Source: Candidatus Micrarchaeia archaeon (GTDB lineage Archaea > Micrarchaeota > Micrarchaeia > Anstonellales > Bilamarchaeaceae). Taken from it: a stretch of DNA of 64,000 nt. Under the pieces are notes generated by a model. That model was not told the origin of the DNA and did no database searches. It worked only from the letters and a program-made list of their open reading frames with translations. This document shows, one piece after another, positions 1 to 64,000 of the stretch (the stretch's first letter is position 1; every line of letters begins with the position of its first letter). A program made the translations under genes and the position numbers. The DNA lies in NCBI GenBank assembly GCA_050303335.1, contig JBNLBN010000002.1, forward strand, positions 4,856 to 68,855, read 5' to 3'.

Positions 1-235
1 ATATAATATTTCTATATCCTGTTTATAAAACTAGCTTTTACGATTATTTACCACTCGTTTTCTGATTTATCCTGTTCCAAGGCCCTCCCTTTGGAGCGAA
101 TTAAATAGCAGGAATTTTCCTACTATATTGAAGTGATTCCGGGCCGGTTCCCTCTTAACAATCCTTCAGATGTACCAAGGAAAAAGGCCGCCGGGGCTCT
201 CTCCAGGACAGCCCAAGTTTTCCGATTATTTAGTA

Positions 236-466
236 CGCCCCAACGGGGATTTGAACCCCGAACTCAACCTCTCCGCCTCCCAATGGAACAATGTTCCATG
301 GGCACCATGACTACGTCATTTCTGTTTGGTAAAAGGCGGCCCAAAACTAATTATAATATGGTACACCGATTACAAACACCAAAATATGAATAGACAATTT
401 TGGTCTCGCTTTTTTCAAAAGCGAGGTCCGCAGGGTTGCGTCCTATCCAGGTTAGACTATTAGGGC
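236..466 (-). tRNA. tRNA-Arg (anticodon GCG) interrupted by a ~157-nt intron at the canonical 37/38 position (exons ~466-428 and ~270-236)
   Basis: Minus-strand reading gives a 5' exon GCCCTAATAGTCTAACCTGGATAGGACGCAACCCTGCGG and a 3' exon AGGTTGAGTTCGGGGTTCAAATCCCCGTTGGGGCG. Together they form a 7-bp acceptor stem (GCCCTAA/TTGGGGC, one G-U), a D arm, anticodon stem CAACC/GGTTG, loop CTGCGGA, and T arm CGGGG-TTCAAAT-CCCCG. No CCA is encoded. The track ORF 133..393 overlaps this gene and is treated as spurious. Confidence 0.6.
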
Positions 467-565
467 AGAACCAACTATCATATTTAAATAAGTATAGCTT
501 TTAAATTATTCTCTGCCTATTCTCTGTAATTCTTTTGTAGAGAGATTATCAACTTAGGTGTATGT

Positions 566-829
566 ATGGAATTTAACGTCGTAGCAAATATCAAGGTTTA
601 TATTGACGATCCGGCTTCAATGGACGAGGTCAAAAAGAGCATTGAGGGGATCGAGAATATCAAGGTCCAGAAGTTCTGGGAAGAGGACGTGGGCTTTGGT
701 ATCAAGGCATTGAAGGTTTCAATGCTTCTTCCTGATACAGAAGGAGGCGGAATGGACTCCGTTGAGGCTAAAATCAGCTCCATGGACCATGTAAGCCAAA
801 TGGAAGTTGAATCATTAGGCAGGGTGTAA
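566..829 (+). CDS. ef1b: translation elongation factor aEF-1 beta
   Basis: At 87 aa, its size and sequence (MEFNVVANIKVYIDD...EEDVGFGIKALKV...) are typical of archaeal EF-1beta. It sits directly upstream of the ribosomal-protein operon. Confidence 0.85.
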   Translation: MEFNVVANIKVYIDDPASMDEVKKSIEGIENIKVQKFWEEDVGFGIKALKVSMLLPDTEGGGMDSVEAKISSMDHVSQMEVESLGRV

Positions 830-831
830 TA

Positions 832-1401
832 ATGGCAAAGAAAGCTGCTCCAAAAAAAGAAAAGAAACCGGTGAAAAAACCGGCAAAGAAGAAAGAAGTG
901 AAGGAGGACGAGAACTTCAGGGGAATCGTCCGTATTGCAGGCAAGGATGTAAAGGGTCAGAAGAAACTCCTTGGATCATTGCTCCATGTTACCGGCATTG
1001 GACATACCATGTCAGTATCAGCTGCAAAGGTCATATCAGAAAAGCTTAAGATCGACCCGAAAACCCGTGTCGGTGACCTAACTGAAAAGCAGGTCGAGGC
1101 TATAGACGAGATACTCTTCAACCTCGCTGACCACAATGTCCCTAATTACATTTACAACAGGAGGGGCGACTATGCCTCCGGAAAGGACAGGCATACAATA
1201 ATGAATGACCTCATCTTCGACCTGACGCAGGATGTCGATCGGGAAAAGAAACAGTTCTCCTGGAAGGGTTTCAGGCACACGTTCGGACACAAGGTCAGGG
1301 GTCAGAGGACCAAGAACACAGGAAGGCATGGAATGGCAGTCGGTGTTCTGAGGAAATCCGTAGTAGCGGCATCAGGCGCAAAGCCGCAGGCCAAGAAGTG
1401 A
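832..1401 (+). CDS. rps13: 30S ribosomal protein S13 (uS13) with Lys-rich N-terminal extension
   Basis: The core FRGIVRIAGKDV...GIGHTMSVSAAKVISEKLKIDPKTRVGDLTEKQVEAIDEIL...GQRTKNTGRHG matches uS13. The first ~27 aa are a KKxxKK low-complexity tract. Confidence 0.9.
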   Translation: MAKKAAPKKEKKPVKKPAKKKEVKEDENFRGIVRIAGKDVKGQKKLLGSLLHVTGIGHTMSVSAAKVISEKLKIDPKTRVGDLTEKQVEAIDEILFNLADHNVPNYIYNRRGDYASGKDRHTIMNDLIFDLTQDVDREKKQFSWKGFRHTFGHKVRGQRTKNTGRHGMAVGVLRKSVVAASGAKPQAKK

Positions 1402-1405
1402 TAAT

Positions 1406-1969
1406 ATGGGAGATCCAAGAAGATTAAGGAACAAGTATGACCGACCAAAGAAACTTTGGGAAGTCGACAGGATCAAGCATGACAAGAGCCTTAAGATCGA
1501 ATACGGTCTTAAGAACATGGCGGAACTCTGGAGAGCAACAGCTGAACTCAAGAAATACAGGAGAGAAGCAAGAAGGCTTCTTGCCCTTACGGAAGAGGAG
1601 AGGGTAGTTGACTCCGAGAAAATCCTTACGAAGCTTGCAAAGCTGGGTATCCTGAAAAAAGGATCTGACATCAACGATATCCTTTCCCTTGAAGTGAGGA
1701 ATATCCTTGAAAGGAGGATCCAGACAATTGTCACAAGGAAAGGCCTTGCAAGGACTATGAAACAGTCAAGGCAGCTGATTACGCACGGCTTCATCTCCCT
1801 GAACGGCAGGAGGGTGAACAAGCCCGGAATAATGATCGACCAGACTGATGAGAAAGGAATCAAGTACACGAGGCCGATCGACATTTCAGTAAGGGAAGAT
1901 TCTCCGGCAGCTGAAAAACCGGCAGAAGCGCCTGCGGAAGCTCCTGCAACAGAGGGTGAACAATCATGA
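1406..1969 (+). CDS. rps4: 30S ribosomal protein S4 (uS4)
   Basis: It has the N-terminus [19 protein letters not shown] and the S4 RNA-binding domain [39 protein letters not shown]. The C-terminus carries a [10 protein letters not shown] low-complexity tail. Confidence 0.9.
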
Positions 1970-2490
1970 GTCCACAGAAAAAAGATGAAAAGGAAGAGCC
2001 TAAGAAAGATGTAAAAGAGGAGCCAGTCAAGGAAGAGCCGAAGAAGGAAATGGCTGAAGAGCCGAAGAAGGAAGAAACTGCTCCGGCCGAAACTCCAAAA
2101 AAGAGAAGGACAAGGCTTGCAGTAATCCACGTCTATTCCTCAAAGAACGATACAATTATTACGGCCACGGATGTCAGTGGCGCTGAAACAATCTCCTGGG
2201 CAAGCGGCGGAATGGTCGTCAAATCCCACAGGGAGGAGGGCAGGCCCTATGCAGCGATGCAGGCCGCAATAAAAGTAGTAAATGTTCTTAAGGACAGGGG
2301 CATAACGCATGTCAATGTCAAGATCAGGGCACCTGGAGGAAACGGTTTGAAGACTCCTGGTTCAGGTGCGCAGGCAGTCGTAAGGACCATTGCCAGAACC
2401 GGTGTAAGAATCGGAAGGATAGAAGATGTAACTCCGCTACCAACTGACTCCATGAAAAGGAGAGGTGGAAGAAGAGGAAGGAGAGTATGA
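1966..2490 (+). CDS. rps11: 30S ribosomal protein S11 (uS11) with Lys/Glu-rich N-terminal extension
   Basis: The core [18 protein letters not shown]...[34 protein letters not shown] matches uS11. There is a ~45-aa KE-rich N-terminal extension. The start overlaps the S4 stop by 4 nt. Confidence 0.9.
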
Positions 2491-3053
2491 AGCTCGTACT
2501 TGAAAAAAAGCACGAAAACCGGATCGAATTCAATACAGACCTTCCATACGAATTTGCAAACCTGATAAGGAGATACGCGATGTCCAGGGTTCCTGTGGCT
2601 GCCGTAGATTCTGTTGTTTTCTACGACAATACGAGCGTCTTCTGGGACGAGTACCTTGCACACAGGCTTGGTCTCATGCCGCTGATTACTCCGGAAAAGA
2701 CTCCGGAATCAGCAGAGATAATCTTCACGCTTGATGCAGAAGGTCCAAGGACAGTCTATTCAAGCGATTTCGAGAGTACAGATAAGGAGATTGTCATTGC
2801 CAAGGACAAGATCCCTTTCGCATCCCTTGGTTCAAACCAAAGGATAAGGCTGGAAGGAAAGGCAATCGTTGGAACTGCCAGGAAGCATGCAAAGTTCCAG
2901 GCAGGTCTTGTAGGATATGACGAGACGGAAGACGGGCTGAAGATGTTCGTTGAAAGTTTCTACCAGATGCCTCCTGCTGAAGTGCTCAAGCGCGGATGCA
3001 ACGAGATATTATCCGATCTCAAGGATCTTTCAAAAGCTCTCAAAAAGAATTAA
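2487..3053 (+). CDS. rpoD: DNA-directed RNA polymerase subunit D (Rpo3)
   Basis: The segment [44 protein letters not shown] matches the RpoD/Rpo3 dimerisation domain. The gene order S13-S4-S11-RpoD is the canonical archaeal one. There is an ATGA overlap with S11. Confidence 0.85.
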
Positions 3054-3094
3054 TTTTAGGTGTCATGAGGGGTTTCCTCATGTAATGTTTCTTC

Positions 3095-3180
3095 GCAGGG
3101 GTGGCAGAGCCTGGTCAAATGCGCTAGGTTGAGGGCCTAGTCGGTTAGTCCGTGCAAGAGTTCGAATCTCTTCCCCTGCA
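3095..3180 (+). tRNA. tRNA-Leu (anticodon GAG)
   Basis: This is an 86-nt class II tRNA. It has acceptor GCAGGGG/CCCCTGC, anticodon stem CTAGG/CCTAG with loop TTGAGGG, a long variable arm, and T arm AAGAG-TTCGAAT-CTCTT. Confidence 0.85.
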
Positions 3181-3288
3181 CTTTTACTCATATTCTACTA
3201 AGGTTAAAAGTGCCCAAAACTTCAGGAGGTTCTTGCATGTGTTTGGGGGAAGTTTTCAAACTTGTTTGATTTTCCTCCCCTGCATTTT
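3181..3288 (+). repeat. tRNA-Leu-linked ~100-nt conserved 3' module, copy 1, ending in a second copy of the tRNA 3' acceptor strand (CTCCCCTGCA)
   Basis: It is nearly identical to 4541..4650 (ACTAAGGTTAAAAGTGCCCAAAACTTCAGGAGGTTCTTGCATGTGTTTGGGGGAAGTTTTCAAACTTGTT). It contains inverted repeats AAAACTTC/GAAGTTTT and AAGTTT/AAACTT followed by a T-run. Confidence 0.8.
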
Positions 3289-3315
3289 AAGATTCTTTCT
3301 AAGAATCAATTACTC

Positions 3316-4125
3316 ATGTCTGATTCGCTGCTGCTTTCATTGCTGTTTTTTCTTGGTGTGCTGCTGCAGGCCTTTCTCCTCATATATGGTAAAAAAGTAA
3401 ACTACCTCCAAATCCTGATCGCTTTTGTGCTATCGCTGATTGCCTTTCTACCTGGAAAACGCGAGACAGTATACAATCTCTATCTCCATATACTGGTAGT
3501 TGCTGGATTCTTTTCTTTCTTTTTTGCTGCAATGTTCCAAAAGCAGATACTTCCAAGGATCAATGAACAGACAGTCCTTATTTTCACAGTCGTGCTCTGG
3601 TATGTCTTTATTGTTTATCTTTTCCTGCCAGTATGCATTCCACTGCTACTCATACCCACTTTTGCTACCCTCTACATCAGCTTTTCAAATGCTGAACTTG
3701 GCTACAAGTCCAGGATATTTTTCTATTCCTGGTTTCTTGTGATTGTTGTTGCACTTGCAGTCTCACAGTTCTCCTTCGGTACAATCTCGCTTTTTATGGG
3801 ACAGAAATTCGATGTGATCAATCCAATTGAAATGTTCTTTACAGGCATGGCTTTCCTGTATCTTGTATCTTATGTCTTCTATGTTTTCTACCTTATTCCA
3901 TTTCCAGGAAAAAGGCAAAGCATATCCGAAAGGATAGAGCAATGGAAGGAATATCTTGCCCTGCTGTCAAGCAAATATTCCACCGATCAGATGAACCCCA
4001 TCAATGCTGTTTTGATACTTCTTTCAGGCTTCGGCATTCTTTTCCTAAACCATTTCCTTGACCTTGTTTCGGATTATCTGATAATCAATGCCATGATTGT
4101 TTTATCGCAAATTCGGAAGAACTGA
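3316..4125 (+). CDS. polytopic membrane protein, unknown function
   Basis: The ORF is highly hydrophobic with multiple predicted TM segments. The start is moved to the ATG at 3316 (MSDSLLLSLLFF...) because the track start lies inside the repeat module. Confidence 0.6.
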   Translation: MSDSLLLSLLFFLGVLLQAFLLIYGKKVNYLQILIAFVLSLIAFLPGKRETVYNLYLHILVVAGFFSFFFAAMFQKQILPRINEQTVLIFTVVLWYVFIVYLFLPVCIPLLLIPTFATLYISFSNAELGYKSRIFFYSWFLVIVVALAVSQFSFGTISLFMGQKFDVINPIEMFFTGMAFLYLVSYVFYVFYLIPFPGKRQSISERIEQWKEYLALLSSKYSTDQMNPINAVLILLSGFGILFLNHFLDLVSDYLIINAMIVLSQIRKN

Positions 4126-4454
4126 TCGCATCATTTTCTGTTTGGCTATTTTTTTGCCATTTTTGGCGACTTTTACTTCAGATGATTAAGAAAAGAATCC
4201 CATGCCGACAACATATGCGATGATCAGCAGACTCTCTGCAGATATGTTTTCTTATTCTTAAATATCTGAACTTAAAATCCAGTATTCGATAAAAGTGCCA
4301 AATCTCCAAATCCGGAACAGCAAATCCTTTCAATTAGGGTACTGAAATCTTCGATATTTATCTGCACAATTAATCACTTATAACCTTGAAAATCCCGAGA
4401 ATAAATGATAGTTATAAAAATGCAAATAGATAGAATTCCAAATTACTACCTTTT

Positions 4455-4540
4455 GCAGAGGTGGCAGAGTTTGGTCAAATGCGCCAGATTCAGGGTCTGG
4501 TCGGTTAGTCCGTGCAAGAGTTCGAATCTCTTCCTCTGCA
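4455..4540 (+). tRNA. tRNA-Leu (anticodon CAG)
   Basis: This is an 86-nt class II tRNA. It has acceptor GCAGAGG/CCTCTGC and anticodon stem CCAGA/TCTGG with loop TTCAGGG. The variable and T arms are identical to those of the tRNA at 3095..3180. Confidence 0.85.
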
Positions 4541-4650
4541 CTTTTCCTCATACTCTACTAAGGTTAAAAGTGCCCAAAACTTCAGGAGGTTCTTGCATGT
4601 GTTTGGGGGAAGTTTTCAAACTTGTTCGATTTTTTTTCCTCTGCATTTTT
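4541..4650 (+). repeat. tRNA-Leu-linked ~100-nt conserved 3' module, copy 2, ending in a second copy of this tRNA's own 3' acceptor strand (TTCCTCTGCA)
   Basis: It is nearly identical to 3181..3288. The terminal 10-mer matches the acceptor variant of the adjacent tRNA (CCTCTGCA here, CCCCTGCA in copy 1). Confidence 0.8.
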
Positions 4651-4696
4651 TGGAAAAATGGGTCAAAAATTTTTTACCAAATTAGTGTACAAAACT

Positions 4697-7654
4697 TCAA
4701 TTCAGCATTTCGGAATACTGGTGGATCTTCTCCTTGGCATTAGCGCGCAGGAGATTCACCTGGTCGTTCCTATTACGGTTGACGATGCTCGGATCTGAAT
4801 TGTTCCAGCTGAGTTCCTCTCCGGCCCGCAGCCTTTTCATGTTTTCCAGAATCTCCTTCTGCACTTCGCCTTCCCTTGCAATCTGCGCTTTCCTGTATTC
4901 CTCAGCAAGGACCGCCCTCGCGGTCGAACTGTCACCCCTTCTAACAGCATCTTCGACTTCCTGCCTTGCATGCTGTGATGAAGCCTGCACCCTGTATGAC
5001 TGCGTCATGTCATCAGCTGCGCTGTAGCCAACCTTGTAGGCATCATCGGAAACGACACCGTTCTGGTGGCCGAGGTGGTTGACGCTCATGTCGATATAAC
5101 TGGAATTCTTGCTCTTAAGGTCGTCGAAGTTCTTCCACATGGACCTGTAATCCCCCTGGTCAAGGGCCTTAGCCATGCTGCTGCTTGATTCGTGCATGCT
5201 GTCTACCACTGTCGCCTCCCTCATCTTCTGCCTCAGGTCGTCGGGAAGCTTGTCATAAGAGCCATGGAGGAAAGGAAGCAGGTTGTTGTTATTGGTCAGG
5301 TTCTCACCCACAGTTATCGTCCTGCTTACTTCGGATAAATTGGAAGAGATTACTGCGTTTATCGTGGCGGATGTGACATTATGACCCTCAAGCTCTTTTA
5401 CGAATTCTGTTGTCTTTTGGGAAATCACATTTGCGGCTCCGGGCGTGATCGAGTCCCCGATTCTTGCTATGGTATCAGCATCCACACGGGATGCAGAAAG
5501 AACGGAAGAAATCTCCTTTTTCAGGTAATCTGCGTCCATGCTGGTCAGATCGGCATATCTAGTATTGGAAATCACGTAGTTGGTCGCGCTCTGGAACAGT
5601 TCCTTGTCAGGATCAGAGAGCTTCACTTGGGATGATACCTCTCTGGAAAGTGCGATGGATTCTCTGCCGGTATCCCCGAATACCTCGTTCGCCTCCTTTG
5701 CGAAGGTTCTGACTGCCTGTTCCGTGTCCCCGTATTTTTGCAGTATGTCCGGTCTTTTGTTTGGATCCTCTCCTGCAAGGAGTGCAATGGCCTGGTCCGA
5801 TGATTTTGTTTTGGCAGCAGCAATTATGGCATTGTATTCAGTCTGCTCTTTCACGTAATCCCTAACGTCCTCCCTCCTGTTGCTGAGCTCGTTGGAAAGG
5901 CTGGAATTCAGTTCTATTGAATTGAGTATCTCGACATTATGGTCATGTTCCTTTATGTATGCCGATGCATCGCTTCCGACGTCCATGTCAGAGTATATCT
6001 CCTTGAATTTCTGGTATGTGCCCAATACGAATGCCTGGTCCTGAATCACCCTGGCCTCGCCGTTTTGGGTTGCTGTCACCGATCCGTCTGCGTTCACGGT
6101 TATCACGGATGGCTCCTTCTCTCCCGGAAGGAGCATGTTATAGCTGATCTGAGTCACAGTTCCGTCCTTGTCCATTGTGACCTGGATGTTTCGGTATTCC
6201 GACTCAAAAGTTACTCCGTTTGCATCCGTGACCTCAGTCTTTCCGTCGTGGTATCCGTCCTTTCCGGCGTCAACTACTATGTCGAATGTCGTTTCCTTCA
6301 GGTTGCCGTTATCATCATATGTTCTTGTGCACTTTGTGATCTCTGCCCCGTTTGCCATGAGTCCCCCGTATTCGCCCTTCATCTCTATCGACAGGGCATC
6401 AAGGACTATCAGGTCGTTCTGGGTCCTGGCTTCGTGGTCTACCAGGAAATCATTGACAAGGTCTTTTTTCGTGGTTGCTTTGTAAATGTCGCCGATCATC
6501 TCCCCGATCGTGGATGATGCGAAGAAATACACTGCTATCTTTCCTGCGGTCATGAACGCTGCCTTGATACCAGTTTCCCCTTCGTCCGCCTTGACAATCA
6601 GGTCTGTAATACCGACACTACCAATCCCCCTCGCACCGCCGCTTCCACCAATCACCCTCCCATCCGGCCCGACAATCGGCCTGCTGGACTCTCCCCTTCC
6701 TCTAAGGGCGTCAGAAACAGAAGCGCCCTTCAGCCTGGATCCAGCCCTGCTTCGAATCGACATGGTTGTGAATCCTTTTTTAAGGGCGTTGATCTCCTTT
6801 CCGAAAATTATGTTCTCCTTGGCATTTTCGTTGTCTGCCCTTGCAATCTCCTTGAGCCCTTCAGAGAGTCCCTTGTCCGAGATGGTTTCTGCCGCACCGG
6901 CAATTGCCTTCGCTGCCCTGTAGACAGACCGGAAATCAAGGCTGTAGCCCCTCCCCCTTGCCTGATATCGCATGTGCTTTCCCATCCGCGTGCTTCCGAT
7001 GTTGAAGACTCCGAAAGGATTCACTCCGGTCATATAGAGTGCGCCGGCAAGAAGGGAAAATATAATGATAAGCGGAAGGCACATCGCAGGGGTTTTTGCG
7101 GATAATCCTGGCGGCTGGCAGTAGTTTACGACCTCCAGATTGGCAAGGAATTTCTCGCTGCTGTGCGGCATCGGAGGGACAGATCCCAGAGCATTCTCAA
7201 TGTCTCCCGCATCTTCGATTGCGAAGCTTCCCTGGTAAGCACCTGCAGAGCTGTTGATGCTCGCAAAACGGAGGCACTCGGCAAAACCGCACGCAGTCTC
7301 ATTTTCATCAGGATTGCAGAATGGGCAGTAGACTACCTTGAAGTTCATGCAGCCGTCGCTCCAGTCGTTGAAATTGAATTCCGCATGTCCCTCACCGTCA
7401 GTGTAAATCCTGTATACCCTGCTGAAGCCGCTGGAATTTGTCATCTCCACTATCAGGGTGCTGTCAGAAACAGGCATCCTTGAAGTCGACTGGCTGATAT
7501 TCTCATAGTACACGTTGGCCTCGAGGATGTAATTGTCCTTGTCAAGAAGGACAACCATGTTGGCCTGAGGCCTGTTTGCAAATTCCTCACAGGATATGCA
7601 TTCCTGCGCGGCTGATATGAATATCAGGAGAAGAAAGAGAAAAGCAAACCTCAT
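4697..7654 (-). CDS. 985-aa single-pass membrane protein: signal peptide, Cys-containing N-terminal ectodomain, one TM, ~770-aa C-terminal region; unknown family
   Basis: The start is moved to MRFAFLFLLLIFISAAQE (ATG at 7654), about 24 nt downstream of a minus-strand TATA (TTTAAATTT, 7674-7682). The TM segment is CLPLIIIFSLLAGALYMTGV, followed by a basic stretch (RMGKHMRYQARGRGY). I recognise no domain. Confidence 0.7.
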   Translation of the reverse strand: MRFAFLFLLLIFISAAQECISCEEFANRPQANMVVLLDKDNYILEANVYYENISQSTSRMPVSDSTLIVEMTNSSGFSRVYRIYTDGEGHAEFNFNDWSDGCMNFKVVYCPFCNPDENETACGFAECLRFASINSSAGAYQGSFAIEDAGDIENALGSVPPMPHSSEKFLANLEVVNYCQPPGLSAKTPAMCLPLIIIFSLLAGALYMTGVNPFGVFNIGSTRMGKHMRYQARGRGYSLDFRSVYRAAKAIAGAAETISDKGLSEGLKEIARADNENAKENIIFGKEINALKKGFTTMSIRSRAGSRLKGASVSDALRGRGESSRPIVGPDGRVIGGSGGARGIGSVGITDLIVKADEGETGIKAAFMTAGKIAVYFFASSTIGEMIGDIYKATTKKDLVNDFLVDHEARTQNDLIVLDALSIEMKGEYGGLMANGAEITKCTRTYDDNGNLKETTFDIVVDAGKDGYHDGKTEVTDANGVTFESEYRNIQVTMDKDGTVTQISYNMLLPGEKEPSVITVNADGSVTATQNGEARVIQDQAFVLGTYQKFKEIYSDMDVGSDASAYIKEHDHNVEILNSIELNSSLSNELSNRREDVRDYVKEQTEYNAIIAAAKTKSSDQAIALLAGEDPNKRPDILQKYGDTEQAVRTFAKEANEVFGDTGRESIALSREVSSQVKLSDPDKELFQSATNYVISNTRYADLTSMDADYLKKEISSVLSASRVDADTIARIGDSITPGAANVISQKTTEFVKELEGHNVTSATINAVISSNLSEVSRTITVGENLTNNNNLLPFLHGSYDKLPDDLRQKMREATVVDSMHESSSSMAKALDQGDYRSMWKNFDDLKSKNSSYIDMSVNHLGHQNGVVSDDAYKVGYSAADDMTQSYRVQASSQHARQEVEDAVRRGDSSTARAVLAEEYRKAQIAREGEVQKEILENMKRLRAGEELSWNNSDPSIVNRNRNDQVNLLRANAKEKIHQYSEMLN

Positions 7655-7795
7655 GCTAGAAATGGGGTGATGCAAATTTAAACATTTTCCATATTTCCTG
7701 TGAATTTGCACCGGAAAGGATCGCAACTTGATAAAAAAAATATATTTCAGGCGAAAAAAGTGCAGAGTTTAAATATATTTGCGTCAAATCATGTC
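7655..7795. promoter_or_regulatory. bidirectional promoter region with two divergent TATA boxes for leaderless transcripts
   Basis: The plus-strand TTTAAATATA (7768-7777) lies ~24 nt before the ATG at 7796. The minus-strand TTTAAATTT (7674-7682) lies ~24 nt before the ATG at 7654. Confidence 0.5.
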
Positions 7796-8992
7796 ATGCT
7801 TTATCGGGCAATGCTAATTTTTTCCATCCTATCAGAATTTTGCTTTGCTGCAATCGCTCCGGTTGATCTGCAGCCTGCAGTGCCTATAGTGGTTTTCATA
7901 GTTGCCATATTCCTGATCCTCTTGAATCTCGCATCAACAACCCTCAGCCAGCCAAGGCTCAAGAGCTGGGTCAAGATTGAGTTCAGGGAGCTTGTGGCAG
8001 GTATCATCATAATCGTCGCGGTCACATCAGCACTCATCGGATCCAACACGCTGAGTTCGATCCTGACAGGAAGCAATGATTATGTCGGTGTTTCACAGGG
8101 GATCATCGATGAATGGCTCTCAAACTACGACACGGCAAACCAATACATAATAATCACAGCCACAAAGATCCGTTCCGGATCGACCTATTCTCCACATGTC
8201 AATGTCCCAATCTATTGGGTGTCAGTAAGCTATTCCTCCAATCCGCTTGGCGGAATGAACATCCTGCTTATAGGCCTCAACATCGCCGCGCATGCGCTTT
8301 CAAACGTCACATTCATTTACGAGGGCCTGCGCGTCCTCGTGCTCTACTTTAAGATCGTAATCCCCAAGATACTTCTTCCCCTTGCCTTCATAATGCGGGT
8401 GATACCATTTACCAGGAGCACTGGCAATACGTTGATAGCTCTTGCCGTCTCATCAATCGTCTTCCTGCCATTATCAATAATACTCGCAGATGCGCTAAAC
8501 GACCGGATGGGCGACGATTTCCCGAATCCGGTAATAGCAAATACCGGAGTGTTCGATGCTGATCCGTGGGGCATGGTTGCCGGAGAGATTATGTGCGGAT
8601 CCGAAGTGACCCGGGGGCTGCTTTCGCTTGGGGAGCAGCTTTTCTCGATGATCGTCTGCCTGCCATTCATCGTCTTCGGATACCAGGCATGCGTCGATAT
8701 GACAAAGAACATCATCTACCCGATAATGATGATGGCGGTCCAGCTTGGAATGGGTGGAGGGCTTGCGGCATGGACCGGAAAATTCATGGGAGAGATCTAT
8801 CTATCTGACGGAGGGTATGTCGGACACGCGTTCGATGCATTATACCTGTTCCTGGGAGAGGTAAACGATCTCGTACTGATAGGATACCTTGATTTCATAC
8901 TGATTGCAATAATAACAATATCTTCTGCAAGAAGCATATCCACAATGCTTGGGGGCCAGTGGTACATGGCCGGAATCCAGAGGCTGATATGA
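7796..8992 (+). CDS. envelope-locus paralog P1 (polytopic membrane protein, unknown family)
   Basis: It carries the family loop motif LPLAFIMRVIPFTRSTGNTLIALAVSSIVFLP and the C-terminal tail STMLGGQWYMAGIQRLI. The start is revised to the ATG at 7796 from TATA spacing. Confidence 0.7.
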   Translation: MLYRAMLIFSILSEFCFAAIAPVDLQPAVPIVVFIVAIFLILLNLASTTLSQPRLKSWVKIEFRELVAGIIIIVAVTSALIGSNTLSSILTGSNDYVGVSQGIIDEWLSNYDTANQYIIITATKIRSGSTYSPHVNVPIYWVSVSYSSNPLGGMNILLIGLNIAAHALSNVTFIYEGLRVLVLYFKIVIPKILLPLAFIMRVIPFTRSTGNTLIALAVSSIVFLPLSIILADALNDRMGDDFPNPVIANTGVFDADPWGMVAGEIMCGSEVTRGLLSLGEQLFSMIVCLPFIVFGYQACVDMTKNIIYPIMMMAVQLGMGGGLAAWTGKFMGEIYLSDGGYVGHAFDALYLFLGEVNDLVLIGYLDFILIAIITISSARSISTMLGGQWYMAGIQRLI

Positions 8993-9984
8993 TGAAGGCA
9001 TACCTGCTGCTCCTGCTTCTTTCCGCCTCGTCCTTCGCGTGCATTTCCAACGCGACTGACATTGTCATGAGCGAGCAGGGAACAAACATCATGATCATAC
9101 TCTCGCTGACAACAATAGTGATAGCCATTGCATACATGGTGGGATCGGTGCTCCAGAAGCCGGAATACAGCGTATATGCAAAGGACGAGATGTATCACCT
9201 GGGTTTCTCCGTCCTTCTCCTTGTCTCATTCAGCGGGATTCTTGTCTTTTCCTGCTTCCTGATGGATTTTTTCTACACATCGTTTTTCCAGGAATCCGGA
9301 ATGTTCGGAGAAGCAGGGATGGAATCAAGATGCTACATGGACGGCCTCGGGATGAACGAGGTCGCTTCATGCTATGCCGAAGCAGTCTCTGATGATGCGC
9401 AGGCAGTTTCCGAAAGCTACATAGATGGATACGTGGACCAGCTGATGAGCTCCACATTCTCATGGAGCTTCCAGATCCCGCTTGTAAATTCCCTCACATC
9501 AACTGGCGGCGCATTCAGGAGGGTGGTCTCGAACCAGTATGACATTATCCTTAATACATTCCTCGTCCCGGCAATGGTAAGCATCAGCATGCAGAAGATC
9601 GCAATTGATTTCATTTCCGAAAACGTAATACAGTGGATACTGCCGATAGGATTCCTGCTCCGGTTCTTCATGCTGACCAGGGAAATGGGAAACATAGTCA
9701 TTGCGCTTTCCTTTGGGCTCTACATACTGGTTCCATTCCTGTATGTATTCAACTTCGCCATGTACGAGGGAGTACTTGTAGACTGCTATCAATTCGTTAA
9801 CGAGGTCTGCGACAACGTATTCGACAGCTACTGCCAGCCCCCCCAGGTAGCATGCACCAATATACAGGGATTCTGGAACGTCGGAAGGCTGATACCAATG
9901 GCATTTTTCCTTCCGAATCTGACTATAGCACTTTTCGTGACATTTCTTGCGGCCGTAAATAAGGCCCTTCGGGTGGTTGGATGA
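8989..9984 (+). CDS. envelope-locus paralog P2 (signal peptide + polytopic membrane protein)
   Basis: It has the signal-like N-terminus MMKAYLLLLLLSASSFACISNA and the motif LPIGFLLRFFMLTREMGNIVIALSFGLYILVP. Its ATG overlaps the P1 stop. Confidence 0.7.
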   Translation: MMKAYLLLLLLSASSFACISNATDIVMSEQGTNIMIILSLTTIVIAIAYMVGSVLQKPEYSVYAKDEMYHLGFSVLLLVSFSGILVFSCFLMDFFYTSFFQESGMFGEAGMESRCYMDGLGMNEVASCYAEAVSDDAQAVSESYIDGYVDQLMSSTFSWSFQIPLVNSLTSTGGAFRRVVSNQYDIILNTFLVPAMVSISMQKIAIDFISENVIQWILPIGFLLRFFMLTREMGNIVIALSFGLYILVPFLYVFNFAMYEGVLVDCYQFVNEVCDNVFDSYCQPPQVACTNIQGFWNVGRLIPMAFFLPNLTIALFVTFLAAVNKALRVVG

Positions 9985-12041
9985 AAAGACTGTTCATACT
10001 CCTGCTTTTATTTTCAATTTCTCTGGCATCCAACTCCGCGGGGCAGTTCGAGGATGCAACAGGCGGTTCGCCGCTTGAACTCGTTTCGGACTGGAGGGTT
10101 ATAGCGATCCTTTCGATCGTCTTTTCAGCCATCCTTGTTGCTATTGCATATGCAGCCGGAATCGGATTCGAGATGCCTGAAATCAAGGCATGGGCAGGTA
10201 TCGAACTGACGCAGATATTCGTAAACGCGATCATCATCGTTTCACTTCTCGCGGTCATCTCATTCCTTGACGCCCTCGTTGTCGGAATGGTCTACAGCAG
10301 CGGGCTGGAGATCAACGAATGCACGGGGTTCGGTCAGCAGGAATACGAAACATGCCTTCAGGCAGTTGCGATTGAATATCTTGAGGACTATGAAACCACT
10401 CTGAAAAGCTCCATGAGGAATATCCTGATCGAAAACGTCAAGGCAGTAAATCTCATGAACACGCGCGTAGGCGCTTACTGTACCGGAGTGATATGCGGAC
10501 AGATAGGAATCAGCCATACTATTGCCGCGGAAAATACTCTGGATGTAGACAGGAACACTATACTATTCGAATATTACACAAACCTGCTAAGCTTTCTCAG
10601 GAGCCAACTGTTCTTCGTAAACAATGTATCGTTCAAGATGGGCCCTGTAATACTCGCTGTCGGAATTGTTGCAAGGTCTTTCTTCATGACAAGGAAGCTC
10701 GGAGGCCTACTGATAGCAATATCCTTTGGAATTATATTTTTCCTTCCCGGGATGTACCTTTTCGACTGGGCCACGATGGACATGTTCGTTAACGGCGACA
10801 AGGCGCTGGATGCGGCAGCCTCCTCATGCCCGTCGGAATGTACGAAAAAGGCTCCGCTGGCATACTACTATGACGGAGGGGACCTCATGCTCATCGAGGA
10901 TCCGACGGAACTGCGGCAGATGTTCCTTCCGGAGGATGTCGGTAAGGCTAGCGGCATATACGACGGCTCGATAGCCAGCGCTCCGGGAACGAACGGTTCG
11001 GCACAGGACAGGACGATATTCTCCTGCAGGTCTGATGCCAATACAACTTTCTGTCCTGAGGTGTGCAGGGCCCTTCCCTATCCGTCCATTCCGAACTGCG
11101 CGGATTTTATCACCCAGATCTCGTGCTCACTGGTCCCGAAGGAATGCAAAGTGATAAAGCTCGTGGAGGAACCTGTGCAGAACAGCAAGTGCCCGGATTC
11201 ATGCAAGATAATCCCTCCGCTTCGATCAGACTGCAATACTGGCCCATGCCTGCTTTCAAGCATTGACTGCCGTCTCACCGTGCGCTCGAACACCAACTGG
11301 CGCCCGTCCGTCAGCGATGAAGTGGATTCTGACAAGAAGGCATTCTGCGACCTTGCGCAATATTGCGAGGCAAATTACAATGCAAACCTTTCATGCGTCT
11401 ACGTGATGCCAGTTACCGGACCATGCGATGGCGAGGGGAGCGTCTGCCAGGGCTGTCCTGCACAATGCCGTGTGACCGGAGGGAATCCAGCGAACATGCC
11501 GCCGGAATGCCAGCTCTATGCGCTCTCATGCTCTCTTTGCCATGAAACATGCAAAGTCGACATATCCGACATAAGCTCCCTTAATGCCCAGCCGCCATCC
11601 TGCATGGGCTGTCCGCTGGAACGGAGGCTGATGGGCCCCGACCTTCCGGAGGAATACAGCCTGGACCTGGCGGCCGAGGGCGGATACCAGTGTTCATTCA
11701 GTTCCTGCCCCGCGCAATACCGGGCATTTCTGCCCAGAAGCTCCTGCGAGGAATGCCTATTTACCGAAGAATCCGAAACATACAGCCCGGCAATCAACAA
11801 CCAGTGCGATGAATCCTGCAAGCCTACCATATCAGCGCATATAAAGGACCCTGATTCCTACTCGACCGTCGGAGGAGACGGTCTCGTGGGGAAACCGGAC
11901 ATACAGTCGCTTTCAAAGATGATGCTTCCTATCTACGTACTGCCGCTCTTCAATTTCGTTGCTACAATCGTTTTCATTAAAGGCCTGTCAAAAATGCTTG
12001 GAGGGGATATTGAAATCCCGGGGATCTCGAAGGTGTTCTGA
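9981..12041 (+). CDS. envelope-locus paralog P3 with ~350-aa cysteine-rich ectodomain insertion
   Basis: It has signal MKRLFILLLLFSISLASNSA, motif VGIVARSFFMTRKLGGLLIAISFGIIFFLP, and tail LSKMLGGDIEIPGISKVF. About 32 Cys (my count) lie between the motif and the last TM. It overlaps P2 by 4 nt. Confidence 0.75.
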   Translation: MKRLFILLLLFSISLASNSAGQFEDATGGSPLELVSDWRVIAILSIVFSAILVAIAYAAGIGFEMPEIKAWAGIELTQIFVNAIIIVSLLAVISFLDALVVGMVYSSGLEINECTGFGQQEYETCLQAVAIEYLEDYETTLKSSMRNILIENVKAVNLMNTRVGAYCTGVICGQIGISHTIAAENTLDVDRNTILFEYYTNLLSFLRSQLFFVNNVSFKMGPVILAVGIVARSFFMTRKLGGLLIAISFGIIFFLPGMYLFDWATMDMFVNGDKALDAAASSCPSECTKKAPLAYYYDGGDLMLIEDPTELRQMFLPEDVGKASGIYDGSIASAPGTNGSAQDRTIFSCRSDANTTFCPEVCRALPYPSIPNCADFITQISCSLVPKECKVIKLVEEPVQNSKCPDSCKIIPPLRSDCNTGPCLLSSIDCRLTVRSNTNWRPSVSDEVDSDKKAFCDLAQYCEANYNANLSCVYVMPVTGPCDGEGSVCQGCPAQCRVTGGNPANMPPECQLYALSCSLCHETCKVDISDISSLNAQPPSCMGCPLERRLMGPDLPEEYSLDLAAEGGYQCSFSSCPAQYRAFLPRSSCEECLFTEESETYSPAINNQCDESCKPTISAHIKDPDSYSTVGGDGLVGKPDIQSLSKMMLPIYVLPLFNFVATIVFIKGLSKMLGGDIEIPGISKVF

Positions 12042-13084
12042 TGAGAAGACTGGTATTTCTTGTACTGCTGATGTCTGTTGCTTCTGCCGCTTCATGGCAG
12101 GAGGTCACTTTCATTTCGATTTCAGTATCCGCATTCCTAATTGCAAGCGTCTTTATGATAGGTTTCGGTTTCGGAATATCAAGCCTCCAGATGATGGCCC
12201 GGGAGGAATTCTTCCAGCTGATCGCGATGGCAGTGCTGGTGGTGCTGCTTCTTGGTGCCGACGGGATTCTGAACGGCATTTCAGGGGTATTCTCGCCTTC
12301 AACCTCACTGCAGCAGCTTTCCCTGAACATCCTCTCGGAAGACAAGGCTTCAGTATCGCTCCTGATAAGCCAAATCGGGATTTTCGACCTTGGGGTCTCC
12401 AAGGAGGCATCAAGGACCAGCCAGTGCAGCATGATGTATACAGGTTACTCGGTAAGCGGTTGCGGAGGATACGCGATGCTTGCGCCCCAGCTCTCGATGG
12501 CAGGAGGAATCGCCGGATTCGCTCTTGCAGAACTGAGTGCTGCAGAGAGGCTGATACAGATCGCAAATTCATATTCCCTCGGCATGCTGCTTCCTATCGG
12601 TATAATCCTGAGGACTTTCAAGATAACGCGCGGTGCCGGCGGATTCCTTATAGCGCTCGGAATATCATTATACCTCCTTCTTCCGGTAGGGATCGTGTTC
12701 AATGAAATGCTTGTTGAAACCTTCAGGCAGTCTGATGATCCGAGGGTGGTTGATTATACCATGCCTGCTTTCAGCGCAAGCGTGGTGCCGTGCAATCCTG
12801 GTGATGCAACTCCGCCTCCATTCGGGGTCGATCTCTTCGGTGAGATCGGAAGCGCTATAGGAGGCGATCTGGGGCTCCTTCTCGGATCAGATACGAATGA
12901 GGAACGAGCGATAGGAACATATGGCGTGATGAGGCTCAATACAAGGAACAAGATGATGACGATGCTACTGGAAGCGACATTCGGGCCGATAATCGGGCTC
13001 CTTCTTGTCGTTTCAGGGATAAGGACGCTGACATTGATTGCGGGATCAGACGTAGATGTAAGTGCTTTGGCGAGGTTTGTCTGA
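12041..13084 (+). CDS. envelope-locus paralog P4
   Basis: It has signal MRRLVFLVLLMSVASAAS, motif LPIGIILRTFKITRGAGGFLIALGISLYLLLP, and tail LIAGSDVDVSALARFV. It overlaps P3 by 1 nt. Confidence 0.75.
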   Translation: MRRLVFLVLLMSVASAASWQEVTFISISVSAFLIASVFMIGFGFGISSLQMMAREEFFQLIAMAVLVVLLLGADGILNGISGVFSPSTSLQQLSLNILSEDKASVSLLISQIGIFDLGVSKEASRTSQCSMMYTGYSVSGCGGYAMLAPQLSMAGGIAGFALAELSAAERLIQIANSYSLGMLLPIGIILRTFKITRGAGGFLIALGISLYLLLPVGIVFNEMLVETFRQSDDPRVVDYTMPAFSASVVPCNPGDATPPPFGVDLFGEIGSAIGGDLGLLLGSDTNEERAIGTYGVMRLNTRNKMMTMLLEATFGPIIGLLLVVSGIRTLTLIAGSDVDVSALARFV

Positions 13085-14157
13085 TGGTCGATGCCGTGAT
13101 ATGCACCCCTGTTTTTGAAAATTTCATGAACAATACGATAGTCCCGCTCGTCCTGTTCTCTTCAATAGCCACTTCGGCACTGATAGCGCTTTCATACATG
13201 GTCGGCAATGCGATCTCTAATGCGAAGCTCACTTTCTGGGCCAAGACCGAGGCAGTGCAGATAGTGATATCAGCTATGTCTATCGTGTTCATCTTGGCAA
13301 CCGTGAACGGCTTCTGCTCCATCAACATGGGGGAGCTCTCATCATTCTTCACTGACATCGACACTCCCCAGGACCTGAATCTCTTCGATGCAGCGCAGGA
13401 ATACCTCCGGGAGACAATGCTATACTCCCATAATGCGATGACCGCGGTCAGGTATCACCTGGAGGGGTACACCGTGCTCTCTTTCCTGAATTCATTCTCA
13501 TGTGATTTCAAGCTGGGCCCGATCGGCCTTGGATGCCTGCACGGATATTCCGGAACATCCGGGCTTCCGGTCGGAGGATACGGGGCAATTATAGCAGCCC
13601 TCAATATATTCTTCAATTCCACTATCATGTCCTATTTCTCGGCTATGAATTACCTGTTCATCCTTCTGTTCGTCTACAAGGGATTCGTTTTCCTTTTCCT
13701 TCCTGTTGGCATATTCGTGAGGTCCTTGCCCTACCTCCGTTCCTTCGGCTCGGTTCTGATCGCAATAGCACTCTCGTTCCTGCTCGTATTCCCGTTCATG
13801 CTGAGCATCTTCTATCTGATGGGAGATGTCCTCCTTGACCGCGGGAACAATTACGAGCCGCAGGTGGGGAATCCTCCGATGAACAGCTTTTATTATGAAA
13901 AAAGATATCCTGATAATGAATACGCCTCAATCGGGACCAGCATCGCAGGAGAAGAGCTTGGAGTATGGATAACAAGGCAGCTCTATTTCCCTTCAGGTGA
14001 GAATCCAGGAGGGGCGATAATATTTGCAGCCTACGCATTCCTTGCAGCAGTGTTCATGCCTACTGCAGCACTGATTGCGACCATAGCAAGCGTCTCTTAC
14101 ATTTCAAGGCTTTACGGCGAGGAGATAGATCTCTCAAGAATAACCATGATGGTGTGA
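13084..14157 (+). CDS. envelope-locus paralog P5
   Basis: It has motif LPVGIFVRSLPYLRSFGSVLIAIALSFLLVFP and tail SRLYGEEIDLSRITMMV. It overlaps P4 by 1 nt. Confidence 0.75.
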   Translation: MVDAVICTPVFENFMNNTIVPLVLFSSIATSALIALSYMVGNAISNAKLTFWAKTEAVQIVISAMSIVFILATVNGFCSINMGELSSFFTDIDTPQDLNLFDAAQEYLRETMLYSHNAMTAVRYHLEGYTVLSFLNSFSCDFKLGPIGLGCLHGYSGTSGLPVGGYGAIIAALNIFFNSTIMSYFSAMNYLFILLFVYKGFVFLFLPVGIFVRSLPYLRSFGSVLIAIALSFLLVFPFMLSIFYLMGDVLLDRGNNYEPQVGNPPMNSFYYEKRYPDNEYASIGTSIAGEELGVWITRQLYFPSGENPGGAIIFAAYAFLAAVFMPTAALIATIASVSYISRLYGEEIDLSRITMMV

Positions 14158-14160
14158 ACT

Positions 14161-15192
14161 ATGCTTACGATACAAAGTTTTTTCGGGGATATGACTGGAT
14201 TGCAGTGGTCCGGCATCTGGCTTCCTCTAGTGATACTTGCAGTATTTACATCGATAATGTTCTACAACATCCTGCTGATGATCGGCAAGGCATTCTCGCT
14301 TCGCGAAGTGGAACGGTTCGCGAAATCCGAGATGCTCCAGGCACTATCCACCGCATTCATGGCATCGTTCCTGGTCATGCTGGTTGGCGGAGCGATGGAA
14401 CTGACCGGACAGTTTCTGCATGGCGAATTTGCATGCGGCGATGATGTCATTCACATATCGAGCCTTGATGACGGCCAGTCGACAATGGAGAATGTTTTCG
14501 ATGCAATAAGGTGCAGGCTTCAGTCGAGGGCAAAGGAAGTTGCAAGGATCCAGGGCGCACTGGTCGGAGGCCTCGGCCCTGCAAATGAATTCAACCTTCT
14601 CAATACTGCGCTAAGCAGTTTCGGCATCACGTTCTTCAAGGGAGACTGGGTCGGCGAACTTTACCGCGCAGTCGAGACAAAAAGGATCGCTAACAATCTT
14701 GCAACCGTGCTTCTTATCGGCCTTAACGCACAGTCCGACGTCCTCCAGTATATCAAGATTAATTCCCTGAATGTCCTTCTTCCGCTTGGCATCCTTCTCA
14801 GGAGCTTCTATTTCACAAGAAGCGTCGGCGCACTCTTCATTTCAATCGCAGTCGGGATGTTCTTCATATTCCCGGTATTCTTCATCCTTCTCGATCCTGG
14901 ATTCACGGCATCAGCACCCCCTCCGTCTTTTGCAGGGGCCCAGCAGGAAACATTCTGCTATGCTACAATGAAGAACACGATCTCGATGGTCGATGCAATT
15001 TCGCAGCTTAGCGCCGCCGGACCAAACCTCGGGATGGAACAGCTTGAAGAGGACCTGACTAAGTCATACATCTCCCTGATCATCCATCCGCTCGTTTCAT
15101 TCTTCCTGACAATGGTTTTCATAAGGTACATGATGGTGCTTCTTGGAGGCGACAGCACGGAAATAACCCGAATGGTGACAAAGGTGGTCTGA
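14161..15192 (+). CDS. envelope-locus paralog P6
   Basis: It has motif LPLGILLRSFYFTRSVGALFISIAVGMFFIFP and tail MVLLGGDSTEITRMVTKVV. A 3-nt gap separates it from P5. Confidence 0.75.
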   Translation: MLTIQSFFGDMTGLQWSGIWLPLVILAVFTSIMFYNILLMIGKAFSLREVERFAKSEMLQALSTAFMASFLVMLVGGAMELTGQFLHGEFACGDDVIHISSLDDGQSTMENVFDAIRCRLQSRAKEVARIQGALVGGLGPANEFNLLNTALSSFGITFFKGDWVGELYRAVETKRIANNLATVLLIGLNAQSDVLQYIKINSLNVLLPLGILLRSFYFTRSVGALFISIAVGMFFIFPVFFILLDPGFTASAPPPSFAGAQQETFCYATMKNTISMVDAISQLSAAGPNLGMEQLEEDLTKSYISLIIHPLVSFFLTMVFIRYMMVLLGGDSTEITRMVTKVV

Positions 15193-18100
15193 TGAGATTA
15201 TTGCTATTGATGATTCTGTTGGTGTTTGCCGGATGCCTGGCCCCGGTCGAGAAGCTCGGCTGCTGCCAGAAGGAAAACATCAGCGAAGGCTGCGTACTCT
15301 ATAATACCTCTGACTTTACCAGTATCGACATGACTGGCCAGACTGTTGCACAGTCATGCGACAATCCGGATATGGATACCGAGGGATACTGCAATGTCTC
15401 GGTAAACAATAACTACCGGCTGATCCCAATATGCACCCAGGAGGATATTGTCGAATGTGTTGATCCTGGATGCACTGCGATGGTATGCGGAGATTTCTCA
15501 TACAAGCCGAGGATTTCGCCCGTAGTAACTGATGATGAGGATCTTAGCAGCGCGACACCCACTGATTCTGATGACAGTGCGACAATCCAGTTCTACAAGT
15601 CGCAGTGCCGGTTCCTTCCGATGGATGTCGACCTGCGCCAGATCATGAAGAATTCCAAATCATCGATAAACGTCTTCCGCGTTGGGATAGGTGGTTCGTT
15701 CGACGAATACGACCAGTACAGGTATTATTTCCCGATGGCAGACGAGTTCTGCAGCGCAGCAATCTCCGGAGGATTCTCAGGAACTGTAGATCGGTATATG
15801 AATTACCTGGACCTGGCGGACAAATCGGTGTTCGATCCGGATGAAATCACAGAGAACTGCTTTGATGACGACAGCGTGCAGGGCCCATACATGAACCAGG
15901 AATCTCCGGCACTGAATCTTCCGGGGTATTACGGACTGTTCACCATCTCTACCGTGGAACCTGAAAAGAACAACTACAAGTTCGTCCATTTCATCAACTA
16001 TGACTTCACTCCGGTCTGGACACAGGATCTCCTCAAAGGGGCAGGTTATCAGTACATCCCCGGTTTCATAAACGGCCACAGCCTTTACAAGGAAATCGAC
16101 AAGGACTTCTACAAAAGGGAACTGTCCATTGCACATGCGAGTTCCATCTATGATATCGATGGCACGGGAAGCACAAGAGCACCGTTCGAATGCTCCATGT
16201 CGGAAAATAACTGCCTCTCAGGAAGCTGCAACAGTGATTTCTACAACCGCGGGGTGTTCGTCGATGCAGACAACAACAATGATATCGTGACCGACTGCAC
16301 CAGGATGAAGGACGAAAACGGAAACCAGCGGATCATATGCCTTCCAACAATAGCAGGTTCCATTGCCGAGTCAGATGATGGCAGCCCGCCTTCAAGGGAA
16401 TATTCAGATGTGACTGCAAAGGTTACGCATATTGAGATCAGCACTGTCGGTAACATGGATTTCACATACGAGGATTTCATTGATCCAGAGGCTGATCCGA
16501 AGATGATCGATTACTGGGATGCATGGGGGCTCTATCTCGAGCCGCTGGTCGACAGGTATGGCAATCCGCATTATGTATCAAGTTCTTCGAAAGTCCTGAC
16601 AAACGTTCCAACAGGAATATCACACTACTATTCGATTGAATATGTCTATGATGACGAGGGCCATTACCAATATTCCTACTACAAGCTGAATCAGGGCTTC
16701 TATTCCGGAAGCTACGGGCCTCCGGCAGGCGGTGCGGTGTTCTTCGGGAAAATCAGCGATGAGCCTATGAGGTACGGAGACGGTGAAGTGATTGGCTATG
16801 CTATGGGAGACGATTTCGATGAGACGCTTCTTGCCCAGAACTGCGAGCTTGAAGAGAACGAGGATTATGTAGTAGTGAGCCTCGGATCGCCGACCAACTG
16901 GCAGAGCTCCGGGATGATGTCTCTTTTCAGGCCATACTATGAGGATGTCCTCAAAAGCTACAAGACCTATGGTTTCGAGGAAGGCTGCGGGGATAAAATG
17001 CTTGCAACGGATTCAGTGGTTGCTTCGATGCCATGGGTGATAGCTTTTGAAAAAGGCGGACTTTCGGGGGGCCCTCTCAACACCGACTTAAGGTACAGGT
17101 TCACAGACTATCCCAATGCCTACTGGATGGCATCCACTCCGGCTTTCGGAGCATTTGCAAACAACGTGTACGATGAATATATGTACCGTTTACTCGATGC
17201 GGGAAGCTGCAGCCTCAGGATGAGCCGCTATGACTCTCCCTTGTCTAATGATTACTACAATATAGTGTACCCAAATAACTTTGTCCTACTGATCAACAAG
17301 GGCGATGACAGGTTTGGAAGATGCTCACTCGACAGGTCGACTATGTTCCCTGAGCTCAGGACATTCGGCTGGTGCGAGCCGTGCTCCACCTCCACACTCG
17401 CGTACCAGGAGATTTCCACTACCCCCAGGCCTTATCTTCCGGGCTATAAGATGAAACTGGATCCAGGGGCAACCACTTTCGAACCCCAGATCTGCTGGTC
17501 CCAGTACGAATCACACTGGGATTTCGATTTTTCATCCCAGCCGTCATTCAACCTTACAGACAACGTGACATGCTACAATCCATCAATTCCTGACATCAGT
17601 GATTACAAGGGAAGCATTGGAAACATAGGTTCTCCAAGGACCATACCTGAAGCAAGCGTTATGAAGAAGAGGCTCGGAAACTACCTCCGTTCCGGAGTCC
17701 TGCCGGTCCTTGATCTGACGGACGAATCAAACTGGAACATCACCAATCCGGATGCTGAAAGCGTCGGGTGGGACCTCTTCCAGCTGTTCTACGACACGAG
17801 CCCGGAGGACTATTCCCAGTATGACTTTGAAAGGCTGATAGGGAGGATGGGCGCTGCAGTAATAATCGTGGATACCGTATCAGAATATGATGTACAGTTC
17901 AAGGTTTCGAGAATTATCGACCGGGCATCGATAATCAAGCAGAAATGCTTCGGCTGCATCACCGCATTCCATGTTCAGAGCCCGCCCGACAATGAAAGTT
18001 TCAATTATACAATTAACAGCGTCCTGAGCAATCCAACAGCCCAGCGCGTGATAGAGATGGTCACTTTCGACTATCCTATCTCCGAGCACGGTTTCAGCGA

Positions 18101-19013
18101 GCCTGAGGATGTGCTCAGCGACATATCGTCATTCGGCCAGACCTCCCTCTCAAGCAAGGCAAAGCCTGTCATGGTGGTCGGGCTCAATGTACGCAGCGAT
18201 GACGAGCGATGGGAGGGCCGCTATGAGGATCTTTTTGAAAAAATCCTGATGGGCCAGGACGACCTTGTGAGGAACGGCGTTGTCGGAATCATCTACTCTC
18301 CTGCAAGGTCGGCTGCATCAGCAGAAGGGATAATTGACACATCCAGCGATCCTTCATTAGGCCTGAAAACGGAAAAATTCTGCGCGCTCCAGGGAGCAAT
18401 GGAAAAGATGACCGCAACAACTCCAACGACGATCTTCTCGAAGGTGCTTGTACAGGAGGAGAACCAGTGCGTGCCCTGCACTCCGTGGGATTATCTTTCG
18501 GGCGGGGTCTGCAGCGATACCCTCTCAAGTACGCAAAGGCACATATGCGACGGCGGCGGTTCATGCACACTCCCTCCGGGAATTGCCGAGACGGACGATG
18601 AGAAATACAAGTGCCTTGAAGGGACAGTAACAATGGACTGCAGCCTTTGCACCGATTCCTTGCTGGATTTCAGCTGCATCTACACATATGCAAACGGGTC
18701 TTCAAGATCCTATCCCTCATCAGCAACACTGCCCCTCTCGGATCTTAGTTCAGATATATATCTGGATATTATTGCAAGCCTTCCGAAGCCTTATAAGTGC
18801 TGCCTGATGGATGAAGGAAGCGGTCTCAAGTATACCTACCGGAAGGACACATATCAAAGCCCCATCAACAAGCCGGTAGTATTTCCCAAGAACGGAGGGG
18901 ATGTCGATTGCGGATCAGGAGTCGATCTGGAAGATCTTGGTGAATCGAGCACCTTCTGCGGTCTCCAGCAGTCTCCGATAAGGGACTATGCCATCAACTG
19001 CGAAATCAGCTGA
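15192..19013 (+). CDS. 1273-aa cysteine-rich secreted protein, putative lipoprotein (lipobox-like VFAGC); unknown family
   Basis: The N-terminus MRLLLLMILLVFAGCLAP resembles a signal peptide plus lipobox. Cys clusters occur at both ends (GCCQKE..., CVPCTPWDYLSGGVCSD...CDGGGSC...). It overlaps P6 by 1 nt. I recognise no domain. Confidence 0.75.
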   Translation: MRLLLLMILLVFAGCLAPVEKLGCCQKENISEGCVLYNTSDFTSIDMTGQTVAQSCDNPDMDTEGYCNVSVNNNYRLIPICTQEDIVECVDPGCTAMVCGDFSYKPRISPVVTDDEDLSSATPTDSDDSATIQFYKSQCRFLPMDVDLRQIMKNSKSSINVFRVGIGGSFDEYDQYRYYFPMADEFCSAAISGGFSGTVDRYMNYLDLADKSVFDPDEITENCFDDDSVQGPYMNQESPALNLPGYYGLFTISTVEPEKNNYKFVHFINYDFTPVWTQDLLKGAGYQYIPGFINGHSLYKEIDKDFYKRELSIAHASSIYDIDGTGSTRAPFECSMSENNCLSGSCNSDFYNRGVFVDADNNNDIVTDCTRMKDENGNQRIICLPTIAGSIAESDDGSPPSREYSDVTAKVTHIEISTVGNMDFTYEDFIDPEADPKMIDYWDAWGLYLEPLVDRYGNPHYVSSSSKVLTNVPTGISHYYSIEYVYDDEGHYQYSYYKLNQGFYSGSYGPPAGGAVFFGKISDEPMRYGDGEVIGYAMGDDFDETLLAQNCELEENEDYVVVSLGSPTNWQSSGMMSLFRPYYEDVLKSYKTYGFEEGCGDKMLATDSVVASMPWVIAFEKGGLSGGPLNTDLRYRFTDYPNAYWMASTPAFGAFANNVYDEYMYRLLDAGSCSLRMSRYDSPLSNDYYNIVYPNNFVLLINKGDDRFGRCSLDRSTMFPELRTFGWCEPCSTSTLAYQEISTTPRPYLPGYKMKLDPGATTFEPQICWSQYESHWDFDFSSQPSFNLTDNVTCYNPSIPDISDYKGSIGNIGSPRTIPEASVMKKRLGNYLRSGVLPVLDLTDESNWNITNPDAESVGWDLFQLFYDTSPEDYSQYDFERLIGRMGAAVIIVDTVSEYDVQFKVSRIIDRASIIKQKCFGCITAFHVQSPPDNESFNYTINSVLSNPTAQRVIEMVTFDYPISEHGFSEPEDVLSDISSFGQTSLSSKAKPVMVVGLNVRSDDERWEGRYEDLFEKILMGQDDLVRNGVVGIIYSPARSAASAEGIIDTSSDPSLGLKTEKFCALQGAMEKMTATTPTTIFSKVLVQEENQCVPCTPWDYLSGGVCSDTLSSTQRHICDGGGSCTLPPGIAETDDEKYKCLEGTVTMDCSLCTDSLLDFSCIYTYANGSSRSYPSSATLPLSDLSSDIYLDIIASLPKPYKCCLMDEGSGLKYTYRKDTYQSPINKPVVFPKNGGDVDCGSGVDLEDLGESSTFCGLQQSPIRDYAINCEIS

Positions 19014-19569
19014 ATTTTCCCTCGAAGACAATCTCATCAAGTGGCTTCCTGCCAGTGATCTGTTCCTTTTCCCGGATTCCTTCGGGCAGGTCATCCGGAT
19101 TTCCAGGCTTCCCGATCGCGATCATGCAGTGGATCTCATGGTCCTGCGGAAGTCCGATCACCTGCACAGCCTTAACATAATCGAATCCTTCCATTGCATG
19201 GGCTATCAGGCCCCTGCTGTGAGCCTCTAGCGCAAGGTTTTCCCATGCGGCCCCTGCATCGAAGGCATGGGTCCTTGAAGGCTTTCCGTTATATTCGAAC
19301 TTCCTGCTTGAGGTAACGATCACAAGCGCAGCGGCATTCCCCGCCCATCTCCTGTTGAAGTCGCCCATCAGTCCAAAGAAGGAATCCCAGTATCCGCTTC
19401 CCCGCAGCGCATAAACGAATCTCCATGGCTGGTTGTTGAAGGATGAGGGCGCCCATCTTGCAGCTTCGAAGAGAGCCATGATCTCGTCTTTTGCGACATT
19501 TCCATCAAGGGCCCTCGGTGAATGCCTGTTAAGGATCAAATCACTGATCTGATAATTCGGTTTTCTCAT
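19006..19569 (-). CDS. nitroreductase family protein
   Basis: The segments LNRHSPRAL, ARWAPSSFNNQPWRFVY and the C-terminal IAIGKPG are typical of the FMN nitroreductase fold. Confidence 0.8.
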   Translation of the reverse strand: MRKPNYQISDLILNRHSPRALDGNVAKDEIMALFEAARWAPSSFNNQPWRFVYALRGSGYWDSFFGLMGDFNRRWAGNAAALVIVTSSRKFEYNGKPSRTHAFDAGAAWENLALEAHSRGLIAHAMEGFDYVKAVQVIGLPQDHEIHCMIAIGKPGNPDDLPEGIREKEQITGRKPLDEIVFEGKFS

Positions 19570-19653
19570 AAAATGGTACTCGATGTAAATTCCTATAAGG
19601 TTTTTTCCAAATCGACCAAAAGTTTTTTATATAAAATTACAATAATACCTGTA

Positions 19654-20751
19654 ATGGCGGCCAAAGAAAGAGAATACCGAATTTCCAGAACCCCCCAAGC
19701 ATCAGGGATCGTAAGGAGCCGCGATTTTGACAGGTACAAGCCAATAACGGAAGGGCCGGCATCCTCCGTCATCGAGAATTCACTAGACCTTGCATTCTTC
19801 ACTGATTTTACTGGACTTTTCGTGCATTCAAACAGGAAGTTCAACGAGGCTATCGGATATTCCACCGAAGATCTGAGGAACATGAGCATCTATGAGGTGC
19901 TTACGCTCAACAGCATGGCATTGTACAAGGACTCCATTACAGACCTGGAACACTCCGGACAGGTGTTTGACCAGAGGCTTGAATTCAATACCCGCGGCGG
20001 TGAATCGGTTAGGCTTCGCGCAAACCTGGTAATTGTCGACCACCCGGAAGGGATACTCTGGAATGCACGGGCCGAGTGCGCCGAGCACGTGGCAATAATC
20101 GATTTCGCCTCAAAAGTGGCCCATGATATCAGGAATTGCCTGACGGCACCGAGAATAACCCTCGACCAGGCGCTGCTGATGCTCTCTGATGAGATGGAGC
20201 CTCAGGCTCGCTGCAAGCTTGTCAAGAATATGGCACTGGCGGCATCGGAACTTAGCCGGGCAGTCGAACTTACTGAAAACATGGTGCTCCTCTCAGGAAC
20301 AAAAAACAACCATCTTACTGAAATCAGGGTCAATTCGTCCCTTGCAAACATGCTGCTGAGGCTTGATCTGCATGATGTAAATTGCGAAACAAAATTCGAT
20401 GAATCCAACCCGATGATCTACATGAACAGGAGCATGTTCGACCGTGCCATGATCAATCTCATGGACAATGCCGTCCGTGCCGGCGCGAAGAATATTTCAG
20501 TATCAACATCAATAGAAGGTGGGAATGTGATAATCCGGATCAATGACGATGGGTGCGGAATATCTAAGCAGGATCTTCCCAATATATTCATACCTGCTGT
20601 GAGTACAAGGCCCTCCGGCGGATACGGGCTCGGACTTGCGATCGTGGACCAGGCAATTAGCGGCGCAGGCGGCACAATCACTGCAGAAAGCGCATTGAAT
20701 GTGGGAACCACATTTACGATCAGGGTGCCTAGTAGCAACAGGAATCCTTGA
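19654..20751 (+). CDS. sensor histidine kinase with PAS-like N-terminal domain (no adjacent response regulator)
   Basis: It has an H-box FASKVAHDIRNCLTAP, N-box NLMDNAVRAGAKN, and G-boxes DDGCGI and GGYGLGLAIV. The start is revised to the ATG at 19654, about 24 nt after TTTTTATATAAAA. Confidence 0.8.
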   Translation: MAAKEREYRISRTPQASGIVRSRDFDRYKPITEGPASSVIENSLDLAFFTDFTGLFVHSNRKFNEAIGYSTEDLRNMSIYEVLTLNSMALYKDSITDLEHSGQVFDQRLEFNTRGGESVRLRANLVIVDHPEGILWNARAECAEHVAIIDFASKVAHDIRNCLTAPRITLDQALLMLSDEMEPQARCKLVKNMALAASELSRAVELTENMVLLSGTKNNHLTEIRVNSSLANMLLRLDLHDVNCETKFDESNPMIYMNRSMFDRAMINLMDNAVRAGAKNISVSTSIEGGNVIIRINDDGCGISKQDLPNIFIPAVSTRPSGGYGLGLAIVDQAISGAGGTITAESALNVGTTFTIRVPSSNRNP

Positions 20752-20899
20752 ATCCGCACCTGGGACAACGTGCCCTGAAGCTCCCCTTTACCTCAAACAT
20801 ATCCTCTCCGCACGACGGACATTCCATGGAAGTCAAATCCAGCCAATATTTATAAGGCGATCCCATAAGCTATATAATATTGCCTCAGGAAACAATGTC

Positions 20900-22132
20900 A
20901 TGGAGTTCAAGCTTGAGCATACGCTGGCTATCTTTTTCCTGCTATTTCTTGTCGGCCTGGACTTCATTGAGGCAAACACATTCCTTTTCATATCATGCGC
21001 ATTCCTTTTCACATTCCTTGCAGGAGAACTGCTGGAAATGATCCGGGTGCCATGGATATTCGCTGCATTGCTGTTCGGAACAGTACTGTCGTTCTACAAT
21101 CCCTTTGATTCGATAACGTCATCCGATTCGTTCATCTTCCTCTCGCAGCTGGGCATGTATTTCCTCCTGTTCATAATAGGATTCGAGATAGATCTCAGGT
21201 CTCTAATGAAACGGAGCAGTTTCATAATAAAATCCACCTTCTTCATCATCTTTCTCGAGGGAATTGTCGGGACGGCATTCATATCGATTGTATTCGGATA
21301 TGATATCTTCGTTTCATTCGTTGCCGCCCTTTCATTTGCAACTGTGGGCGAGGCGCTGCTGATACCCATCCTCCATGAATTCAGGATGGTGAACACCACC
21401 CTGGGGCAAACCATAATAGGCATCGGAACTCTTGATGACGTGATCGAGATCCTGACTCTTATTCTTGCAGTTTTCCTGATCGGATCGAGCGCCGATATAC
21501 ACATTGATGTGTGGATGATCCTGGCATCCCTGCTCGTAATGGTCATACTCACCGTCTTCATCTCGCTCCTGAAGGAGGAGGGCAGGAAGTACAAGTTCAA
21601 GGACCTTGAAACAATATTCCTATTCACAATATTCATCCTGTTCCTGTTCCTCGGAATCGGGGCGCTGACTGACATGTCTGCACTCGCAGCGCTCCTTGCA
21701 GGAATATCGATAGGAAATTTCCTTCCAGAAAGCAGGAAAAAACTAATTGAGAACGAGATCAAGGCCGTATGCTATGGCCTTTTTGCACCGCTTTTCTTCG
21801 TGTGGGTCGGTTCATCACTTGATATAGACTACCTGCTTGCCTTCCCGCTTCTTGTAGTAATGATCACACTCTTATCCAATGCAGCAAAGATTGCAGGCAG
21901 CCTGATAATGGGAAGGAAGGAACTTGGGCTCAGGCAATCGGTCATCCTCGGAATCGCCCTCTCGGTCAGGTTCAGCACCAGCATAATCGTCGTGAAGATC
22001 CTTTACGAGAACGGGCTTATCGGATCAGACCTTTTCTCCATAATAGTCGCATCGACTATAATCTTCAAGTTCCTGGTGCCAACTGCCCTCTCGTTCCTTA
22101 TCCAGAGGTGGGTAGTCGATCAAAAACATTAA
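20900..22132 (+). CDS. cation/proton antiporter (CPA2/Kef-like)
   Basis: The protein is polytopic and carries LGMYFLLFIIGFEIDL, typical of the Na+/H+ exchanger family. The start is revised to MEFKLEHTLAIFF, which is preceded by CTATATAATATT. Confidence 0.75.
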   Translation: MEFKLEHTLAIFFLLFLVGLDFIEANTFLFISCAFLFTFLAGELLEMIRVPWIFAALLFGTVLSFYNPFDSITSSDSFIFLSQLGMYFLLFIIGFEIDLRSLMKRSSFIIKSTFFIIFLEGIVGTAFISIVFGYDIFVSFVAALSFATVGEALLIPILHEFRMVNTTLGQTIIGIGTLDDVIEILTLILAVFLIGSSADIHIDVWMILASLLVMVILTVFISLLKEEGRKYKFKDLETIFLFTIFILFLFLGIGALTDMSALAALLAGISIGNFLPESRKKLIENEIKAVCYGLFAPLFFVWVGSSLDIDYLLAFPLLVVMITLLSNAAKIAGSLIMGRKELGLRQSVILGIALSVRFSTSIIVVKILYENGLIGSDLFSIIVASTIIFKFLVPTALSFLIQRWVVDQKH

Positions 22133-22156
22133 AACCTGTGCCTTCTATTCCTAATC

Positions 22157-22501
22157 ATGACATTCGTCCCTCCGCAGGTAATTGTCGATGCTTTATTGAT
22201 AATATCCTATCTCATAGAGGCAATAGGAATACTTCTTATCGTATTTGCCGTTTTCCACTCGGTTTACCGGATCGCGAGGATTGAGGTGCTCCACGACAAG
22301 AGGTTCCACGAGTATGAGCACACGAAAAGGACTCTTATCCAGAAGATCATCTTCGCCCTGGATTTCTTCGTCAGTGCAGACCTGATAAGACTCGCGGTCC
22401 TGTTTGAATTCGAAGACATCCTGACAGTGGCGGTAATAGTCGCTGTCCGGACTGTCTTGAGCTGGTCGCTAAGCCGCGAGATTCATCTCCACAAGGAATG
22501 A
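22157..22501 (+). CDS. small membrane protein (DUF1622-like)
   Basis: It is 114 aa with 3 TM segments. The segment ALDFFVSADLIRLAV resembles the DUF1622 family. Confidence 0.5.
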   Translation: MTFVPPQVIVDALLIISYLIEAIGILLIVFAVFHSVYRIARIEVLHDKRFHEYEHTKRTLIQKIIFALDFFVSADLIRLAVLFEFEDILTVAVIVAVRTVLSWSLSREIHLHKE

Positions 22502-23350
22502 ATCTACTTTTTCTATTATTTCTTCGGCAGAATCTGCTCTGGACAATGAACTTCTAAGCCTTGATGAACCTGGAATCCCGTGTGAGAACTGGATCGCCTT
22601 CAGGCGTACGTCCTTGACGGGCGGTTCGCCGTACAACTCAACATATCTGGAAAGAAATCCTAGCTTTTCAGCTGCAGAAGGGGTCTGGTCCGAAAAAAGC
22701 ATGGGATTAGACATAGCGGCTCTTGCAACCATGTAACCGTCGCAGTAGCCGCGCCTGGCCAACTCCTCCCCCTCGCTTGCAAAATTGATGTCCCCGTTTC
22801 CGATAACAGGTATTCCAACCGATTCCTTGATCATCCTGATCTTTTCCCAGTCGCTTTTGCCGGAGTATCCCTGCCTAGCCGTCCTTCCATGCACGATGAC
22901 AAAATCCGCCCCCGCTCTTTCGACCCCCCTCACAAGATCTATTGATCTTGAGAAATCCTCCTCAAGCCTGATCTTTACCGACACCTGGAATCCGGTTTTT
23001 TTCATCTCATCAACACACCGGATTATCAGACCGTGGTTCCTGAGGAGAGCTGATCCGCCTCCGGATCCCATAGTCCTTGCAGAAGGGCATCCGCAATTCA
23101 GGTTGATCCATTCAACAAAACCAAATTCTTCCTCAAGCTTCCTTGCAGCTTTTCCAAATTCTGCCGGGTCGTTTCCTACGAACTGGACTCCCAAGTGCTT
23201 TTCCTCAGGTTTGGCATCCACAACGTTTTTTCCCCTGTTGTATGCAAGGACATTGACAAGAGGAACGCAAGTATGCTGCGCCCCGTATTGCTGGCAGAGA
23301 AGTCTGAATGCAAAATCAGAATAGTCATCTATCGGCGAAAGAAAATTCAT
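22469..23350 (-). CDS. dus: tRNA-dihydrouridine synthase (Dus family)
   Basis: It shows TIM-barrel flavoenzyme motifs: PIDDYSDFAFRLL, NLNCGCPS, VKIRL and VHGRT. Confidence 0.8.
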   Translation of the reverse strand: MNFLSPIDDYSDFAFRLLCQQYGAQHTCVPLVNVLAYNRGKNVVDAKPEEKHLGVQFVGNDPAEFGKAARKLEEEFGFVEWINLNCGCPSARTMGSGGGSALLRNHGLIIRCVDEMKKTGFQVSVKIRLEEDFSRSIDLVRGVERAGADFVIVHGRTARQGYSGKSDWEKIRMIKESVGIPVIGNGDINFASEGEELARRGYCDGYMVARAAMSNPMLFSDQTPSAAEKLGFLSRYVELYGEPPVKDVRLKAIQFSHGIPGSSRLRSSLSRADSAEEIIEKVDSFLVEMNLAA

Positions 23351-23670
23351 CAGGTAAATTCATGGATAATTAGGAATTTATACCCTATACAAGTTCAGGG
23401 TACATCCTTATTACCCCGTATGAATTTACTCTCTTTTCGAGTTGCCCCCCGATTCCGTTCACCTTTGAAACCATGTTTATCATTTTGATACCCCCTTGTA
23501 GTATATACTATTTTGTTTACTATTTATATGTTTTCAAAAAAATCCTGTGGAAACATCACTGGATTGCCCAGGCAAATGGAGCAATATCGTGCTATTTTAC
23601 ACAGAAATCAGCAATTTAGCTATCTGCCGAGGTTCGATAGGACTATAAATTTTGAGCACAATTATAGATC

Positions 23671-24417
23671 ATGGATAACAGAGTTTCTTTCAAAAATAGT
23701 GCCGGTGACAAAATCGCAGCCAAATTATGTATCCCGCAACAATCTAACGGTAATGCAATAGTGATTCTCCACTGTTTTCTTTGTACTAAAGAACACCACA
23801 TAGTAGAAACCCTCTCTGAAAGGCTTTGCAAGAGCGGCTTCGCAGTGTTGTGTTTCGACTTCAGCGGAAACGGCGAAAGCGAAGGGGAGGTGGAAAAGGC
23901 AACATATTCCAAAATGCTTGATGAGGCATCAAGCGCAGTCTCCTTCCTCAGGGAGCAGGGCTATTCGAAGATAGGAATCGCAGGCCATTCCCTGGGCGCC
24001 ATGATCTCCCTTCTTTGCGCCTCTTATGACAAGAGAATAGATGCAGTGGCATTCATAAGCGGAAGCTCACAGGCCGCACGGGTCCGGGAGGTGTTCCCTC
24101 ACGACATCGTGAATAAGGCCGAGCGCGAAGGAAGCGCAGTTGCAAGGGTCTATGGCCGGGATATCCGCCTGACAAGGGAATTCCTGGATGATATCGACCA
24201 TTACAATGTGGGGCATTCAATTGCAACACTGGGCCGGCCCATCCTGATCGCGCACGGCAAGGACGACGTTATAATTGAGCCACACCATGCAAGGAAGCTC
24301 TATTTGTGGGCAAGTGAACCAAAGGAACTGAGGCTGATAGAAGGCGACCACCAGTTCAGGAACAGCATGAAGCAGCTTGCTGAGGAAGTGGATTCATTCT
24401 TTGAGAAATCCCTTTAA
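23671..24417 (+). CDS. alpha/beta-fold hydrolase
   Basis: It has the nucleophile elbow GHSLGA, with Asp and His candidates in the C-terminal part (HGKDD..., EGDHQF). Confidence 0.75.
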   Translation: MDNRVSFKNSAGDKIAAKLCIPQQSNGNAIVILHCFLCTKEHHIVETLSERLCKSGFAVLCFDFSGNGESEGEVEKATYSKMLDEASSAVSFLREQGYSKIGIAGHSLGAMISLLCASYDKRIDAVAFISGSSQAARVREVFPHDIVNKAEREGSAVARVYGRDIRLTREFLDDIDHYNVGHSIATLGRPILIAHGKDDVIIEPHHARKLYLWASEPKELRLIEGDHQFRNSMKQLAEEVDSFFEKSL

Positions 24418-24442
24418 TTTCTTTTCCCTTAAATTCAGGACA

Positions 24443-26023
24443 ATGTTCGACATCGCGTTCGCAATAGTGCCTGGACTGATACTTTTCCTCTACGGAATCG
24501 ACAATTTCAGCCGCGAGATTCAGAAAATTGCAGGAGAGAATTTCCGGCTTCTCCTTGCAAGAGCGACAAGCAACCGGCTTATCGGCTCATTCCTCGGCGC
24601 AATCGTGACCTCCATCATCCAGTCGAGCACAGCTACAACTGTTATCGTTGTCGGCCTTGTCGGATCCGGAGTTTTATCCTTCTCATCCAGCCTCGGGGTC
24701 ATCATAGGCGCCAATGTGGGAACAACGATCACGGCGCAGCTCGTTGCGCTCAAACTTACATACCTCTCCCCGATATTCATACTCGGTGGTTTCCTCATAT
24801 CGTTTTTTGGAAGGAAATACCGATTTCTTGGAAAGCCGATATTCTATTTCGGCCTTGTTTTCTTCTCGCTGGAACTGATATCAGGCGCAATCGAGCCCTA
24901 CCAGAGCGATCCATGGCTGGTGTCTGTTTTCTCGAATTTCGACAACCTGCTAATCGCACTTGCAGGGGGCTTCCTTTTTACGCTTCTGGTCCAGTCCAGT
25001 TCTGTGACGACAGGTCTGGTGGTTATCCTTGTAGGATCCGGCCTTCTGACCGTTGAAAACGGCATTCCGGTAATAATGGGTGCAAACATAGGAACTACGA
25101 TCACCTCGCTGATAGCATCATCCGGTCTTGACATTTTTGCAAAGAGGTCAGCTGTGGCCCACTTCATATTCAATGTCGTCGGTGTCCTGATATTCCTCCC
25201 TGTCATCCCGGAATTCACCTCATACATCTCATCGTTTGACGGCGCAGCGACCATGCAGATGGCCAATGCCCACCTTGTATTCAATCTTGTCTCGGCAGTC
25301 ATTTTCCTCCTGATCCTTCCTTATTACGAAAAGCTGATCATAACCCTGGTTCCGGGTTCGGAGAAGGAGGTGGTTTTCCGCACCCGGTACTTCACTGAAA
25401 GCCTGCCACCAGACACCCGCGAAGCGATAGATCAGGTCAAGAACGAGATAAAGTACTCGCTCGAGGTCTCGGGCGAACTATTTTCAAACGTAAGAAGGTA
25501 TCTTGAAACATCCGACAGGAAATATTTCCACCAGTCTTCGAAACTCGAATCATTCAGCGATTTCCTTGACAAGGAGATAACTAAAAGGCTTTCCGATCTC
25601 TCCCTGCGCGAACTGGGCCGGGAGGATGCGGAGAACATAATACTTCTTTCCAGGATCTCCAACAACGTGGAGGAGCTTGGGGACACTGCGAAAAGGATAC
25701 TGATCGATGCAGACAGCCTCCACAATTCAGGGATGCTGCTTTCAGAGGAATCGATAGGAACGCTCAGCGACGCTTTCGACATCCTTGAAGACGGCTATTC
25801 CCAGGTGAGGAGCAATTTCCCGAAGCTGGACAAGGATGCTATGAAGCGCGATGACCGCGACCTGAGCAAAATAATATCAAAAGGATATTCGGCCCACATG
25901 CGCATGATCAGGCAGAAAAACTATGCAGGCGCATATTTTGTCAGCATGATACATGATATCGAATCGGCATCTTTGATACTGCGCAAGATCAGGAAGCTTT
26001 CTGAAGACTATAGTAATCTTTAA
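24443..26023 (+). CDS. Na+/phosphate cotransporter family protein with PhoU-like C-terminal region
   Basis: It has duplicated [11 protein letters not shown] and [11 protein letters not shown] motifs and a helical cytoplasmic tail. The start is revised to [11 protein letters not shown]. Confidence 0.8.
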
Positions 26024-26067
26024 ATGCTTTAATTGCAGTGTATCTACAATCAAAGAGAGGTGACGAC

Positions 26068-26388
26068 ATGGAAGAACAAAAGATGGAAACAGCGGAAGAA
26101 CCAAAAACAGCTCCAAGGCGTGAAGACAACACAGTTTTCGTAGGAAAAAAAGGCACAATGGGATATGTGCTTGCAGTGGTAACCCAGTTCAACAATGGTG
26201 CAAGTGAGGTAGTCGTGAAAGCAAGGGGAAAACTGATCTCAAGGGCAGTCGATGTAGTTGAAATCGTACGACACAGGTTCATGCCTGATGCGAAGGTCGA
26301 GGACATAAAGATCTCGACAGAAGAACTAACCTCCGAAGACGGCTCAAACAGCAAAGTCTCATCGATCGAAATAAAGATCCAAAAGTGA
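26068..26388 (+). CDS. albA: chromatin protein Alba
   Basis: The segment [51 protein letters not shown]...SSIEIKI matches Alba. A GAGGTGA Shine-Dalgarno-like sequence precedes the ATG at 26068. Confidence 0.85.
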
Positions 26389-26395
26389 TGATCGG

Positions 26396-27016
26396 ATGAA
26401 GGGAGTCCTCGACATAAGGGGTATAGTCCTTGCTCTTTTTTTTGGAATTATCCTTTATTTTTACGGGGGTCTCAATTTCCTTATCCTAATGCTTTTCTTT
26501 TTCTTTTTGGCAATAAGCGCCACAAAATACGGATACGAGATAAAGCGGGACATCGGCCTATATGAACATGAGCGCGGATGGGAGAATGTCCTTTCAAACG
26601 GGCTCCTGCCATCGATACTTGCAGTGGTCAGCCCTGTAATAGGGCCAATCCCTTTTATCGCGTCTATTGCTGCTGTTACTGCAGACAAGTTCGGATCAGA
26701 AATCGGCGTCCTTGATCCGCAAGAGCCAGTATCCCTTTTCAATCTCCAGAAGACCAAGCCAGGCACCAGCGGCGCCATGAGCATGATGGGGACGATCGGA
26801 TCCTTCGGAGGAGCAGCTGCAATCGGTCTCTTCGCGATGCTCATATTCCCTTTAAATCCGACGCAGGCGCTCCTTATCGGAATCGCGGGCCTCCTCGGAT
26901 CGGTTGCAGACACGCTGTTCGGGGTGTTCGAGGAACGGGGCATCGGAACCAAGGGAACGACGAATTTCATCTGCTCCATTGTCGGTGCTCTTATAGGATA
27001 TTTTTTAATATCTTAG
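26396..27016 (+). CDS. DUF92/TMEM19-family integral membrane protein
   Basis: The protein is polytopic and carries the motifs ADKFGSEIG, TSGAMSMMGTIGS and DTLFG. Confidence 0.6.
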   Translation: MKGVLDIRGIVLALFFGIILYFYGGLNFLILMLFFFFLAISATKYGYEIKRDIGLYEHERGWENVLSNGLLPSILAVVSPVIGPIPFIASIAAVTADKFGSEIGVLDPQEPVSLFNLQKTKPGTSGAMSMMGTIGSFGGAAAIGLFAMLIFPLNPTQALLIGIAGLLGSVADTLFGVFEERGIGTKGTTNFICSIVGALIGYFLIS

Positions 27017-27032
27017 TTCCGAGGAATAAAGC

Positions 27033-27731
27033 ATGAAAGTTTTTATACTAGCAGGCGGTGAAGGGACTAGACTGAGGCCGTATACATACAGCATTCCGAA
27101 GCCCATGATGGAACTTGGCGGAAAGCCGATATTGCAATATGTTATCGAGAATCTTAGGAGGACCGGGTTTAGCGACCTTGTCATAACAGCTGGCTATGAG
27201 CACGAGCAGATAACCAACTACTTCCGGGACGGAACCGATTTCGGAGTGAAGATCGAATATTCCATAGAGAAGGAAAAGCAGAACACCGCAGGATCGATCC
27301 ATTCAATGAAGCAGGACGAGACCTTTGCTGTCGTTATGGGGGACCACCTGACAAACCTTGACCTTTCCAAGATGCTCGAGCAGCACAAAAAAACCGGCTC
27401 GTTTGCCACCATAGCGCTCTACAAGAGCAGCCTTCCTCTTGAATTCGGCGTAGCGATGGTGGAAGACGGAAGGATCACCGGCTTCAAGGAAAAGCCCCTC
27501 CTTGAGCACTTCTACAATACCGCGATATACATCTTCGAGCCAGGGGTCTTCGATTACATAAATCCTAAAGAGGACTTCGCAAAGGATGTTATTCCGAGGC
27601 TGATTGCGGAGGGCAAGAAGATAAGCCCCTACATATTCGACGATGTCTGGTTTGATATCGGAAGGGTATCCGACTACGAGCAGCTGGTCGAGACTTTCAA
27701 GATAATGAAACTTTTCAATGACCTGAGATGA
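27033..27731 (+). CDS. sugar-phosphate nucleotidyltransferase
   Basis: The N-terminal segment ILAGGEGTRLRPYTYSIPKPM is the signature of the NTP-sugar transferase family. Confidence 0.85.
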   Translation: MKVFILAGGEGTRLRPYTYSIPKPMMELGGKPILQYVIENLRRTGFSDLVITAGYEHEQITNYFRDGTDFGVKIEYSIEKEKQNTAGSIHSMKQDETFAVVMGDHLTNLDLSKMLEQHKKTGSFATIALYKSSLPLEFGVAMVEDGRITGFKEKPLLEHFYNTAIYIFEPGVFDYINPKEDFAKDVIPRLIAEGKKISPYIFDDVWFDIGRVSDYEQLVETFKIMKLFNDLR

Positions 27732-28588
27732 TGAAGATGATCGTTACAGGAGGAGCGGGATTCATAGGGTCCCACCTGGTTGACAGGATTGCCAAGAAGG
27801 CAACCATAATAGACGATCTCTCAGGAGGGTCCAGGATCAATCCGGAATCAGTGTTCGTCAAGAAGAGCATACTTGATGAACTTGATTTCGGGGAGAGCGA
27901 AATCCTTTTCCACCTGGCAGCCCAGGTATCTGTTCCAAAATCCATCGAGAACCCGTCTGAAACCATGCGAATCAACGTTGATGGGACGAGAAATGTCCTC
28001 GAATGCGCCATCAAATCCGACATCAAGAGGGTGGTCTTTGCATCTTCTGCGGCCGTATACGGCGATTCGCCTTCTGCTGCAAAAGAATCCCAGCAGCCGG
28101 CGCCCCAGGATCCGTACGGGCAGTCCAAGCTTGAAGGCGAGAGGCTCATGAAAAAATACTACGAGGAGAACGACCTCTCCACAATATCCCTCAGGTTCTT
28201 CAATGTCTACGGCCCGAGGATGAACGGCGGAGTGATCAGGGCATTCATAGAAAACGAGCAGGTCAAAATATTCGGCAACGGCAGTCAGGTTCGCGATTTT
28301 GTCTACGTGGACGATGTTGTTGATGCCATGCTGATCGCGAGTGGATCAAAGATCACCGGCGAATTCAATGTAGGGACAGGGTCAGGCACCACACTCATGG
28401 ATCTTCTTGGAAAAGTGGAGCATGTGTACGGAAAAAGGGAAGTGCAATATCTTGAGGAAAGGAAGGGGGACATCCGCTATTCTGTTGCAGATACGAAAAA
28501 ATCCTCGAAAGTCCTTGGTTTCAATTCACTCACTTCGCTCAAGAGCGGACTGCTAAAGATAAAGGAACAGCACGATAATCCCGAATAG
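27728..28588 (+). CDS. NAD-dependent epimerase/dehydratase (UDP-sugar 4-epimerase-like)
   Basis: It has the Rossmann motif VTGGAGFIGSHL and the catalytic YGQSK. It overlaps the upstream gene by 4 nt. Confidence 0.85.
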   Translation: MMKMIVTGGAGFIGSHLVDRIAKKATIIDDLSGGSRINPESVFVKKSILDELDFGESEILFHLAAQVSVPKSIENPSETMRINVDGTRNVLECAIKSDIKRVVFASSAAVYGDSPSAAKESQQPAPQDPYGQSKLEGERLMKKYYEENDLSTISLRFFNVYGPRMNGGVIRAFIENEQVKIFGNGSQVRDFVYVDDVVDAMLIASGSKITGEFNVGTGSGTTLMDLLGKVEHVYGKREVQYLEERKGDIRYSVADTKKSSKVLGFNSLTSLKSGLLKIKEQHDNPE

Positions 28589-29518
28589 AAGCTCGATTGC
28601 AAAAAAAGCAAGGACAAGGTTCTTCTCGCTGATTCCTTTTGAAAGCTTCATGAGGAGCTGTGCAAATCCACGGACCTTCCCGTCAAGGGCATAAAGCTTT
28701 CCTTCCCTTAATTCTCCCCACCAGTTCGAGGTAGGGAACCTGTTTTTGGCCTTTATCAAGAAGTCGATAACATATGGCACCATGAGTATCGCGCCCGCAC
28801 TCTCGAAATTCCCGATTATCACCGCGCCGGCAACGGCCACCCCTATAGTCAGGTTTCCGACATCGCCCGGAAATGCCTTTGACGGATATTTGTTGAAGAT
28901 CAGGAAAGCAAGCAGCGCAAAGAACATTGATGCGGATATGATCCCCATCTCGACAGATCCATGCGTAATTGAAATAAGCAGGAGGACTGCAAACATCACG
29001 GATCCCATCATCACTTCCATGCCGTTGAATCCGGCGAGCATGTTGGTCAGGTTCGAGCAGACAGTTATCGCAAGCGGGATCAGTACCAGAGTATAGATGA
29101 CCCCGAAATCCACCACGCCAACAAACGGTATTGTCATCGTTGTGACACCGACATTCACCGCTACAAGCGGAATGGATGCGAATATGGGAACTATGGCCTT
29201 GAGCCACTGGGGCATGTCAAGAAGGTCGTCTACAATGCCGATAAGTGAAATTATGAATATGGTGATTATTGCTGCAAGGACATTCACAAGAGAAAGCTCG
29301 AATCCAAGGAAAGAATGGAAGAATATCGCAAGAAGCATTCCTGCAGAGAACCCAGCAACGATTGCAATGCCTCCCATCTCCGCCACTTCCGGGCGGCCCT
29401 CCTTGTTAACATCCTTTCCAATGAATCCCGAAGATTTGAGCCTCGGGATCAGGACCTTTGATATTGAGAAAGTTACGAAAAAAGCCACAATTCCGCATAC
29501 TGCCAGATACTCGATCAT
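28553..29518 (-). CDS. glycosyltransferase family 4 (polyprenyl-phosphate HexNAc-1-phosphate transferase, MraY/WecA/AglH-like)
   Basis: The protein is polytopic and carries the motifs IVDDLLD, NMLAGFNGME and FPGDVGN. Confidence 0.8.
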   Translation of the reverse strand: MIEYLAVCGIVAFFVTFSISKVLIPRLKSSGFIGKDVNKEGRPEVAEMGGIAIVAGFSAGMLLAIFFHSFLGFELSLVNVLAAIITIFIISLIGIVDDLLDMPQWLKAIVPIFASIPLVAVNVGVTTMTIPFVGVVDFGVIYTLVLIPLAITVCSNLTNMLAGFNGMEVMMGSVMFAVLLLISITHGSVEMGIISASMFFALLAFLIFNKYPSKAFPGDVGNLTIGVAVAGAVIIGNFESAGAILMVPYVIDFLIKAKNRFPTSNWWGELREGKLYALDGKVRGFAQLLMKLSKGISEKNLVLAFFAIELLFGIIVLFLYL

Positions 29519-30726
29519 TTCCTTACCTCTTCAAGTAGTTGTTTTGCATATTCGATATTGAAGTCCTTTTTTTCTGAAAGCGCCTGCGCAATAATGTCAA
29601 CCTCTTCTCCCCTGGCACCTGCCTGGGAGGCAATGGTCCTTGCATGGAGCTTCATGTGACCCTGCTGGATGCCCACCGTACCCAGGGCTGAAAGGGCAGC
29701 GTAATTGTTCGCAAGGCCCACGGCTGCAACGAGCATTGCAAGTTCGCGGGATCCGCTTGCGCCTGATAGTCTTATTGCAATGGATGCTGTTGGGCTGCTG
29801 TTTACTGCCGGGCCAACTGTTGCTATTGCAAGCGGAACGTCTATCTCCCCCACGAGGTCTCCGCCTTCAAGCCTGTATCCGGTAAGGGGCTTGTAGCCGT
29901 CCATTGAAGCAAACGAATGAGCACCCGCCTCAACAGACCTCCAGTCGTTTCCCGTGGCAACTGCCACTGCGTCAATGCCGTTCATGATCCCCTTGTTGTG
30001 CGTTGCTGTCCTGAAGATGTCCTTTTGCGCGAATTCGATCCCGTCAAGAACCGCTTCGATCGCATCATTACCGACAACGTCCTTTTTCCAGACTGCCTTT
30101 GCCCTGGACCTTCTTTTTACAGCAAGGTTTGAAAGGATCTTCATCCTCGCCTTTCCGCCAGTGACGCTTTCAATAAGCGGAGCTATCCCCTCAAGTGCGG
30201 AATTTATCATGTTGGCGCCCTGGGCATCGCCTACGTTCACTTCGAAATCTATGATATAGAACCGGCCGGCTTCCCTGGCGCTGAATCCGTTGATGCCGCA
30301 TCCGTACTGCTTTACATGCGCCATCATCTTTCCGGCAAGTTCCATTATCTCGTCCCTTGCCTTTTCTAATGAATCCAGCCCGTTTTTGGGATCCACTATA
30401 AGCATCTGCCCGATCATGACCGGCTCATCGCTTTCGCAGATGAAGCCTTCCGGAAGCGTCTGCTTTGCAGCCTTTGATGCCGCAGCTACAACAGAAGCCT
30501 CTTCAATTGCCATAGGGGCGAGCATGTCCTTTCCGTTGATCCTGAAATTGGTAGCAACCGCAAGCGGAAGGTGCACGACGCCTATAACATTCTCTATCAT
30601 CTTGTCAGCATGATCCAGTGGAAGTGCCCCGGAATCCTTGAGCGTTTTCCTGTCCTCATCAGCAAGACCGAGCGCCTGGTGCCTCTCATCGATTGATAAC
30701 TTGTAAAAACCCGGTAATTTCATCAT
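29515..30726 (-). CDS. hmgA: HMG-CoA reductase, class II type
   Basis: The segments ENVIGVVHLPLAVATNFRINGKDMLAPMAIEEASVVAAAS, DAQGANMINS, ATHNKGIMNGIDAV and GTVG match class II HMGR. The start is revised to MMKLPGFYKLSIDER, 1 nt after the upstream stop. Confidence 0.85.
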   Translation of the reverse strand: MMKLPGFYKLSIDERHQALGLADEDRKTLKDSGALPLDHADKMIENVIGVVHLPLAVATNFRINGKDMLAPMAIEEASVVAAASKAAKQTLPEGFICESDEPVMIGQMLIVDPKNGLDSLEKARDEIMELAGKMMAHVKQYGCGINGFSAREAGRFYIIDFEVNVGDAQGANMINSALEGIAPLIESVTGGKARMKILSNLAVKRRSRAKAVWKKDVVGNDAIEAVLDGIEFAQKDIFRTATHNKGIMNGIDAVAVATGNDWRSVEAGAHSFASMDGYKPLTGYRLEGGDLVGEIDVPLAIATVGPAVNSSPTASIAIRLSGASGSRELAMLVAAVGLANNYAALSALGTVGIQQGHMKLHARTIASQAGARGEEVDIIAQALSEKKDFNIEYAKQLLEEVRK

Positions 30727-30727
30727 T

Positions 30728-31180
30728 TCACCTGTAGTTGCTCTCAAGCTTTTCAAGTGCCCTGTCTATGTTCTGGAACGCGTCGTCCGTCTTCTTCTGG
30801 TAGATGTCGCGGAAGACATCCTTAAGTTTCCTCTCTTCCCCGTCGCCGAGGAAGTATCTTCCCTTCTTCCGTCCTATGACCCCGCTTTCCTTGAGCCTCA
30901 GAAGATGGTAATAAATCGCCTTGGGGTTCTGTTCCTTCTTCGTCTTCTCTTCCAGCCTGGATATGATATCCTTTGTCGTCGGATTCACGTTTTTCACGTG
31001 GTATTCGAAAATCACATCTAGTATGTCCAGCATCAGGATCCTGCTCTCGTTAGGAAGCACCATCCCGAAAGAAAGCGCGATCCAGCGGATCAGGGCTTTT
31101 TTGGCAAGAAGAATGTCATCAGGAAGTGTAAGTTCCCTCAGTGTTATTTCTGATTTGATCAGTCTGGATTCTGGGATCAT
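30728..31180 (-). CDS. winged-helix DNA-binding protein (putative transcription regulator)
   Basis: The segment TTKDIISRLEEKT...AIYYHLLRLKESGVIGRKKGRYFLG looks like a wHTH recognition helix plus wing. The start is revised to MIPESRL, about 25 nt after a minus-strand TTTTAATATTT. Confidence 0.5.
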   Translation of the reverse strand: MIPESRLIKSEITLRELTLPDDILLAKKALIRWIALSFGMVLPNESRILMLDILDVIFEYHVKNVNPTTKDIISRLEEKTKKEQNPKAIYYHLLRLKESGVIGRKKGRYFLGDGEERKLKDVFRDIYQKKTDDAFQNIDRALEKLESNYR

Positions 31181-31240
31181 ATTAGAATTCTTATGGCAAA
31201 TATTAAAATACTGAACGCATTCTTTTGAATAGGTGAAAAA

Positions 31241-31612
31241 TTGATCGCTCTCAAGATTAGGATCCATCCCGGCGTGCTATTCAGCTTCGAAAACAATTCT
31301 GCAGACCTGATAATCAGGGTAGAAAACAAGGACAGCAGCCCATACTGGATAGAAGCTGACATCACCATCCCGGAAGGACTGTCTCTCTCGCCTATAGACG
31401 GGCTTCAGAAGGGAAGGCTTCGGGTGGGAATAGTAGGCGGCAACGAGTTTCTTGAAAAAAGCGTGAAGGTATATGCAAACAGGTACAGCGAGCCAAGGAT
31501 CTACGGCGCAGCAATCATCCTGTACTCGTATGACAAGAACGGCGTAATAGAGTCAAGGCAGATCAAGAAGGCGAATATACGATGCGAAACGAAAAAAGAG
31601 GAATCATTTTAG
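31241..31612 (+). CDS. hypothetical protein
   Basis: This is a 123-aa ORF with an apparent TTG start and no recognised domain. It is divergent from the wHTH gene. Confidence 0.35.
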   Translation: MIALKIRIHPGVLFSFENNSADLIIRVENKDSSPYWIEADITIPEGLSLSPIDGLQKGRLRVGIVGGNEFLEKSVKVYANRYSEPRIYGAAIILYSYDKNGVIESRQIKKANIRCETKKEESF

Positions 31613-32350
31613 GGAGACACTGCCAAGTTCCCCCCTGTCTGCCACTCTTAGCGTCACATGCGTATTCCCGTAATATACCTGCATCCCGCTATTTACATGA
31701 ACAAGCTTGACCGGACCGACCATCGGCCTGTCCGATGAGAATGATTTCTTTATGAATGCACCATCATCGAGTTTGATTGCCACCATGAACTGCTTCCCGT
31801 CTTTCTTCTGCTGTGCAATGAATACGATGTCCCTGTGAACGAAGATCTTCTTCCTGCTGCTGTTCTGTAGCTCAGGTATCCTGTAGCTTGTGCTCTGGAG
31901 TTCGTTAATGTTCGTAGTCCAGAATGAATTGTCTCCAGTAATGTAATATACGTCATCGCCGCTGATCTTCCAGGATTTCAGCCCCTTCCCCTTCAGTTTC
32001 TGGACGAGCATGGCCCCAGTTTCATCGACCTTTCCTGCATCCTCGAATCCCGGCAGTATCGCGATCTTCTCTGTTGTCAATACGACCGCCCTGTTGCTGT
32101 TGCATGAAATCGATAGTGGGGTTTCCTTCCCTTCATAGATAGGCTGGTAGGTCGTGAATGAACGGGATTCGCTGCCCCTTCTCAATGTTACTTTGTTTGC
32201 CCCCTCCAGCCTGCATGTCACATGTTCCGTCTTTTTGACTGGCTCCTGGTATCTTTCAAAGTCGAAATCCCTTTTCTTCTGCAATGCACCTGCCGAATTG
32301 GCCTGTATGCATGCAGCAGCAATAACTGCAAAGGCGAGTTTTTTTCGCAT
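31604..32350 (-). CDS. secreted protein / putative lipoprotein, unknown function
   Basis: The N-terminus MRKKLAFAVIAAACIQANSAG resembles a signal peptide with a lipobox-like AAAC. Confidence 0.6.
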   Translation of the reverse strand: MRKKLAFAVIAAACIQANSAGALQKKRDFDFERYQEPVKKTEHVTCRLEGANKVTLRRGSESRSFTTYQPIYEGKETPLSISCNSNRAVVLTTEKIAILPGFEDAGKVDETGAMLVQKLKGKGLKSWKISGDDVYYITGDNSFWTTNINELQSTSYRIPELQNSSRKKIFVHRDIVFIAQQKKDGKQFMVAIKLDDGAFIKKSFSSDRPMVGPVKLVHVNSGMQVYYGNTHVTLRVADRGELGSVSLK

Positions 32351-32410
32351 ATAGTAATTTTGGACATTAAGGTTTATAAAATATTGTTATATTTTATAGG
32401 CTTTCATGTC

Positions 32411-34531
32411 TTAAACTTTACCGCCGGCTGCTTCCCCGTTTGCCCCTTCCTTGAGGCCTGATCTTGTCTCGATGCTTGAAAGCCGGCTTACCCCGTCAAC
32501 AAGGATCTGGTTGACCGCTTCGTTTATGTCCCTTCTTGATTTCCCATCCTCATAAAGGAGTATGATCTTGTTATCCTTCACCCTTTGCTCAAGGAATGCG
32601 TTTATCCCTTCGACATCGTTTTCATCGAAGATCTTTTTCACCCGCTGGTACTCTTCATCGTAGAGGTCCGTAAGCAGGCTATACTGGATTCCGTTTGATT
32701 CGAAATTAAGGCTATACCTGTGCCCGGTCTTGACAGTCATTGTGAACCTTCCCTTGGGTTGAGGCGGTGCCCGTCCGGTTTCAGGTATGTTGTGCGAGGC
32801 CCTCATCTTCCTACTCTTCTCGCCTGCTGTTCCTTCGTTCGGCATGGAGGATATTCCCCTTACTTCCACTCCCCCTGGATAGCTGTGGCCGTATGCATCA
32901 AGGGTGGATCCGAACATCCCAAGCCTGATTCTCAGGTCATCATCCTTTCTTTTGCTGTTGATCACCACGCCATTAGGGTATTTTTCCCAGAACTCCTTTG
33001 GTGCATCAACATAGCCTTCATTAGGAATGAATACACTTATCTCGCCTGCATGCCTCTCTAGAAACGCCTGCCTGGCAGACGGGTTTGCAAAGACCGATGA
33101 AAGGTAGATCCCGTAAGTTGCCGGGCTGCTGTTGTACTCCCTCAGTTCCTCCTCTGTCGGCTGGAAAGAGAACACGAAATGGTCGAATCTCACCCGTTCT
33201 GCATTCCCTTCACTGATCCTGATATTGGTCTCTATGAAGTTCCTTGCTTTCATAGCAACTGTGATCGTGGTATCTTTCTTCACTATTTCTGCTGCTGCCA
33301 CCCTTTCGGTTTCTGATTCTGTTATCTGGGGCCGGTTCTGCCACAATCCTGCCACCTGCGGGTCGCCAACTTCCCTCTCTTTTCCGAGCTTTATCTGGGT
33401 AACCGGGCTCATAAGCGCCTGCTGAATGCTGTCAAGCCTCTGCTGGGATATCCCTCCGGGCACGAAAAGCTCCCCCCTGTCCGCCTTGCGCAAGAGGACC
33501 ATCCTGGGGCTCTTCTCCATTGCTTTCTTTTCCTTCTCGGTGAAATCCCCATACAGTGTATAAGTTGTCTGACCGACCTTGATGTTGACCTCTGTATAAG
33601 CATACATTTCCTTGGGCTGTACTCTTTCTTCCGGGCTTTCCTGGATTTCAGGTGGATTAACAGGCCCAACAGGACCTACTGATGCAAAATCCAATGAAAT
33701 CAGCCTGCCGATCTCATCCAGGGCATCCTGGCCTGTTTTTTCATCAATGGAATTAACCCTCTGCTGTTCGAGTAATTTGTAGAGGACCATGTATGCCTTT
33801 TTCGGATCTTCTGTCTTGATCGTATCTATCTCCTCCGGGGTAAGGTCTGCATCAACATCCACTATGACGTATTCTTCTCCGGTCTGGAACATCAGATTGA
33901 AAACATATCTCTGTGTCCCCTGTTCCATAACGCTCTGTGTCATCCGGTCAACGCGCTCTGTTTCCACCTGCACCGCCGTTTTTCCTTCATCTTGCCCTTT
34001 CTTGGCGAAGCCGTTTTCAGACCTTTCGTAGACATCCGGGGAGATTTCCACCGATGTGATGCCCTGGTCAGTCATCACGTATTCGCCTATTACATCTGCA
34101 GCAGTATCCTCGTTTTCAAAAAGGACTGCCCTTTCATCTTCAGCCTTGCCTACAAGCATGCTCATCTTCTTCATGTTGTTTCCGGATTTGAATTCTGCGA
34201 ATTCCTCGTCCGTGAAAGTCACGTATATCTTTTCCTTCTTATCTCCTGAATGGACAGTCATTTCATACCAGCTTCTCATTGCGTAATCCATCGCATCGTC
34301 GCTCTCGGACCCGACCGGCCGGGGAACTGCACCGAGCATCCTTTCTGCCCGTTCATCATGGATTTCCTGCAGCCTTTCCAGAATCTCTTTAACCATTTCC
34401 CTGTCCGTGGTATCCCTGGATACCGCTTCACTGACTATGTTGCTGACTATGGGATCATTGAAAATGTCGATCTGCGCCGTTTTCTGAAACTCTTCAACTG
34501 CCTTTTCCGCTTTTTCCATTCTAGAAGCCAT
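32411..34531 (-). CDS. 706-aa acidic cytoplasmic protein with weak internal repeat modules, unknown function
   Basis: This is a long uninterrupted ORF with no signal peptide or TM segment. It contains five segments of the form beta-strand + D/T-x-EE helix. Confidence 0.65.
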   Translation of the reverse strand: MASRMEKAEKAVEEFQKTAQIDIFNDPIVSNIVSEAVSRDTTDREMVKEILERLQEIHDERAERMLGAVPRPVGSESDDAMDYAMRSWYEMTVHSGDKKEKIYVTFTDEEFAEFKSGNNMKKMSMLVGKAEDERAVLFENEDTAADVIGEYVMTDQGITSVEISPDVYERSENGFAKKGQDEGKTAVQVETERVDRMTQSVMEQGTQRYVFNLMFQTGEEYVIVDVDADLTPEEIDTIKTEDPKKAYMVLYKLLEQQRVNSIDEKTGQDALDEIGRLISLDFASVGPVGPVNPPEIQESPEERVQPKEMYAYTEVNIKVGQTTYTLYGDFTEKEKKAMEKSPRMVLLRKADRGELFVPGGISQQRLDSIQQALMSPVTQIKLGKEREVGDPQVAGLWQNRPQITESETERVAAAEIVKKDTTITVAMKARNFIETNIRISEGNAERVRFDHFVFSFQPTEEELREYNSSPATYGIYLSSVFANPSARQAFLERHAGEISVFIPNEGYVDAPKEFWEKYPNGVVINSKRKDDDLRIRLGMFGSTLDAYGHSYPGGVEVRGISSMPNEGTAGEKSRKMRASHNIPETGRAPPQPKGRFTMTVKTGHRYSLNFESNGIQYSLLTDLYDEEYQRVKKIFDENDVEGINAFLEQRVKDNKIILLYEDGKSRRDINEAVNQILVDGVSRLSSIETRSGLKEGANGEAAGGKV

Positions 34532-34581
34532 AATTATTGAACAAAACTAAACATTAAAAAGCAATCTAGAGAGATTTCTCC

Positions 34582-35046
34582 ATGGAATTTTCCCGCCGAG
34601 GTTATACCAAGCAGATTATGCTGTATCTCCAGAACAAGGAATATGCCAAGGCATACAAGCTCTCATCCTCATTCAGGAAGGAATTTCCCGATGAAATGAT
34701 ATCCAATTATCTCTATTCCAATTCATCATTCTGGACGAAAAGATATGACGATGCGATCGTTTACGGGAAAATAGCATTCAACAAGTGCAAGAGCAAGGAC
34801 GAGATGATCGCTTCAGCAGTTGTTGTAGCATCAGCATATTTCAATCAGGAGGAATACAAGAAAGCGATGAAGATCCTCAATCCTGTCGAGAAGCTCAAAT
34901 GCTCCGAGGTCGTGGAGAAGCTGATGCTTGCAATTTCCATTGCCATGAAGGACAAGAAGGAAGCCTTGAGGCATGCAAAGAACCTCCACGTGCTGAATAA
35001 GGAAGTCGCAGAAGAAGTTCTAAACAAATATCTAGAGGAATTTTAG
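34582..35046 (+). CDS. TPR-like helical repeat protein
   Basis: It is 154 aa and all-helical in character, with repeated Y/A-rich hairpins (EYAKAYKL, YDDAIVYGKIAF, EEYKKAMKIL). Confidence 0.4.
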   Translation: MEFSRRGYTKQIMLYLQNKEYAKAYKLSSSFRKEFPDEMISNYLYSNSSFWTKRYDDAIVYGKIAFNKCKSKDEMIASAVVVASAYFNQEEYKKAMKILNPVEKLKCSEVVEKLMLAISIAMKDKKEALRHAKNLHVLNKEVAEEVLNKYLEEF

Positions 35047-35508
35047 CTTCCGGTCCGCAATAAGGTGGGATAGATATCCTGCAAGAGCTGCTATCCCGAA
35101 CTGCAGTCCAACGAGGATAGCCATTATTATCGCAAAAACAATAGCAGCTGCAAGCGTGTGCGTAATTCCCCTGTGCTTCTGGCCGAGCAGGAAGAAGAAA
35201 ACAAAGTATACCCCTATCAGTATCAGGAAGATAATTACCATTTCGAATGTTGGAACGCAGATTCTCACGCCACATTCGGAAAGGTATGCTATGAGAGCTG
35301 CAAACAGGATAAATGCAATGTCAAGGAGCCTCCTGCCTTTTGAATATGCAAGATCCAGGTCCGGAATCAGGGCTGAAAATCCTCCGATAGCTGCAATGAA
35401 AACAAGGCTGACTATGTTATGTTCGCCGATCAGGAACAGCAGTGCAGCCGCAATTACGGCACCGATCAGGAAATGCATCTTCCAGTTCATGGGTTTAATT
35501 GCGTACAA
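35032..35508 (-). CDS. membrane-bound metal-dependent hydrolase (DUF457/YdjM-like)
   Basis: It has 4-5 TM segments and conserved His motifs (MHFLIG, HRGITHTL, SHLIAD). Confidence 0.6.
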   Translation of the reverse strand: MYAIKPMNWKMHFLIGAVIAAALLFLIGEHNIVSLVFIAAIGGFSALIPDLDLAYSKGRRLLDIAFILFAALIAYLSECGVRICVPTFEMVIIFLILIGVYFVFFFLLGQKHRGITHTLAAAIVFAIIMAILVGLQFGIAALAGYLSHLIADRKLKFL

Positions 35509-35527
35509 TGTTATTTTATTTGCCTAT

Positions 35528-36949
35528 CTAGGCTTCCAGTACGAACACTTCACCGTTCTTTTCAATTGTCCTTAGTTCCAGGTTTCCCCTGTGAAGCAAT
35601 CCGTTTATGATCGTCCTTACATTCACCCTTATCCTCTCATCGTGGTGATGCTTCAATAGCTCGAATCTCGCCTTCGCGCCCTCTGCAAGATCGTCACAGG
35701 TTGCAAGATTTCCGTTCTTCAAACCCAGGCTTACGATGCTTCTTGCATTGTCCCGGACAACCCCGTCAGGATGAGCTTCAAGTTCTTCCAGTTTTTTCCG
35801 GGCATTTTTTGCAAGCTCGTCGCAAAGGGACAGTCTTGCATTCTTCAGGCCGGCACTGACGATCGTTCTAGCATTGTCGCGAACGACCCCGTCGGCATGC
35901 TTTTCCAGCTCCTTTATCTTTTTCCTAGCGTCCCGGACAAGCTTGTCGCAAAGTGCCAGGTTTCCCCTATACAAGCCGGCACCTACAATACTGCGGGCAT
36001 TATCTTTGACATACGGAATTTTGCTCCTCTTAAATTTCTCTAGCTTTCTCTTTGCTCCTCTTGAGAGTTTGTCGCAAATTCCAAGGTCTCCCCTGCCCAC
36101 ACCGGCGCTGACTATGCTCCTTGCATGGCTTCTTACTATCTCGTCCCTGTGGCCCTCGAGCAGCCTGAGCTTTTCCGCAGCACCATCGGCCATTCTGTTG
36201 CAAATCCCGAGATCCTTCTTCTGGATGGCAGTGCAAACGATGTTAGGGGCATTGCTGCGCACAATCTCATCCTCGTGTCCTTCCAGCTCCTCCAGCTTTT
36301 CTGCCGCACCGGCAGCGAGTTCGTCGCATATTCCAAGGTCCCTGTTTCTCAGCGCAGTGCAAAGAATTGTCCTCGCATTGTCTCGAACGATCTTATCCTC
36401 ATGGCCTTCAAGTTCCTCCAGCTTATCCTGGATCTCGAATACGGACATCTTGCTGAGATTGCGGCGGGCATGCGTAAATTTTGATTCAATGCATAATTCC
36501 GTTTCTACTAAGATGTGCACAGCAAGATGCGGAACCATCATCTCAAGCCTGGTCCCGTCCAGTTCTTCAGGCAATTTGCCCCCTTCCTTGTAATGGATCG
36601 CGATCAGCCTTGCGATGCTTTTTGCAGCGCCGGCAAATTCCTCCATTGTCCTCTTGTCACTAATTTGAACACTGGCTTTTATCTTCTCAAGTATCTCATT
36701 TGCAAATGCCTGTCTTCTTCGGGGGATCCCGAATGGGAGATGCGTTTTCCTCACTTCAAGGATCGATGAGATGAACTGTTGGGCTGCCAGCCCCTCGATG
36801 TCATTGCTTGGTATTTTGGAATAACTTGCAATCTCCTCTATCGTTGGTTCAGGGAGCATCAATTTTCTGTGTGCCTCCACTGCTCTTGTTGCAACAGGGC
36901 TTCTAGCAATCGACAACAATGAAACTAATTTGGATCGTTCACTTTGCAT
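35528..36949 (-). CDS. ARM/HEAT-like 42-aa-repeat protein, solitary paralog of the 44.4-50.4 kb array
   Basis: It shares the same N-terminal domain (LVSLLSIARSPVATRAVEAHRKLMLPEPTIEEI...). It has about 7 repeats of LEELEGHEDxIVRxNARxIVxxxLxxGxLxxCDxLAxGAxxK. It ends in the same C-terminal tail (GNLELRTIEKNGEVFVLEA). Confidence 0.75.
   Translation of the reverse strand: MQSERSKLVSLLSIARSPVATRAVEAHRKLMLPEPTIEEIASYSKIPSNDIEGLAAQQFISSILEVRKTHLPFGIPRRRQAFANEILEKIKASVQISDKRTMEEFAGAAKSIARLIAIHYKEGGKLPEELDGTRLEMMVPHLAVHILVETELCIESKFTHARRNLSKMSVFEIQDKLEELEGHEDKIVRDNARTILCTALRNRDLGICDELAAGAAEKLEELEGHEDEIVRSNAPNIVCTAIQKKDLGICNRMADGAAEKLRLLEGHRDEIVRSHARSIVSAGVGRGDLGICDKLSRGAKRKLEKFKRSKIPYVKDNARSIVGAGLYRGNLALCDKLVRDARKKIKELEKHADGVVRDNARTIVSAGLKNARLSLCDELAKNARKKLEELEAHPDGVVRDNARSIVSLGLKNGNLATCDDLAEGAKARFELLKHHHDERIRVNVRTIINGLLHRGNLELRTIEKNGEVFVLEA
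35587..36442 (-). repeat. in-frame 126-bp tandem repeats (approximate bounds) inside the 35528..36949 gene
   Basis: The protein shows the periodic motif VRDNAR...GNL...C/ADxLA every 42 aa. Confidence 0.65.
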
Positions 36950-36987
36950 AAATATCTACTGTTTATAACCTTATTTAAAACATCCGG

Positions 36988-38709
36988 TCAGTTGCCGTAA
37001 TAATTGCCTGATTCCGACTGCTCGGTATCAAGCTGCGACCCTGGTTTGTTGATCCTCGGCCTCGATGAATCCTTGTCCCTTCTCATGGTAATCCCTGCAA
37101 CCTTCAGGAAGGAGTTCATCCCGTCCCTCTTGTCATGAGGGCTGCTGGCATGCCCCTGGACCGAGCTTTCCCCGTCGAATACTATCAGCCTGTTCGAAAT
37201 CGCGTCAATGAATACTATGTCATGGTCAACAACGAATGCAGATTTCTCCGATTCCGATATTGCCTTCCTTAGGAGAGATGCGAACTCGAACCTCTGCTCG
37301 ATATCCAGGAACGCACTCGGCTCATCGAAAAGATATATGTCGGCCTCGGTACACAGTGCTTTCGTAAGTTCGACCCTCTGGAGCTGGCCTCCTGACAATT
37401 CAGTAAGGTGCTTCTCCATAAGGGGATTGAGGTTTAATTTCCTTTTGCATTCTTCAAATAGCGTTCCCTTGAAGTTCTCGAGGTACTGCCATACGAAGTC
37501 GTCCTTTGCCTTGATGTACTGCGGCTTGTATGATATCTTCATCTGGACTGGCGATCCGCCTTCTTCAACCCCTGCAAGCATCTTGACAAAAAGCGATTTT
37601 CCAAGAGCATTCTTTCCCACAATCCCAAGTATCTCGCCCTTCTTTATCTCCCCGCCTTCGCTTTTGAAACCGAATGAATCGAATCTCTTTTCCATCGCGT
37701 CGTATTTCAGCAGCGCCGGGGTCTTTATCGCCTTCTCAGAATGCTTCGAGAAAGATATCTCGTAGTTCCTGAACTTGACATTCTCCTCCTTGAGATATCC
37801 TGCGATATATTCGTTGATACCGGCGCGGTTGTTCTTCAGCCCGGAAACGACACCGTAGACATTCTCGTCGCCGTAAAAAAGGTAGACATAGTCGCTTACA
37901 TAGTCAAGCACTGTCAGGTCGTGCTCTGCCATTATGACCTTCTTCTTTTCGGACAATTCCTTGATCAGAATTCCGACGCGGAGCCTCTCCTCTATATCAA
38001 GATAGTTCGTCACCTCGTCGAAATAGTAAATGTCTGCATCTTTCATGAATGCTGTTGCAATAGCAACCTTCTGGAGCTCCCCGCCGGACAGCTGGGAGAT
38101 TTTCCTCCCAAGTATGTTCCTGATGCCGAATTTTTCGACTACCGGCGCAATGTCGCTTCCTGCAGTATTAAGGAGCTCCTCCACAGTACCGCTGAAGACA
38201 TCCTTTATCCTGTCAATGTGCTGGGGCTTTGCGCTCACCCGTATCTCGCCAGTGTTCTGGAAATACCTCCTTGTTTCAATAGGGAGCCTTTCTATGACCT
38301 CCTTATCATCAAGCTTCCGGTCGAAAATCGCGAAGTTGGGGGCAAGCTGCCTTGAGAGGAGCCTGATAGCAGTGGTCTTCCCGATTCCGTTCTTTCCAAC
38401 CAGCGCCACCGACCCGTTTTCCGGAAGCGGAAGTCCGTAGATCCTGAATGAATTAATCCCGTACTGGAAGACCGGATCATCCAGCTCCCGCGCAAGGTTT
38501 ATGATATCGATACAGGAAACAGGGCACTTCTTGACGCAGATTCCGCATCCTATGCACAGCTGCTCGGATATCACGGGAAACGGCCCGTCCTCCTCCTGTA
38601 CGATGCATTCCTCTCCCATCCTGTTAGGGGGACAGACCTTTATGCAGACATACCCGCACCGCTTTTCAATGCAGACATCCCTGTCTAATACTGCGACTCT
38701 TGTAGCCAT
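36988..38709 (-). CDS. abce1: ABCE1 (RNase L inhibitor homolog; ribosome-recycling ATPase)
   Basis: The N-terminus has two 4Fe-4S ferredoxin motifs (CGYVCIKVCP, CIGCGICVKKCP), followed by two ABC ATPase cassettes (GKNGIGKTT, LSGGELQ, GKNALGKS, LSGGQLQ). Confidence 0.95.
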   Translation of the reverse strand: MATRVAVLDRDVCIEKRCGYVCIKVCPPNRMGEECIVQEEDGPFPVISEQLCIGCGICVKKCPVSCIDIINLARELDDPVFQYGINSFRIYGLPLPENGSVALVGKNGIGKTTAIRLLSRQLAPNFAIFDRKLDDKEVIERLPIETRRYFQNTGEIRVSAKPQHIDRIKDVFSGTVEELLNTAGSDIAPVVEKFGIRNILGRKISQLSGGELQKVAIATAFMKDADIYYFDEVTNYLDIEERLRVGILIKELSEKKKVIMAEHDLTVLDYVSDYVYLFYGDENVYGVVSGLKNNRAGINEYIAGYLKEENVKFRNYEISFSKHSEKAIKTPALLKYDAMEKRFDSFGFKSEGGEIKKGEILGIVGKNALGKSLFVKMLAGVEEGGSPVQMKISYKPQYIKAKDDFVWQYLENFKGTLFEECKRKLNLNPLMEKHLTELSGGQLQRVELTKALCTEADIYLFDEPSAFLDIEQRFEFASLLRKAISESEKSAFVVDHDIVFIDAISNRLIVFDGESSVQGHASSPHDKRDGMNSFLKVAGITMRRDKDSSRPRINKPGSQLDTEQSESGNYYGN

Positions 38710-38738
38710 CGAGAAAAATTAAGCTCAAATATTTTAAA

Positions 38739-39935
38739 TCACTTCTCCTCTTCCTTCCTGTCAAACAGGAAAATCCCGACAGTTGCAAGTATGTTCGTAA
38801 ACAGGATTACTATGAAAACGTATTCCTGGAAATTGGGCAGGTCGATGCCGTTTATCCTTGGAAGCGTCGCGACAACAGCCGCTGCAAGCCCCCTCGGCAT
38901 CATCGTGGCAACGACCTTCTTGTCCTTGTCCGGGATGTCCGGAAGAACGCCCCTTGTAATCAGGTATCTTGCCACCAGGATGAGGATGACGATAGAAACC
39001 CCCACAACCATCACATCGAACCTGAAGAAAGAAAGCGACATGAGGAGCCCCACGTAGACGAAGAAGAATGTCTTCACGAAGAATGTTATCTCCTCCTGGA
39101 TGAACTTGCTCGTCCTGCTAACCGGGTTTATGGCTTCCATGTTTGCAAGTTTAGACATCTTCTTTGCATTACCGAGGGCAAGGCCGAAAGTGAAAACTGC
39201 TATTCCCCCGCTTCCGCCCACTTCCTCGGTCACTGCAAACACTCCGAAGAGGAGGGCAAGCATGAGCATGTAGGAATAATTCTCCATGCTGAACCTGGTG
39301 ATCAGGACGATCCATACCACCGCTCCGAGTATTCCAAGAAGTATGGCGTTGGAAAAGGAAGAGAGGAAGAGGCCAGCTACATTTCCTATCGTAAGATCCC
39401 CTTCCACCTGGGTTATGATCTGGATGAGTATGACCGCTGTAATAATTACAAGCGCATCAGTCAAGGTGGATTCAACTGTAAGAAGCGATTTCGTCTCCTT
39501 CCTGATAGACGTCTGATCGACAAGGGAGATGACAACCGCTCCGCTGGATCCACCGACGACAGCACCAAGAAGCGCCCCATAAATCATACCCCATCCAAGG
39601 AGCATCGTCACGAAACCCGTGATGAAAGCCGTTCCAAGTACGAAGACCATCAGCGTGAAGAGCATGCTCTTTGGGATGTCTTTAGCGAAGCTGAATATGT
39701 CGAATTCGAATCCTCCGTCAAAGAGGAGGAAGATCAAAGCGATCGATGCGATGAACGGGAGTATTGATTTTATTACCGATTCTTCAGTGACATCAAGCAG
39801 GCCGAACATCGGACCGAGAAGGAAACCAAAGGCGATCAAGATGATAACCGACGATATCTTGGTCTTCTCGAAGATCTTGTCTGCAAGGAATCCCATGACA
39901 ATGGTAATGCCTATTATCAGAAACTCAATCGCCAT
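38739..39935 (-). CDS. cation/proton antiporter (CPA1/NhaP-like)
   Basis: The protein is polytopic and carries FLLFDGGFEFD, typical of Na+/H+ exchangers. Confidence 0.75.
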   Translation of the reverse strand: MAIEFLIIGITIVMGFLADKIFEKTKISSVIILIAFGFLLGPMFGLLDVTEESVIKSILPFIASIALIFLLFDGGFEFDIFSFAKDIPKSMLFTLMVFVLGTAFITGFVTMLLGWGMIYGALLGAVVGGSSGAVVISLVDQTSIRKETKSLLTVESTLTDALVIITAVILIQIITQVEGDLTIGNVAGLFLSSFSNAILLGILGAVVWIVLITRFSMENYSYMLMLALLFGVFAVTEEVGGSGGIAVFTFGLALGNAKKMSKLANMEAINPVSRTSKFIQEEITFFVKTFFFVYVGLLMSLSFFRFDVMVVGVSIVILILVARYLITRGVLPDIPDKDKKVVATMMPRGLAAAVVATLPRINGIDLPNFQEYVFIVILFTNILATVGIFLFDRKEEEK

Positions 39936-39974
39936 GTAAGAAAATCATGGATTAAATTTATAAAAGCTCTATGA

Positions 39975-40214
39975 TTGTCTTCTTGCATGAAGGTAACGGT
40001 ATACAAGGCAGAATGGTGTTCCTGGTGCCACAAGCTTATTGATTTCCTTGATGAGAACAAGATCGAATACGAGGTCAAGGATGTGGATAATGCAGAAAAT
40101 GCGGAAGAGGCCATGTCGGTTAGCGGGCAGGGAGGAATCCCCGTGACCGTGATAGGCGACAACGTGATAATCGGCTTCGATGTCGAAAAACTGAAGGAAC
40201 TCCTTTCGCTGTGA
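39975..40214 (+). CDS. glutaredoxin-like protein
   Basis: It is 79 aa with the active site CSWC and the segment GGIPVTVIGDNVIIGFD, consistent with a thioredoxin fold. Confidence 0.7.
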   Translation: MSSCMKVTVYKAEWCSWCHKLIDFLDENKIEYEVKDVDNAENAEEAMSVSGQGGIPVTVIGDNVIIGFDVEKLKELLSL

Positions 40215-40218
40215 TCCG

Positions 40219-40335
40219 ATGTACTGCCTGAATTGCGGAAAGTACTTCAACAGCGGCGTTCCAAAATTTAAAAAATCAGAGAAGAACAAGACTGTTGCGT
40301 TCTGTTCCGAGGAATGCATGAAGAATTATATATGA
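40219..40335 (+). CDS. 38-aa TRASH-type zinc/metal-binding mini-protein (below the ORF-track size cutoff)
   Basis: The sequence MYCLNCGKYFNSGVPKFKKSEKNKTVAFCSEECMKNYI fits the TRASH pattern C-x2-C-x22-C-x3-C exactly. It begins 4 nt after the glutaredoxin stop. Confidence 0.5.
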   Translation: MYCLNCGKYFNSGVPKFKKSEKNKTVAFCSEECMKNYI

Positions 40336-40354
40336 TTCTTTCCATCATAAGTCC

Positions 40355-40954
40355 ATGCTCAAGCAGATGGGATTCCTCAGGGATATCCAGAACCGCGCAG
40401 GAAAGACATTCTCCAAATTGCCCCTCTCTCCGAACCAGTGGACACTTATTTCTTTATTCATCTCCATTGTGGGCGCAGTCCTGATAGCTACGGGAAACCT
40501 CGGGTACGGGCTGCTCCTCTTCTCTGTTGCTGCACTTTCGGATGCAATTGACGGTGCGGTGGCGCGAGAGAGGAACACCCAGACAAAATTCGGCGGTTTC
40601 CTTGACGGGGTAGTCGACCGTTTTGTCGAGGCAACGTTCCTTTTTGCCTTTATGTTCTATCCCCTTCCAGCAGTGTTCATAGATCCGAAGATTTGGATAT
40701 CAGCCGTCCTTTTCTTCGGAACGTCCATGGTGTCTTTTGTAAGGGCATATGCTGACCATAAGGAGGCATTGACAAAGGAGAAGGCCCTGGCACTTGGCGG
40801 CATTTGCGAAAGGAGCGAGAGGCTCCTGATACTGATAATCGGGCTTGCTGCAGGAATACTCTTCTCAATGGATTTCTTCGTCCTTTCGATGATTTTCGTA
40901 GTTGTGCTCTCCATCATCACCATAATCCAGAGAATGCATGCAACGCTCGAATAA
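40355..40954 (+). CDS. CDP-alcohol phosphatidyltransferase (archaeal polar-lipid head-group synthase)
   Basis: The segment DAIDGAVARERNTQTKFGGFLDGVVDR fits D-G-x2-A-R-x8-G-x3-D-x3-D exactly. The protein is polytopic. Confidence 0.85.
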   Translation: MLKQMGFLRDIQNRAGKTFSKLPLSPNQWTLISLFISIVGAVLIATGNLGYGLLLFSVAALSDAIDGAVARERNTQTKFGGFLDGVVDRFVEATFLFAFMFYPLPAVFIDPKIWISAVLFFGTSMVSFVRAYADHKEALTKEKALALGGICERSERLLILIIGLAAGILFSMDFFVLSMIFVVVLSIITIIQRMHATLE

Positions 40955-40984
40955 TCTTATATAATTTACCGGTGCAGTGATTTT

Positions 40985-42133
40985 ATGGCCGAAGTTCTCC
41001 CGCTTCTCACAGTGATCGCCGCAGGAATCTTTTTTGCACAGTTTCTCAAGCCCTTCAGGGTTCCATACGTAGTGATATTAATGCTTGCAGGGATGCTGAT
41101 CGGCACTCACGGGCTTGACATATTCCAGCCGGATGAGACTGTCGAATTTTTAGGCGAGATGGGGCTGGTGTTCCTGATGTTCATGGCAGGACTCGAGACG
41201 AGGTTTTCAAAAGTCCCATCGAGGATCAACGGGACATCAATTATTGCCCTAATAAATGGGCTGATACCATTCATTGTCGGAATCGGCATAGCCCTTTTCC
41301 TTGGATACGGCTGGATAACAGCCCTGCTCCTTGGGACGATCTTCATATCATCATCGATCGCAGTAATCGTCCCGTCGCTCCAGAACAACGGCCTGCTCTC
41401 CAAGAAAATTGGAAAATCCATACTTGGAGCAACAGTTGCAGAAGATGCCCTCAGCCTGATAATACTTTCATTTCTCCTAAATTCCATTTCCCCAAGTTCT
41501 TCAATCCCCCTCCCAGTTTACTATACCCTTCTCTTCGCGCTCCTGTTCATACTGGCGCTGATAATAAGGAAAATCAGGAAGATGTATGTGCAGAATACCT
41601 CTACTACGGAGGATGCCCGTTTCGAGGACCAGATAAGATTCACGTTCGTGGTGCTGCTTGCAACCGTTCTAGTATTCGAGCTTCTGGGGCTCCACCTGAT
41701 ACTTGCAGGATTCTATGCAGGCCTAGTGCTTTCTGATCGGGAGATGAACCGGAGGATCAAGATGAAGCTCCATGTACTTAGCTACGGGCTTTTCATACCG
41801 ATATTCTTTGTATTGATCGGTATCAACACGGACATATCTGTCTTTGCCAGGCAGTCCGGCGTCTGGGAGATAATACTTCTCGTCCTTGCCGGATCGATGA
41901 TTTCAAAATTCGCTAGCGGATTCCTTGCAGGGAGGCTCAGCGGCTATTCCATTGATGAGAGTTCGATTATAGGCGCTGCAACAATCCCTCAGCTTTCCAC
42001 CACCCTTGCTGTGGCATTCACCGGCTTCGAACTGGGAATACTCGATTCGGCAATGATAGTTGCAATGACGTTTCTTAGCATTGTAACTACTTTCACCGGA
42101 CCATTTTTACTTGGCAATTTGAAAATAAAATAG
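40985..42133 (+). CDS. cation/proton antiporter (CPA2/Kef-like)
   Basis: The protein is polytopic and carries LGEMGLVFLMFMAGLETRF, typical of the Na+/H+ exchanger family. Confidence 0.75.
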   Translation: MAEVLPLLTVIAAGIFFAQFLKPFRVPYVVILMLAGMLIGTHGLDIFQPDETVEFLGEMGLVFLMFMAGLETRFSKVPSRINGTSIIALINGLIPFIVGIGIALFLGYGWITALLLGTIFISSSIAVIVPSLQNNGLLSKKIGKSILGATVAEDALSLIILSFLLNSISPSSSIPLPVYYTLLFALLFILALIIRKIRKMYVQNTSTTEDARFEDQIRFTFVVLLATVLVFELLGLHLILAGFYAGLVLSDREMNRRIKMKLHVLSYGLFIPIFFVLIGINTDISVFARQSGVWEIILLVLAGSMISKFASGFLAGRLSGYSIDESSIIGAATIPQLSTTLAVAFTGFELGILDSAMIVAMTFLSIVTTFTGPFLLGNLKIK

Positions 42134-42143
42134 TGTCGAAAAT

Positions 42144-43175
42144 TTAGCGTTGTTTTATCTTCTTGGGGTCATCGACTTTTCTTTCAGGGCCCACAATTCT
42201 TCTTTTTTCTGCTGTCCCGACATCCTTCCGTTGCTCAATATACGATCGAAGAGTTTCCAGTGCCCTTTTTTGGGGTTCAGGAATTGTATCATCCCTTTCC
42301 CTAATAAATGTTTCAAGAATTGATCTTGCATATCCAGATGAATCATCAAGATCCTGCTTAGCTTCTTCTAACGTATATTGCCTGTCAGGCCCGATATTTT
42401 GTAGTACAGTATCCATCATCTCTCTTGCTTTAACCTTTACACTTTTCGGCAGTACTTCCCAATCTGCCAATGTCAACTGTCTTACATCATCCGGATAATA
42501 TCCCTCGTCCTCCAACTCTCCTTCCAATACCTCGAGAGAACGCATTAATATCTTTTCCCAGTCCATATCTGCAAGAAGCTCATTTCCGGCTGCTTTCGTC
42601 AAGGCCCTGAATTCTCCGCGATCTGAGCAGTAATTTACTGCATACTCTCTTGTTTCTGGTTGCACCTTCTCACTTACCATCACGCGGTATGCAATATCAG
42701 TCATCTCCACCTCATCTGATCCAACTTCTAAATTAAACTTGATGCATTCATTAATCCGATTCACTTCGTCAGGGGTCAAACCCTCAAATTCGAGCAGTCT
42801 TACCATACTGTCCGCAAATCCGTTAACATCCTGTTCTTCTATGTCTTCGAGCAGAGCTGTAAGCAATTTCCTCTTATCGCCCGGGACCTGGTATTCTCTT
42901 ACATAGTCCATTGCAACTTCATAATCGTCAATGCTGCCGCATATTTTTAAACTCCGGATTGCATCCAATGCAAAATCCAAACCCAGGTCATATTTCAGTA
43001 AATATTTCAATTGATCCGAAACCCCTGCGTTTTTTGCCCTTTCGATAAATTCAGCCTTGAATTCATCCCGCAAAAAGCCCGGCATTTCATCATATATCCT
43101 TGCAAAATCACCTATATCGATTTCTTCTAATGCCTTAATTGCATCTTCTTTTGTTACGGTTAGAATATCAGTCAT
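42144..43175 (-). CDS. acidic helical hypothetical protein
   Basis: This is a 343-aa ORF that is Asp/Glu-rich. It has no TM segment and no recognised domain. Confidence 0.55.
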   Translation of the reverse strand: MTDILTVTKEDAIKALEEIDIGDFARIYDEMPGFLRDEFKAEFIERAKNAGVSDQLKYLLKYDLGLDFALDAIRSLKICGSIDDYEVAMDYVREYQVPGDKRKLLTALLEDIEEQDVNGFADSMVRLLEFEGLTPDEVNRINECIKFNLEVGSDEVEMTDIAYRVMVSEKVQPETREYAVNYCSDRGEFRALTKAAGNELLADMDWEKILMRSLEVLEGELEDEGYYPDDVRQLTLADWEVLPKSVKVKAREMMDTVLQNIGPDRQYTLEEAKQDLDDSSGYARSILETFIRERDDTIPEPQKRALETLRSYIEQRKDVGTAEKRRIVGPERKVDDPKKIKQR

Positions 43176-43222
43176 AGTTATTATTTATGGATAATAATGC
43201 TTATAAATCTTCTTTCTGAAGG

Positions 43223-44080
43223 CTACATGAAGCTGAAGGCGTAGATCCTTACTTTTCCGTCAAAAACAATCGAAAGTTCCCGATCCTTGATTTTGTTGCT
43301 TGAAAACAAATTGTGCAGGGAAGGCCTGTCGATAATGATCTCGCTTTTTTTCTTGAAATCGACATACACGGTTGCCTTGGTCTTCTTTATCGGCTCGATT
43401 ATTGCATTCGCACTGTCGCTGTTGAAACGGACCGATATCTTTCCCGGCCCCTCCTGGAGTTCAATATAATCCTTTTTCTGCACCCAGATGCCATCTGGGT
43501 ACAATATGTCCCTCTGGTGCTCGCCAAAATCTATGTAGTTCCTGCCGCTGAGACCGGATCCGAGACCGTCATTCCTCAGATAGCCGGCATATATCTTCGG
43601 AGAAATATCCGCAAAGATGTTCAGGGGTTTTTCTTTCATCAGGGATTTTGAAACATTGAGCAGTATCTGGATCGATTCCTCAAGCTTGTCAAAATTCCCC
43701 TCGCCGAACTGCACGTATCTTATGAATCCTTCCTGGTCGATAAGAAACATTGCCGGCCAGTAATTGTTGTTGTATTTTTCCCACATCACCATCTTGTTGT
43801 CCATGCAGACCGGGAATTTTATCCTCATCTCCTTTATAGCCTTTTTGAGATTTTTTTCCTTCTTCTCGAAATCGAATTCCGGGGAATGTATCCCAATTAT
43901 CTGCAGCCCTCCGTATTTCCTTTCCCATTCGTTAATGTATGGGATTGTTCTCTGGCAGTTTATGCAGGAAAATGTCCAGAACAGCACGAGCAACGGCTTT
44001 CCCTTAAGCTTCTCCAGTTTCAGCGGCTTGGAATTAGCCCATTTTATCCCTTCGAATTCAGGTGCCTTGATTTTCATCAT
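43223..44080 (-). CDS. thioredoxin-like (redoxin/DipZ C-terminal-like) protein
   Basis: The segment LLVLFWTFSCINCQRTIPY carries a CxxC in a TlpA/redoxin context. An additional C-terminal beta-rich domain follows. Confidence 0.7.
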   Translation of the reverse strand: MMKIKAPEFEGIKWANSKPLKLEKLKGKPLLVLFWTFSCINCQRTIPYINEWERKYGGLQIIGIHSPEFDFEKKEKNLKKAIKEMRIKFPVCMDNKMVMWEKYNNNYWPAMFLIDQEGFIRYVQFGEGNFDKLEESIQILLNVSKSLMKEKPLNIFADISPKIYAGYLRNDGLGSGLSGRNYIDFGEHQRDILYPDGIWVQKKDYIELQEGPGKISVRFNSDSANAIIEPIKKTKATVYVDFKKKSEIIIDRPSLHNLFSSNKIKDRELSIVFDGKVRIYAFSFM

Positions 44081-44123
44081 GTCCTAATTAGCAATATAAA
44101 GTTTTTTGAAGATTGATGAACCT

Positions 44124-44378
44124 ATGAAATTCCTGATCAACCTGGTTTTCCTGGTAATCGCGATAATCCTGTTTGCAGCAGTATGGAATGCCTGGGGCCC
44201 TGTTGCCCTGCTTTTCAATACGATAATAGCGCTGATAGCACTCAAGGTTGTCGGGTGGCTTGGCATAAAGATTGATATCAACATCTGGAGCCTACTTATC
44301 ACCCTAATCGGCGGGATCCCAGGGCTGCTCATCCTGATATTCCTCAGTGTCACCGGGATCGCATTCAGGGGGAAATAG
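44124..44378 (+). CDS. small membrane protein
   Basis: It is 84 aa counted from the ATG at 44124, with 3 hydrophobic segments. Confidence 0.45.
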   Translation: MKFLINLVFLVIAIILFAAVWNAWGPVALLFNTIIALIALKVVGWLGIKIDINIWSLLITLIGGIPGLLILIFLSVTGIAFRGK

Positions 44379-46166
44379 CTATTTCAATTCAAAAATTTCC
44401 CCGTGCTTTTTCAATGATGCAATTTCAAGATTGGCACGATGGAACAGTTCACAAATAATCGTCCTTGCATTCTGCCTTACTCTCTCATCAGGATGGTCAT
44501 CGAGCGTATCCAGCTTTTTCCTGGCACCGGAGGCCATCTTGATGATTGCATCCATATTGCCTGAACGAAGGGCCCCATAAATAACCGTCCTTGCATTATC
44601 CTTAACAACTTCTTCTTCATGCGCTTCCAGGATCTCAAGTTCTTCCCTTGCCCCGGTTGCAAGCTTCTCAGTACGTTCCAGGCTGCCCCTGTTCAATGCA
44701 GAATAGACAATGGTCCTTGCATGTGCCCTGACAATCTCGTCATCATGTTCTTTAAGATTCTCAAGTTTTTCATCTGCTCCGGATGCCACAACGTCTGCGA
44801 ATTCAAGATTTGCTGAACGAAGGGCGGAATAGACAATGGTCCTTGCATTTGCCCTGACAATATCATCAGGATGCCTTTCAAGCATCTCCAGCTTTTCCCT
44901 TGCTCCATCAGCGAGTGTATCTGCCAGATCCAGGTTCCCCCGATCCAAGGCAGTGCTAATAATCGTCCTTGCATTATCCCTTACAACCTGATCAGGATGC
45001 TTTTCAAGTTTGCTTAGTTTCTTCCTTGTGCCTTTTGCCATCCTGTCTGCAATCTCAAGGCTACCGGAACGCAATGCAGAATAAACAATGGTCCTTGCAT
45101 TATCCCTTACCACCTGCGCCTTATGATGTTCAAGCTTCTCAAGTTTTTTCCTGGCACCGCCAGCAAGCTTGTGCGCAAGATCCAGGCTGCCCCTGGTCAG
45201 TGCGGCACAGATAATCGTCCTGGCATTATTCCTTACCACTTTGTCAGGATGATTTTCCAGCATCTCGAGCGTTTCCTTAAACCCGCATGCGATACGATCA
45301 GCGATATCCAGGTTGCCGGATCGGAAAGCAGCATAAATAATGACCTCCGCATTATCCCGTACAACCTGATCAGGGTGCGAATCGAGCATCGCAACCTTTT
45401 CCCTGGCACCAGCAGCAAGCTTGTCAGCCAGATCCAGTTTCCCTTTGTATAAGGAAGCGCACATGATGTTCCTTGCATTTGTTCTTACTGTTTCTTCCCC
45501 ATGTCTTTCAAGCATTCTCAATTTCTTTCCGGCTCCTTCTGCAAGATTGTCAGCGATTTCTAGGTTTCCGGAACGAAGGGCAGAATAGATTATTGTCCTG
45601 GCATTATCCCTTACGACCTCTTCTGGATGGTTTTTGACCATATCAAGTTTTTCCTGGATATCAAAAACAGAGACTTTGCTGAGGTTCCTTTTAGGCTGGG
45701 TGAATTTGGCCTCCAAAGCCAATTCTGTTTCTGCAACAAGGTGCCTTGCAAGATGCGGTAGCATCCTAGAAAGCCGTGTATCCTTCAACTGTTCCGACTG
45801 CTTTCCATCCTCATAATAGTGCAAAGCAATCAGTCTTGAAATGCTCTTAGCAACACCAAGGAATTCTTTTTCCACCTTCTCATCGTCAATTTTAACATGG
45901 AGTTTCATTTCCGCAAGCATTTCGTCTGCAAGATCCTGCTTTTTCTGCATGATCTTTCGCGGCAATGGCCTGGTTCTCACATCCAGAATGGATTCCACAA
46001 ACCTTGCAGCAGCCAAAGATTCATAATCATCAGTCGGGGCTTTAGTATATCGGATAACATCCTCAATAGTCGGATCCAGAAGAAGCAGTTTCCTGTGTGC
46101 TTCTGTTGCTTTCCTGGCAGCTGGTGATCGTGCAATAGACAGCAACGATATTAATCTGCCCTTCAT
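44379..46166 (-). CDS. ARM/HEAT-like 42-aa-repeat protein, array member 4 (~10 repeats)
   Basis: It has the conserved N-terminal domain (LISLLSIARSPAARKATEAHRKLLLLDPTIEDVIRY...). It has tandem repeats of the form LExLExHPDxVVRDNARTIxxxALxxGxLxxADxLAxGAxxK. Its tail is ANLEIASLKKHGEIFELK. Confidence 0.8.
   Translation of the reverse strand: MKGRLISLLSIARSPAARKATEAHRKLLLLDPTIEDVIRYTKAPTDDYESLAAARFVESILDVRTRPLPRKIMQKKQDLADEMLAEMKLHVKIDDEKVEKEFLGVAKSISRLIALHYYEDGKQSEQLKDTRLSRMLPHLARHLVAETELALEAKFTQPKRNLSKVSVFDIQEKLDMVKNHPEEVVRDNARTIIYSALRSGNLEIADNLAEGAGKKLRMLERHGEETVRTNARNIMCASLYKGKLDLADKLAAGAREKVAMLDSHPDQVVRDNAEVIIYAAFRSGNLDIADRIACGFKETLEMLENHPDKVVRNNARTIICAALTRGSLDLAHKLAGGARKKLEKLEHHKAQVVRDNARTIVYSALRSGSLEIADRMAKGTRKKLSKLEKHPDQVVRDNARTIISTALDRGNLDLADTLADGAREKLEMLERHPDDIVRANARTIVYSALRSANLEFADVVASGADEKLENLKEHDDEIVRAHARTIVYSALNRGSLERTEKLATGAREELEILEAHEEEVVKDNARTVIYGALRSGNMDAIIKMASGARKKLDTLDDHPDERVRQNARTIICELFHRANLEIASLKKHGEIFELK
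44444..45674 (-). repeat. in-frame 126-bp tandem repeats (approximate bounds)
   Basis: A 42-aa periodicity is visible in the translated product. Confidence 0.65.
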
Positions 46167-47077
46167 TTTACCACCAAATCAAAAACCTCTCCGTTTGATT
46201 CTATGGATTCAAGATCAAGATTCCCTTTATGGAGTAATTTTGATATTATTGTCCTTGAATATCTTCTTATTTTTTCATCAGCATGCCCTTCCAATTTCTT
46301 AAGTTTCTCCTTAGCACCATTAGCCAGCTTATCAGCCAATTCCAGGTTCCCTCTATTCAAAGCAGCACTAACAATAGTCCTTGCATTATTTCTTACGACC
46401 TCATCATGATGCCCCTCCAATTCCTCAAGCTTCTCCTTAGCACCTTCAGCCAGACTATCAGCCAATTCCAGGTTCCCTCTACTCAAAGCAGCATAAACAA
46501 TAGTCCTGGCATTATCTCTTACAACCCCATTCTCATGTTCTTCCAATTCAGAAAGTTTTTCAAAAATATCAAATACAGAAACTTTACTGAGATTTCGTTT
46601 AGGAAGTGTGAATTTCGCTTCAACGCATAATTCAGTCTCTGCAAGAAGATGCCTTGTAAGATGAGGAAGCATTCTCACAAGTCTTGTATCATTCAATTGT
46701 TCCGGCTGTATCCCATCCTCAAAATAATAAAGTGCAATAAGTCTTGATATGCTCTTAGCTACTCCCAGAAATTCTTTTTCTACTTTTTTCGAATCAAAAG
46801 AAACATGAAGCTTCATTTCAGACAGTACATTATAAGCAAAATTTTGCAGATTTGCCTTTAGTGGTCCGTTTGGCAATGGCCTTTCCCTGACATCCAGAAT
46901 TGATTCGACAAACCTTGCAGCGGCAAGTGATTCATAATCATTTGTCGGAGCTTTGCTGTAACGGATGACCTCCTCAATAGTAGGATCAGGCAGCAATAGC
47001 TTCCTGTGTGCCTCTGTTGCTTTGGTAGCGGCTGGTGAGTTTGCAATCGACAGTAATGAAATTAATTTTCCCCTCAT
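46163..47077 (-). CDS. ARM/HEAT-like 42-aa-repeat protein, array member 3 (~3 repeats)
   Basis: It has the same N-terminal domain and C-terminal tail (GNLDLESIESNGEVFDLVVK). It overlaps both neighbours by 4 nt. Confidence 0.8.
   Translation of the reverse strand: MRGKLISLLSIANSPAATKATEAHRKLLLPDPTIEEVIRYSKAPTNDYESLAAARFVESILDVRERPLPNGPLKANLQNFAYNVLSEMKLHVSFDSKKVEKEFLGVAKSISRLIALYYFEDGIQPEQLNDTRLVRMLPHLTRHLLAETELCVEAKFTLPKRNLSKVSVFDIFEKLSELEEHENGVVRDNARTIVYAALSRGNLELADSLAEGAKEKLEELEGHHDEVVRNNARTIVSAALNRGNLELADKLANGAKEKLKKLEGHADEKIRRYSRTIISKLLHKGNLDLESIESNGEVFDLVVK
46225..46576 (-). repeat. in-frame 126-bp tandem repeats (approximate bounds)
   Basis: A 42-aa periodicity is visible in the translated product. 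Confidence 0.65.
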
Positions 47078-48867
47078 TTTACCACTAGTACAAAAACCTC
47101 TCCGTTTGCTTCTACGGATTCAAGCTCTAAATCTCCATTTGTGAATAATACTGCCATTATTGTTCTAGCATTTTTTCTTACCCTCGCATTATCATGCTTC
47201 TCAAGCTTCCCAAGCTTATCCTTAGCACAACCAGAAAGAGAATCACATAGTCTGAGATTTCCCATTTTCAATCCTGCACCAACTATAGTCCTGGCATTAT
47301 CCCTTACAATATCATCCCTATGTTTTTCCAATTCCTCAAGCTTCTCCTTAGCACCATCAGCCAACCTATCAGCCAAATCCAGATTCCCCCTATTCAAAGC
47401 AGCACCAACTATAGTCCTGGCATTATCCCTTACAACCTCATCCCGATGCTTCTCCAGCTCCACAAGCTTTGTCTTAGTTTCAGAAGCTAACCTATCACAA
47501 AGCCCAAGATTCCCATTATGTAGTCCAGCACAAACAATAGTCCTGGCTATCATCTTGACGATTCCATCACCATGCTTCTCAAGTTCCTCAAGCTTCTTCT
47601 TAGCACTACCAGCCAATTTATCACAAAGATCCAGGTTTCCATTATGCAAAGCAACATAAACAATAGTCCTGGCATTATCCCTTACAATATCATCCCTATG
47701 TTTTTCCAATTCCTCAAGCTTCTCATTAGCACTACCAGCCAATTTATCACAAAGATCCAGGTTTCCTTTATTCAAACCAGCACCAACAATCGTCCTTGCA
47801 TTATCCCTTACAACCTCATCACCATGCTTCTCAAGTTTCTTCAATTTCTCCTTAGCGCCACTGGCCAACTTATCAACAAAATCCAGATTCCCTCGAACTA
47901 AAGCTGCATGAACAATAGTCCTGGCATAATCCCTTACAACCTCATCACCATGCTTCTCAAGTGCCTCAAGCTTCTCCTTAGCACCAGATGCCAGCCTATC
48001 ACAAAGATCAAGATTCCCTTTCTGCAAACCAGCACCAACAATAGTCCTGGCACTATCCCTTACAATCTCATCCCCATGTTCTTCCAATTCCCTAAGTTTC
48101 TCCTTAGCACCTTCAGCAAGCCTATCAGAGAGATCCAGATTCCCTCTATTCAAAGCAGCACAGACAATAGTCCTTGCATTATCTCTTACCACTTCATCCT
48201 CATGAGATTCAAGAACATCCAATTTCTCCTTAGCACCATCAGCGAGCCTATCAGCCAAATCCAGATTCCCCCTATTCAAAGCAGCATAAACAATAGTCCT
48301 TGCATTATCTCTTACAACTTCATCACCATGCTTCTCAAGTTCCTCAATCTTTTCCTGTATGTCAAAGACAGATTTTTTACTAAGATTTCTTCGAGGTTCA
48401 CTAAATTTAGCTTCGATACACAACTGCGTCTCAGCAAGCAGATGTCTTGCAAGATGAGGTAGCATCCTAACAAGCCTCATATCTTTCAATTGTTCAGGTT
48501 GTTCTCCATTTTCAAAATAATAAAGCGCAATAAGACGACAAATGCTCTTAGCAACACCAAGAAATTCTCTTTCTACTTTCTTATTTGGAAAAGAAACCTG
48601 CGACTTCATTTCAGCAAGTATTTCATCAGCAAAATCCTGTTTTTTTCTTTTTAGGGAGAATGGCAATGGTTTCTCCCTGACATCAAGGATGGATTCGACA
48701 TATTTCTGAGCAGCCAGTGATTCATAATCATCAGTCGGAGCTTTGCTGTAACGGATGACATCTTCAATAGTAGGATCAGGAAGAAGAAGTTTTCTGTGTG
48801 CTTCTGTTGCTTTGGTAGCTGCTAGTGAGTTTGCAATCGACAGTAATGAAAGTAGATTTCCCCTCAT
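47074..48867 (-). CDS. ARM/HEAT-like 42-aa-repeat protein, array member 2 (~10 repeats)
   Basis: It has the same N-terminal domain and about ten near-identical repeats (LEELEKHGDEVVRDNARTIVxAxLNxGNLDLxDxLAxGAKEK). Its tail is GDLELESVEANGEVFVLVVK. Confidence 0.8.
   Translation of the reverse strand: MRGNLLSLLSIANSLAATKATEAHRKLLLPDPTIEDVIRYSKAPTDDYESLAAQKYVESILDVREKPLPFSLKRKKQDFADEILAEMKSQVSFPNKKVEREFLGVAKSICRLIALYYFENGEQPEQLKDMRLVRMLPHLARHLLAETQLCIEAKFSEPRRNLSKKSVFDIQEKIEELEKHGDEVVRDNARTIVYAALNRGNLDLADRLADGAKEKLDVLESHEDEVVRDNARTIVCAALNRGNLDLSDRLAEGAKEKLRELEEHGDEIVRDSARTIVGAGLQKGNLDLCDRLASGAKEKLEALEKHGDEVVRDYARTIVHAALVRGNLDFVDKLASGAKEKLKKLEKHGDEVVRDNARTIVGAGLNKGNLDLCDKLAGSANEKLEELEKHRDDIVRDNARTIVYVALHNGNLDLCDKLAGSAKKKLEELEKHGDGIVKMIARTIVCAGLHNGNLGLCDRLASETKTKLVELEKHRDEVVRDNARTIVGAALNRGNLDLADRLADGAKEKLEELEKHRDDIVRDNARTIVGAGLKMGNLRLCDSLSGCAKDKLGKLEKHDNARVRKNARTIMAVLFTNGDLELESVEANGEVFVLVVK
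47139..48360 (-). repeat. in-frame 126-bp tandem repeats (approximate bounds)
   Basis: A 42-aa periodicity is visible in the product, and long stretches are near-identical at the DNA level. Confidence 0.7.
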
Positions 48868-50414
48868 TTTATCACCAAATCAAAAACCTCTCCGTGGGCT
48901 TCAACGGATTCAAGATCAAGATTTCCCTTTTGAAATAACCCTGATATTATCGTCCGTGCATTTTTTCTTACTCTTACCTCCCCATGCCTTTCCAATTTAC
49001 CAAGTTTCTCCTTAGCACCTTCAGCAAGCCTATCAGAGAGATCCAGATTCCCTCTATTCAAAGCAGCACTAACAATAGTCCTTGCATTGTCCCTCACAAC
49101 GTCATCACTATGACCTTCAAGCATCCTAAGTTTCTCCTTAGCACCTTCAGCAAGCCTATCAGAGAGATCCAGATTCCCCCTATTCAAAGCAGTACTAACA
49201 ATAGTCCTTGCATTATCCCTTACCACGACATCCCCATGCCTTTCCAATTTACCAAGTTTCTCCTTAGCACCATCAGCCAACCTATTAGCCAAATCCAGAT
49301 TCCCATTACGCAAAGCAGTACTAACAATAGTCCTTGCATTCTCCCTTACAAATTCTTCAGTATGCCCATCTAGCAGCCTAAGTTTCTCCTTAGCCCCCTC
49401 AGCCAATTTTTCACAAAAATCCAGGTTCCCTCTATTCAAAGCAGCATAAACAATAGTCCTTGCATTGTCCCTCACAATTTGCTCCTTGTGTTCTTCCAAT
49501 TCCCTAAGTTTCTCCTTAGCACCTTCAGCAAGCCTATCAGAGAGATCCAGATTCCCTCTATTCAAAGCAGCACAGACAATAGTCCTTGCATTATCTCTTA
49601 CAACCTCCTCCTCATGAGATTCAAGAACATCCGATTTCTCCTTAGCACCATTAGCCAGCCTATCAGCCAATTTCAGGTTCCCTTTATTCAAAGCAGTACT
49701 AACAATAGTCCTTGCATTGTCCCTCACAACCTCCTCCTCATGAGATTCAAGAACATCCAATTTCTCCTTAGCACCATTAGCCAGCCTATCAGCCAATTCC
49801 AGGTTCCCTTGATGCAAAGCAGTACCAACAATATTCCTGGCATTATCTCTTACAATCTCATCCTCATGGTCTTCAAGCAGTTCCAATTTTTCTAAAATAT
49901 CGAAAACAGAAACTTTACTGAGGTTCATTTTAGGATTTGTGAATTTCATTTCAACACACAATTCAGTCTCAGCAAGAAGATGCCTTGCAAGATACGGTAA
50001 CATCCTTACAAGCCTCGTATCTTTCAATTGCTCCGGCTGTTCCCCATCCTCAAAATAATAAAGTGCAATAAGTCTTGAAATGCTCTTGGTGACTCCCAGG
50101 AATTCTTTTTCGATTTTTTTAGAGTTATAAGAAACATGAAGGTTCATCTCAGCAAGTATTTCATCAGCAAAATCCTGCTTTTTTCTTTTAATTGATCTTG
50201 GCAATGGTTTCTCCCTGACATCCAGAATAGATTCAACAAACCTGACCGCAGCCAAAGATTCATAATCATCAGTCGGAGCTTTGCTGTAACGGATGACATC
50301 TTCAATAGTAGGATCAGGCAGCAATAGCTTCCTGTGTGCCTCTGTTGCTTTGGTAGCAGTAGGAGATCTAGCTATGGATAGCAGTGAGAGTAGCCTGGAC
50401 CTGTTGTGAAGCAT
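48864..50414 (-). CDS. ARM/HEAT-like 42-aa-repeat protein, array member 1 (~8 repeats)
   Basis: The start is revised to MLHNRSRLLSLLSIARSP (ATG at 50414), about 22 nt after a minus-strand GTATTTAAATACTG. It has the same domain plan, with tail GNLDLESVEAHGEVFDLVIK. Confidence 0.8.
   Translation of the reverse strand: MLHNRSRLLSLLSIARSPTATKATEAHRKLLLPDPTIEDVIRYSKAPTDDYESLAAVRFVESILDVREKPLPRSIKRKKQDFADEILAEMNLHVSYNSKKIEKEFLGVTKSISRLIALYYFEDGEQPEQLKDTRLVRMLPYLARHLLAETELCVEMKFTNPKMNLSKVSVFDILEKLELLEDHEDEIVRDNARNIVGTALHQGNLELADRLANGAKEKLDVLESHEEEVVRDNARTIVSTALNKGNLKLADRLANGAKEKSDVLESHEEEVVRDNARTIVCAALNRGNLDLSDRLAEGAKEKLRELEEHKEQIVRDNARTIVYAALNRGNLDFCEKLAEGAKEKLRLLDGHTEEFVRENARTIVSTALRNGNLDLANRLADGAKEKLGKLERHGDVVVRDNARTIVSTALNRGNLDLSDRLAEGAKEKLRMLEGHSDDVVRDNARTIVSAALNRGNLDLSDRLAEGAKEKLGKLERHGEVRVRKNARTIISGLFQKGNLDLESVEAHGEVFDLVIK
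48926..49913 (-). repeat. in-frame 126-bp tandem repeats (approximate bounds)
   Basis: A 42-aa periodicity is visible in the product. Segments are shared almost verbatim with the 47074..48867 gene. Confidence 0.7.
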
Positions 50415-50495
50415 GAATATATACTTACTGTAACAGTATTTAAATACTTGCTTTATTCTGACCTCAAAGACCATCTCTGAGATTGCCTGTTTTTG

Positions 50496-51068
50496 CTATC
50501 TCATCCTGTTTTTGGCCAGTATTGCAAGGCATGCAATTATAGTAAGCCCGCTGATTAACCCTATTGCCGTCGCAACCAGGTTCTGGTCAGCATGGTCCGG
50601 CTCATCAAGGAATTCATCAGGAGCAGCAACAGCCAGTGCCTTCGGGGCAAGGTCCTCATCATTTACTCTTTGGGCCTCCCCCGCAGCAGCTGTCTCAAGC
50701 ATCATCGGCTCATCCGCAACAGGTGCAGGAGGAACCATCATGAAGAACGATGCGGCAAGCGCTATCAATGATATGGACAATAATACGAGGACGCGGAACT
50801 CCTTGGGCCCAACTATGTTCTTCCCTTTTCTGGTCAGTTCATAGTATTTCCATTTGTGGCCGTCGTCTATTTTCTCAATAAGGTGCGTCTTTTCAAGGAT
50901 CTCAAGATGTTCCTTTATGCCGGAAACGGACATCCCAGTCTCCTTCGAGAGCTCGGTAAGGGTTTTCCTCCTTTCCTTGAGGGATTTGAGAATCTTCACT
51001 CGCGTATCGACTGCAAGAGCTTCGAAGCTCTCCTTGTCAAGAACTATCTTGTCCTCGTCCATGAACAT
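50496..51068 (-). CDS. membrane-tethered ArsR-family winged-helix regulator
   Basis: The N-terminus has an HTH (ALAVDTRVKILKSLKERRKTLTELSKETGMSVSGIKEHLEILEKTHLI...YYELTRKG). Two hydrophobic segments follow (VLVLLSISLIALAASFFMM and AIGLISGLTIIACLAILA). Confidence 0.7.
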   Translation of the reverse strand: MFMDEDKIVLDKESFEALAVDTRVKILKSLKERRKTLTELSKETGMSVSGIKEHLEILEKTHLIEKIDDGHKWKYYELTRKGKNIVGPKEFRVLVLLSISLIALAASFFMMVPPAPVADEPMMLETAAAGEAQRVNDEDLAPKALAVAAPDEFLDEPDHADQNLVATAIGLISGLTIIACLAILAKNRMR

Positions 51069-51175
51069 CTTATTATTTAAATGTTTAATAAATAATCTAC
51101 TTTTATTGCGGTTTATGCCGTGAAAAGGTGATTTCTGCCAAACTGGAACATGTTTGGCGGGACGGTTGCGTTAGC

Positions 51176-51183
51176 TTTATAAA
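51176..51183 (+). promoter_or_regulatory. candidate TATA box of the 16S rRNA promoter
   Basis: TTTATAAA lies in the intergenic region about 100 nt upstream of the processing-stem strand. This is a positional inference only. Confidence 0.35.
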
Positions 51184-51281
51184 CTCATCTATCGTATATC
51201 ATAGTCACCGTTTTTTTCGGTTTCAGTTTTAATTGACTGAGGCTGATTTATGTAAACTTGAAATCTAACGCTTTTAGATTT

Positions 51282-51312
51282 GACTCACGCTTCAAGAGTA
51301 AAGGAAAGTATA
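51282..51312 (+). promoter_or_regulatory. 5' strand of the 16S rRNA processing stem (bulge-helix-bulge-like)
   Basis: GACTCACGCTTCAAGAGTAAAGGAAAGTATA is complementary to 52952..52982 (TATACTTTCCACTCTAAATGAAGCGTGAGTC). The pairing gives 13-bp and 10-bp helices flanking a short central helix (AGAGT/ACTCT), with an AAA bulge on each strand. Confidence 0.75.
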
Positions 51313-51362
51313 ACGTCGATTCCGAAATTAATGATTAAATAATTCGGTTCAGCAGAAGATCA

Positions 51363-52897
<1,535 letters not shown>

Positions 52898-52923
52898 AAA
52901 ATTCAAATCACACTTTGAATAAA

Positions 52924-52982
52924 TTGGAATGCGTGTGCAAGAAAAAATAGTTATACTTTCCACTCTAAATGAAGCGTGAGTC
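52924..52982 (+). repeat. R1: 16S 3' flank repeat (unit a TTGGAATGCGTGTGCAAGAAA + unit b = 3' strand of the 16S processing stem)
   Basis: Unit b (52952..52982) pairs with 51282..51312. The whole a+b unit recurs at 54090..54141. Confidence 0.85.
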
Positions 52983-53107
52983 GTATATTTTCTTCTCAGC
53001 GTGAGCTCTGTTCAATAATCCTGAACTGTTTGTTTAAGAAAACTGGATGGTGGAAGCAAATTAGAAATACCAAAAGGTATATAAATATACCAATCGGTAA
53101 TTACAAT

Positions 53108-53647
53108 ATGAAATTAGAGGATTTTAGCGGAATAAAACTACTAAGCTGGTTCCTTGAAAATCCGACAAAAAAGATTCATTTCAAGGATCTTTGCCGCAAA
53201 CTAGAATTGGGTCCACCAACTGTCAAGAAATACTGCGAGGAATATATTGGTTACGGATGGATCGAGGAAGAAAGAAAAGCGAATTTGAGGATCTTCTCCC
53301 TTAATAATGAAGATTTTGTAGTAAAGGCGATCAAAAGAGCTTATTTTCTTAAAAAGCTAAGTGGACTGGGAATAGGGCAAATTGTGGATGAAAATGCAAT
53401 ATCTCTGGCACTCTATGGGAGTTATTCTTCTGGCGAATATGATGAAAAGAGCGATATTGACCTGATTATTGTAGGGAATGAGGAGAATGTAGAACATGAA
53501 AAATTGGAGGAAATGAAGAAAAAACTGAAAATGGACGTCCAGCTCACCATCTTCTCGCTTGAAAAATGGGAAAGCAATAAGGACAATGATGCTTTTATGA
53601 ACTCAGTTCTAAGGAATAATGTTCTTCTGAAAGGTGCACCTCTATGA
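53108..53647 (+). CDS. nucleotidyltransferase (MNT-type) with N-terminal wHTH; antitoxin-like partner of the HEPN protein
   Basis: The segment LYGSYSSGEYDEKSDIDLIIVG fits the minimal NTase pattern G-S-x(n)-D-x-D. The start is revised to MKLEDFSG, about 25 nt after TATATAAATA. Confidence 0.75.
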   Translation: MKLEDFSGIKLLSWFLENPTKKIHFKDLCRKLELGPPTVKKYCEEYIGYGWIEEERKANLRIFSLNNEDFVVKAIKRAYFLKKLSGLGIGQIVDENAISLALYGSYSSGEYDEKSDIDLIIVGNEENVEHEKLEEMKKKLKMDVQLTIFSLEKWESNKDNDAFMNSVLRNNVLLKGAPL

Positions 53648-54057
53648 GCTTTGAAGACTGTGTTGGAAAGGGACTTATAAAAAAATCGTCGGATGCACAG
53701 ATAAGGATCAAACAATCAGTTGATCTTGGAGATAAATTCCTTAAAAGTGCCCAAAAGAATTTTGAGATTTCCGAGTATGTTGTCAGTGAGCTTATTGCCT
53801 ATACGGCACTTTTTCATTATGCCAGGGCCCTGCTTTTTAAGTATGGGTATATAGAACGAAGCCATGCCTGCTTGTTCATAGCATTGAAGAAATTATATCC
53901 GGCAGAAAAAAAATTGATTGAAAAAGCTGATAAAATACGTATTGAAAGGCACAATCTGCAGTACTCAGGACTTACTACTGATGAGAAATCGGCCATGTTC
54001 ATACTTGCTTTCGTAAAGGAATTTGCAGAAAAGACCGATGACCTCCTGCACGAGTGA
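53644..54057 (+). CDS. HEPN-domain protein (toxin-like partner of MNT)
   Basis: It is 137 aa and helical, and its start makes an ATGA overlap with the NTase gene. The segment IRIERHNLQYSG resembles the HEPN R(N)xxx(H/Y) motif. The gene-pair architecture is typical of MNT/HEPN modules. Confidence 0.6.
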   Translation: MSFEDCVGKGLIKKSSDAQIRIKQSVDLGDKFLKSAQKNFEISEYVVSELIAYTALFHYARALLFKYGYIERSHACLFIALKKLYPAEKKLIEKADKIRIERHNLQYSGLTTDEKSAMFILAFVKEFAEKTDDLLHE

Positions 54058-54089
54058 TTGGATGCTTTTTGTTCTGATGCGATCCACAT

Positions 54090-54161
54090 TTGGAATGCGT
54101 GTGCAAGAAATATACTTTCCACTCTAAATGAAGCGTGAGTCTATTCTACTTATTTGTTTCC
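54090..54161 (+). repeat. R2: second full copy of the 16S 3' flank repeat (a+b), with tail CTATTCTACTTATTTGTTTCC
   Basis: 54111..54141 is identical over 31 nt to 52952..52982. 54090..54110 is identical to 52924..52944. Confidence 0.85.
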
Positions 54162-54210
54162 AGACTAATTTAATATGTCAATTAGGTACTGTCACAAACA
54201 AATTTTTTAA

Positions 54211-54618
54211 TCATTTTTTATCTGTTGGGCCTTCCCTTAAAAGGTCTTCTGCGCTTGGAGAATCCGTACTTATAGTATAATGATAATTGAAGACTCCATT
54301 GTCACGGTGCAAGCCGCTGCGTTTATCTGATTCGTCCGCCTGCCTAAATCCTGTTAAATAGTGTGGACCAGCTAAATCAAATTTATCAAATGGTCCTCTA
54401 TAGCAGGCAAATGAAATCGCTCCCTGCAGAGTTTCATTATCTCCCGAGAATTTTATCTCTTCGGATGTTTCAACTGATTCTGCTGACAACTCCTTAATAC
54501 CTACGTTTCTTTGCAGGGCTTCAACTCCTGCGTTGGAAAATTTTTCAGGAACCCTGAAACTGATCTCTTTTGCTGTTTTTTTGTTGACCCCTTTTCCATG
54601 AAATATATAACCTGCCAT
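54211..54618 (-). CDS. ribbon-helix-helix-like protein (paralog of 58495..58749)
   Basis: MAGYIFHGKGVNKKTAKEISFRVPEKFSNAGVEALQRNVGIKEL aligns with MVLITIEGKGKNMKTKKDISFRLPQFLSSEALANLRKNVMITEL. The ISFR(L/V)P segment is typical of an RHH beta-strand. The start is set at M23 of the track ORF, about 22 nt after ATATATAAAG. Confidence 0.5.
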   Translation of the reverse strand: MAGYIFHGKGVNKKTAKEISFRVPEKFSNAGVEALQRNVGIKELSAESVETSEEIKFSGDNETLQGAISFACYRGPFDKFDLAGPHYLTGFRQADESDKRSGLHRDNGVFNYHYTISTDSPSAEDLLREGPTDKK

Positions 54619-54774
54619 ATCTATATTTAGATGGAAAGTCTTTATATATCTTACCATTTTATACAACAAATCACTAACTGTCACTCAGTTCTCTCCAAAG
54701 TCTTGGAACTGACTTCTGCAATAACAGAGTTGCCTTGTTCATTGGCTTTCTGGACGCCTCGCCATGATTTTACC

Positions 54775-54820
54775 CTTTCCACTCTAAATGAAGCGTTAGT
54801 TGTTCTACTTATTTGTTTAC
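54775..54820 (+). repeat. R3: partial, slightly diverged copy of unit b plus the R2-type tail
   Basis: Compare CTTTCCACTCTAAATGAAGCGTTAGTTGTTCTACTTATTTGTTTAC here with R2's CTTTCCACTCTAAATGAAGCGTGAGTCTATTCTACTTATTTGTTTCC. Confidence 0.75.
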
Positions 54821-54849
54821 AAATATTTCTCTTATCCTTATTGGCAGTA

Positions 54850-55410
54850 TTAGTCCTTTGAGGGAATTGTAACCTTGATTGTGTTGCACGGTTTATCATC
54901 AGGTTGTGCTTTAACTAGTTCTATTGGTTTTTCCACCCATTTGTGGCCATTAGGAAATATGACTTTTTCTACATCAACCATCTGCGCACAACTATTCTTA
55001 GAACACTTCTGGGCCTCAATTCTAAACATGTTTTTGTCTTCGTAATTAGAAACTTCCACCCTGACACTGTAACCTTGCGATGCCCTGAGACTGGAACGAA
55101 GTCTTTCTTCAGTTTTGGGTTCTCTTATGTATAGAACTATTCCAGCCGCAGTAATTCCGTGGTACTCACATGCAGTTCTATTCGATGTCCAAATTGTGGC
55201 AGGAGGTTCAACTATTCGTAATTGATATGTAGAATAACCACTCAAATCAAAAATGCATGCAGCGGAAACAGAAGCAACAACCCCTCCAATTAGTGTTGCT
55301 TTTAGGGGATTTATTTTTCTGAACTTGTTTTTAATTCTTTCAAATGATAATTCTCGTTTCAGTGTTCCAAATTCCTGTTTAAAGGCTCCATTCATAACTA
55401 TTTTATCCAC
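54850..55410 (-). CDS. putative lipoprotein / membrane-anchored secreted protein
   Basis: A basic n-region, hydrophobic core and lipobox-like SAAC are present (KFRKINPLKATLIGGVVASVSAACIF). No domain is recognised. Confidence 0.55.
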   Translation of the reverse strand: MDKIVMNGAFKQEFGTLKRELSFERIKNKFRKINPLKATLIGGVVASVSAACIFDLSGYSTYQLRIVEPPATIWTSNRTACEYHGITAAGIVLYIREPKTEERLRSSLRASQGYSVRVEVSNYEDKNMFRIEAQKCSKNSCAQMVDVEKVIFPNGHKWVEKPIELVKAQPDDKPCNTIKVTIPSKD

Positions 55411-55470
55411 AAAAGTGTTTATAATGGTTACTATTTATGTAATTTCATGTAAAATACTATTGCGAACTAC

Positions 55471-55510
55471 AATTGAAGCATGAGTAAATCAAATTCTTCT
55501 CAGTGCTGGC
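55471..55510 (+). repeat. R4: degenerate copy of the end of unit b plus the R1-type tail
   Basis: Compare TTGAAGCATGAGTAAATCAAATTCTTCTCAGTGCTGG here with R1's ATGAAGCGTGAGTCGTATATTTTCTTCTCAGCGTGAG. Confidence 0.5.
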
Positions 55511-55566
55511 TATAATGAACACTTTGTTTAACTTTGTTGAACAAAGTAAATTGAAAAAGTATCTGA

Positions 55567-56256
55567 CTATTCCAAGAGCCTTGACATGACACATTCCTGG
55601 GGATCAGGCTTGCCTTTGCATTCTTCTGTTAGCTTCTGGATTTTCTTATCCATATCACGATGCTTCAAATCCCGCATTTTGGAAGCCATGCATACTATTG
55701 GCCCAACTTCATCCTTGCATTCGTCAGAAAATCGTTTCAATTCATCAAGCGTCTCATCGTCACGTCCTACTGTACCAAAGCAAAAACCTTGAGGATCTCC
55801 CTGAGTAACCTTGACGTATCTTTTCCCGTCTATCTTTTCAAATTCCAGTGTTAGTATAAATTCTCCAACCACTTGACCGTATTTAGTCTTTTCCCCATCT
55901 TCAAGTGTTACTCCCTCTTCGTCAATATTCCTTATTCTTTGAGTATGATCAGTTTTGAAATACTGGTTTAAATCCGTACCGATTGTTGCGATAAACTGCC
56001 TGCCAACACTTGAAAGGCAATTTTCATCGTAACTCTGTTCATCTGAAGTCATTTCAGGTTCTTTTTTATCCTCACTCTTCCCTTCCATGGATAGACAGGT
56101 ATTTGTTTCTACATCTTCAATTTGGCAGGTCTTTGTTTCAGCTGGCATTGCGGTTCTTGCAGGCATTGCAGGTTCGATTTTTGGAACACAAGAAACTGCT
56201 GATGCAAAAGCAACTGCAGAAACAACTCTGGATAATCTCTGTTTTATGTATTTCAT
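55567..56256 (-). CDS. putative lipoprotein, paralog of 56292..56729
   Basis: The signal and lipobox are VVSAVAFASAVSCVPKIEPAM. The C-terminal region EGVTLEDGEKTKYGQVVGEF...FEKIDGKRYVKVTQGDPQGFC aligns with the neighbour. Confidence 0.65.
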   Translation of the reverse strand: MKYIKQRLSRVVSAVAFASAVSCVPKIEPAMPARTAMPAETKTCQIEDVETNTCLSMEGKSEDKKEPEMTSDEQSYDENCLSSVGRQFIATIGTDLNQYFKTDHTQRIRNIDEEGVTLEDGEKTKYGQVVGEFILTLEFEKIDGKRYVKVTQGDPQGFCFGTVGRDDETLDELKRFSDECKDEVGPIVCMASKMRDLKHRDMDKKIQKLTEECKGKPDPQECVMSRLLE

Positions 56257-56291
56257 GATAAGATATTGTTACAAAAAAATAAAAAATATGT

Positions 56292-56729
56292 CTAATAAAT
56301 AGCCTGGGGCCTTTTCATGTGGTCATAATTGCAGGTCGTCTCGGGATCGTTTACTACTACTTTTACATAGTATTTGCCATCGATCTTGTCGAATCTTATA
56401 TTGCCCTGATCCACCCTGAACGTTTCGCCGTAATGAAGCTTGCCCTTCGTGCTGCTCACTTCGAATTCGACGCCTTCGTAATCGATCTTTACAATCCTTT
56501 TTGGCTCTTTTGAGGGAAATGTCCTGTATACGTCGTCTCCGACCTTTGCAACATACATCATTCCAACTGCATTAGTGCATTTTGTCGTCATGTCCGATTC
56601 AGGCGTGACCTGCTGGAATTTCGTGGAAACCTCTCCCCTTCTGCACGCCATGACCGGTTCGGTCTTGGGCGCACAAGAAAATGCGCCAGCAATGGCTGCT
56701 GCACCAGTGATAACTCTAAGCTTGTTCAT
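56292..56729 (-). CDS. putative lipoprotein, paralog of 55567..56256
   Basis: The signal and lipobox are ITGAAAIAGAFSCAPKTEPVM. The C-terminal region is EGVEFEVSSTKGKLHYGETF...FDKIDGKYYVKVVVNDPETTC. Confidence 0.65.
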   Translation of the reverse strand: MNKLRVITGAAAIAGAFSCAPKTEPVMACRRGEVSTKFQQVTPESDMTTKCTNAVGMMYVAKVGDDVYRTFPSKEPKRIVKIDYEGVEFEVSSTKGKLHYGETFRVDQGNIRFDKIDGKYYVKVVVNDPETTCNYDHMKRPQAIY

Positions 56730-56827
56730 AACCTCTAATTTGTACAGATAGTTTTAAAACACTTAGTTCCATTAAAGAAAACATTATAACGACACCATTT
56801 TTAAACATTTAATAACATCTTATATCT

Positions 56828-57976
56828 ATGAATGTCCCCCAGACGATGGTAGCTTTCAAGAAATCCCAGCATACTCAACTATTCTACTCTGTTCTGACCC
56901 AGTTGGTTTCAGAAGCAAAACACGGAGTGCTTTTCCCAGGTCAGCTGGATAAGGTCAAGCGGGAATACGCCCTGATATGCCAGTCGATGGGAAAGGATCC
57001 TGAAAAGACGTTCAGATTGCTCCTGAGTGGGACCATCGAAGCAATGCGCTCCGGCACATTCATTTTCTTCGGGTACTACAGCTTCGAGAAGGCAGACCTT
57101 GCGATCCTGCAGAATCTTCCGGCGGTCCAGTTCAGGAAAGTAGGACCCAGATCATTCCAGGCATTTGAAAAAAGGCTCGGAATGGCTTATCAGCAAACGC
57201 TTCTCCCAAGGGAGGCAAGAATCCTCTTTGACGGGCACAAGATCCAGCCAGACCGCTGGAAAAAAATCGAGTCTTCGGAACCTGCATTCGATCATCCAAC
57301 TCTTTCAGTAGAGATAAAGCCCGGAAAAAACATTGTTGTAGAGGTAAAAAGCGAAGGGGAGGTCATTGCCAGGCCGTCAAATGGCGGGCTATTCACTTTC
57401 CCTCTTGAGTCAGCGCACATTAACCGGCGATCAGCGGACGGAAACAGGTTCGAGACCGTCTATGGGGAAAGTTTTCCTGATGTTGATGAAACAGTTCCCC
57501 TGGACAATGTCCATGCTCTTACAAATATGTTCATGGCCAGGTTTTCGATGGGATCCGGCCTTCGGGCTCCTACACTGAGGCAAAAAATCGAGTGGGCCTA
57601 CGGAAAGCTTAGCAATGCATTCACAGGAGAATCAGATTTTAATCTTCAGGAATATAACCTTGATTTTCTTGCAGAATCCTTTACGGACAACGGCATATTC
57701 CCCGGTTCCTGCAAGGCAACAGCGACTGTAAGTGCCGGTCTTGCAAAATTCCTCGGCTTTGATGCAAGGATTATATCCGGCGCCCTGATCCTGAAGGATG
57801 AAGGCGGCTGGGGCCATGTCTGGGCCGAGATCTCAGCGCCAGGATCCAACGTCTGGATGCCGTTTGATCCTGCAGGGGGAGCATTGTTCACCTATCCAGA
57901 TGATGCCATATATATCGCTGAAAGCAGGATAAGCCACGAGGCGTTCCCCCTGAGGATAAAAGTAAGCTATAAATAA
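56828..57976 (+). CDS. transglutaminase-like cysteine protease-fold protein
   Basis: The C-terminal core GSCKATATVSAGLAKFLGFDARIISG...GWGHVWAEI...WMPFDP supplies the Cys-His-Asp arrangement of the transglutaminase-like superfamily. Confidence 0.7.
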   Translation: MNVPQTMVAFKKSQHTQLFYSVLTQLVSEAKHGVLFPGQLDKVKREYALICQSMGKDPEKTFRLLLSGTIEAMRSGTFIFFGYYSFEKADLAILQNLPAVQFRKVGPRSFQAFEKRLGMAYQQTLLPREARILFDGHKIQPDRWKKIESSEPAFDHPTLSVEIKPGKNIVVEVKSEGEVIARPSNGGLFTFPLESAHINRRSADGNRFETVYGESFPDVDETVPLDNVHALTNMFMARFSMGSGLRAPTLRQKIEWAYGKLSNAFTGESDFNLQEYNLDFLAESFTDNGIFPGSCKATATVSAGLAKFLGFDARIISGALILKDEGGWGHVWAEISAPGSNVWMPFDPAGGALFTYPDDAIYIAESRISHEAFPLRIKVSYK

Positions 57977-57982
57977 AAAAAA

Positions 57983-58204
57983 TTAGATGAGAATTTCCAC
58001 ATTCGGGTCGCTCAACATTCTGTATACCGACATGTGGGATACTCCCAGGATGGTTGCGATCTTTCTCATCGAAAGCCTTTCTACGAAGTACATCTGCAGT
58101 ACTTCCTGTACCATCGCGTCTTTATCAACCCTGCCCGGGCTCGGGGGTTCCATTGGTACTCTTGGTTCTGGAACGGGAACCGTTATACTATTCACTACTA
58201 TCAC
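57983..58204 (-). CDS. small helix-turn-helix protein
   Basis: The C-terminal segment LSMRKIATILGVSHMSVYRML is a classic HTH. The start is uncertain: the track uses GTG, and an internal ATG lies at 58153. Confidence 0.5.
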   Translation of the reverse strand: MIVVNSITVPVPEPRVPMEPPSPGRVDKDAMVQEVLQMYFVERLSMRKIATILGVSHMSVYRMLSDPNVEILI

Positions 58205-58494
58205 CGATTTATATTCGGGGCCTGGATAAATCCAGTGCCCCAGTTAACCGTTGTCAATTAGCCTAAAAGGCGGTTTATCTAATCCAAAGATCTTCCGCCG
58301 CAGGATTTCCAGGTGTCACGGCTTTCGCCCATTTATCTCCTGCTTAAATTATTGCGCCATACAATAAAGGTGTAGCACAACCTATAATTAGCCAATGGCA
58401 TATGTTTAGAGACCATTTCGTTTTTCATCATAGTGTTACACCTCCAGTGCTTTGTAGGATTATTTGGGACTTAAAAGATATATAAATGTTTGTA

Positions 58495-58749
58495 TCAGTT
58501 AATTGCCGTCCGGTCCAGCTCCGGCTCGAAGCTTTTGAAGGGATCCCCGGTCATCGCAGTCTCGATCATGCGTATCGCATCCTCGTGGTTTTTTGTAAGG
58601 ACCCTCTTTTCAACGACAAGTTCCGTAATCATCACGTTTTTTCTCAGATTGGCCAATGCTTCAGATGATAAAAACTGCGGCAGCCTGAATGAGATGTCCT
58701 TCTTTGTCTTCATATTTTTTCCTTTGCCCTCGATTGTGATAAGTACCAT
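58495..58749 (-). CDS. ribbon-helix-helix-like protein (paralog of 54211..54618)
   Basis: See 54211..54618 for the alignment. The start is set at M23 of the track ORF, about 22 nt after a minus-strand TTTAAATATAAG. Confidence 0.5.
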   Translation of the reverse strand: MVLITIEGKGKNMKTKKDISFRLPQFLSSEALANLRKNVMITELVVEKRVLTKNHEDAIRMIETAMTGDPFKSFEPELDRTAIN

Positions 58750-58849
58750 ACAATTAGATATTATTGGCTTATATTTAAATAAATTGCCATGTTCTATAAC
58801 AATTATACCAGGCAAAGCTTTTTTATCAAATTTGTCTAATTCTAGTCAG

Positions 58850-59230
58850 GTGCTTGATTTGGCTAAGAAAAAAGATGAAAAGGAAGGACTTGTAATTACT
58901 CCGAGGCTGAAAAGGAACTGGCTGATGATCCGGAAAGCCTATAATGTATCACTTGAGGCTTTCGGTGCTAACATATCCAGGCTCTCAGAGGATGAGGCAA
59001 ATGAGATGTATGAACTTATCAGGCACGCGCTTTACAAGGACAATATAGCCCAGATCATCCAGGAGGAGCCGAAAATGAGGGAATTCCTCAGGAACGAGGA
59101 TGACCGGCTCTGCATGTACGAGATATACGAGAATCTCTCCTGGAAGCTCGGGAAAAGGGAAAAGGCCCCGGAATACAAGCAGAAGATCAACCGTTTCAGG
59201 ATGGCAGTCAAGAAAACCCTTGTTCCTTAA
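58850..59230 (+). CDS. hypothetical helical protein (start uncertain, possibly GTG at 58850)
   Basis: The 5' half of track ORF 58490..59230 is antisense to the RHH gene and hydrophobic nonsense. Only the 3' part looks protein-like (LDLAKKKDEKEGLVITPRLKRNW...EYKQKINRFRMAVKKTL). Confidence 0.35.
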   Translation: MLDLAKKKDEKEGLVITPRLKRNWLMIRKAYNVSLEAFGANISRLSEDEANEMYELIRHALYKDNIAQIIQEEPKMREFLRNEDDRLCMYEIYENLSWKLGKREKAPEYKQKINRFRMAVKKTLVP

Positions 59231-59266
59231 AAACATATTAAAACTCTATTATGCACATATTTGGAA

Positions 59267-59593
59267 ATGAAGCAAAAAACTCCAAAGATAATGCTGGCTG
59301 ACCGGATGATCCTGGGAAGCTTTGATCCGAAAAACGAGGGTCCTGCAAGTTCCATGCCAGAACGCTTCCATGTCGGAAGATTTCTTGTCTGTCCCGTAAT
59401 CAAGACAAAAGATGCGGCAGTTTTTGATATAATGGACGGAGATAAGCTTGTTGCCTCGCGCGTTTTTGTGACCCTGGAAAAACCGGCATCCGTGACCGTT
59501 GTTCCTGACCGCCCTCCTGTGACAAGGCAGCTGACGATATCGCTTTGTCCGGTTGACAGTAACAGGACTTACATTGACGCCAAACTTAGCTAA
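59267..59593 (+). CDS. hypothetical protein
   Basis: It is 108 aa counted from the ATG at 59267, with no recognised domain. Confidence 0.4.
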   Translation: MKQKTPKIMLADRMILGSFDPKNEGPASSMPERFHVGRFLVCPVIKTKDAAVFDIMDGDKLVASRVFVTLEKPASVTVVPDRPPVTRQLTISLCPVDSNRTYIDAKLS

Positions 59594-59621
59594 TTTAAAT
59601 TCACTCTTTTATATTTTCTCC

Positions 59622-61277
59622 ATGCTCGAACTTATCAGAAAACACGTTCTCAAAAATATCGCCGACTACGGGAAGGCGAATCCAGGATCCGTAATAGGAA
59701 AGGTGATCGCTGAAAAGCCTGAAGTGAAAAATGATATAAAAAGCGCAATGGCAGCCATCAACGAGGAAATAAAGCGTGCATCCTCATTGTCAAAGGAGGA
59801 ACTCGAAGAGGAGATGAAGCATTTCACCTATGCCGAGAAAGTCCAGGAGGAAAAGCTCGTCAAGCTTCCGAATGCAATTGAAGGCAAAGTCGTGACAAGA
59901 TTCCCTCCGGAGCCTTCAGGATACCCCCATATCGGCCATGCTAAGGCTGCCTGGCTCGACTATGAGGGCGCAAGGAACCACGGAGGGTACATGGTCCTGC
60001 GGATCGATGATACCAACCCAGAAAAGGAGAAGCAGGAATACGTTGATTCCATAAAAGAGGGCCTCATATGGCTTGGAATCAAATGGGAAAAGGAAACATA
60101 CACCACCGATCACATGGATGAGATTTATTCTGCTGCAAAAAAACTCATCGAAAACGGAAAGGCCTATGTGACCACTGCCGCCCAGGAGGATGTGAGAAAC
60201 AGCAGGACAGGAGGAAAGCAGGTTCCATGCCGGGAGAATTCTGTTGAGGAAAATCTCTCAAGATGGGAAAAGATGCTCAATGGCTCCTACAAGAAAGGAG
60301 AAGCAACCCTTCTTTTCAAAGGCGATCTCAAGGCTAACAACACCACTTTGCGTGACCCTACTCTTGCAAGGATAATCGAGACCCCTCATTTCAAGGCAAA
60401 GGACAGGTACCGGGTCTGGCCATCTTATGATCTTGCAGTTGTCGTGATGGACCGGACCGAAGGGATAACGCATTCTATGAGGTCAAAGGAATATGAATTG
60501 CGCGATGAGCTTTACCGGGAAATCTGCAAGGCTCTAAACCACACGATTCCAGAACTCGTGGGCTTTTCGAGGCTCTCTATAAAGAATGCGCCGATAAGCA
60601 AGCGGCTGATAACCCCGCTGGTTGAGCAGAAGAATGTCGATGGATGGGATGATCCGAGGCTGCCGACCCTTGCAGGGCTTCGAAGGAGAGGCATCCTGCC
60701 GGAAGCGATCCGGGAATTCGTGCTCCAGTTCGGACTCTCGAAAGTCGAGTCCGAGCCTGACTGGGAAGCGCTCCTTGCAATAAACAGGAAGATGCTTGAT
60801 CCGGTCTCGCCGCATTATTTCTTCGTAAGGGATCCGGTGAAGATTACCACTGATCTGGAAAAATCAACCATCGAATTGAAGAAACACCCGAAGGCAGATA
60901 TGGGCATGAGGACAATCAGCACCGGAAGCGAGGTCTATCTTGATTCAGGGGACTTCGGGCAGCTTGAAGACGGCGAGGTTTTCCGGCTGAAGGATTTCTG
61001 CAATATAATGATATCCGGAAAAACAGGTAAAAAGGCCGGCGACGGAAAAATCAGGAAGAAGATCCAGTGGGTGACCGATCCGGTAGAATGCACAATACTG
61101 GTTCCAAAAGACCTCCTCAAGGACGGCGAATTCGATCCCGACAGCCTTCAGGTTCTCAGGGGGGTATGCGAAAAGTCCGTCTCCGGGCTTGAAGAAGGGA
61201 CAATAGTGCAGTTCGAGAGGTTCGGGTTCTGCAGGCTGGATTCCCTTCATCCGCTTACTTTCGTATACTCATGCTGA
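59622..61277 (+). CDS. gltX: glutamyl-tRNA synthetase (archaeal type)
   Basis: It is a class I aaRS, with FPPEPSGYPHIGHAKAA (HIGH-type motif) and LRIDDTNPEKE. The architecture is archaeal/eukaryal GluRS-like. The start is revised to MLELIRKHV. Confidence 0.85.
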   Translation: MLELIRKHVLKNIADYGKANPGSVIGKVIAEKPEVKNDIKSAMAAINEEIKRASSLSKEELEEEMKHFTYAEKVQEEKLVKLPNAIEGKVVTRFPPEPSGYPHIGHAKAAWLDYEGARNHGGYMVLRIDDTNPEKEKQEYVDSIKEGLIWLGIKWEKETYTTDHMDEIYSAAKKLIENGKAYVTTAAQEDVRNSRTGGKQVPCRENSVEENLSRWEKMLNGSYKKGEATLLFKGDLKANNTTLRDPTLARIIETPHFKAKDRYRVWPSYDLAVVVMDRTEGITHSMRSKEYELRDELYREICKALNHTIPELVGFSRLSIKNAPISKRLITPLVEQKNVDGWDDPRLPTLAGLRRRGILPEAIREFVLQFGLSKVESEPDWEALLAINRKMLDPVSPHYFFVRDPVKITTDLEKSTIELKKHPKADMGMRTISTGSEVYLDSGDFGQLEDGEVFRLKDFCNIMISGKTGKKAGDGKIRKKIQWVTDPVECTILVPKDLLKDGEFDPDSLQVLRGVCEKSVSGLEEGTIVQFERFGFCRLDSLHPLTFVYSC

Positions 61278-61803
61278 TCCGCAAAAGAATCACTATTATC
61301 AGGAATATGTAGACAAGGCCCTGCATGAGGTTCAATCTTCCGAATTCAGTAAGGAAAAAGTGGATCAGCCCGAGCGCCAGTGCAAGGTAAGCCAGGTTCT
61401 GAAGCCTCTTCCAGTTCTTTCCCATTATGATCATTGCCCTGTTGAACGATGTAGCTGTGAGCGCAAGAAGTATCACGATCGCACCAAGAGCGAAAAAGAC
61501 TGCAATGTAAAATGTCCCCTCAGGGTCAAAAAGTTCGGAAAGATCAGAATCGAAGAATAGCACGAATGACAGAAGTCCGTGGGCTGCAAGGAGCGCAAAT
61601 GATGAGACCCCAAGGAATCTCCTTGCTATTTTCACGTGGTTCATCCGTTTGACGTATTTGGCAAGAGGTCCAGAGAGCAGAGTGATGCCAAGAACGAAAA
61701 TGCCCGAAAGGGCAAGGGCGCGGTTCAGCTGGAATGCCGAAGTCCCATTAAGAAGTACGAACACTGCCAGCACGATGAAAGGAATTGCATAGGCCTTCTT
61801 CAT
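61255..61803 (-). CDS. ferric-reductase-like transmembrane protein (MsrQ/YedZ-like)
   Basis: It has 5-6 TM segments with conserved His-bearing helices (RRFLGVSSFALLAAHGLLSF and WKRLQNLAYLALALGLIHFFL). Confidence 0.5.
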   Translation of the reverse strand: MKKAYAIPFIVLAVFVLLNGTSAFQLNRALALSGIFVLGITLLSGPLAKYVKRMNHVKIARRFLGVSSFALLAAHGLLSFVLFFDSDLSELFDPEGTFYIAVFFALGAIVILLALTATSFNRAMIIMGKNWKRLQNLAYLALALGLIHFFLTEFGRLNLMQGLVYIFLIIVILLRISMSIRK

Positions 61804-61854
61804 GCAAATAATCGCCCGCTTGGATTTATAAATTTTTTCTGTGATTCCATTCCA

Positions 61855-62367
61855 ATGAATATCGACATAAAAAAGATCGCAAGATCATCGATAATTTTTG
61901 TTGGCGTTGGAATTATACTTGCAATACTGTCCGTGATCCTGCAGCTTGTCACGCTGCTCATTACTGATTCCAATGCTGAAATAGTCCAGCTTGCGGCTTC
62001 AGTATATTCTGTTGTTCTAATACCGCTCTTCCTCATCATGTTCCTTGTTGCAGGATACAGGGCTGTGAAGGTCCATTCTCTTGATTCTGTTGGAGCAGGG
62101 CTTAGTGCGGCATTCAGCTATGTAATCATCGCCGTTACGCACCTCTTCCTGAATTTCCTCCTATCCATTCTCGTACTGTCCGGGCTGATTCCCGGAGGTG
62201 CCGGATTCGGGTCATCCGAAAGCGTTGCAGCATCGGCGCTTTTCGGGGATGTTGTCGGAGCATTCGGTCTCGGCCTGCAGCTTGTCTGCGGATTCGGGCT
62301 TATCGCGATCGGAGCACTTATCAATTTCGTGATCGGCGGGATTGGCGGAATACTTGCATCAAGATAA
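61855..62367 (+). CDS. Gly-rich polytopic membrane protein, unknown function
   Basis: The start is revised to MNIDIKKIARSS, about 26 nt after TTTATAAA. The upstream part of the track ORF is antisense to the neighbouring gene. Confidence 0.5.
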   Translation: MNIDIKKIARSSIIFVGVGIILAILSVILQLVTLLITDSNAEIVQLAASVYSVVLIPLFLIMFLVAGYRAVKVHSLDSVGAGLSAAFSYVIIAVTHLFLNFLLSILVLSGLIPGGAGFGSSESVAASALFGDVVGAFGLGLQLVCGFGLIAIGALINFVIGGIGGILASR

Positions 62368-62469
62368 TGTGGTAATTTCTGTAAATCGTGTGAAGCAACT
62401 CCACGTCTGAAAATTGTCCCTTTTTATTTATTATCTTCGTTATAGTCTAGCTTTTTTTTCGGTGGGAAT

Positions 62470-64000
62470 ATGGCGATTAAACAAATAAAGAAAAGAGACG
62501 GCTCGGTTGTCGAATTCGATAAGGAGAAGATAATAACTGCGATTTTTAAGGCAGCGCAGTCTATTGGCGGATCCGACAGGGCCGAGGCAGAAAGGGTTTC
62601 CGACAAGGTACTGGAATTCATCTCCCAGAAATTCAAGGAGGATTACATTCCGACTGTTGAGGAGATCCAGGATATTGTGGAGAAGGCGTTGATAGAAACG
62701 GGCCATGCAGCAACAGCAAAGGCCTATATCATCTACAGGCACAGGAAAAACGTTGAGCGTGAAATGAAAGTGATCCTCGGTGTGGAGGACGACCTGAAAC
62801 TGCCGCTCAATTCTGTGCAGGTGCTCGAACGAAGATACCTTCTCAAGGACGAGGATGGACGGGTGATAGAATCCCCGAGCATGCTTTTCAGGAGGGTGGC
62901 GCGCTACCTCGCATCGAACGAGGAAAACTACGGTGCGGATCCGGAGACGATGAAGCATTACGAGGAGGCATTCTATCAGATCATGACAAATTTCGAATTC
63001 CTTCCCAATTCACCTACTTTGATGAATGCAGGGACTCCGCTCGGCCAGCTTGCAGCATGTTTCATACTGCCGGTAAATGACAGCATCGAGGATATCTTCG
63101 AATCTGTGAAGCACCAGGCGATAATCCACAAGACCGGAGGAGGAACAGGATTCTGCTTCTCATACTTAAGGCCGAAGGGCGATTTCGTAAAAAGCACGGC
63201 AGGAATAGCATCAGGCCCGCTTTCATTCATGAGCGCTTTCGACAATGCCACCAATGTAATCAAGCAGGGCGGAAAAAGAAGGGGCGCAAACATGGCGACA
63301 ATGCACATCTGGCATCCTGATGTGGAGGAATTCATAACCATGAAGCAGACTCCTGGCGTTATGGAAAACTTCAACGTGTCCGTCATGGTTGACGACAGGT
63401 TCATGAGGGCAGTAGATTCCAACGACGAATACGAGCTGCTAAATCCTAGGAGCAGGGAGCCTATCAGGAAAGTCAATGCAAGAAGCCTCTTTAACCTGAT
63501 CTCATACAGCGCCTGGAAATCCGCAGAGCCCGGAATGCTGTTCATTGACGAGATCAACAGGAAGAATCCTACGCCAACAGAGCCGATCCACGCTACAAAT
63601 CCGTGCGGAGAGGTACCGATGCCTGATTACGAATCATGCAACCTCGGAAGCATCAACCTCGCCAAGTTCGTCGAGCTCAACTGGAGCAAGACCGATTGGA
63701 GGAAGAAGGTGAACTGGAAGAGGCTGAGATATGTAGTAAGGCTTGCATTCCAGTTCCTGGACAATGTTATCGACCTCAACAAGTACCCGATCCCCCAGAT
63801 CAAGGACCAGACAATGAAAAACAGGAGGATCGGCCTCGGAGTGATGGGCTTTTCACGCATGCTCTTCAAGATGGGAATCAGGTATGATTCCGACATCGGC
63901 TATGAGATCGGCGAAGAGGTCATGAAATTCATCAACGAGGAAGGAAGGAAGATGTCCCATGAGCTCGGAAGGGCAAGGGGATCGTTCCCAGGTTTCAAGA
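62470..64000 (+). CDS. nrdJ: ribonucleoside-triphosphate/diphosphate reductase, class II (adenosylcobalamin-dependent), 5' partial - continues beyond the window
   Basis: This is my own translation from the ATG at 62470; the gene is absent from the track because no stop is reached. It has an ATP-cone (MAIKQIKKRDGSVVEFDKEKIITAIFKA), then LPNSPTLMNAGT, KTGGGTGFCFSYLRPKGD, GGKRRGANMA and ATNPCGEVP. Confidence 0.9.
   Translation, partial: MAIKQIKKRDGSVVEFDKEKIITAIFKAAQSIGGSDRAEAERVSDKVLEFISQKFKEDYIPTVEEIQDIVEKALIETGHAATAKAYIIYRHRKNVEREMKVILGVEDDLKLPLNSVQVLERRYLLKDEDGRVIESPSMLFRRVARYLASNEENYGADPETMKHYEEAFYQIMTNFEFLPNSPTLMNAGTPLGQLAACFILPVNDSIEDIFESVKHQAIIHKTGGGTGFCFSYLRPKGDFVKSTAGIASGPLSFMSAFDNATNVIKQGGKRRGANMATMHIWHPDVEEFITMKQTPGVMENFNVSVMVDDRFMRAVDSNDEYELLNPRSREPIRKVNARSLFNLISYSAWKSAEPGMLFIDEINRKNPTPTEPIHATNPCGEVPMPDYESCNLGSINLAKFVELNWSKTDWRKKVNWKRLRYVVRLAFQFLDNVIDLNKYPIPQIKDQTMKNRRIGLGVMGFSRMLFKMGIRYDSDIGYEIGEEVMKFINEEGRKMSHELGRARGSFPGFK

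Follow-up and report, generated by a model that had tools for sequence, protein, structure and literature searches.

DPANN archaea occur in abundance, depend on hosts and have mostly not been cultured, and how they attach to their hosts and are supplied with lipids, nucleotides and DNA is an open question. Several described systems offer points of comparison for the gene cluster analyzed here. In T4SS, VirB6 has an outside N-terminus, five TM helices, a large outside loop and an inside C-terminus (PMC6120205). Rickettsia carries five duplicated VirB6 genes (RvhB6a-e) whose conservation is confined to a short TM-cytoplasmic stretch, and its T4SS genes lie dispersed across the genome (PMC2653234). 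A chromosomal T4SS is required by Patescibacteria for epibiotic growth (PMC12102498). The components of the archaeal Ced and Ted systems have no recognizable sequence similarity to each other; archaeal T4SS derivatives can lose all recognizable similarity in their membrane parts, and the ATPase gene may be set apart by a few genes from those for pilin and channel (PMC9905601). Mycobacterial Mce1-4 are six-gene modules whose products, with domains ~17% identical, form a one-copy-each heterohexamer, and the MCE systems are believed to share the ATPase MceG; the organism that carries them feeds on host molecules (PMC9882608).

An original prediction for the window, the whole 64-kb stretch of DNA that was analyzed, had proposed six consecutive paralogous membrane proteins with a common loop and a common C-terminal tail. 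An ORF check of positions 7796-15192 found all six, P1 to P6, with the quoted peptides and on the plus strand (Table 1). These proteins are like VirB6/TrbL in topology (hydropathy, positive-inside rule, Cys, sequons and AlphaFold helices compared with PMC6120205) and in size (331-357 aa, against 342 aa for TrwI, the solved VirB6 of R388), and like RvhB6a-e in being duplicated copies with divergent flanks in a host-dependent organism. They differ from VirB6/TrbL in lacking sequence or profile likeness and in having six copies with strict positional orthology, and the unit differs from T4SS in belonging to an archaeon and in having, where other VirB proteins are absent, a Cys-rich lipoprotein together with a bitopic partner. 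Homology of P1-P6 to VirB6 (TrbL/VirB6 domain, PF04610, COG3704), TrbL or CedA was looked for and not found: Pfam and NCBIfam gave none at E<=1, and when the family and its individual ortholog groups were compared by hhalign with seven MPF_T VirB6 sequences, the probability was 0.1-0.4%, the level of a Na+/H+ exchanger used as negative control (0.5%). The likeness to Ced and Ted lies in an ATPase beside sister six-gene arrays that scores best against the CedB and CedD models; in contrast, CedA, with 6-7 TM helices, has one gene only, a CedA1/TedC-like pilin was not recognized here, and the window cluster has no ATPase. With Mce the locus shares six tandem paralogs in conserved order, an organizational analogy only; the fold is unrelated. 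Mce proteins combine a single TM helix, an MCE beta-barrel and a long helix and are ABC-driven and bacterial, whereas P1-P6 are all-helical and polytopic.

Six tandem membrane-protein paralogs

Table 1. Features of the gene cluster, in window positions.
Feature	Positions (nt)	Strand	Remarks
Up, bitopic partner protein	4697-7654	-	985 aa; ATG at 7654; TATA-like box ~25 nt upstream
Divergent promoter region Up/P1	7655-7795	.	two TATA-like boxes, read from sequence
TATA-like box aaatttaaac	7674-7683	-	for Up; ~24-25 nt from ATG
TATA-like box tttaaatatatt	7768-7779	+	for P1; ~24-25 nt from ATG
P1, position-1 paralog	7796-8992	+	398 aa; most divergent of the six
P2, position-2 paralog	8989-9984	+	331 aa; without LGGD tail
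P3, position-3 paralog	9981-12041	+	686 aa
P3 Cys-rich insert	10773-11915	+	~380 aa; in the TM4-TM5 outside loop
P4, position-4 paralog	12041-13084	+	347 aa; most consensus-like
P5, position-5 paralog	13084-14157	+	357 aa
P6, position-6 paralog	14161-15192	+	343 aa
Big, extracellular Cys-rich protein	15192-19013	+	1273 aa; ATG overlaps P6 stop codon
Signature loop R-x5-R-x2-G, P4	12611-12640	+	RTFKITRGAG; between TM3 and TM4; predicted cytoplasmic
Equivalent loop, P1	8396-8425	+	RVIPFTRSTG
Equivalent loop, P2	9661-9690	+	RFFMLTREMG
Equivalent loop, P3	10674-10703	+	RSFFMTRKLG
Equivalent loop, P5	13720-13749	+	RSLPYLRSFG
Equivalent loop, P6	14800-14829	+	RSFYFTRSVG
Second signature [W/Y/M/F]-[A/V]-[K/G/R]-x-E, P4	12194-12208	+	MAREE; invariant Glu last; cytoplasmic start of TM2
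Equivalent second signature, P1	7967-7981	+	
Equivalent second signature, P2	9175-9189	+	
Equivalent second signature, P3	10191-10205	+	
Equivalent second signature, P5	13237-13251	+	
Equivalent second signature, P6	14317-14331	+	

The shared basic loop is present once in each protein, in the form R-x5-R-x2-G, and the LGG[DE]-type tail ends five of the six, with P2 closing on ...NKALRVVG as originally described. In a six-way MAFFT alignment the invariant columns besides M1 are E62, L194, R201, R207, G210, I214 and P225 (P1 numbering), and the E, R, R, G and P are still invariant over 17 sequences that include distant clusters. The invariant Glu, part of a W-A-K-x-E motif before TM2, was absent from the original prediction. 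These invariant residues are small in number, and their role could be structural only.

Sequence comparison identifies P1-P6 as true paralogs. BLASTP aligned 15 of 15 pairs colinearly, with 22-36% identity in the matched segments. Identity this low would also fit a mere compositional resemblance of hydrophobic helices among genes that are not true paralogs. However, Smith-Waterman scores for all 15 pairs lay above those of shuffles that kept local composition in a 20-aa window (z = 6.5-15.4), and hhalign among the six ortholog-group profiles gave 97.1-99.8% probability (E 7e-11 to 2.5e-27). The identical E/R/R/G/P positions across distant clusters argue the same way, and the compositional reading, rejected by the shuffles and the profile comparison, is left with practically no credence. 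A match to a well-known transporter or secretion family, the other outcome that had been foreseen as telling against the prediction, was not found in Pfam or NCBIfam at E<=1 for any of P1-P6. All eight proteins of the unit described below are without Pfam or NCBIfam coverage, and the family would deserve models of its own.

Each junction between the six genes is a 1-4 nt stop/start overlap or a 3-nt gap, and P1-P6 are co-directional and translationally coupled. The start of P1 is taken as the ATG at 7796, supported by the TATA-like tttaaatata ~24 nt upstream and by agreement with ortholog N-termini. The six genes would be read from one promoter, with translation coupled to that of the lipoprotein Big.

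Composition, order and distribution of the unit

The unit consists of eight genes: the six paralogs, the putative Cys-rich lipoprotein Big and the bitopic protein Up. This extent, the restriction to one phylum and the VirB4/CedB-like ATPase in sister clusters were not in the original prediction. Big has a lipobox-like N-terminus (LVFAG-C15) and 40 Cys; G14-C15 and more than 25 Cys are invariant among its orthologs. Its length is stable, at ~1250-1300 aa in type-A loci and up to 1410 aa in rearranged clusters, and in every type-A/B locus it comes after P6. Searches of Pfam and the PDB, even by profile, gave no match for Big. Big was considered as an S-layer protein of the SLP_Mh type and rejected: it has its 40 Cys and no Pfam S-layer domain, whereas SLP_Mh has almost no sulfur-containing residues and has S-layer domains (bioRxiv 10.1101/2021.04.28.441871).

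Up combines a signal/anchor and a ~160-aa ectodomain, in which there are 6 Cys, with a TM helix (around residues 208-238 in the 1009-aa ORF) and a tail of ~770 aa that is Cys-poor, K/R-rich, poorly conserved and probably cytoplasmic. Conservation is limited to the N-terminal ~270 aa, and homologs range from 860 to 1566 aa. In rearranged clusters an Up homolog shares the strand of Big and lies downstream of it (hmmsearch E 1e-17 to 1e-23), and we therefore assign Up to the unit, which persists through such rearrangement. Up had no Pfam, NCBIfam or PDB match. As the eighth component it would contribute a small Cys-containing ectodomain to the outside part and send its long, variable tail into the cytoplasm. 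Given general archaeal promoter architecture, the box-to-ATG distances in Table 1 indicate that the Up and P1 transcripts would be leaderless or near-leaderless.

The family comprises ~2,900 clusters at 50% identity in public data, and nearly all homologs with a taxon name are labelled Micrarchaeota; the unit appears specific to one DPANN phylum. Of 33 genome loci, 31 contained exactly six members, and contig ends truncate the remaining two. Across 35 genome loci the protein at each position best matched the same position elsewhere, with one ORF-calling artefact as the sole exception, and 76 further metagenome loci carried the identical six-gene string wherever the contig was long enough. Every long-enough locus (>60) thus holds six members in fixed order, each orthologous to its own position, which answers in the affirmative whether the family always occurs as a multi-copy tandem array and strongly supports the ancient tandem duplication originally suggested. 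The most distant cluster type retains positions 2-6, and one MAG has two complete eight-gene copies and no partial ones. A mobile-element or viral gene set was also considered and rejected: no relative was found among the viral contigs of IMG/VR, PADLOC and PHROGs gave only two marginal matches (E 0.003-0.006), and the cluster stands in a chromosomal housekeeping context.

We infer, with good motivation, that P1-P6 form a hetero-oligomer, because of their strict 1:1:1:1:1:1 retention, their fixed order and the overlap or 3-nt gap at every junction; its stoichiometry is most likely one copy per subunit. P1-P6 would then be six ancient, non-interchangeable subunits in the cytoplasmic membrane of Micrarchaeota. 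Alternatively, the six could work independently, as channels, sensors or receptors whose ligands have come to differ, and merely still be neighbours, as the strong divergence of their outside loops and the modelling of each monomer as a self-contained helical bundle would allow. We consider this very unlikely. Independent paralogs normally vary in copy number, and the more than 60 informative loci showed neither expansion nor loss nor shuffling; translational coupling links the genes, duplication has involved the whole cluster and not single genes, and no output domain is present. Six membrane paralogs fixed in order and number are a rare case, useful alongside Mce and RvhB6 for the evolution of hetero-oligomers from homo-oligomers.

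Predicted topology and monomer models

Each subunit is predicted to have an outside N-terminus, five TM helices and an inside C-terminus, with the R-x5-R-x2-G loop in the cytoplasm. The cytoplasmic placement of this loop by the positive-inside rule is supported by statistics over ~190 orthologs: per 100 residues, predicted inside segments have 15.3 K+R, 0.06 Cys and 0.10 N-x-S/T sequons, against 5.7, 3.7 and 0.68 in predicted outside segments. One long homolog has a CARDB adhesion domain at its N-terminus, which is consistent with an outside N-terminus. AlphaFold2 models of P1 (pLDDT 85.3, pTM 0.70) and P4 (pLDDT 88.5, pTM 0.81) are confident and have a common architecture, which in P4 consists of helices 19-44, 47-84 and 90-123, a hairpin at 127-138 bordered by the invariant C129/C141, and helices 142-192, 197-229 and 286-333. 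TM2-TM5 would reach 25-30 residues outward as a helical bundle with a disulfide-clamped beta-hairpin at its tip. A common charged face, made of the Glu before TM2, the two Arg and the Gly in the TM3-TM4 loop and the usually acidic LGGD tail, would lie in the cytoplasm.

The eukaryotic Tweety homologs TTYH1-3 have five TM helices and an extracellular domain. Foldseek searches of the PDB with the P1 and P4 models gave no match at E<=1e-3, and no VirB6 or other T4SS chain was among the 50 matches listed. TTYH proteins were top-ranked for both independent models, with non-significant scores (E 0.012 for P1 and 0.072 for P4, TM-score 0.16-0.21), and P1-P6 had no match to the Pfam Tweety domain. TTYH are homodimers, and the likeness to the P1 and P4 models may be convergent.

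Position 3 is the size-variable subunit, with 394-1683 aa in other clusters. The insert-bearing outside loop of P3 holds 32 Cys, and 34 Cys columns of P3 are at least 94% conserved over 32 orthologs. Invariant outside Cys occur in odd numbers in P1, P4 and P6 (three each) and in P2 (five), which makes inter-subunit disulfides possible. The outer half of TM3 is weakly hydrophobic at positions 2, 3, 4 and 6 (KD 0.16-0.88) and hydrophobic at positions 1 and 5, a pattern that suggests burial at interfaces or a pore and subunits that are not equivalent.

A candidate translocation platform

In at least 10 type-C loci the six-gene array continues on the same strand with genes for two 2-TM proteins and a 514-aa ATPase, and after these for a coiled-coil/wHTH-like protein and an 806-aa anchored protein. 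Type-C positions 2-6 correspond to positions 2-6 of the window. In NCBIfam this ATPase scores best against CedB and CedD, followed by VirB4-type conjugation ATPases and, after them, HerA; its PDB match is to a VirB4-like protein and spans 275 residues. Its NCBIfam scores of 68-85 bits are far below the trusted cut-off of 700 for CedB, so it is not an ortholog. At one locus (L034) the same trio, with its VirB4-family ATPase, lies ~3-6 kb from an array of the Big/Up type. Neither the 64-kb window nor ~10 kb around ~45 type-A loci contained a homolog of the ATPase, X or Y, so the ATPase link rests on the sister clusters. The window cluster proteins did not match the CedA, CedA1 or CedB models of NCBIfam, and no pilin-like or relaxase-like gene is present in the cluster.

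Taken together, the data lead us to favour, at about even confidence, a reading in which P1-P6 form one hetero-oligomeric envelope complex, probably the ATPase-driven membrane platform of a Ced/T4SS-like translocon. The complex would be the channel or platform of an envelope-spanning translocation apparatus, with a role like that of VirB6/CedA in T4SS-derived systems. Power would come from a VirB4/CedB-type ATPase with its gene elsewhere in this genome, and the complex would serve the contact-dependent exchange of macromolecules, for example DNA, with a host or neighbour.

The absence of an ATPase from the type-A cluster would suit a passive scaffold or adhesion complex, in which the six paralogs, Big and Up anchor the S-layer or surface structures or form a host docking site, without transport. 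The large disulfide-rich outside parts (Big and the P3 insert) and the CARDB domain point in this direction, as do the top-ranked, non-significant TTYH fold matches, since TTYH proteins form trans-dimers between membranes. The Micrarchaeon S-layer protein has no identified membrane anchor, and a separate stalk protein has been proposed (bioRxiv 10.1101/2021.04.28.441871); in the ARM-1 envelope, crescent-shaped densities join S-layer and membrane, and an unassigned 21-nm barrel serves as a docking platform (PMC11329633). We nonetheless regard this reading as doubtful, given that the invariant residues lie on the cytoplasmic face and not outside, a translocation-type ATPase shares an operon with the sister clusters, six distinct polytopic subunits seem many for a mere anchor, and Big is not the known S-layer protein.

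Two further readings retain transport. It is unlikely that the eight-gene unit is a previously unseen archaeal cell-cell conduit, evolutionarily unrelated to T4SS membrane parts, formed by a large-pore hetero-hexameric complex of 30 TM helices with a disulfide-rich outer tower (P3 insert, Big and Up ectodomain), by which Micrarchaeota would dock to host cells or host nanotubes and exchange material of the cytoplasm; such a conduit could, for example, be a component of the barrel-shaped platform that cryo-ET showed in the ARM-1 envelope. Somewhat less likely still is an Mce-like tunnel for nutrient or lipid uptake, in which the six paralogs would build a hetero-hexameric passage across the pseudo-periplasm for lipids or other metabolites of host origin, driven by a shared ATPase elsewhere or by gradients. 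Mce modules set a precedent in their one-copy-each heterohexamer, their shared MceG and their comparable identities; Micrarchaeota in culture have few transporters and no biosynthesis of lipids, nucleotides and amino acids (PMC8975820), and the long outward helices of the AlphaFold models could form a tube. Against this, Pfam and NCBIfam detected no MCE/MlaD domain and no YrbE-like permease in P1-P6, and the sister-cluster ATPase is of the VirB4/CedB/HerA type and not ABC.

This phylum-wide, unannotated gene unit of strictly conserved composition is now defined as a candidate for missing envelope machinery of Micrarchaeota, made concrete by its clear topology, its confident monomer models and the Ced/VirB4-type ATPase link in relatives, and comparable to the T4SS of Patescibacteria. 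Existing Micrarchaeota co-cultures would be a possible test ground if the organisms carry the cluster. Speaking against the translocon reading, type-A and X-linked arrays occur together on one contig (L057), and the two may be separate systems with different functions.

Paralogy and order of the six membrane proteins

The six abutting plus-strand ORFs (P1-P6) encode products that carry all the peptides quoted in the original prediction, and consecutive ORFs either overlap at ATGA or TGATG or lie 3 nt apart. The prediction took the shared motifs as the trace of tandem duplication, and this was borne out: all 15 pairs were colinear in BLASTP among the six paralogs, and profiles of the six ortholog groups matched each other by hhalign with probabilities of 97.1-99.8%. 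Similarity through composition alone, which the prediction had raised against itself, does not explain these matches, as 15 of 15 pairs scored above shuffles that keep local composition (z = 6.5-15.4). The paralogy of P1-P6 is real, and the probability that their similarity is due to chance is practically negligible. An invariant core, seen across 17 sequences from three cluster types, comprises the Glu of W-A-K-x-E before TM2, the R-x5-R-x2-G motif of the TM3-TM4 loop and one TM4 Pro.

Whether the family always occurs in multi-copy tandem arrays was a further question of the prediction, and the arrays found answer it affirmatively. Genomes were scanned for loci with ortholog alignments as queries, the six-paralog alignment being too divergent. 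Exactly six tandem members were present in 31 of 33 genome-derived loci, the other two being cut by contig ends, and 76 further metagenome loci showed the same six-gene pattern wherever the contig was long enough. A few metagenome loci have apparent arrays of five, which may be ORF-calling fusions. Protein sizes in the genome loci follow the order of about 400, 335, 700, 330, 360 and 345 aa for positions 1-6. Across 35 loci the best match of each position was the same position elsewhere, with off-diagonal counts arising only from one mis-called ORF.

Subunit topology and searches for relatives

Hydropathy and charge, together with statistics over ~190 orthologs, give all subunits one layout of five TM helices that starts with an outside N-terminus, which in P1-P4 comes after a signal-like h-region. 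The inside loop from TM1 to TM2 is basic and has 10 residues, and the one from TM3 to TM4, also basic, carries R-x5-R-x2-G. Outside regions measure ~90-135 aa between TM2 and TM3 and 36-382 aa between TM4 and TM5, and a short inside tail ends the protein. Outside segments contain 3.71 Cys, 5.7 K+R and 0.68 sequons per 100 residues, against 0.06 Cys, 15.3 K+R and 0.10 sequons for inside segments; by the positive-inside rule the R-loop is thus predicted to be cytoplasmic, the location that the prediction had put up for checking. In positions 2, 3, 4 and 6, unlike 1 and 5, TM3 has low hydrophobicity in its outer half. Confident AlphaFold2 models of P1 (38 sequences; pLDDT 85.3, pTM 0.70) and P4 (65 sequences; pLDDT 88.5, pTM 0.81) show a bundle on the outer side, made of 30-50-residue helices that prolong the TM helices, with one beta-hairpin each; in P4 the invariant C129 and C141 lie on either side of the hairpin. 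The P3 insert of ~380 aa contains 32 Cys, and 34 Cys columns are conserved across P3 orthologs. Invariant outside Cys are odd in number in P1, P4 and P6 (three each) and in P2 (five), so we infer that the Cys left over in these proteins are candidates for inter-subunit disulfides.

An exhaustive HMMER search over 1.84 billion representatives returned 2,879 clusters at E<=1e-3; at E<=1e-10 the count is 1,962. Among the 150 matches listed, lengths run from 236 to 1683 aa. A match to a well-known transporter or secretion family, the other case that the prediction named against itself, was not found in Pfam, NCBIfam, PADLOC, PHROGs or the PDB. The first four gave no match or marginal ones (none below E=0.003) for all eight proteins of the conserved unit, namely P1-P6, the Cys-rich, lipoprotein-like Big and the bitopic Up. 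PDB sequence searches with the family profile, Big, the Big profile and Up returned no match, as did a Pfam scan of 10 Big orthologs. An S-layer identity of Big was ruled out on composition. Foldseek searches of the P1 and P4 models against the PDB gave nothing at E<=1e-3; Tweety homologs (TTYH) ranked top for both, and at E 0.012-0.07 and a TM-score of ~0.2 this is only a resemblance. The P4 model found nothing significant among viral structures. By these searches the eight proteins lie outside every described family, and our literature search found no description of the family, the cluster or the six-fold array.

The conserved unit, ATPase-linked clusters and a possible translocon

In window-like (type A) clusters, Big follows P6. 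In the window, Up and the array are transcribed divergently, and the 141 bp that they share between them carry two TATA-like boxes. Big has an invariant G14-C15 and more than 25 invariant Cys. In Up, conservation is limited to the first ~270 residues; its tail of ~770 aa is Cys-poor, K/R-rich and variable in length, and is therefore probably cytoplasmic. In the rearranged type B (L034, L037, L038, L039 and several metagenome loci) Big is followed by an Up homolog encoded on its own strand, which indicates that the eight-gene set is conserved independently of gene order. A PadR-family gene, which may be the cluster regulator, lies immediately beyond Up in L001, L003, L004 and L006 (type A) and L038 (type B) and is absent there in the window. 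One MAG (GCA_022627495.1) has two complete eight-gene units on separate contigs (L032 and L036), whose P4 orthologs are 44% and 36% identical to window P4; either the unit was duplicated as a whole or the bin is mixed.

Six diverged paralogs strictly kept in fixed order, their translational coupling and whole-unit duplication are features to be expected if the proteins are subunits of one hetero-oligomer, and we regard six paralogs acting independently as very improbable. The best-documented precedent is Mce, where six-gene modules encode proteins about 17% identical, each present once in a heterohexamer, and where the ATPase is thought to be common to several systems (PMC9882608). P1-P6 are like VirB6 in topology, size and conservation limited to a TM-cytoplasmic stretch (PMC6120205). 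The closest parallel is Rickettsia, with five duplicated VirB6 genes and T4SS genes scattered across the genome (PMC2653234). VirB6 homology was rejected, the hhalign probability of 0.1-0.4% against seven MPF_T VirB6 sequences equalling the negative control, and we therefore propose that the family works like VirB6, not that it is VirB6. T4SS-derived membrane parts of archaeal Ced/Ted can diverge past sequence recognition (PMC9905601), and Patescibacteria require a chromosomal T4SS to live as epibionts (PMC12102498). Taken together, these parallels favor P1-P6 as a hetero-oligomer that would serve a Ced/T4SS-like translocon as its membrane platform or channel, a reading to which we give an even chance; we hold its hetero-oligomer part more confidently than those on motor and substrate. 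A nutrient tunnel of the Mce kind would share the six-gene precedent, and we consider it improbable.

The motor part of the translocon reading draws on type-C clusters (L094, L096, L097, L100 and partial loci), which have six members, the one at position 3 being short, and lack Big and Up. Directly after the array, on the same strand, follow two X proteins, a 514-aa P-loop ATPase, Y and an 806-aa anchored protein. The X proteins are paralogs that combine a 2-TM hairpin with a domain of ~200 aa; Y is a coiled-coil protein whose C-terminus we read as wHTH-like. The ATPase matches DUF87, AAA_10, P-loop_TraG and TrwB_AAD_bind in Pfam and aligns to a VirB4-like protein in the PDB over 275 residues. 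NCBIfam ranks CedB and CedD first, then VirB4-type conjugation ATPases, then HerA, all far below trusted cut-offs. These matches place it in the VirB4/CedB/HerA type. Pfam and NCBIfam gave no match for the membrane and accessory proteins of type C, and the string appears to be a separate T4SS/Ced-like system of archaea, so far undescribed.

Positions 2-6 of type-C arrays correspond to window positions 2-6, and the X-ATPase-Y trio also occurs ~3-6 kb from the type-B array in L034. In the metagenome contig L057, a type-A array with Big is convergent to the end of a second, X-linked array (a 341-aa family member and a 274-aa X-type 2-TM protein), pointing to two systems in one genome. No homolog of the ATPase, X or Y was found in the window or near any of ~45 type-A loci. 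A passive scaffold or adhesion complex, a rival reading, is in our estimate unlikely. If the ATPase link holds, the unit would be a new and highly divergent variant among envelope translocons powered by VirB4; if it fails, the unit would be a new kind of archaeal envelope complex. For the machinery with which a DPANN phylum interacts with its hosts, the unit offers a concrete candidate, one that can be tested provided that the cultured Micrarchaeota (A_DKE, Mia14, ARM-1) have it.

Chromosomal setting

The window is archaeal chromosome, with an archaeal 16S rRNA gene, ribosomal protein genes, rpoD, HMG-CoA reductase and ABCE1. With housekeeping flanks, no relative in IMG/VR contigs and only marginal PHROGs matches, a provirus or mobile-element origin was rejected. 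Taxon-named homologs of P1-P6 are nearly all Candidatus Micrarchaeota, Micrarchaeia, Bilamarchaeaceae or Bilamarchaeum, the last placed by NCBI taxonomy in Nanobdellati (DPANN), phylum Microcaldota. Exceptions by label are three matches from two MAGs named "Candidatus ainarchaeum sp.", which may stand for Iainarchaeum, a genome locus with no more than "archaeon" in its title, and a partial protein given as "bacterium".

Features of the window and of two homologous loci (positions without a locus name are in the window)
Feature	Position	Strand	Remark
tRNA-Leu	3095-3181	+	87 nt
287-aa ORF	3262-4125		no Pfam match
tRNA-Leu	4455-4541	+	87 nt; the only one reported by Rfam at gathering threshold
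Up	4697-7654	-	
P1-P6	7796-15192	+	
Big	15192-19013	+	
Na+/H+ exchanger family	20699-22132	+	
Pfam-less ORF	30728-31267	-	
Pfam-less ORF	31604-32350	-	
Pfam-less ORF	32411-34531	-	
Repeat-protein paralogs	35528-36949	-	
Na+/H+ exchanger family	38739-39935	-	
Na+/H+ exchanger family	40985-42133	+	
Pfam-less ORF	42144-43175	-	
Repeat-protein paralogs	44379-50474	-	
16S rRNA	51363-52898	+	
Nucleotidyltransferase	52976-53647		next ORF after 16S
Type-C gene string	L096 13015-20306		also in L097, L100, L094, L091, L101, L105, L108
Type-A and X-linked arrays	L057 5684-13410		

The 16S rRNA gene is solitary in the window, with an ArsR-type regulator upstream and no 23S rRNA gene after it; the rRNA genes are unlinked. 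The two tRNA-Leu genes have anticodons GAG and CAG; beyond Up, other genomes have PadR, an AAA_18 kinase-like gene and ScpB in place of the stretch with these genes and the 287-aa ORF. The three exchanger genes fall inside 22 kb, and the four further Pfam-less ORFs encode 179-706 aa. Five repeat-protein paralogs (595, 304, 597, 536 and 473 aa; 49-75% identical) have internal repeats of ~42 aa with weak Pfam matches to Ank_2/FAN1_TPR. Four of them are in tandem, in a stretch with a low GC of 0.41 and a strongly negative GC skew (-0.33), and the five may be a recently expanding family.

Follow-up and report, generated by a model that had tools for sequence, protein, structure and literature searches.

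Mobile DNA classically lands at stable-RNA genes. Genomic islands and integrative elements sit at tRNA and tmRNA genes, including cases in which integrase-less elements have accreted in tandem, and to our knowledge the described stable-RNA landing cases are tRNA and tmRNA genes. Elements that target rDNA, such as the R1/R2 retrotransposons and the homing-endonuclease introns of archaeal rRNA, enter the body of the rRNA gene and encode an enzyme of their own. Foreign DNA can also be admitted at a conserved anchor through homology-facilitated illegitimate recombination or Campbell-type insertion-duplication, in which an anchor-bearing insert yields direct repeats. The genome dynamics of DPANN archaea are poorly known. 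Arrays of gene cassettes have been described for integrons, including archaeal integrons and CALINs (PMC9668308). Archaeal pre-rRNAs carry processing stems with a BHB motif, which are cleaved by EndA and give rise to circular pre-16S intermediates (PMC7038931, PMC10351888, PMC7714728). A reiterated 16S trailer was not described in the literature that we searched.

Here we examine a 64 kb window of a contig from a Micrarchaeota (DPANN) metagenome assembly, in which the 3' strand of the 16S processing stem occurs in four copies (R1-R4) within 2.6 kb, set between small low-GC gene units. These copies are, in our assessment, probably what remains of successive DNA insertions at the 3' flank of the 16S rRNA gene.

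The 16S trailer and its copies

The archaeal SSU rRNA gene occupies positions 51363..52898 of the plus strand (Rfam RF01959, 1372 bits, full length), and the 23S gene is not linked to it in this window. The 5' strand of the processing stem (U, 51282..51314, plus strand) is present as a sole copy in the window and forms a 33-nt inverted repeat with 52950-52982. Pairing of this upstream strand with R1, which the earlier note had proposed, has a computed energy of -45.0 kcal/mol. The inverted repeats flanking the 16S gene thus form the long helix expected of a BHB stem. Its outer 13-bp helix, GACTCACGCTTCA, is the same in 12 lineages, and the inner helix varies in sequence among lineages with complementarity kept in each. 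The stem has two 3-nt bulges (AAA and AAA) on opposite strands, and the central helix AGAG(T)/(A)CTCT has 4 bp in the consensus, with a fifth pair in the window and in most relatives.

The native trailer consists, in order, of a conserved box, the BHB 3' strand ACTCTAAWTGAAGCGTGAGTC, a T-run and the motif AGCGYGAGC, and about 14 other Micrarchaeota lineages are alike in this respect (order found in L001, L003, L005-L008, L014, L018, L021, L029 and L086-L093). The core ACTCTAAATGAAGCGTGAGTC is conserved in every relative at +72 to +99 nt past the 16S end, and the trailer element is identical over ~20 nt in lineages whose 16S is only ~91% identical to this one. In the window the conserved box is the first copy of a 21-mer (52924..52944, plus strand), which has the form GGAAKGCRGTGTGC in relatives and the same position in L003, L006, L007, L086 and L093. 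It is followed by R1, the native 3' strand (52950..52982, plus strand), and by tail A (52983..53064, plus strand), a native-type continuation with a T-run, the motif AGCGTGAGC and a TGTTCA/TGAAC inverted repeat. This motif is common to L001, L008, L014, L018 and L021, and tail A is significantly similar to its native counterparts in L003 (z=4.0) and L093 (z=4.3). R1 together with tail A is the native 16S trailer.

The copies described in the earlier note are present in the sequence, with one correction of detail. The 31-mer of R1 (52952-52982) recurs without change in R2 (54111-54141, 31/31 nt). The 21-nt unit said to precede both, TTGGAATGCGTGTGCAAGAAA, exists in two identical copies (52924-52944 and 54090-54110) and at no other site in the window (2 matches against 0.01 expected), but it abuts the 31-mer only in R2, a 7-nt gap (AAATAGT) lying between the two in R1. 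The second 21-mer and R2 (54090..54141, plus strand) form a displaced, intact trailer copy that matches R1 at 52/52 positions bar the 7-nt deletion and would pair with U at -43.8 kcal/mol. R2 runs into a tail of another type, tail B (TTCTACTTATTTGTTT, 54142..54162, plus strand), which has an exact 16-mer in common only with 54803-54818.

The diverged third copy, R3 (54771-54801), matches R1 at 27/31 positions, with a single mismatch in the 26-nt core; this 26-mer, searched with up to 3 mismatches, has 3 matches in the window against 0.00 expected. With the second copy of tail B, R3 constitutes an older displaced trailer copy that lacks the 21-mer (54771..54821, plus strand), is 92% identical to R2 and its tail over 48 nt and pairs with U at -33.1 kcal/mol. 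The degenerate copy, R4 (55466-55503), is 71% identical to R1 over 38 nt and is credible only with its tail, since its core alone is marginal (nhmmer E=0.1-0.4 in the window with a model built without R4). It is still the top non-trivial nhmmer match in the window, the next matches having E>=12. Its tail resembles that of R1 significantly (z=5.2 against shuffles), and R4 with this tail (A') is 63% identical to R1 with tail A over 132 nt. This most decayed copy (55466..55575, plus strand; U pairing -27.9 kcal/mol) adjoins a lipoprotein-like gene and is probably the oldest.

Identity to R1 is therefore 100% for R2, 87% for R3 and ~70% for R4, and the tails follow the order A, B, B, A' along the locus. 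The distinction of two tail types drawn previously is real: TTCTACTTATTTGTTT occurs exactly after R2 and R3, and TTCTTCTCAG plus TGAAC..TTTGTTTAA after R1 and R4. Core and profile searches found no further copy of the core in the 64 kb window, and the U-type match of the 12-mer core is single.

Cassette genes between the copies

The interval between R1 and R2 holds an MNT/HEPN toxin-antitoxin module (53065..54057, plus strand), an assignment already made from the sequence and now borne out by Pfam matches to PF01909/PF18765 (E=5e-10) and PF05168 (E=7e-11). The module comprises a palindromic TATA/operator (53065-53107), the MNT gene (53108-53647) and the HEPN gene (53644-54057), the two genes overlapping by 4 nt. 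The pair is conserved in L094-L105 and the MNT operator in every context compared, and homologues with 53-73% identity occur in other Micrarchaeota, in no fewer than five unrelated contexts. At the DNA level, homology to the L094-L099 modules begins at ~53065, and its last aligned base, ~54041, falls within ~20 nt of the HEPN stop (54057). The MNT/HEPN unit is mobile. In L095 it lies between perfect 28-nt direct repeats, and other gene pairs in DPANN loci are likewise placed between perfect direct repeats, namely HicAB in L097 (38 nt, with a host-gene 3' end rebuilt by the repeats) and, in L035, an uncharacterised pair (58 nt). A motif seen by eye had suggested an AbiE-type module for the L035 pair, and Pfam gave this no support. 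Homology of the window repeat to the cassette-flanking repeats of L094 and L095 was also rejected, as the R profile does not match those repeats. A short AATGA(A/G) resemblance between the window repeat and the L094/L095 flanking repeats was noticed and is unproven.

The gene between R2 and R3 (54211..54618, minus strand) encodes a 135-aa protein that had been labelled an RHH protein, a label we withdraw: it has no Pfam match even at E<=10, and a database of 5.8 billion proteins holds no relative beyond the protein itself, which makes it an ORFan. Within the window it has a weak paralogue at 58495-58815 (minus strand), with 50% identity over 40 aa to 58609-58728. The 186-aa uncharacterised protein encoded between R3 and R4 (54850..55410, minus strand) had been called a putative lipoprotein; it matches no Pfam family, and what stands of the description is an N-terminal hydrophobic stretch ending in ..SAAC, recognised by eye only. 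Past R4 lie two paralogous lipoprotein-like genes of 229 and 145 aa (55567..56729, minus strand; paralogy 32%), with a homologue in L091. No viral relatives were found for the three cargo proteins.

Of the three units, the MNT/HEPN pair is thus encoded in the direction of the rRNA transcript (plus strand), and the other two run antisense to it (minus strand). The GC content of the intervals is 0.373, 0.378 and 0.360, against 0.484 in the first 42 kb, and the bracketed DNA looks foreign. Low GC extends beyond R4 to ~56.8 kb, so that the island as a whole reaches past the repeats.

The nature of these intervals bears on whether horizontal transfer is needed at all. Slippage or unequal crossing-over might have copied the trailer locally, with the space between the copies later filled by unrelated DNA, and the copies are indeed local and in tandem orientation, with unequal exchange to be expected once two copies exist. 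The intervals are, however, mutually unrelated, low in GC and of mixed orientation, the MNT/HEPN pair is a defined mobile unit with boundaries of its own, and the alternation of two tail types is unlike a simple tandem array. We rate local duplication as very unlikely.

A variable spot past the 16S trailer in Micrarchaeota

The proposal of an insertion hotspot at the rRNA 3' flank gains from comparison with Micrarchaeota relatives, in which this flank is variable. On its far side the variable interval ends at a conserved small HTH gene (57983..58204, minus strand; Pfam HTH matches), whose orthologues lie downstream of 16S in 8 relatives. The distance from 16S to this gene is 723, 866, 1707, 2036, 2072, 3209, 4685 and 5546 nt in these relatives, filled with unrelated genes, and 5085 nt in the present contig. 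L086 and L093 have 16S and trailer in common and diverge directly past AGYGTGAGC, and L014 carries ~4.0 kb that is absent from L087, directly after a 97%-identical trailer. The DNA just past the trailer is a phylum-wide variable spot in Micrarchaeota. Related species with a single trailer represent possible empty sites. Among these, L091 has a convergent lipoprotein-like homologue (34-37% identity) directly after the trailer, ~130 nt past the BHB strand, an arrangement that matches R4, tail A' and the 229-aa gene here. A strain of the same species without a cassette was not found, the species-specific 20-mer of R being absent from GTDB representative genomes, JGI metagenomes and IMG/VR. Proteins of the window likewise had no exact match in an assembly index.

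Trailer reiteration itself has an independent second case in L014, which is another species from a different study. Its trailer recurs once in decayed form (73% identity over 163 nt), bracketing one gene. In this distal copy the tail is 98% identical and the stem part only ~73%, and the duplex energies are -45.1 kcal/mol for the proximal and -26.1 kcal/mol for the distal strand. A single trailer copy is present in ~13 lineages, and in all 8 metagenome contigs matched by the phylum-wide core. As reiteration is found in just 2 of ~15 lineages, most insertions at this spot would have occurred without trailer duplication.

These comparisons also weigh on the integrity of the assembly. The contig comes from a metagenome-assembled genome, strains that occur together can have 16S and trailer in common and differ in the DNA that follows (L086 and L093 are a case), and R1 and R2 are identical, so that an assembler might have joined strain variants serially at the conserved trailer. 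We consider such an artefact extremely unlikely: the junction of HEPN, 32 nt, 21-mer, R2 and tail B is unique and has to come from a real molecule, R3 and R4 have their own substitutions and unique left flanks, and L014 has a similar structure.

The same data address the suggestion that the distal copies serve as alternative partners of U on read-through transcripts, where they would form an alternative BHB and yield larger RNAs, circular or spliced, with the cassette mRNAs inside, or would tune 16S maturation. R2 could qualify, being identical to R1 over 52 nt, nearly equal in its pairing with U (-43.8 against -45.0 kcal/mol) and on the same strand, 33 nt past the HEPN stop. Pairing energy nevertheless drops with distance from 16S (-45.0, -43.8, -33.1 and -27.9 kcal/mol), pairing being lost in R3 and R4, and in L014 the distal stem has decayed with its tail kept. 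The genes of the two outer intervals are antisense to the rRNA strand, R1 is followed by a T-run, MNT has its own conserved TATA/operator, and ~13 other lineages manage with a single copy. The alternative-BHB idea, advanced in the earlier note, is left unsupported by the pairing decay, the stem loss in L014 and the antisense orientation of two of the three cassettes, and seems to us very improbable indeed. The copies look like insertion scars and not like extra RNA-processing sites. An RNA-splicing-type insertion at the BHB cleavage sites was rejected in turn, since R1-R3 run through the bulge unsplit.

Proposed serial insertion and its relation to known systems

Serial insertion would proceed as follows. 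The trailer must adjoin 16S because it is needed for the processing stem to form, and a native trailer would be kept beside the gene. Arriving segments (the mobile MNT/HEPN module and the two orphan genes, 36-38% GC) would have carried or regenerated a trailer copy, and recombination in or beside the trailer would place the new unit near 16S with one working trailer, R1, retained. Every event would displace the prior trailer copy outward, where it would be released from selection and decay, which would account for the series of an intact R2, R3 at 87% and R4 at ~70%. We infer both the order of these events and the route of recombination. Trailer copies could have recombined with each other in a Campbell-type or homology-facilitated manner, or a recombinase could have acted in trans. 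The duplicated stretches measure 52 nt, 48 nt and ~110-130 nt (diverged) in the respective events; as these lengths differ, a single uniform mechanism is not evident. The tail pattern A, B, B, A' yielded no exact insertion order.

The earlier note had framed the locus as serial site-specific insertion. Scars of repeated insertion, low-GC cassettes, the mobile MNT/HEPN module and the L014 case support the serial part, and the part left without support is site-specificity of the integrase type. In an integrase-mediated accretion, the BHB 3' strand would be an att core at which integrase-less cassettes are added serially, as in tandem islands at tRNA genes, by a tyrosine or serine recombinase whose gene lies elsewhere in the genome or on a helper element. 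The MNT/HEPN unit is flanked by perfect 52-nt direct repeats (R1/R2) that rebuild the target, as do the 48-nt repeats of R2/R3, and the core CTTTCCACTCTAAATGAAGCGT is in each duplicated segment. R2, R3 and R4 resemble attL, an internal att and attR, the native-type tail A' being on the distal copy beside a probably ancestral neighbour, and the HicAB pair of L097 lies between repeats that rebuild a host-gene 3' end as integrative elements do. Against this, a Pfam scan of 40 window ORFs, including all from 52.9 to 58.8 kb, gave no recombinase or integrase family match, and the cassettes are just 0.66-1.16 kb. The tails of R1 (z~4 against L003 and L093) and R4 are both native-type, and that of R1 is not an element arm; a native-type tail on the proximal copy is not predicted by a simple attB x attP exchange. 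The 21-mer is also found left of the core in R2, other genomes flank the MNT/HEPN module with different repeats, and no virus or plasmid contig with the site was found, IMG/VR holding no match to the species-specific or the phylum-wide core. We regard integrase-mediated accretion as unlikely.

A transposon or IS origin was dismissed, as the unit ends have no terminal inverted repeats and the duplications measure 31-59 nt against the usual 2-15 bp; the Pfam scan of window ORFs gave no transposase family match. An integron/attC reading was likewise dismissed: the DNA folds of the four units (z = -0.27 to +0.03 against shuffles) show no hairpin, IntI was not found among the 40 ORFs scanned, and the cassettes are in mixed orientation. 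A broader idea, which we think distinctly unlikely, is that the near-invariant BHB 3' strand is the landing site of an unrecognised cassette-exchange system without its own integrase. Such a system would be integron-like but lack attC hairpins and IntI, its primary site being an rRNA-processing sequence, and would also be the source of the 28-58-nt repeats at the L095 MNT/HEPN module, the L097 HicAB pair and the L035 pair.

Serial insertion, if true, would add an rRNA processing element to the landing places of mobile DNA in DPANN archaea. Given the ~20-nt identity across lineages with ~91% identical 16S, the trailer could be a phylum-wide handle for the exchange of small cassettes. The locus would also offer a natural experiment on rRNA maturation, with one upstream strand and several candidate partners of which the distal ones have apparently been lost over time. 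The trailer may also be a point at which contigs of these organisms break or are wrongly joined.

Compared with known systems, this locus resembles islands at tRNA and tmRNA genes in having a stable-RNA landing locus, direct repeats that rebuild RNA-related sequence, stacked units and distal repeats that decay. It differs from them in having a non-coding rRNA trailer as target in place of an RNA gene body, in its unit size of 0.7-1.2 kb and in the native tail on the proximal copy, and the ORFs scanned include no integrase. Like integrons, it has short one- or two-gene cassettes that include a toxin-antitoxin pair, and integron arrays too have a separating repeat that is homogeneous within the array; unlike integrons, its repeats are pieces of an rRNA trailer without an attC hairpin (z~0), no IntI was found and orientation is mixed. 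Campbell-type or homology-facilitated insertion would share the use of 16S and trailer as a conserved anchor, but is putative here, and the anchor would be only ~30-60 nt if it were the trailer alone. With rDNA-targeting elements the locus has in common a safe and conserved rRNA target, whereas the insertions are outside the mature rRNA. As in archaeal BHB stems generally, U and R1 flank 16S and form a phylum-conserved long helix with two opposite-strand bulges around a short central helix; here that helix is 4-5 bp and not strictly 4, and three or four 3' strands face one 5' strand.

The 16S processing stem and its downstream copies

The window contains a full-length archaeal 16S rRNA gene on the plus strand (51363-52898), for which identity to the nearest genes found ranges from 96.7% (L003, one of the Micrarchaeota/DPANN comparison loci, L001-L105) down to ~91%; no 23S gene lies near it in the window. 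Upstream and divergent is an ArsR-type gene (50496-51068, minus strand) whose homologues are annotated as Candidatus Micrarchaeota. The 5' strand of the 16S processing stem (U, 33 nt, 51282-51314) is complementary to the region of the first downstream copy, R1 (52950-52982), and the predicted duplex, with a total of -45.0 kcal/mol, consists of an outer helix of 13 bp, a central helix of 4-5 bp with one 3-nt bulge per strand on its two sides, and an inner helix of 12 bp. The outer helix is without variation in 12 lineages, and the inner helix varies in sequence with complementarity kept. Judged from sequence, the U/R1 stem is an ordinary archaeal processing stem of the BHB type described previously (PMC7038931, PMC10351888).

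The earlier note reported that the 3' strand of this stem is reiterated four times. The 31-mer is indeed identical at R1 (52952-52982) and R2 (54111-54141; 31/31), a slightly diverged third copy, R3 (54771-54801), matches R1 at 27/31 positions, and the 26-nt core has three matches in the window compared with none expected; the 64 kb searched held no further core copies. The 21-mer said to precede both 31-mers is present at each (52924-52944 and 54090-54110; identity 21/21, chance expectation 0.01 matches), but its spacing differs, with 7 nt (AAATAGT) intervening at R1 and 0 nt at R2. The degenerate fourth copy, R4 (55466-55503; 71% identity to R1 over 38 nt), is marginal by its core (nhmmer E=0.1-0.4 with a model built without R4), yet this core is the best non-trivial match in the window and the 130 nt downstream resemble the R1 tail (z=5.2; 63% over 132 nt), such that identification of R4 as a copy leans partly on its tail. 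Two tail types are present as proposed: type B, TTCTACTTATTTGTTT, lies directly 3' of R2 and R3, exact in both and absent elsewhere in the window, and type A follows R1 and, in diverged form (A'), R4. The contig derives from a metagenome assembly.

The trailer (the 16S downstream processing sequence) has a common order in relatives, comprising a hairpin, the box GGAAKGCRGTGTGC, which is the 21-mer of the window, a variable stretch, ACTCTAAWTGAAGCGTGAGTC, a T-run and often AGCGYGAGC. R1 possesses every element of this architecture, and its tail A is significantly like those native to L003 and L093 (z about 4). These two likenesses mark R1 and tail A together as the working trailer. In R2 the box and BHB strand recur, R3 repeats the BHB strand with tail B, and R4 combines a decayed BHB strand with a native-type tail.

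In most of the Micrarchaeota examined, the AGCGYGAGC motif comes after the T-run that trails the 16S BHB strand (52999-53007 in the window; trailers of L001, L005, L008, L014, L018, L021, L029, L086-L090 and L093), and it occurs three times consecutively in L087. It repeats part of the BHB strand (AGCGTGAG), with 8-nt pairing to the upstream strand possible. In L032, TTAGCGCAAGC comes after the 23S 3' end (about 19178-19188).

Genes between the copies and repeats around similar modules

The R1-R2 interval holds an MNT/HEPN pair, in agreement with Pfam, and the R3-R4 interval encodes a 186-aa protein on the minus strand. The R2-R3 gene (54211-54618, minus strand), previously labeled an RHH protein, is a 135-aa ORFan with no family match that would support this label. 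GC content of the three bracketed intervals is 36-38% versus 48% in the first 42 kb, and the cargo looks like acquired DNA. Homologues of the MNT protein (53-73% identical) are found in many Micrarchaeota, in genomic contexts that bear no relation to one another or to rRNA genes. DNA homology places the limits of the MNT/HEPN module at a palindromic TATA/operator ~43 nt before the MNT start and within ~20 nt of the HEPN stop. This palindrome, TACCGAWAGGTATWTAAATATACCAATCGGTAA, is located ahead of the MNT gene in every context (53065-53107 in the window; L094, L095, L097, L100 and L102) and is probably an autoregulation site of the MNT winged-helix N-terminal domain. Three tandem MNT/HEPN-type pairs lie beside an AbiEii gene in L100 (2939-6192), with no repeat common to the inter-cassette regions other than the promoter.

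Across 1.27 Mb of DPANN loci, a census turned up few interspersed direct repeats 24-90 nt long. In L095, an MNT/HEPN module is flanked by perfect 28-nt direct repeats (4344-4371 and 5460-5487), and diverged copies of this repeat family separate an MNT/HEPN module from a ParE-type pair in L094 (about 186-214, 1304-1340 and 1896-1932); the family is 30-55 nt in length with the form ..TTCAATGARCGCA..AAAACCYNG..GTGCGGTCTGA. Among the few census repeats, a perfect 38-nt pair in L097 (10869-10906 and 11503-11540) flanks a HicA/HicB pair and restores the 3' end of a host gene encoding 112 aa, and a third copy, diverged and partial, lies just within the right end. A perfect 58-nt pair in L035 (14740-14797 and 16473-16530) flanks two minus-strand genes (264 and 228 aa) for which no credible family match was obtained. 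This repeat has ATGATGA and CTGA boxes that resemble parts of a C/D-box RNA at atypical spacing, and no tRNA was found at it.

The 16S flank in relatives and the decay of distal copies

A small HTH gene (57983-58204 in the window) and a 113-aa gene beyond it are conserved on the 3' side of the 16S gene in eight relatives. The 16S end and the HTH gene lie 723, 866, 1707, 2036, 2072, 3209, 4685 and 5546 nt apart in these relatives and 5085 nt apart in the window, with unrelated genes between them. The break point is placed by three comparisons. L086 and L093, which come from sister samples, have the same 16S gene and trailer and diverge totally straight after AGYGTGAGC. The trailers of L014 and L087 are 97% identical and are followed in L014 by ~4.0 kb missing from L087. 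This block (+101 to +4208 from the 16S 3' end) abuts the shared trailer and holds a 776-aa Pro/Lys-rich protein and a second, decayed trailer copy. In L091, a convergent homologue of the window lipoprotein-like genes lies ~130 nt past a single trailer, the same arrangement as R4, tail A' and the 229-aa lipoprotein-like gene beyond them. Given this match, R4, which today lies 2.5 kb from the 16S gene, may be the oldest of the copies.

Two further observations concern neighboring variable DNA. A short minus-strand ORF (58495-58815), with 50% identity over 40 aa to the N-terminus of the 135-aa ORFan, is located in another variable interval, the one bounded by the HTH gene and the 113-aa gene, and overlaps mechanical ORF 58490-59230 in its non-conserved 5' part. 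On the opposite side of the 16S locus, four minus-strand genes (44379-50474, ~42% GC) encoding proteins of 33-34-aa repeats (VVRDNARTIVSTALNRGNLDLSDRLAEGAKEKL-like) separate the ArsR-type gene from an AhpC/thioredoxin gene; those two genes are adjacent in L001, L003 and L005, and the ~6-kb segment is a second lineage-specific insertion.

About 13 further lineages in which the 16S gene and its flank could be compared carry a single trailer copy. L014 has two (+52 to +209 and +906 to +1066; 73% identical over 163 nt) with one gene between them; in the distal copy the stem part has diverged to about 73% identity, with a duplex of -26.1 versus -45.1 kcal/mol, and the tail part has 98% identity. 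Among the window copies, identity to R1 declines with distance and pairing with U weakens from R1 to R4 (-45.0, -43.8, -33.1 and -27.9 kcal/mol). This decay bears on the earlier suggestion that the distal copies serve as alternative BHB partners. R2 does retain full pairing capacity with U, from which occasional mis-pairing on read-through transcripts is possible; as a selected function, however, alternative pairing is unlikely given the decay of the distal copies, the antisense orientation of two cargos relative to the rRNA strand, and the T-run and separate promoter that divide R1 from the MNT gene.

Origin of the repeat structure

The copies are most simply accounted for by serial insertion into the 3' flank of the 16S gene. 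Every event would leave a whole trailer beside the 16S gene, as selection demands, and would move the prior copy outward, where it would subsequently decay; the order of events is one that we infer. Repeated insertion at this flank agrees with the proposal of the earlier note. A classical integrase mechanism is not shown: the 40 window ORFs scanned include no recombinase, no viral contig in IMG/VR carries the site, and R1 retains its native tail instead of an element arm. The tail order A, B, B, A' fits an alternative route to this structure, in which differing alleles of trailer plus downstream gene from related Micrarchaeota would be stacked by recombination anchored on the 16S gene and trailer, both of them conserved.

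Other classes of element were considered and rejected. The repeat units lack the hairpin folding of an integron and the cassettes are of mixed orientation; terminal inverted repeats are absent and the duplications overlong for a transposon; and the repeats run intact across the bulge, contrary to RNA-level insertion at BHB cleavage sites.

The repeat structure is real and unusual. Its most likely origin is repeated insertion beside the 16S gene, at a spot that varies throughout the phylum. Such trailer insertions would extend the known theme of the stable-RNA locus as a landing site, of which they represent a fresh variant.
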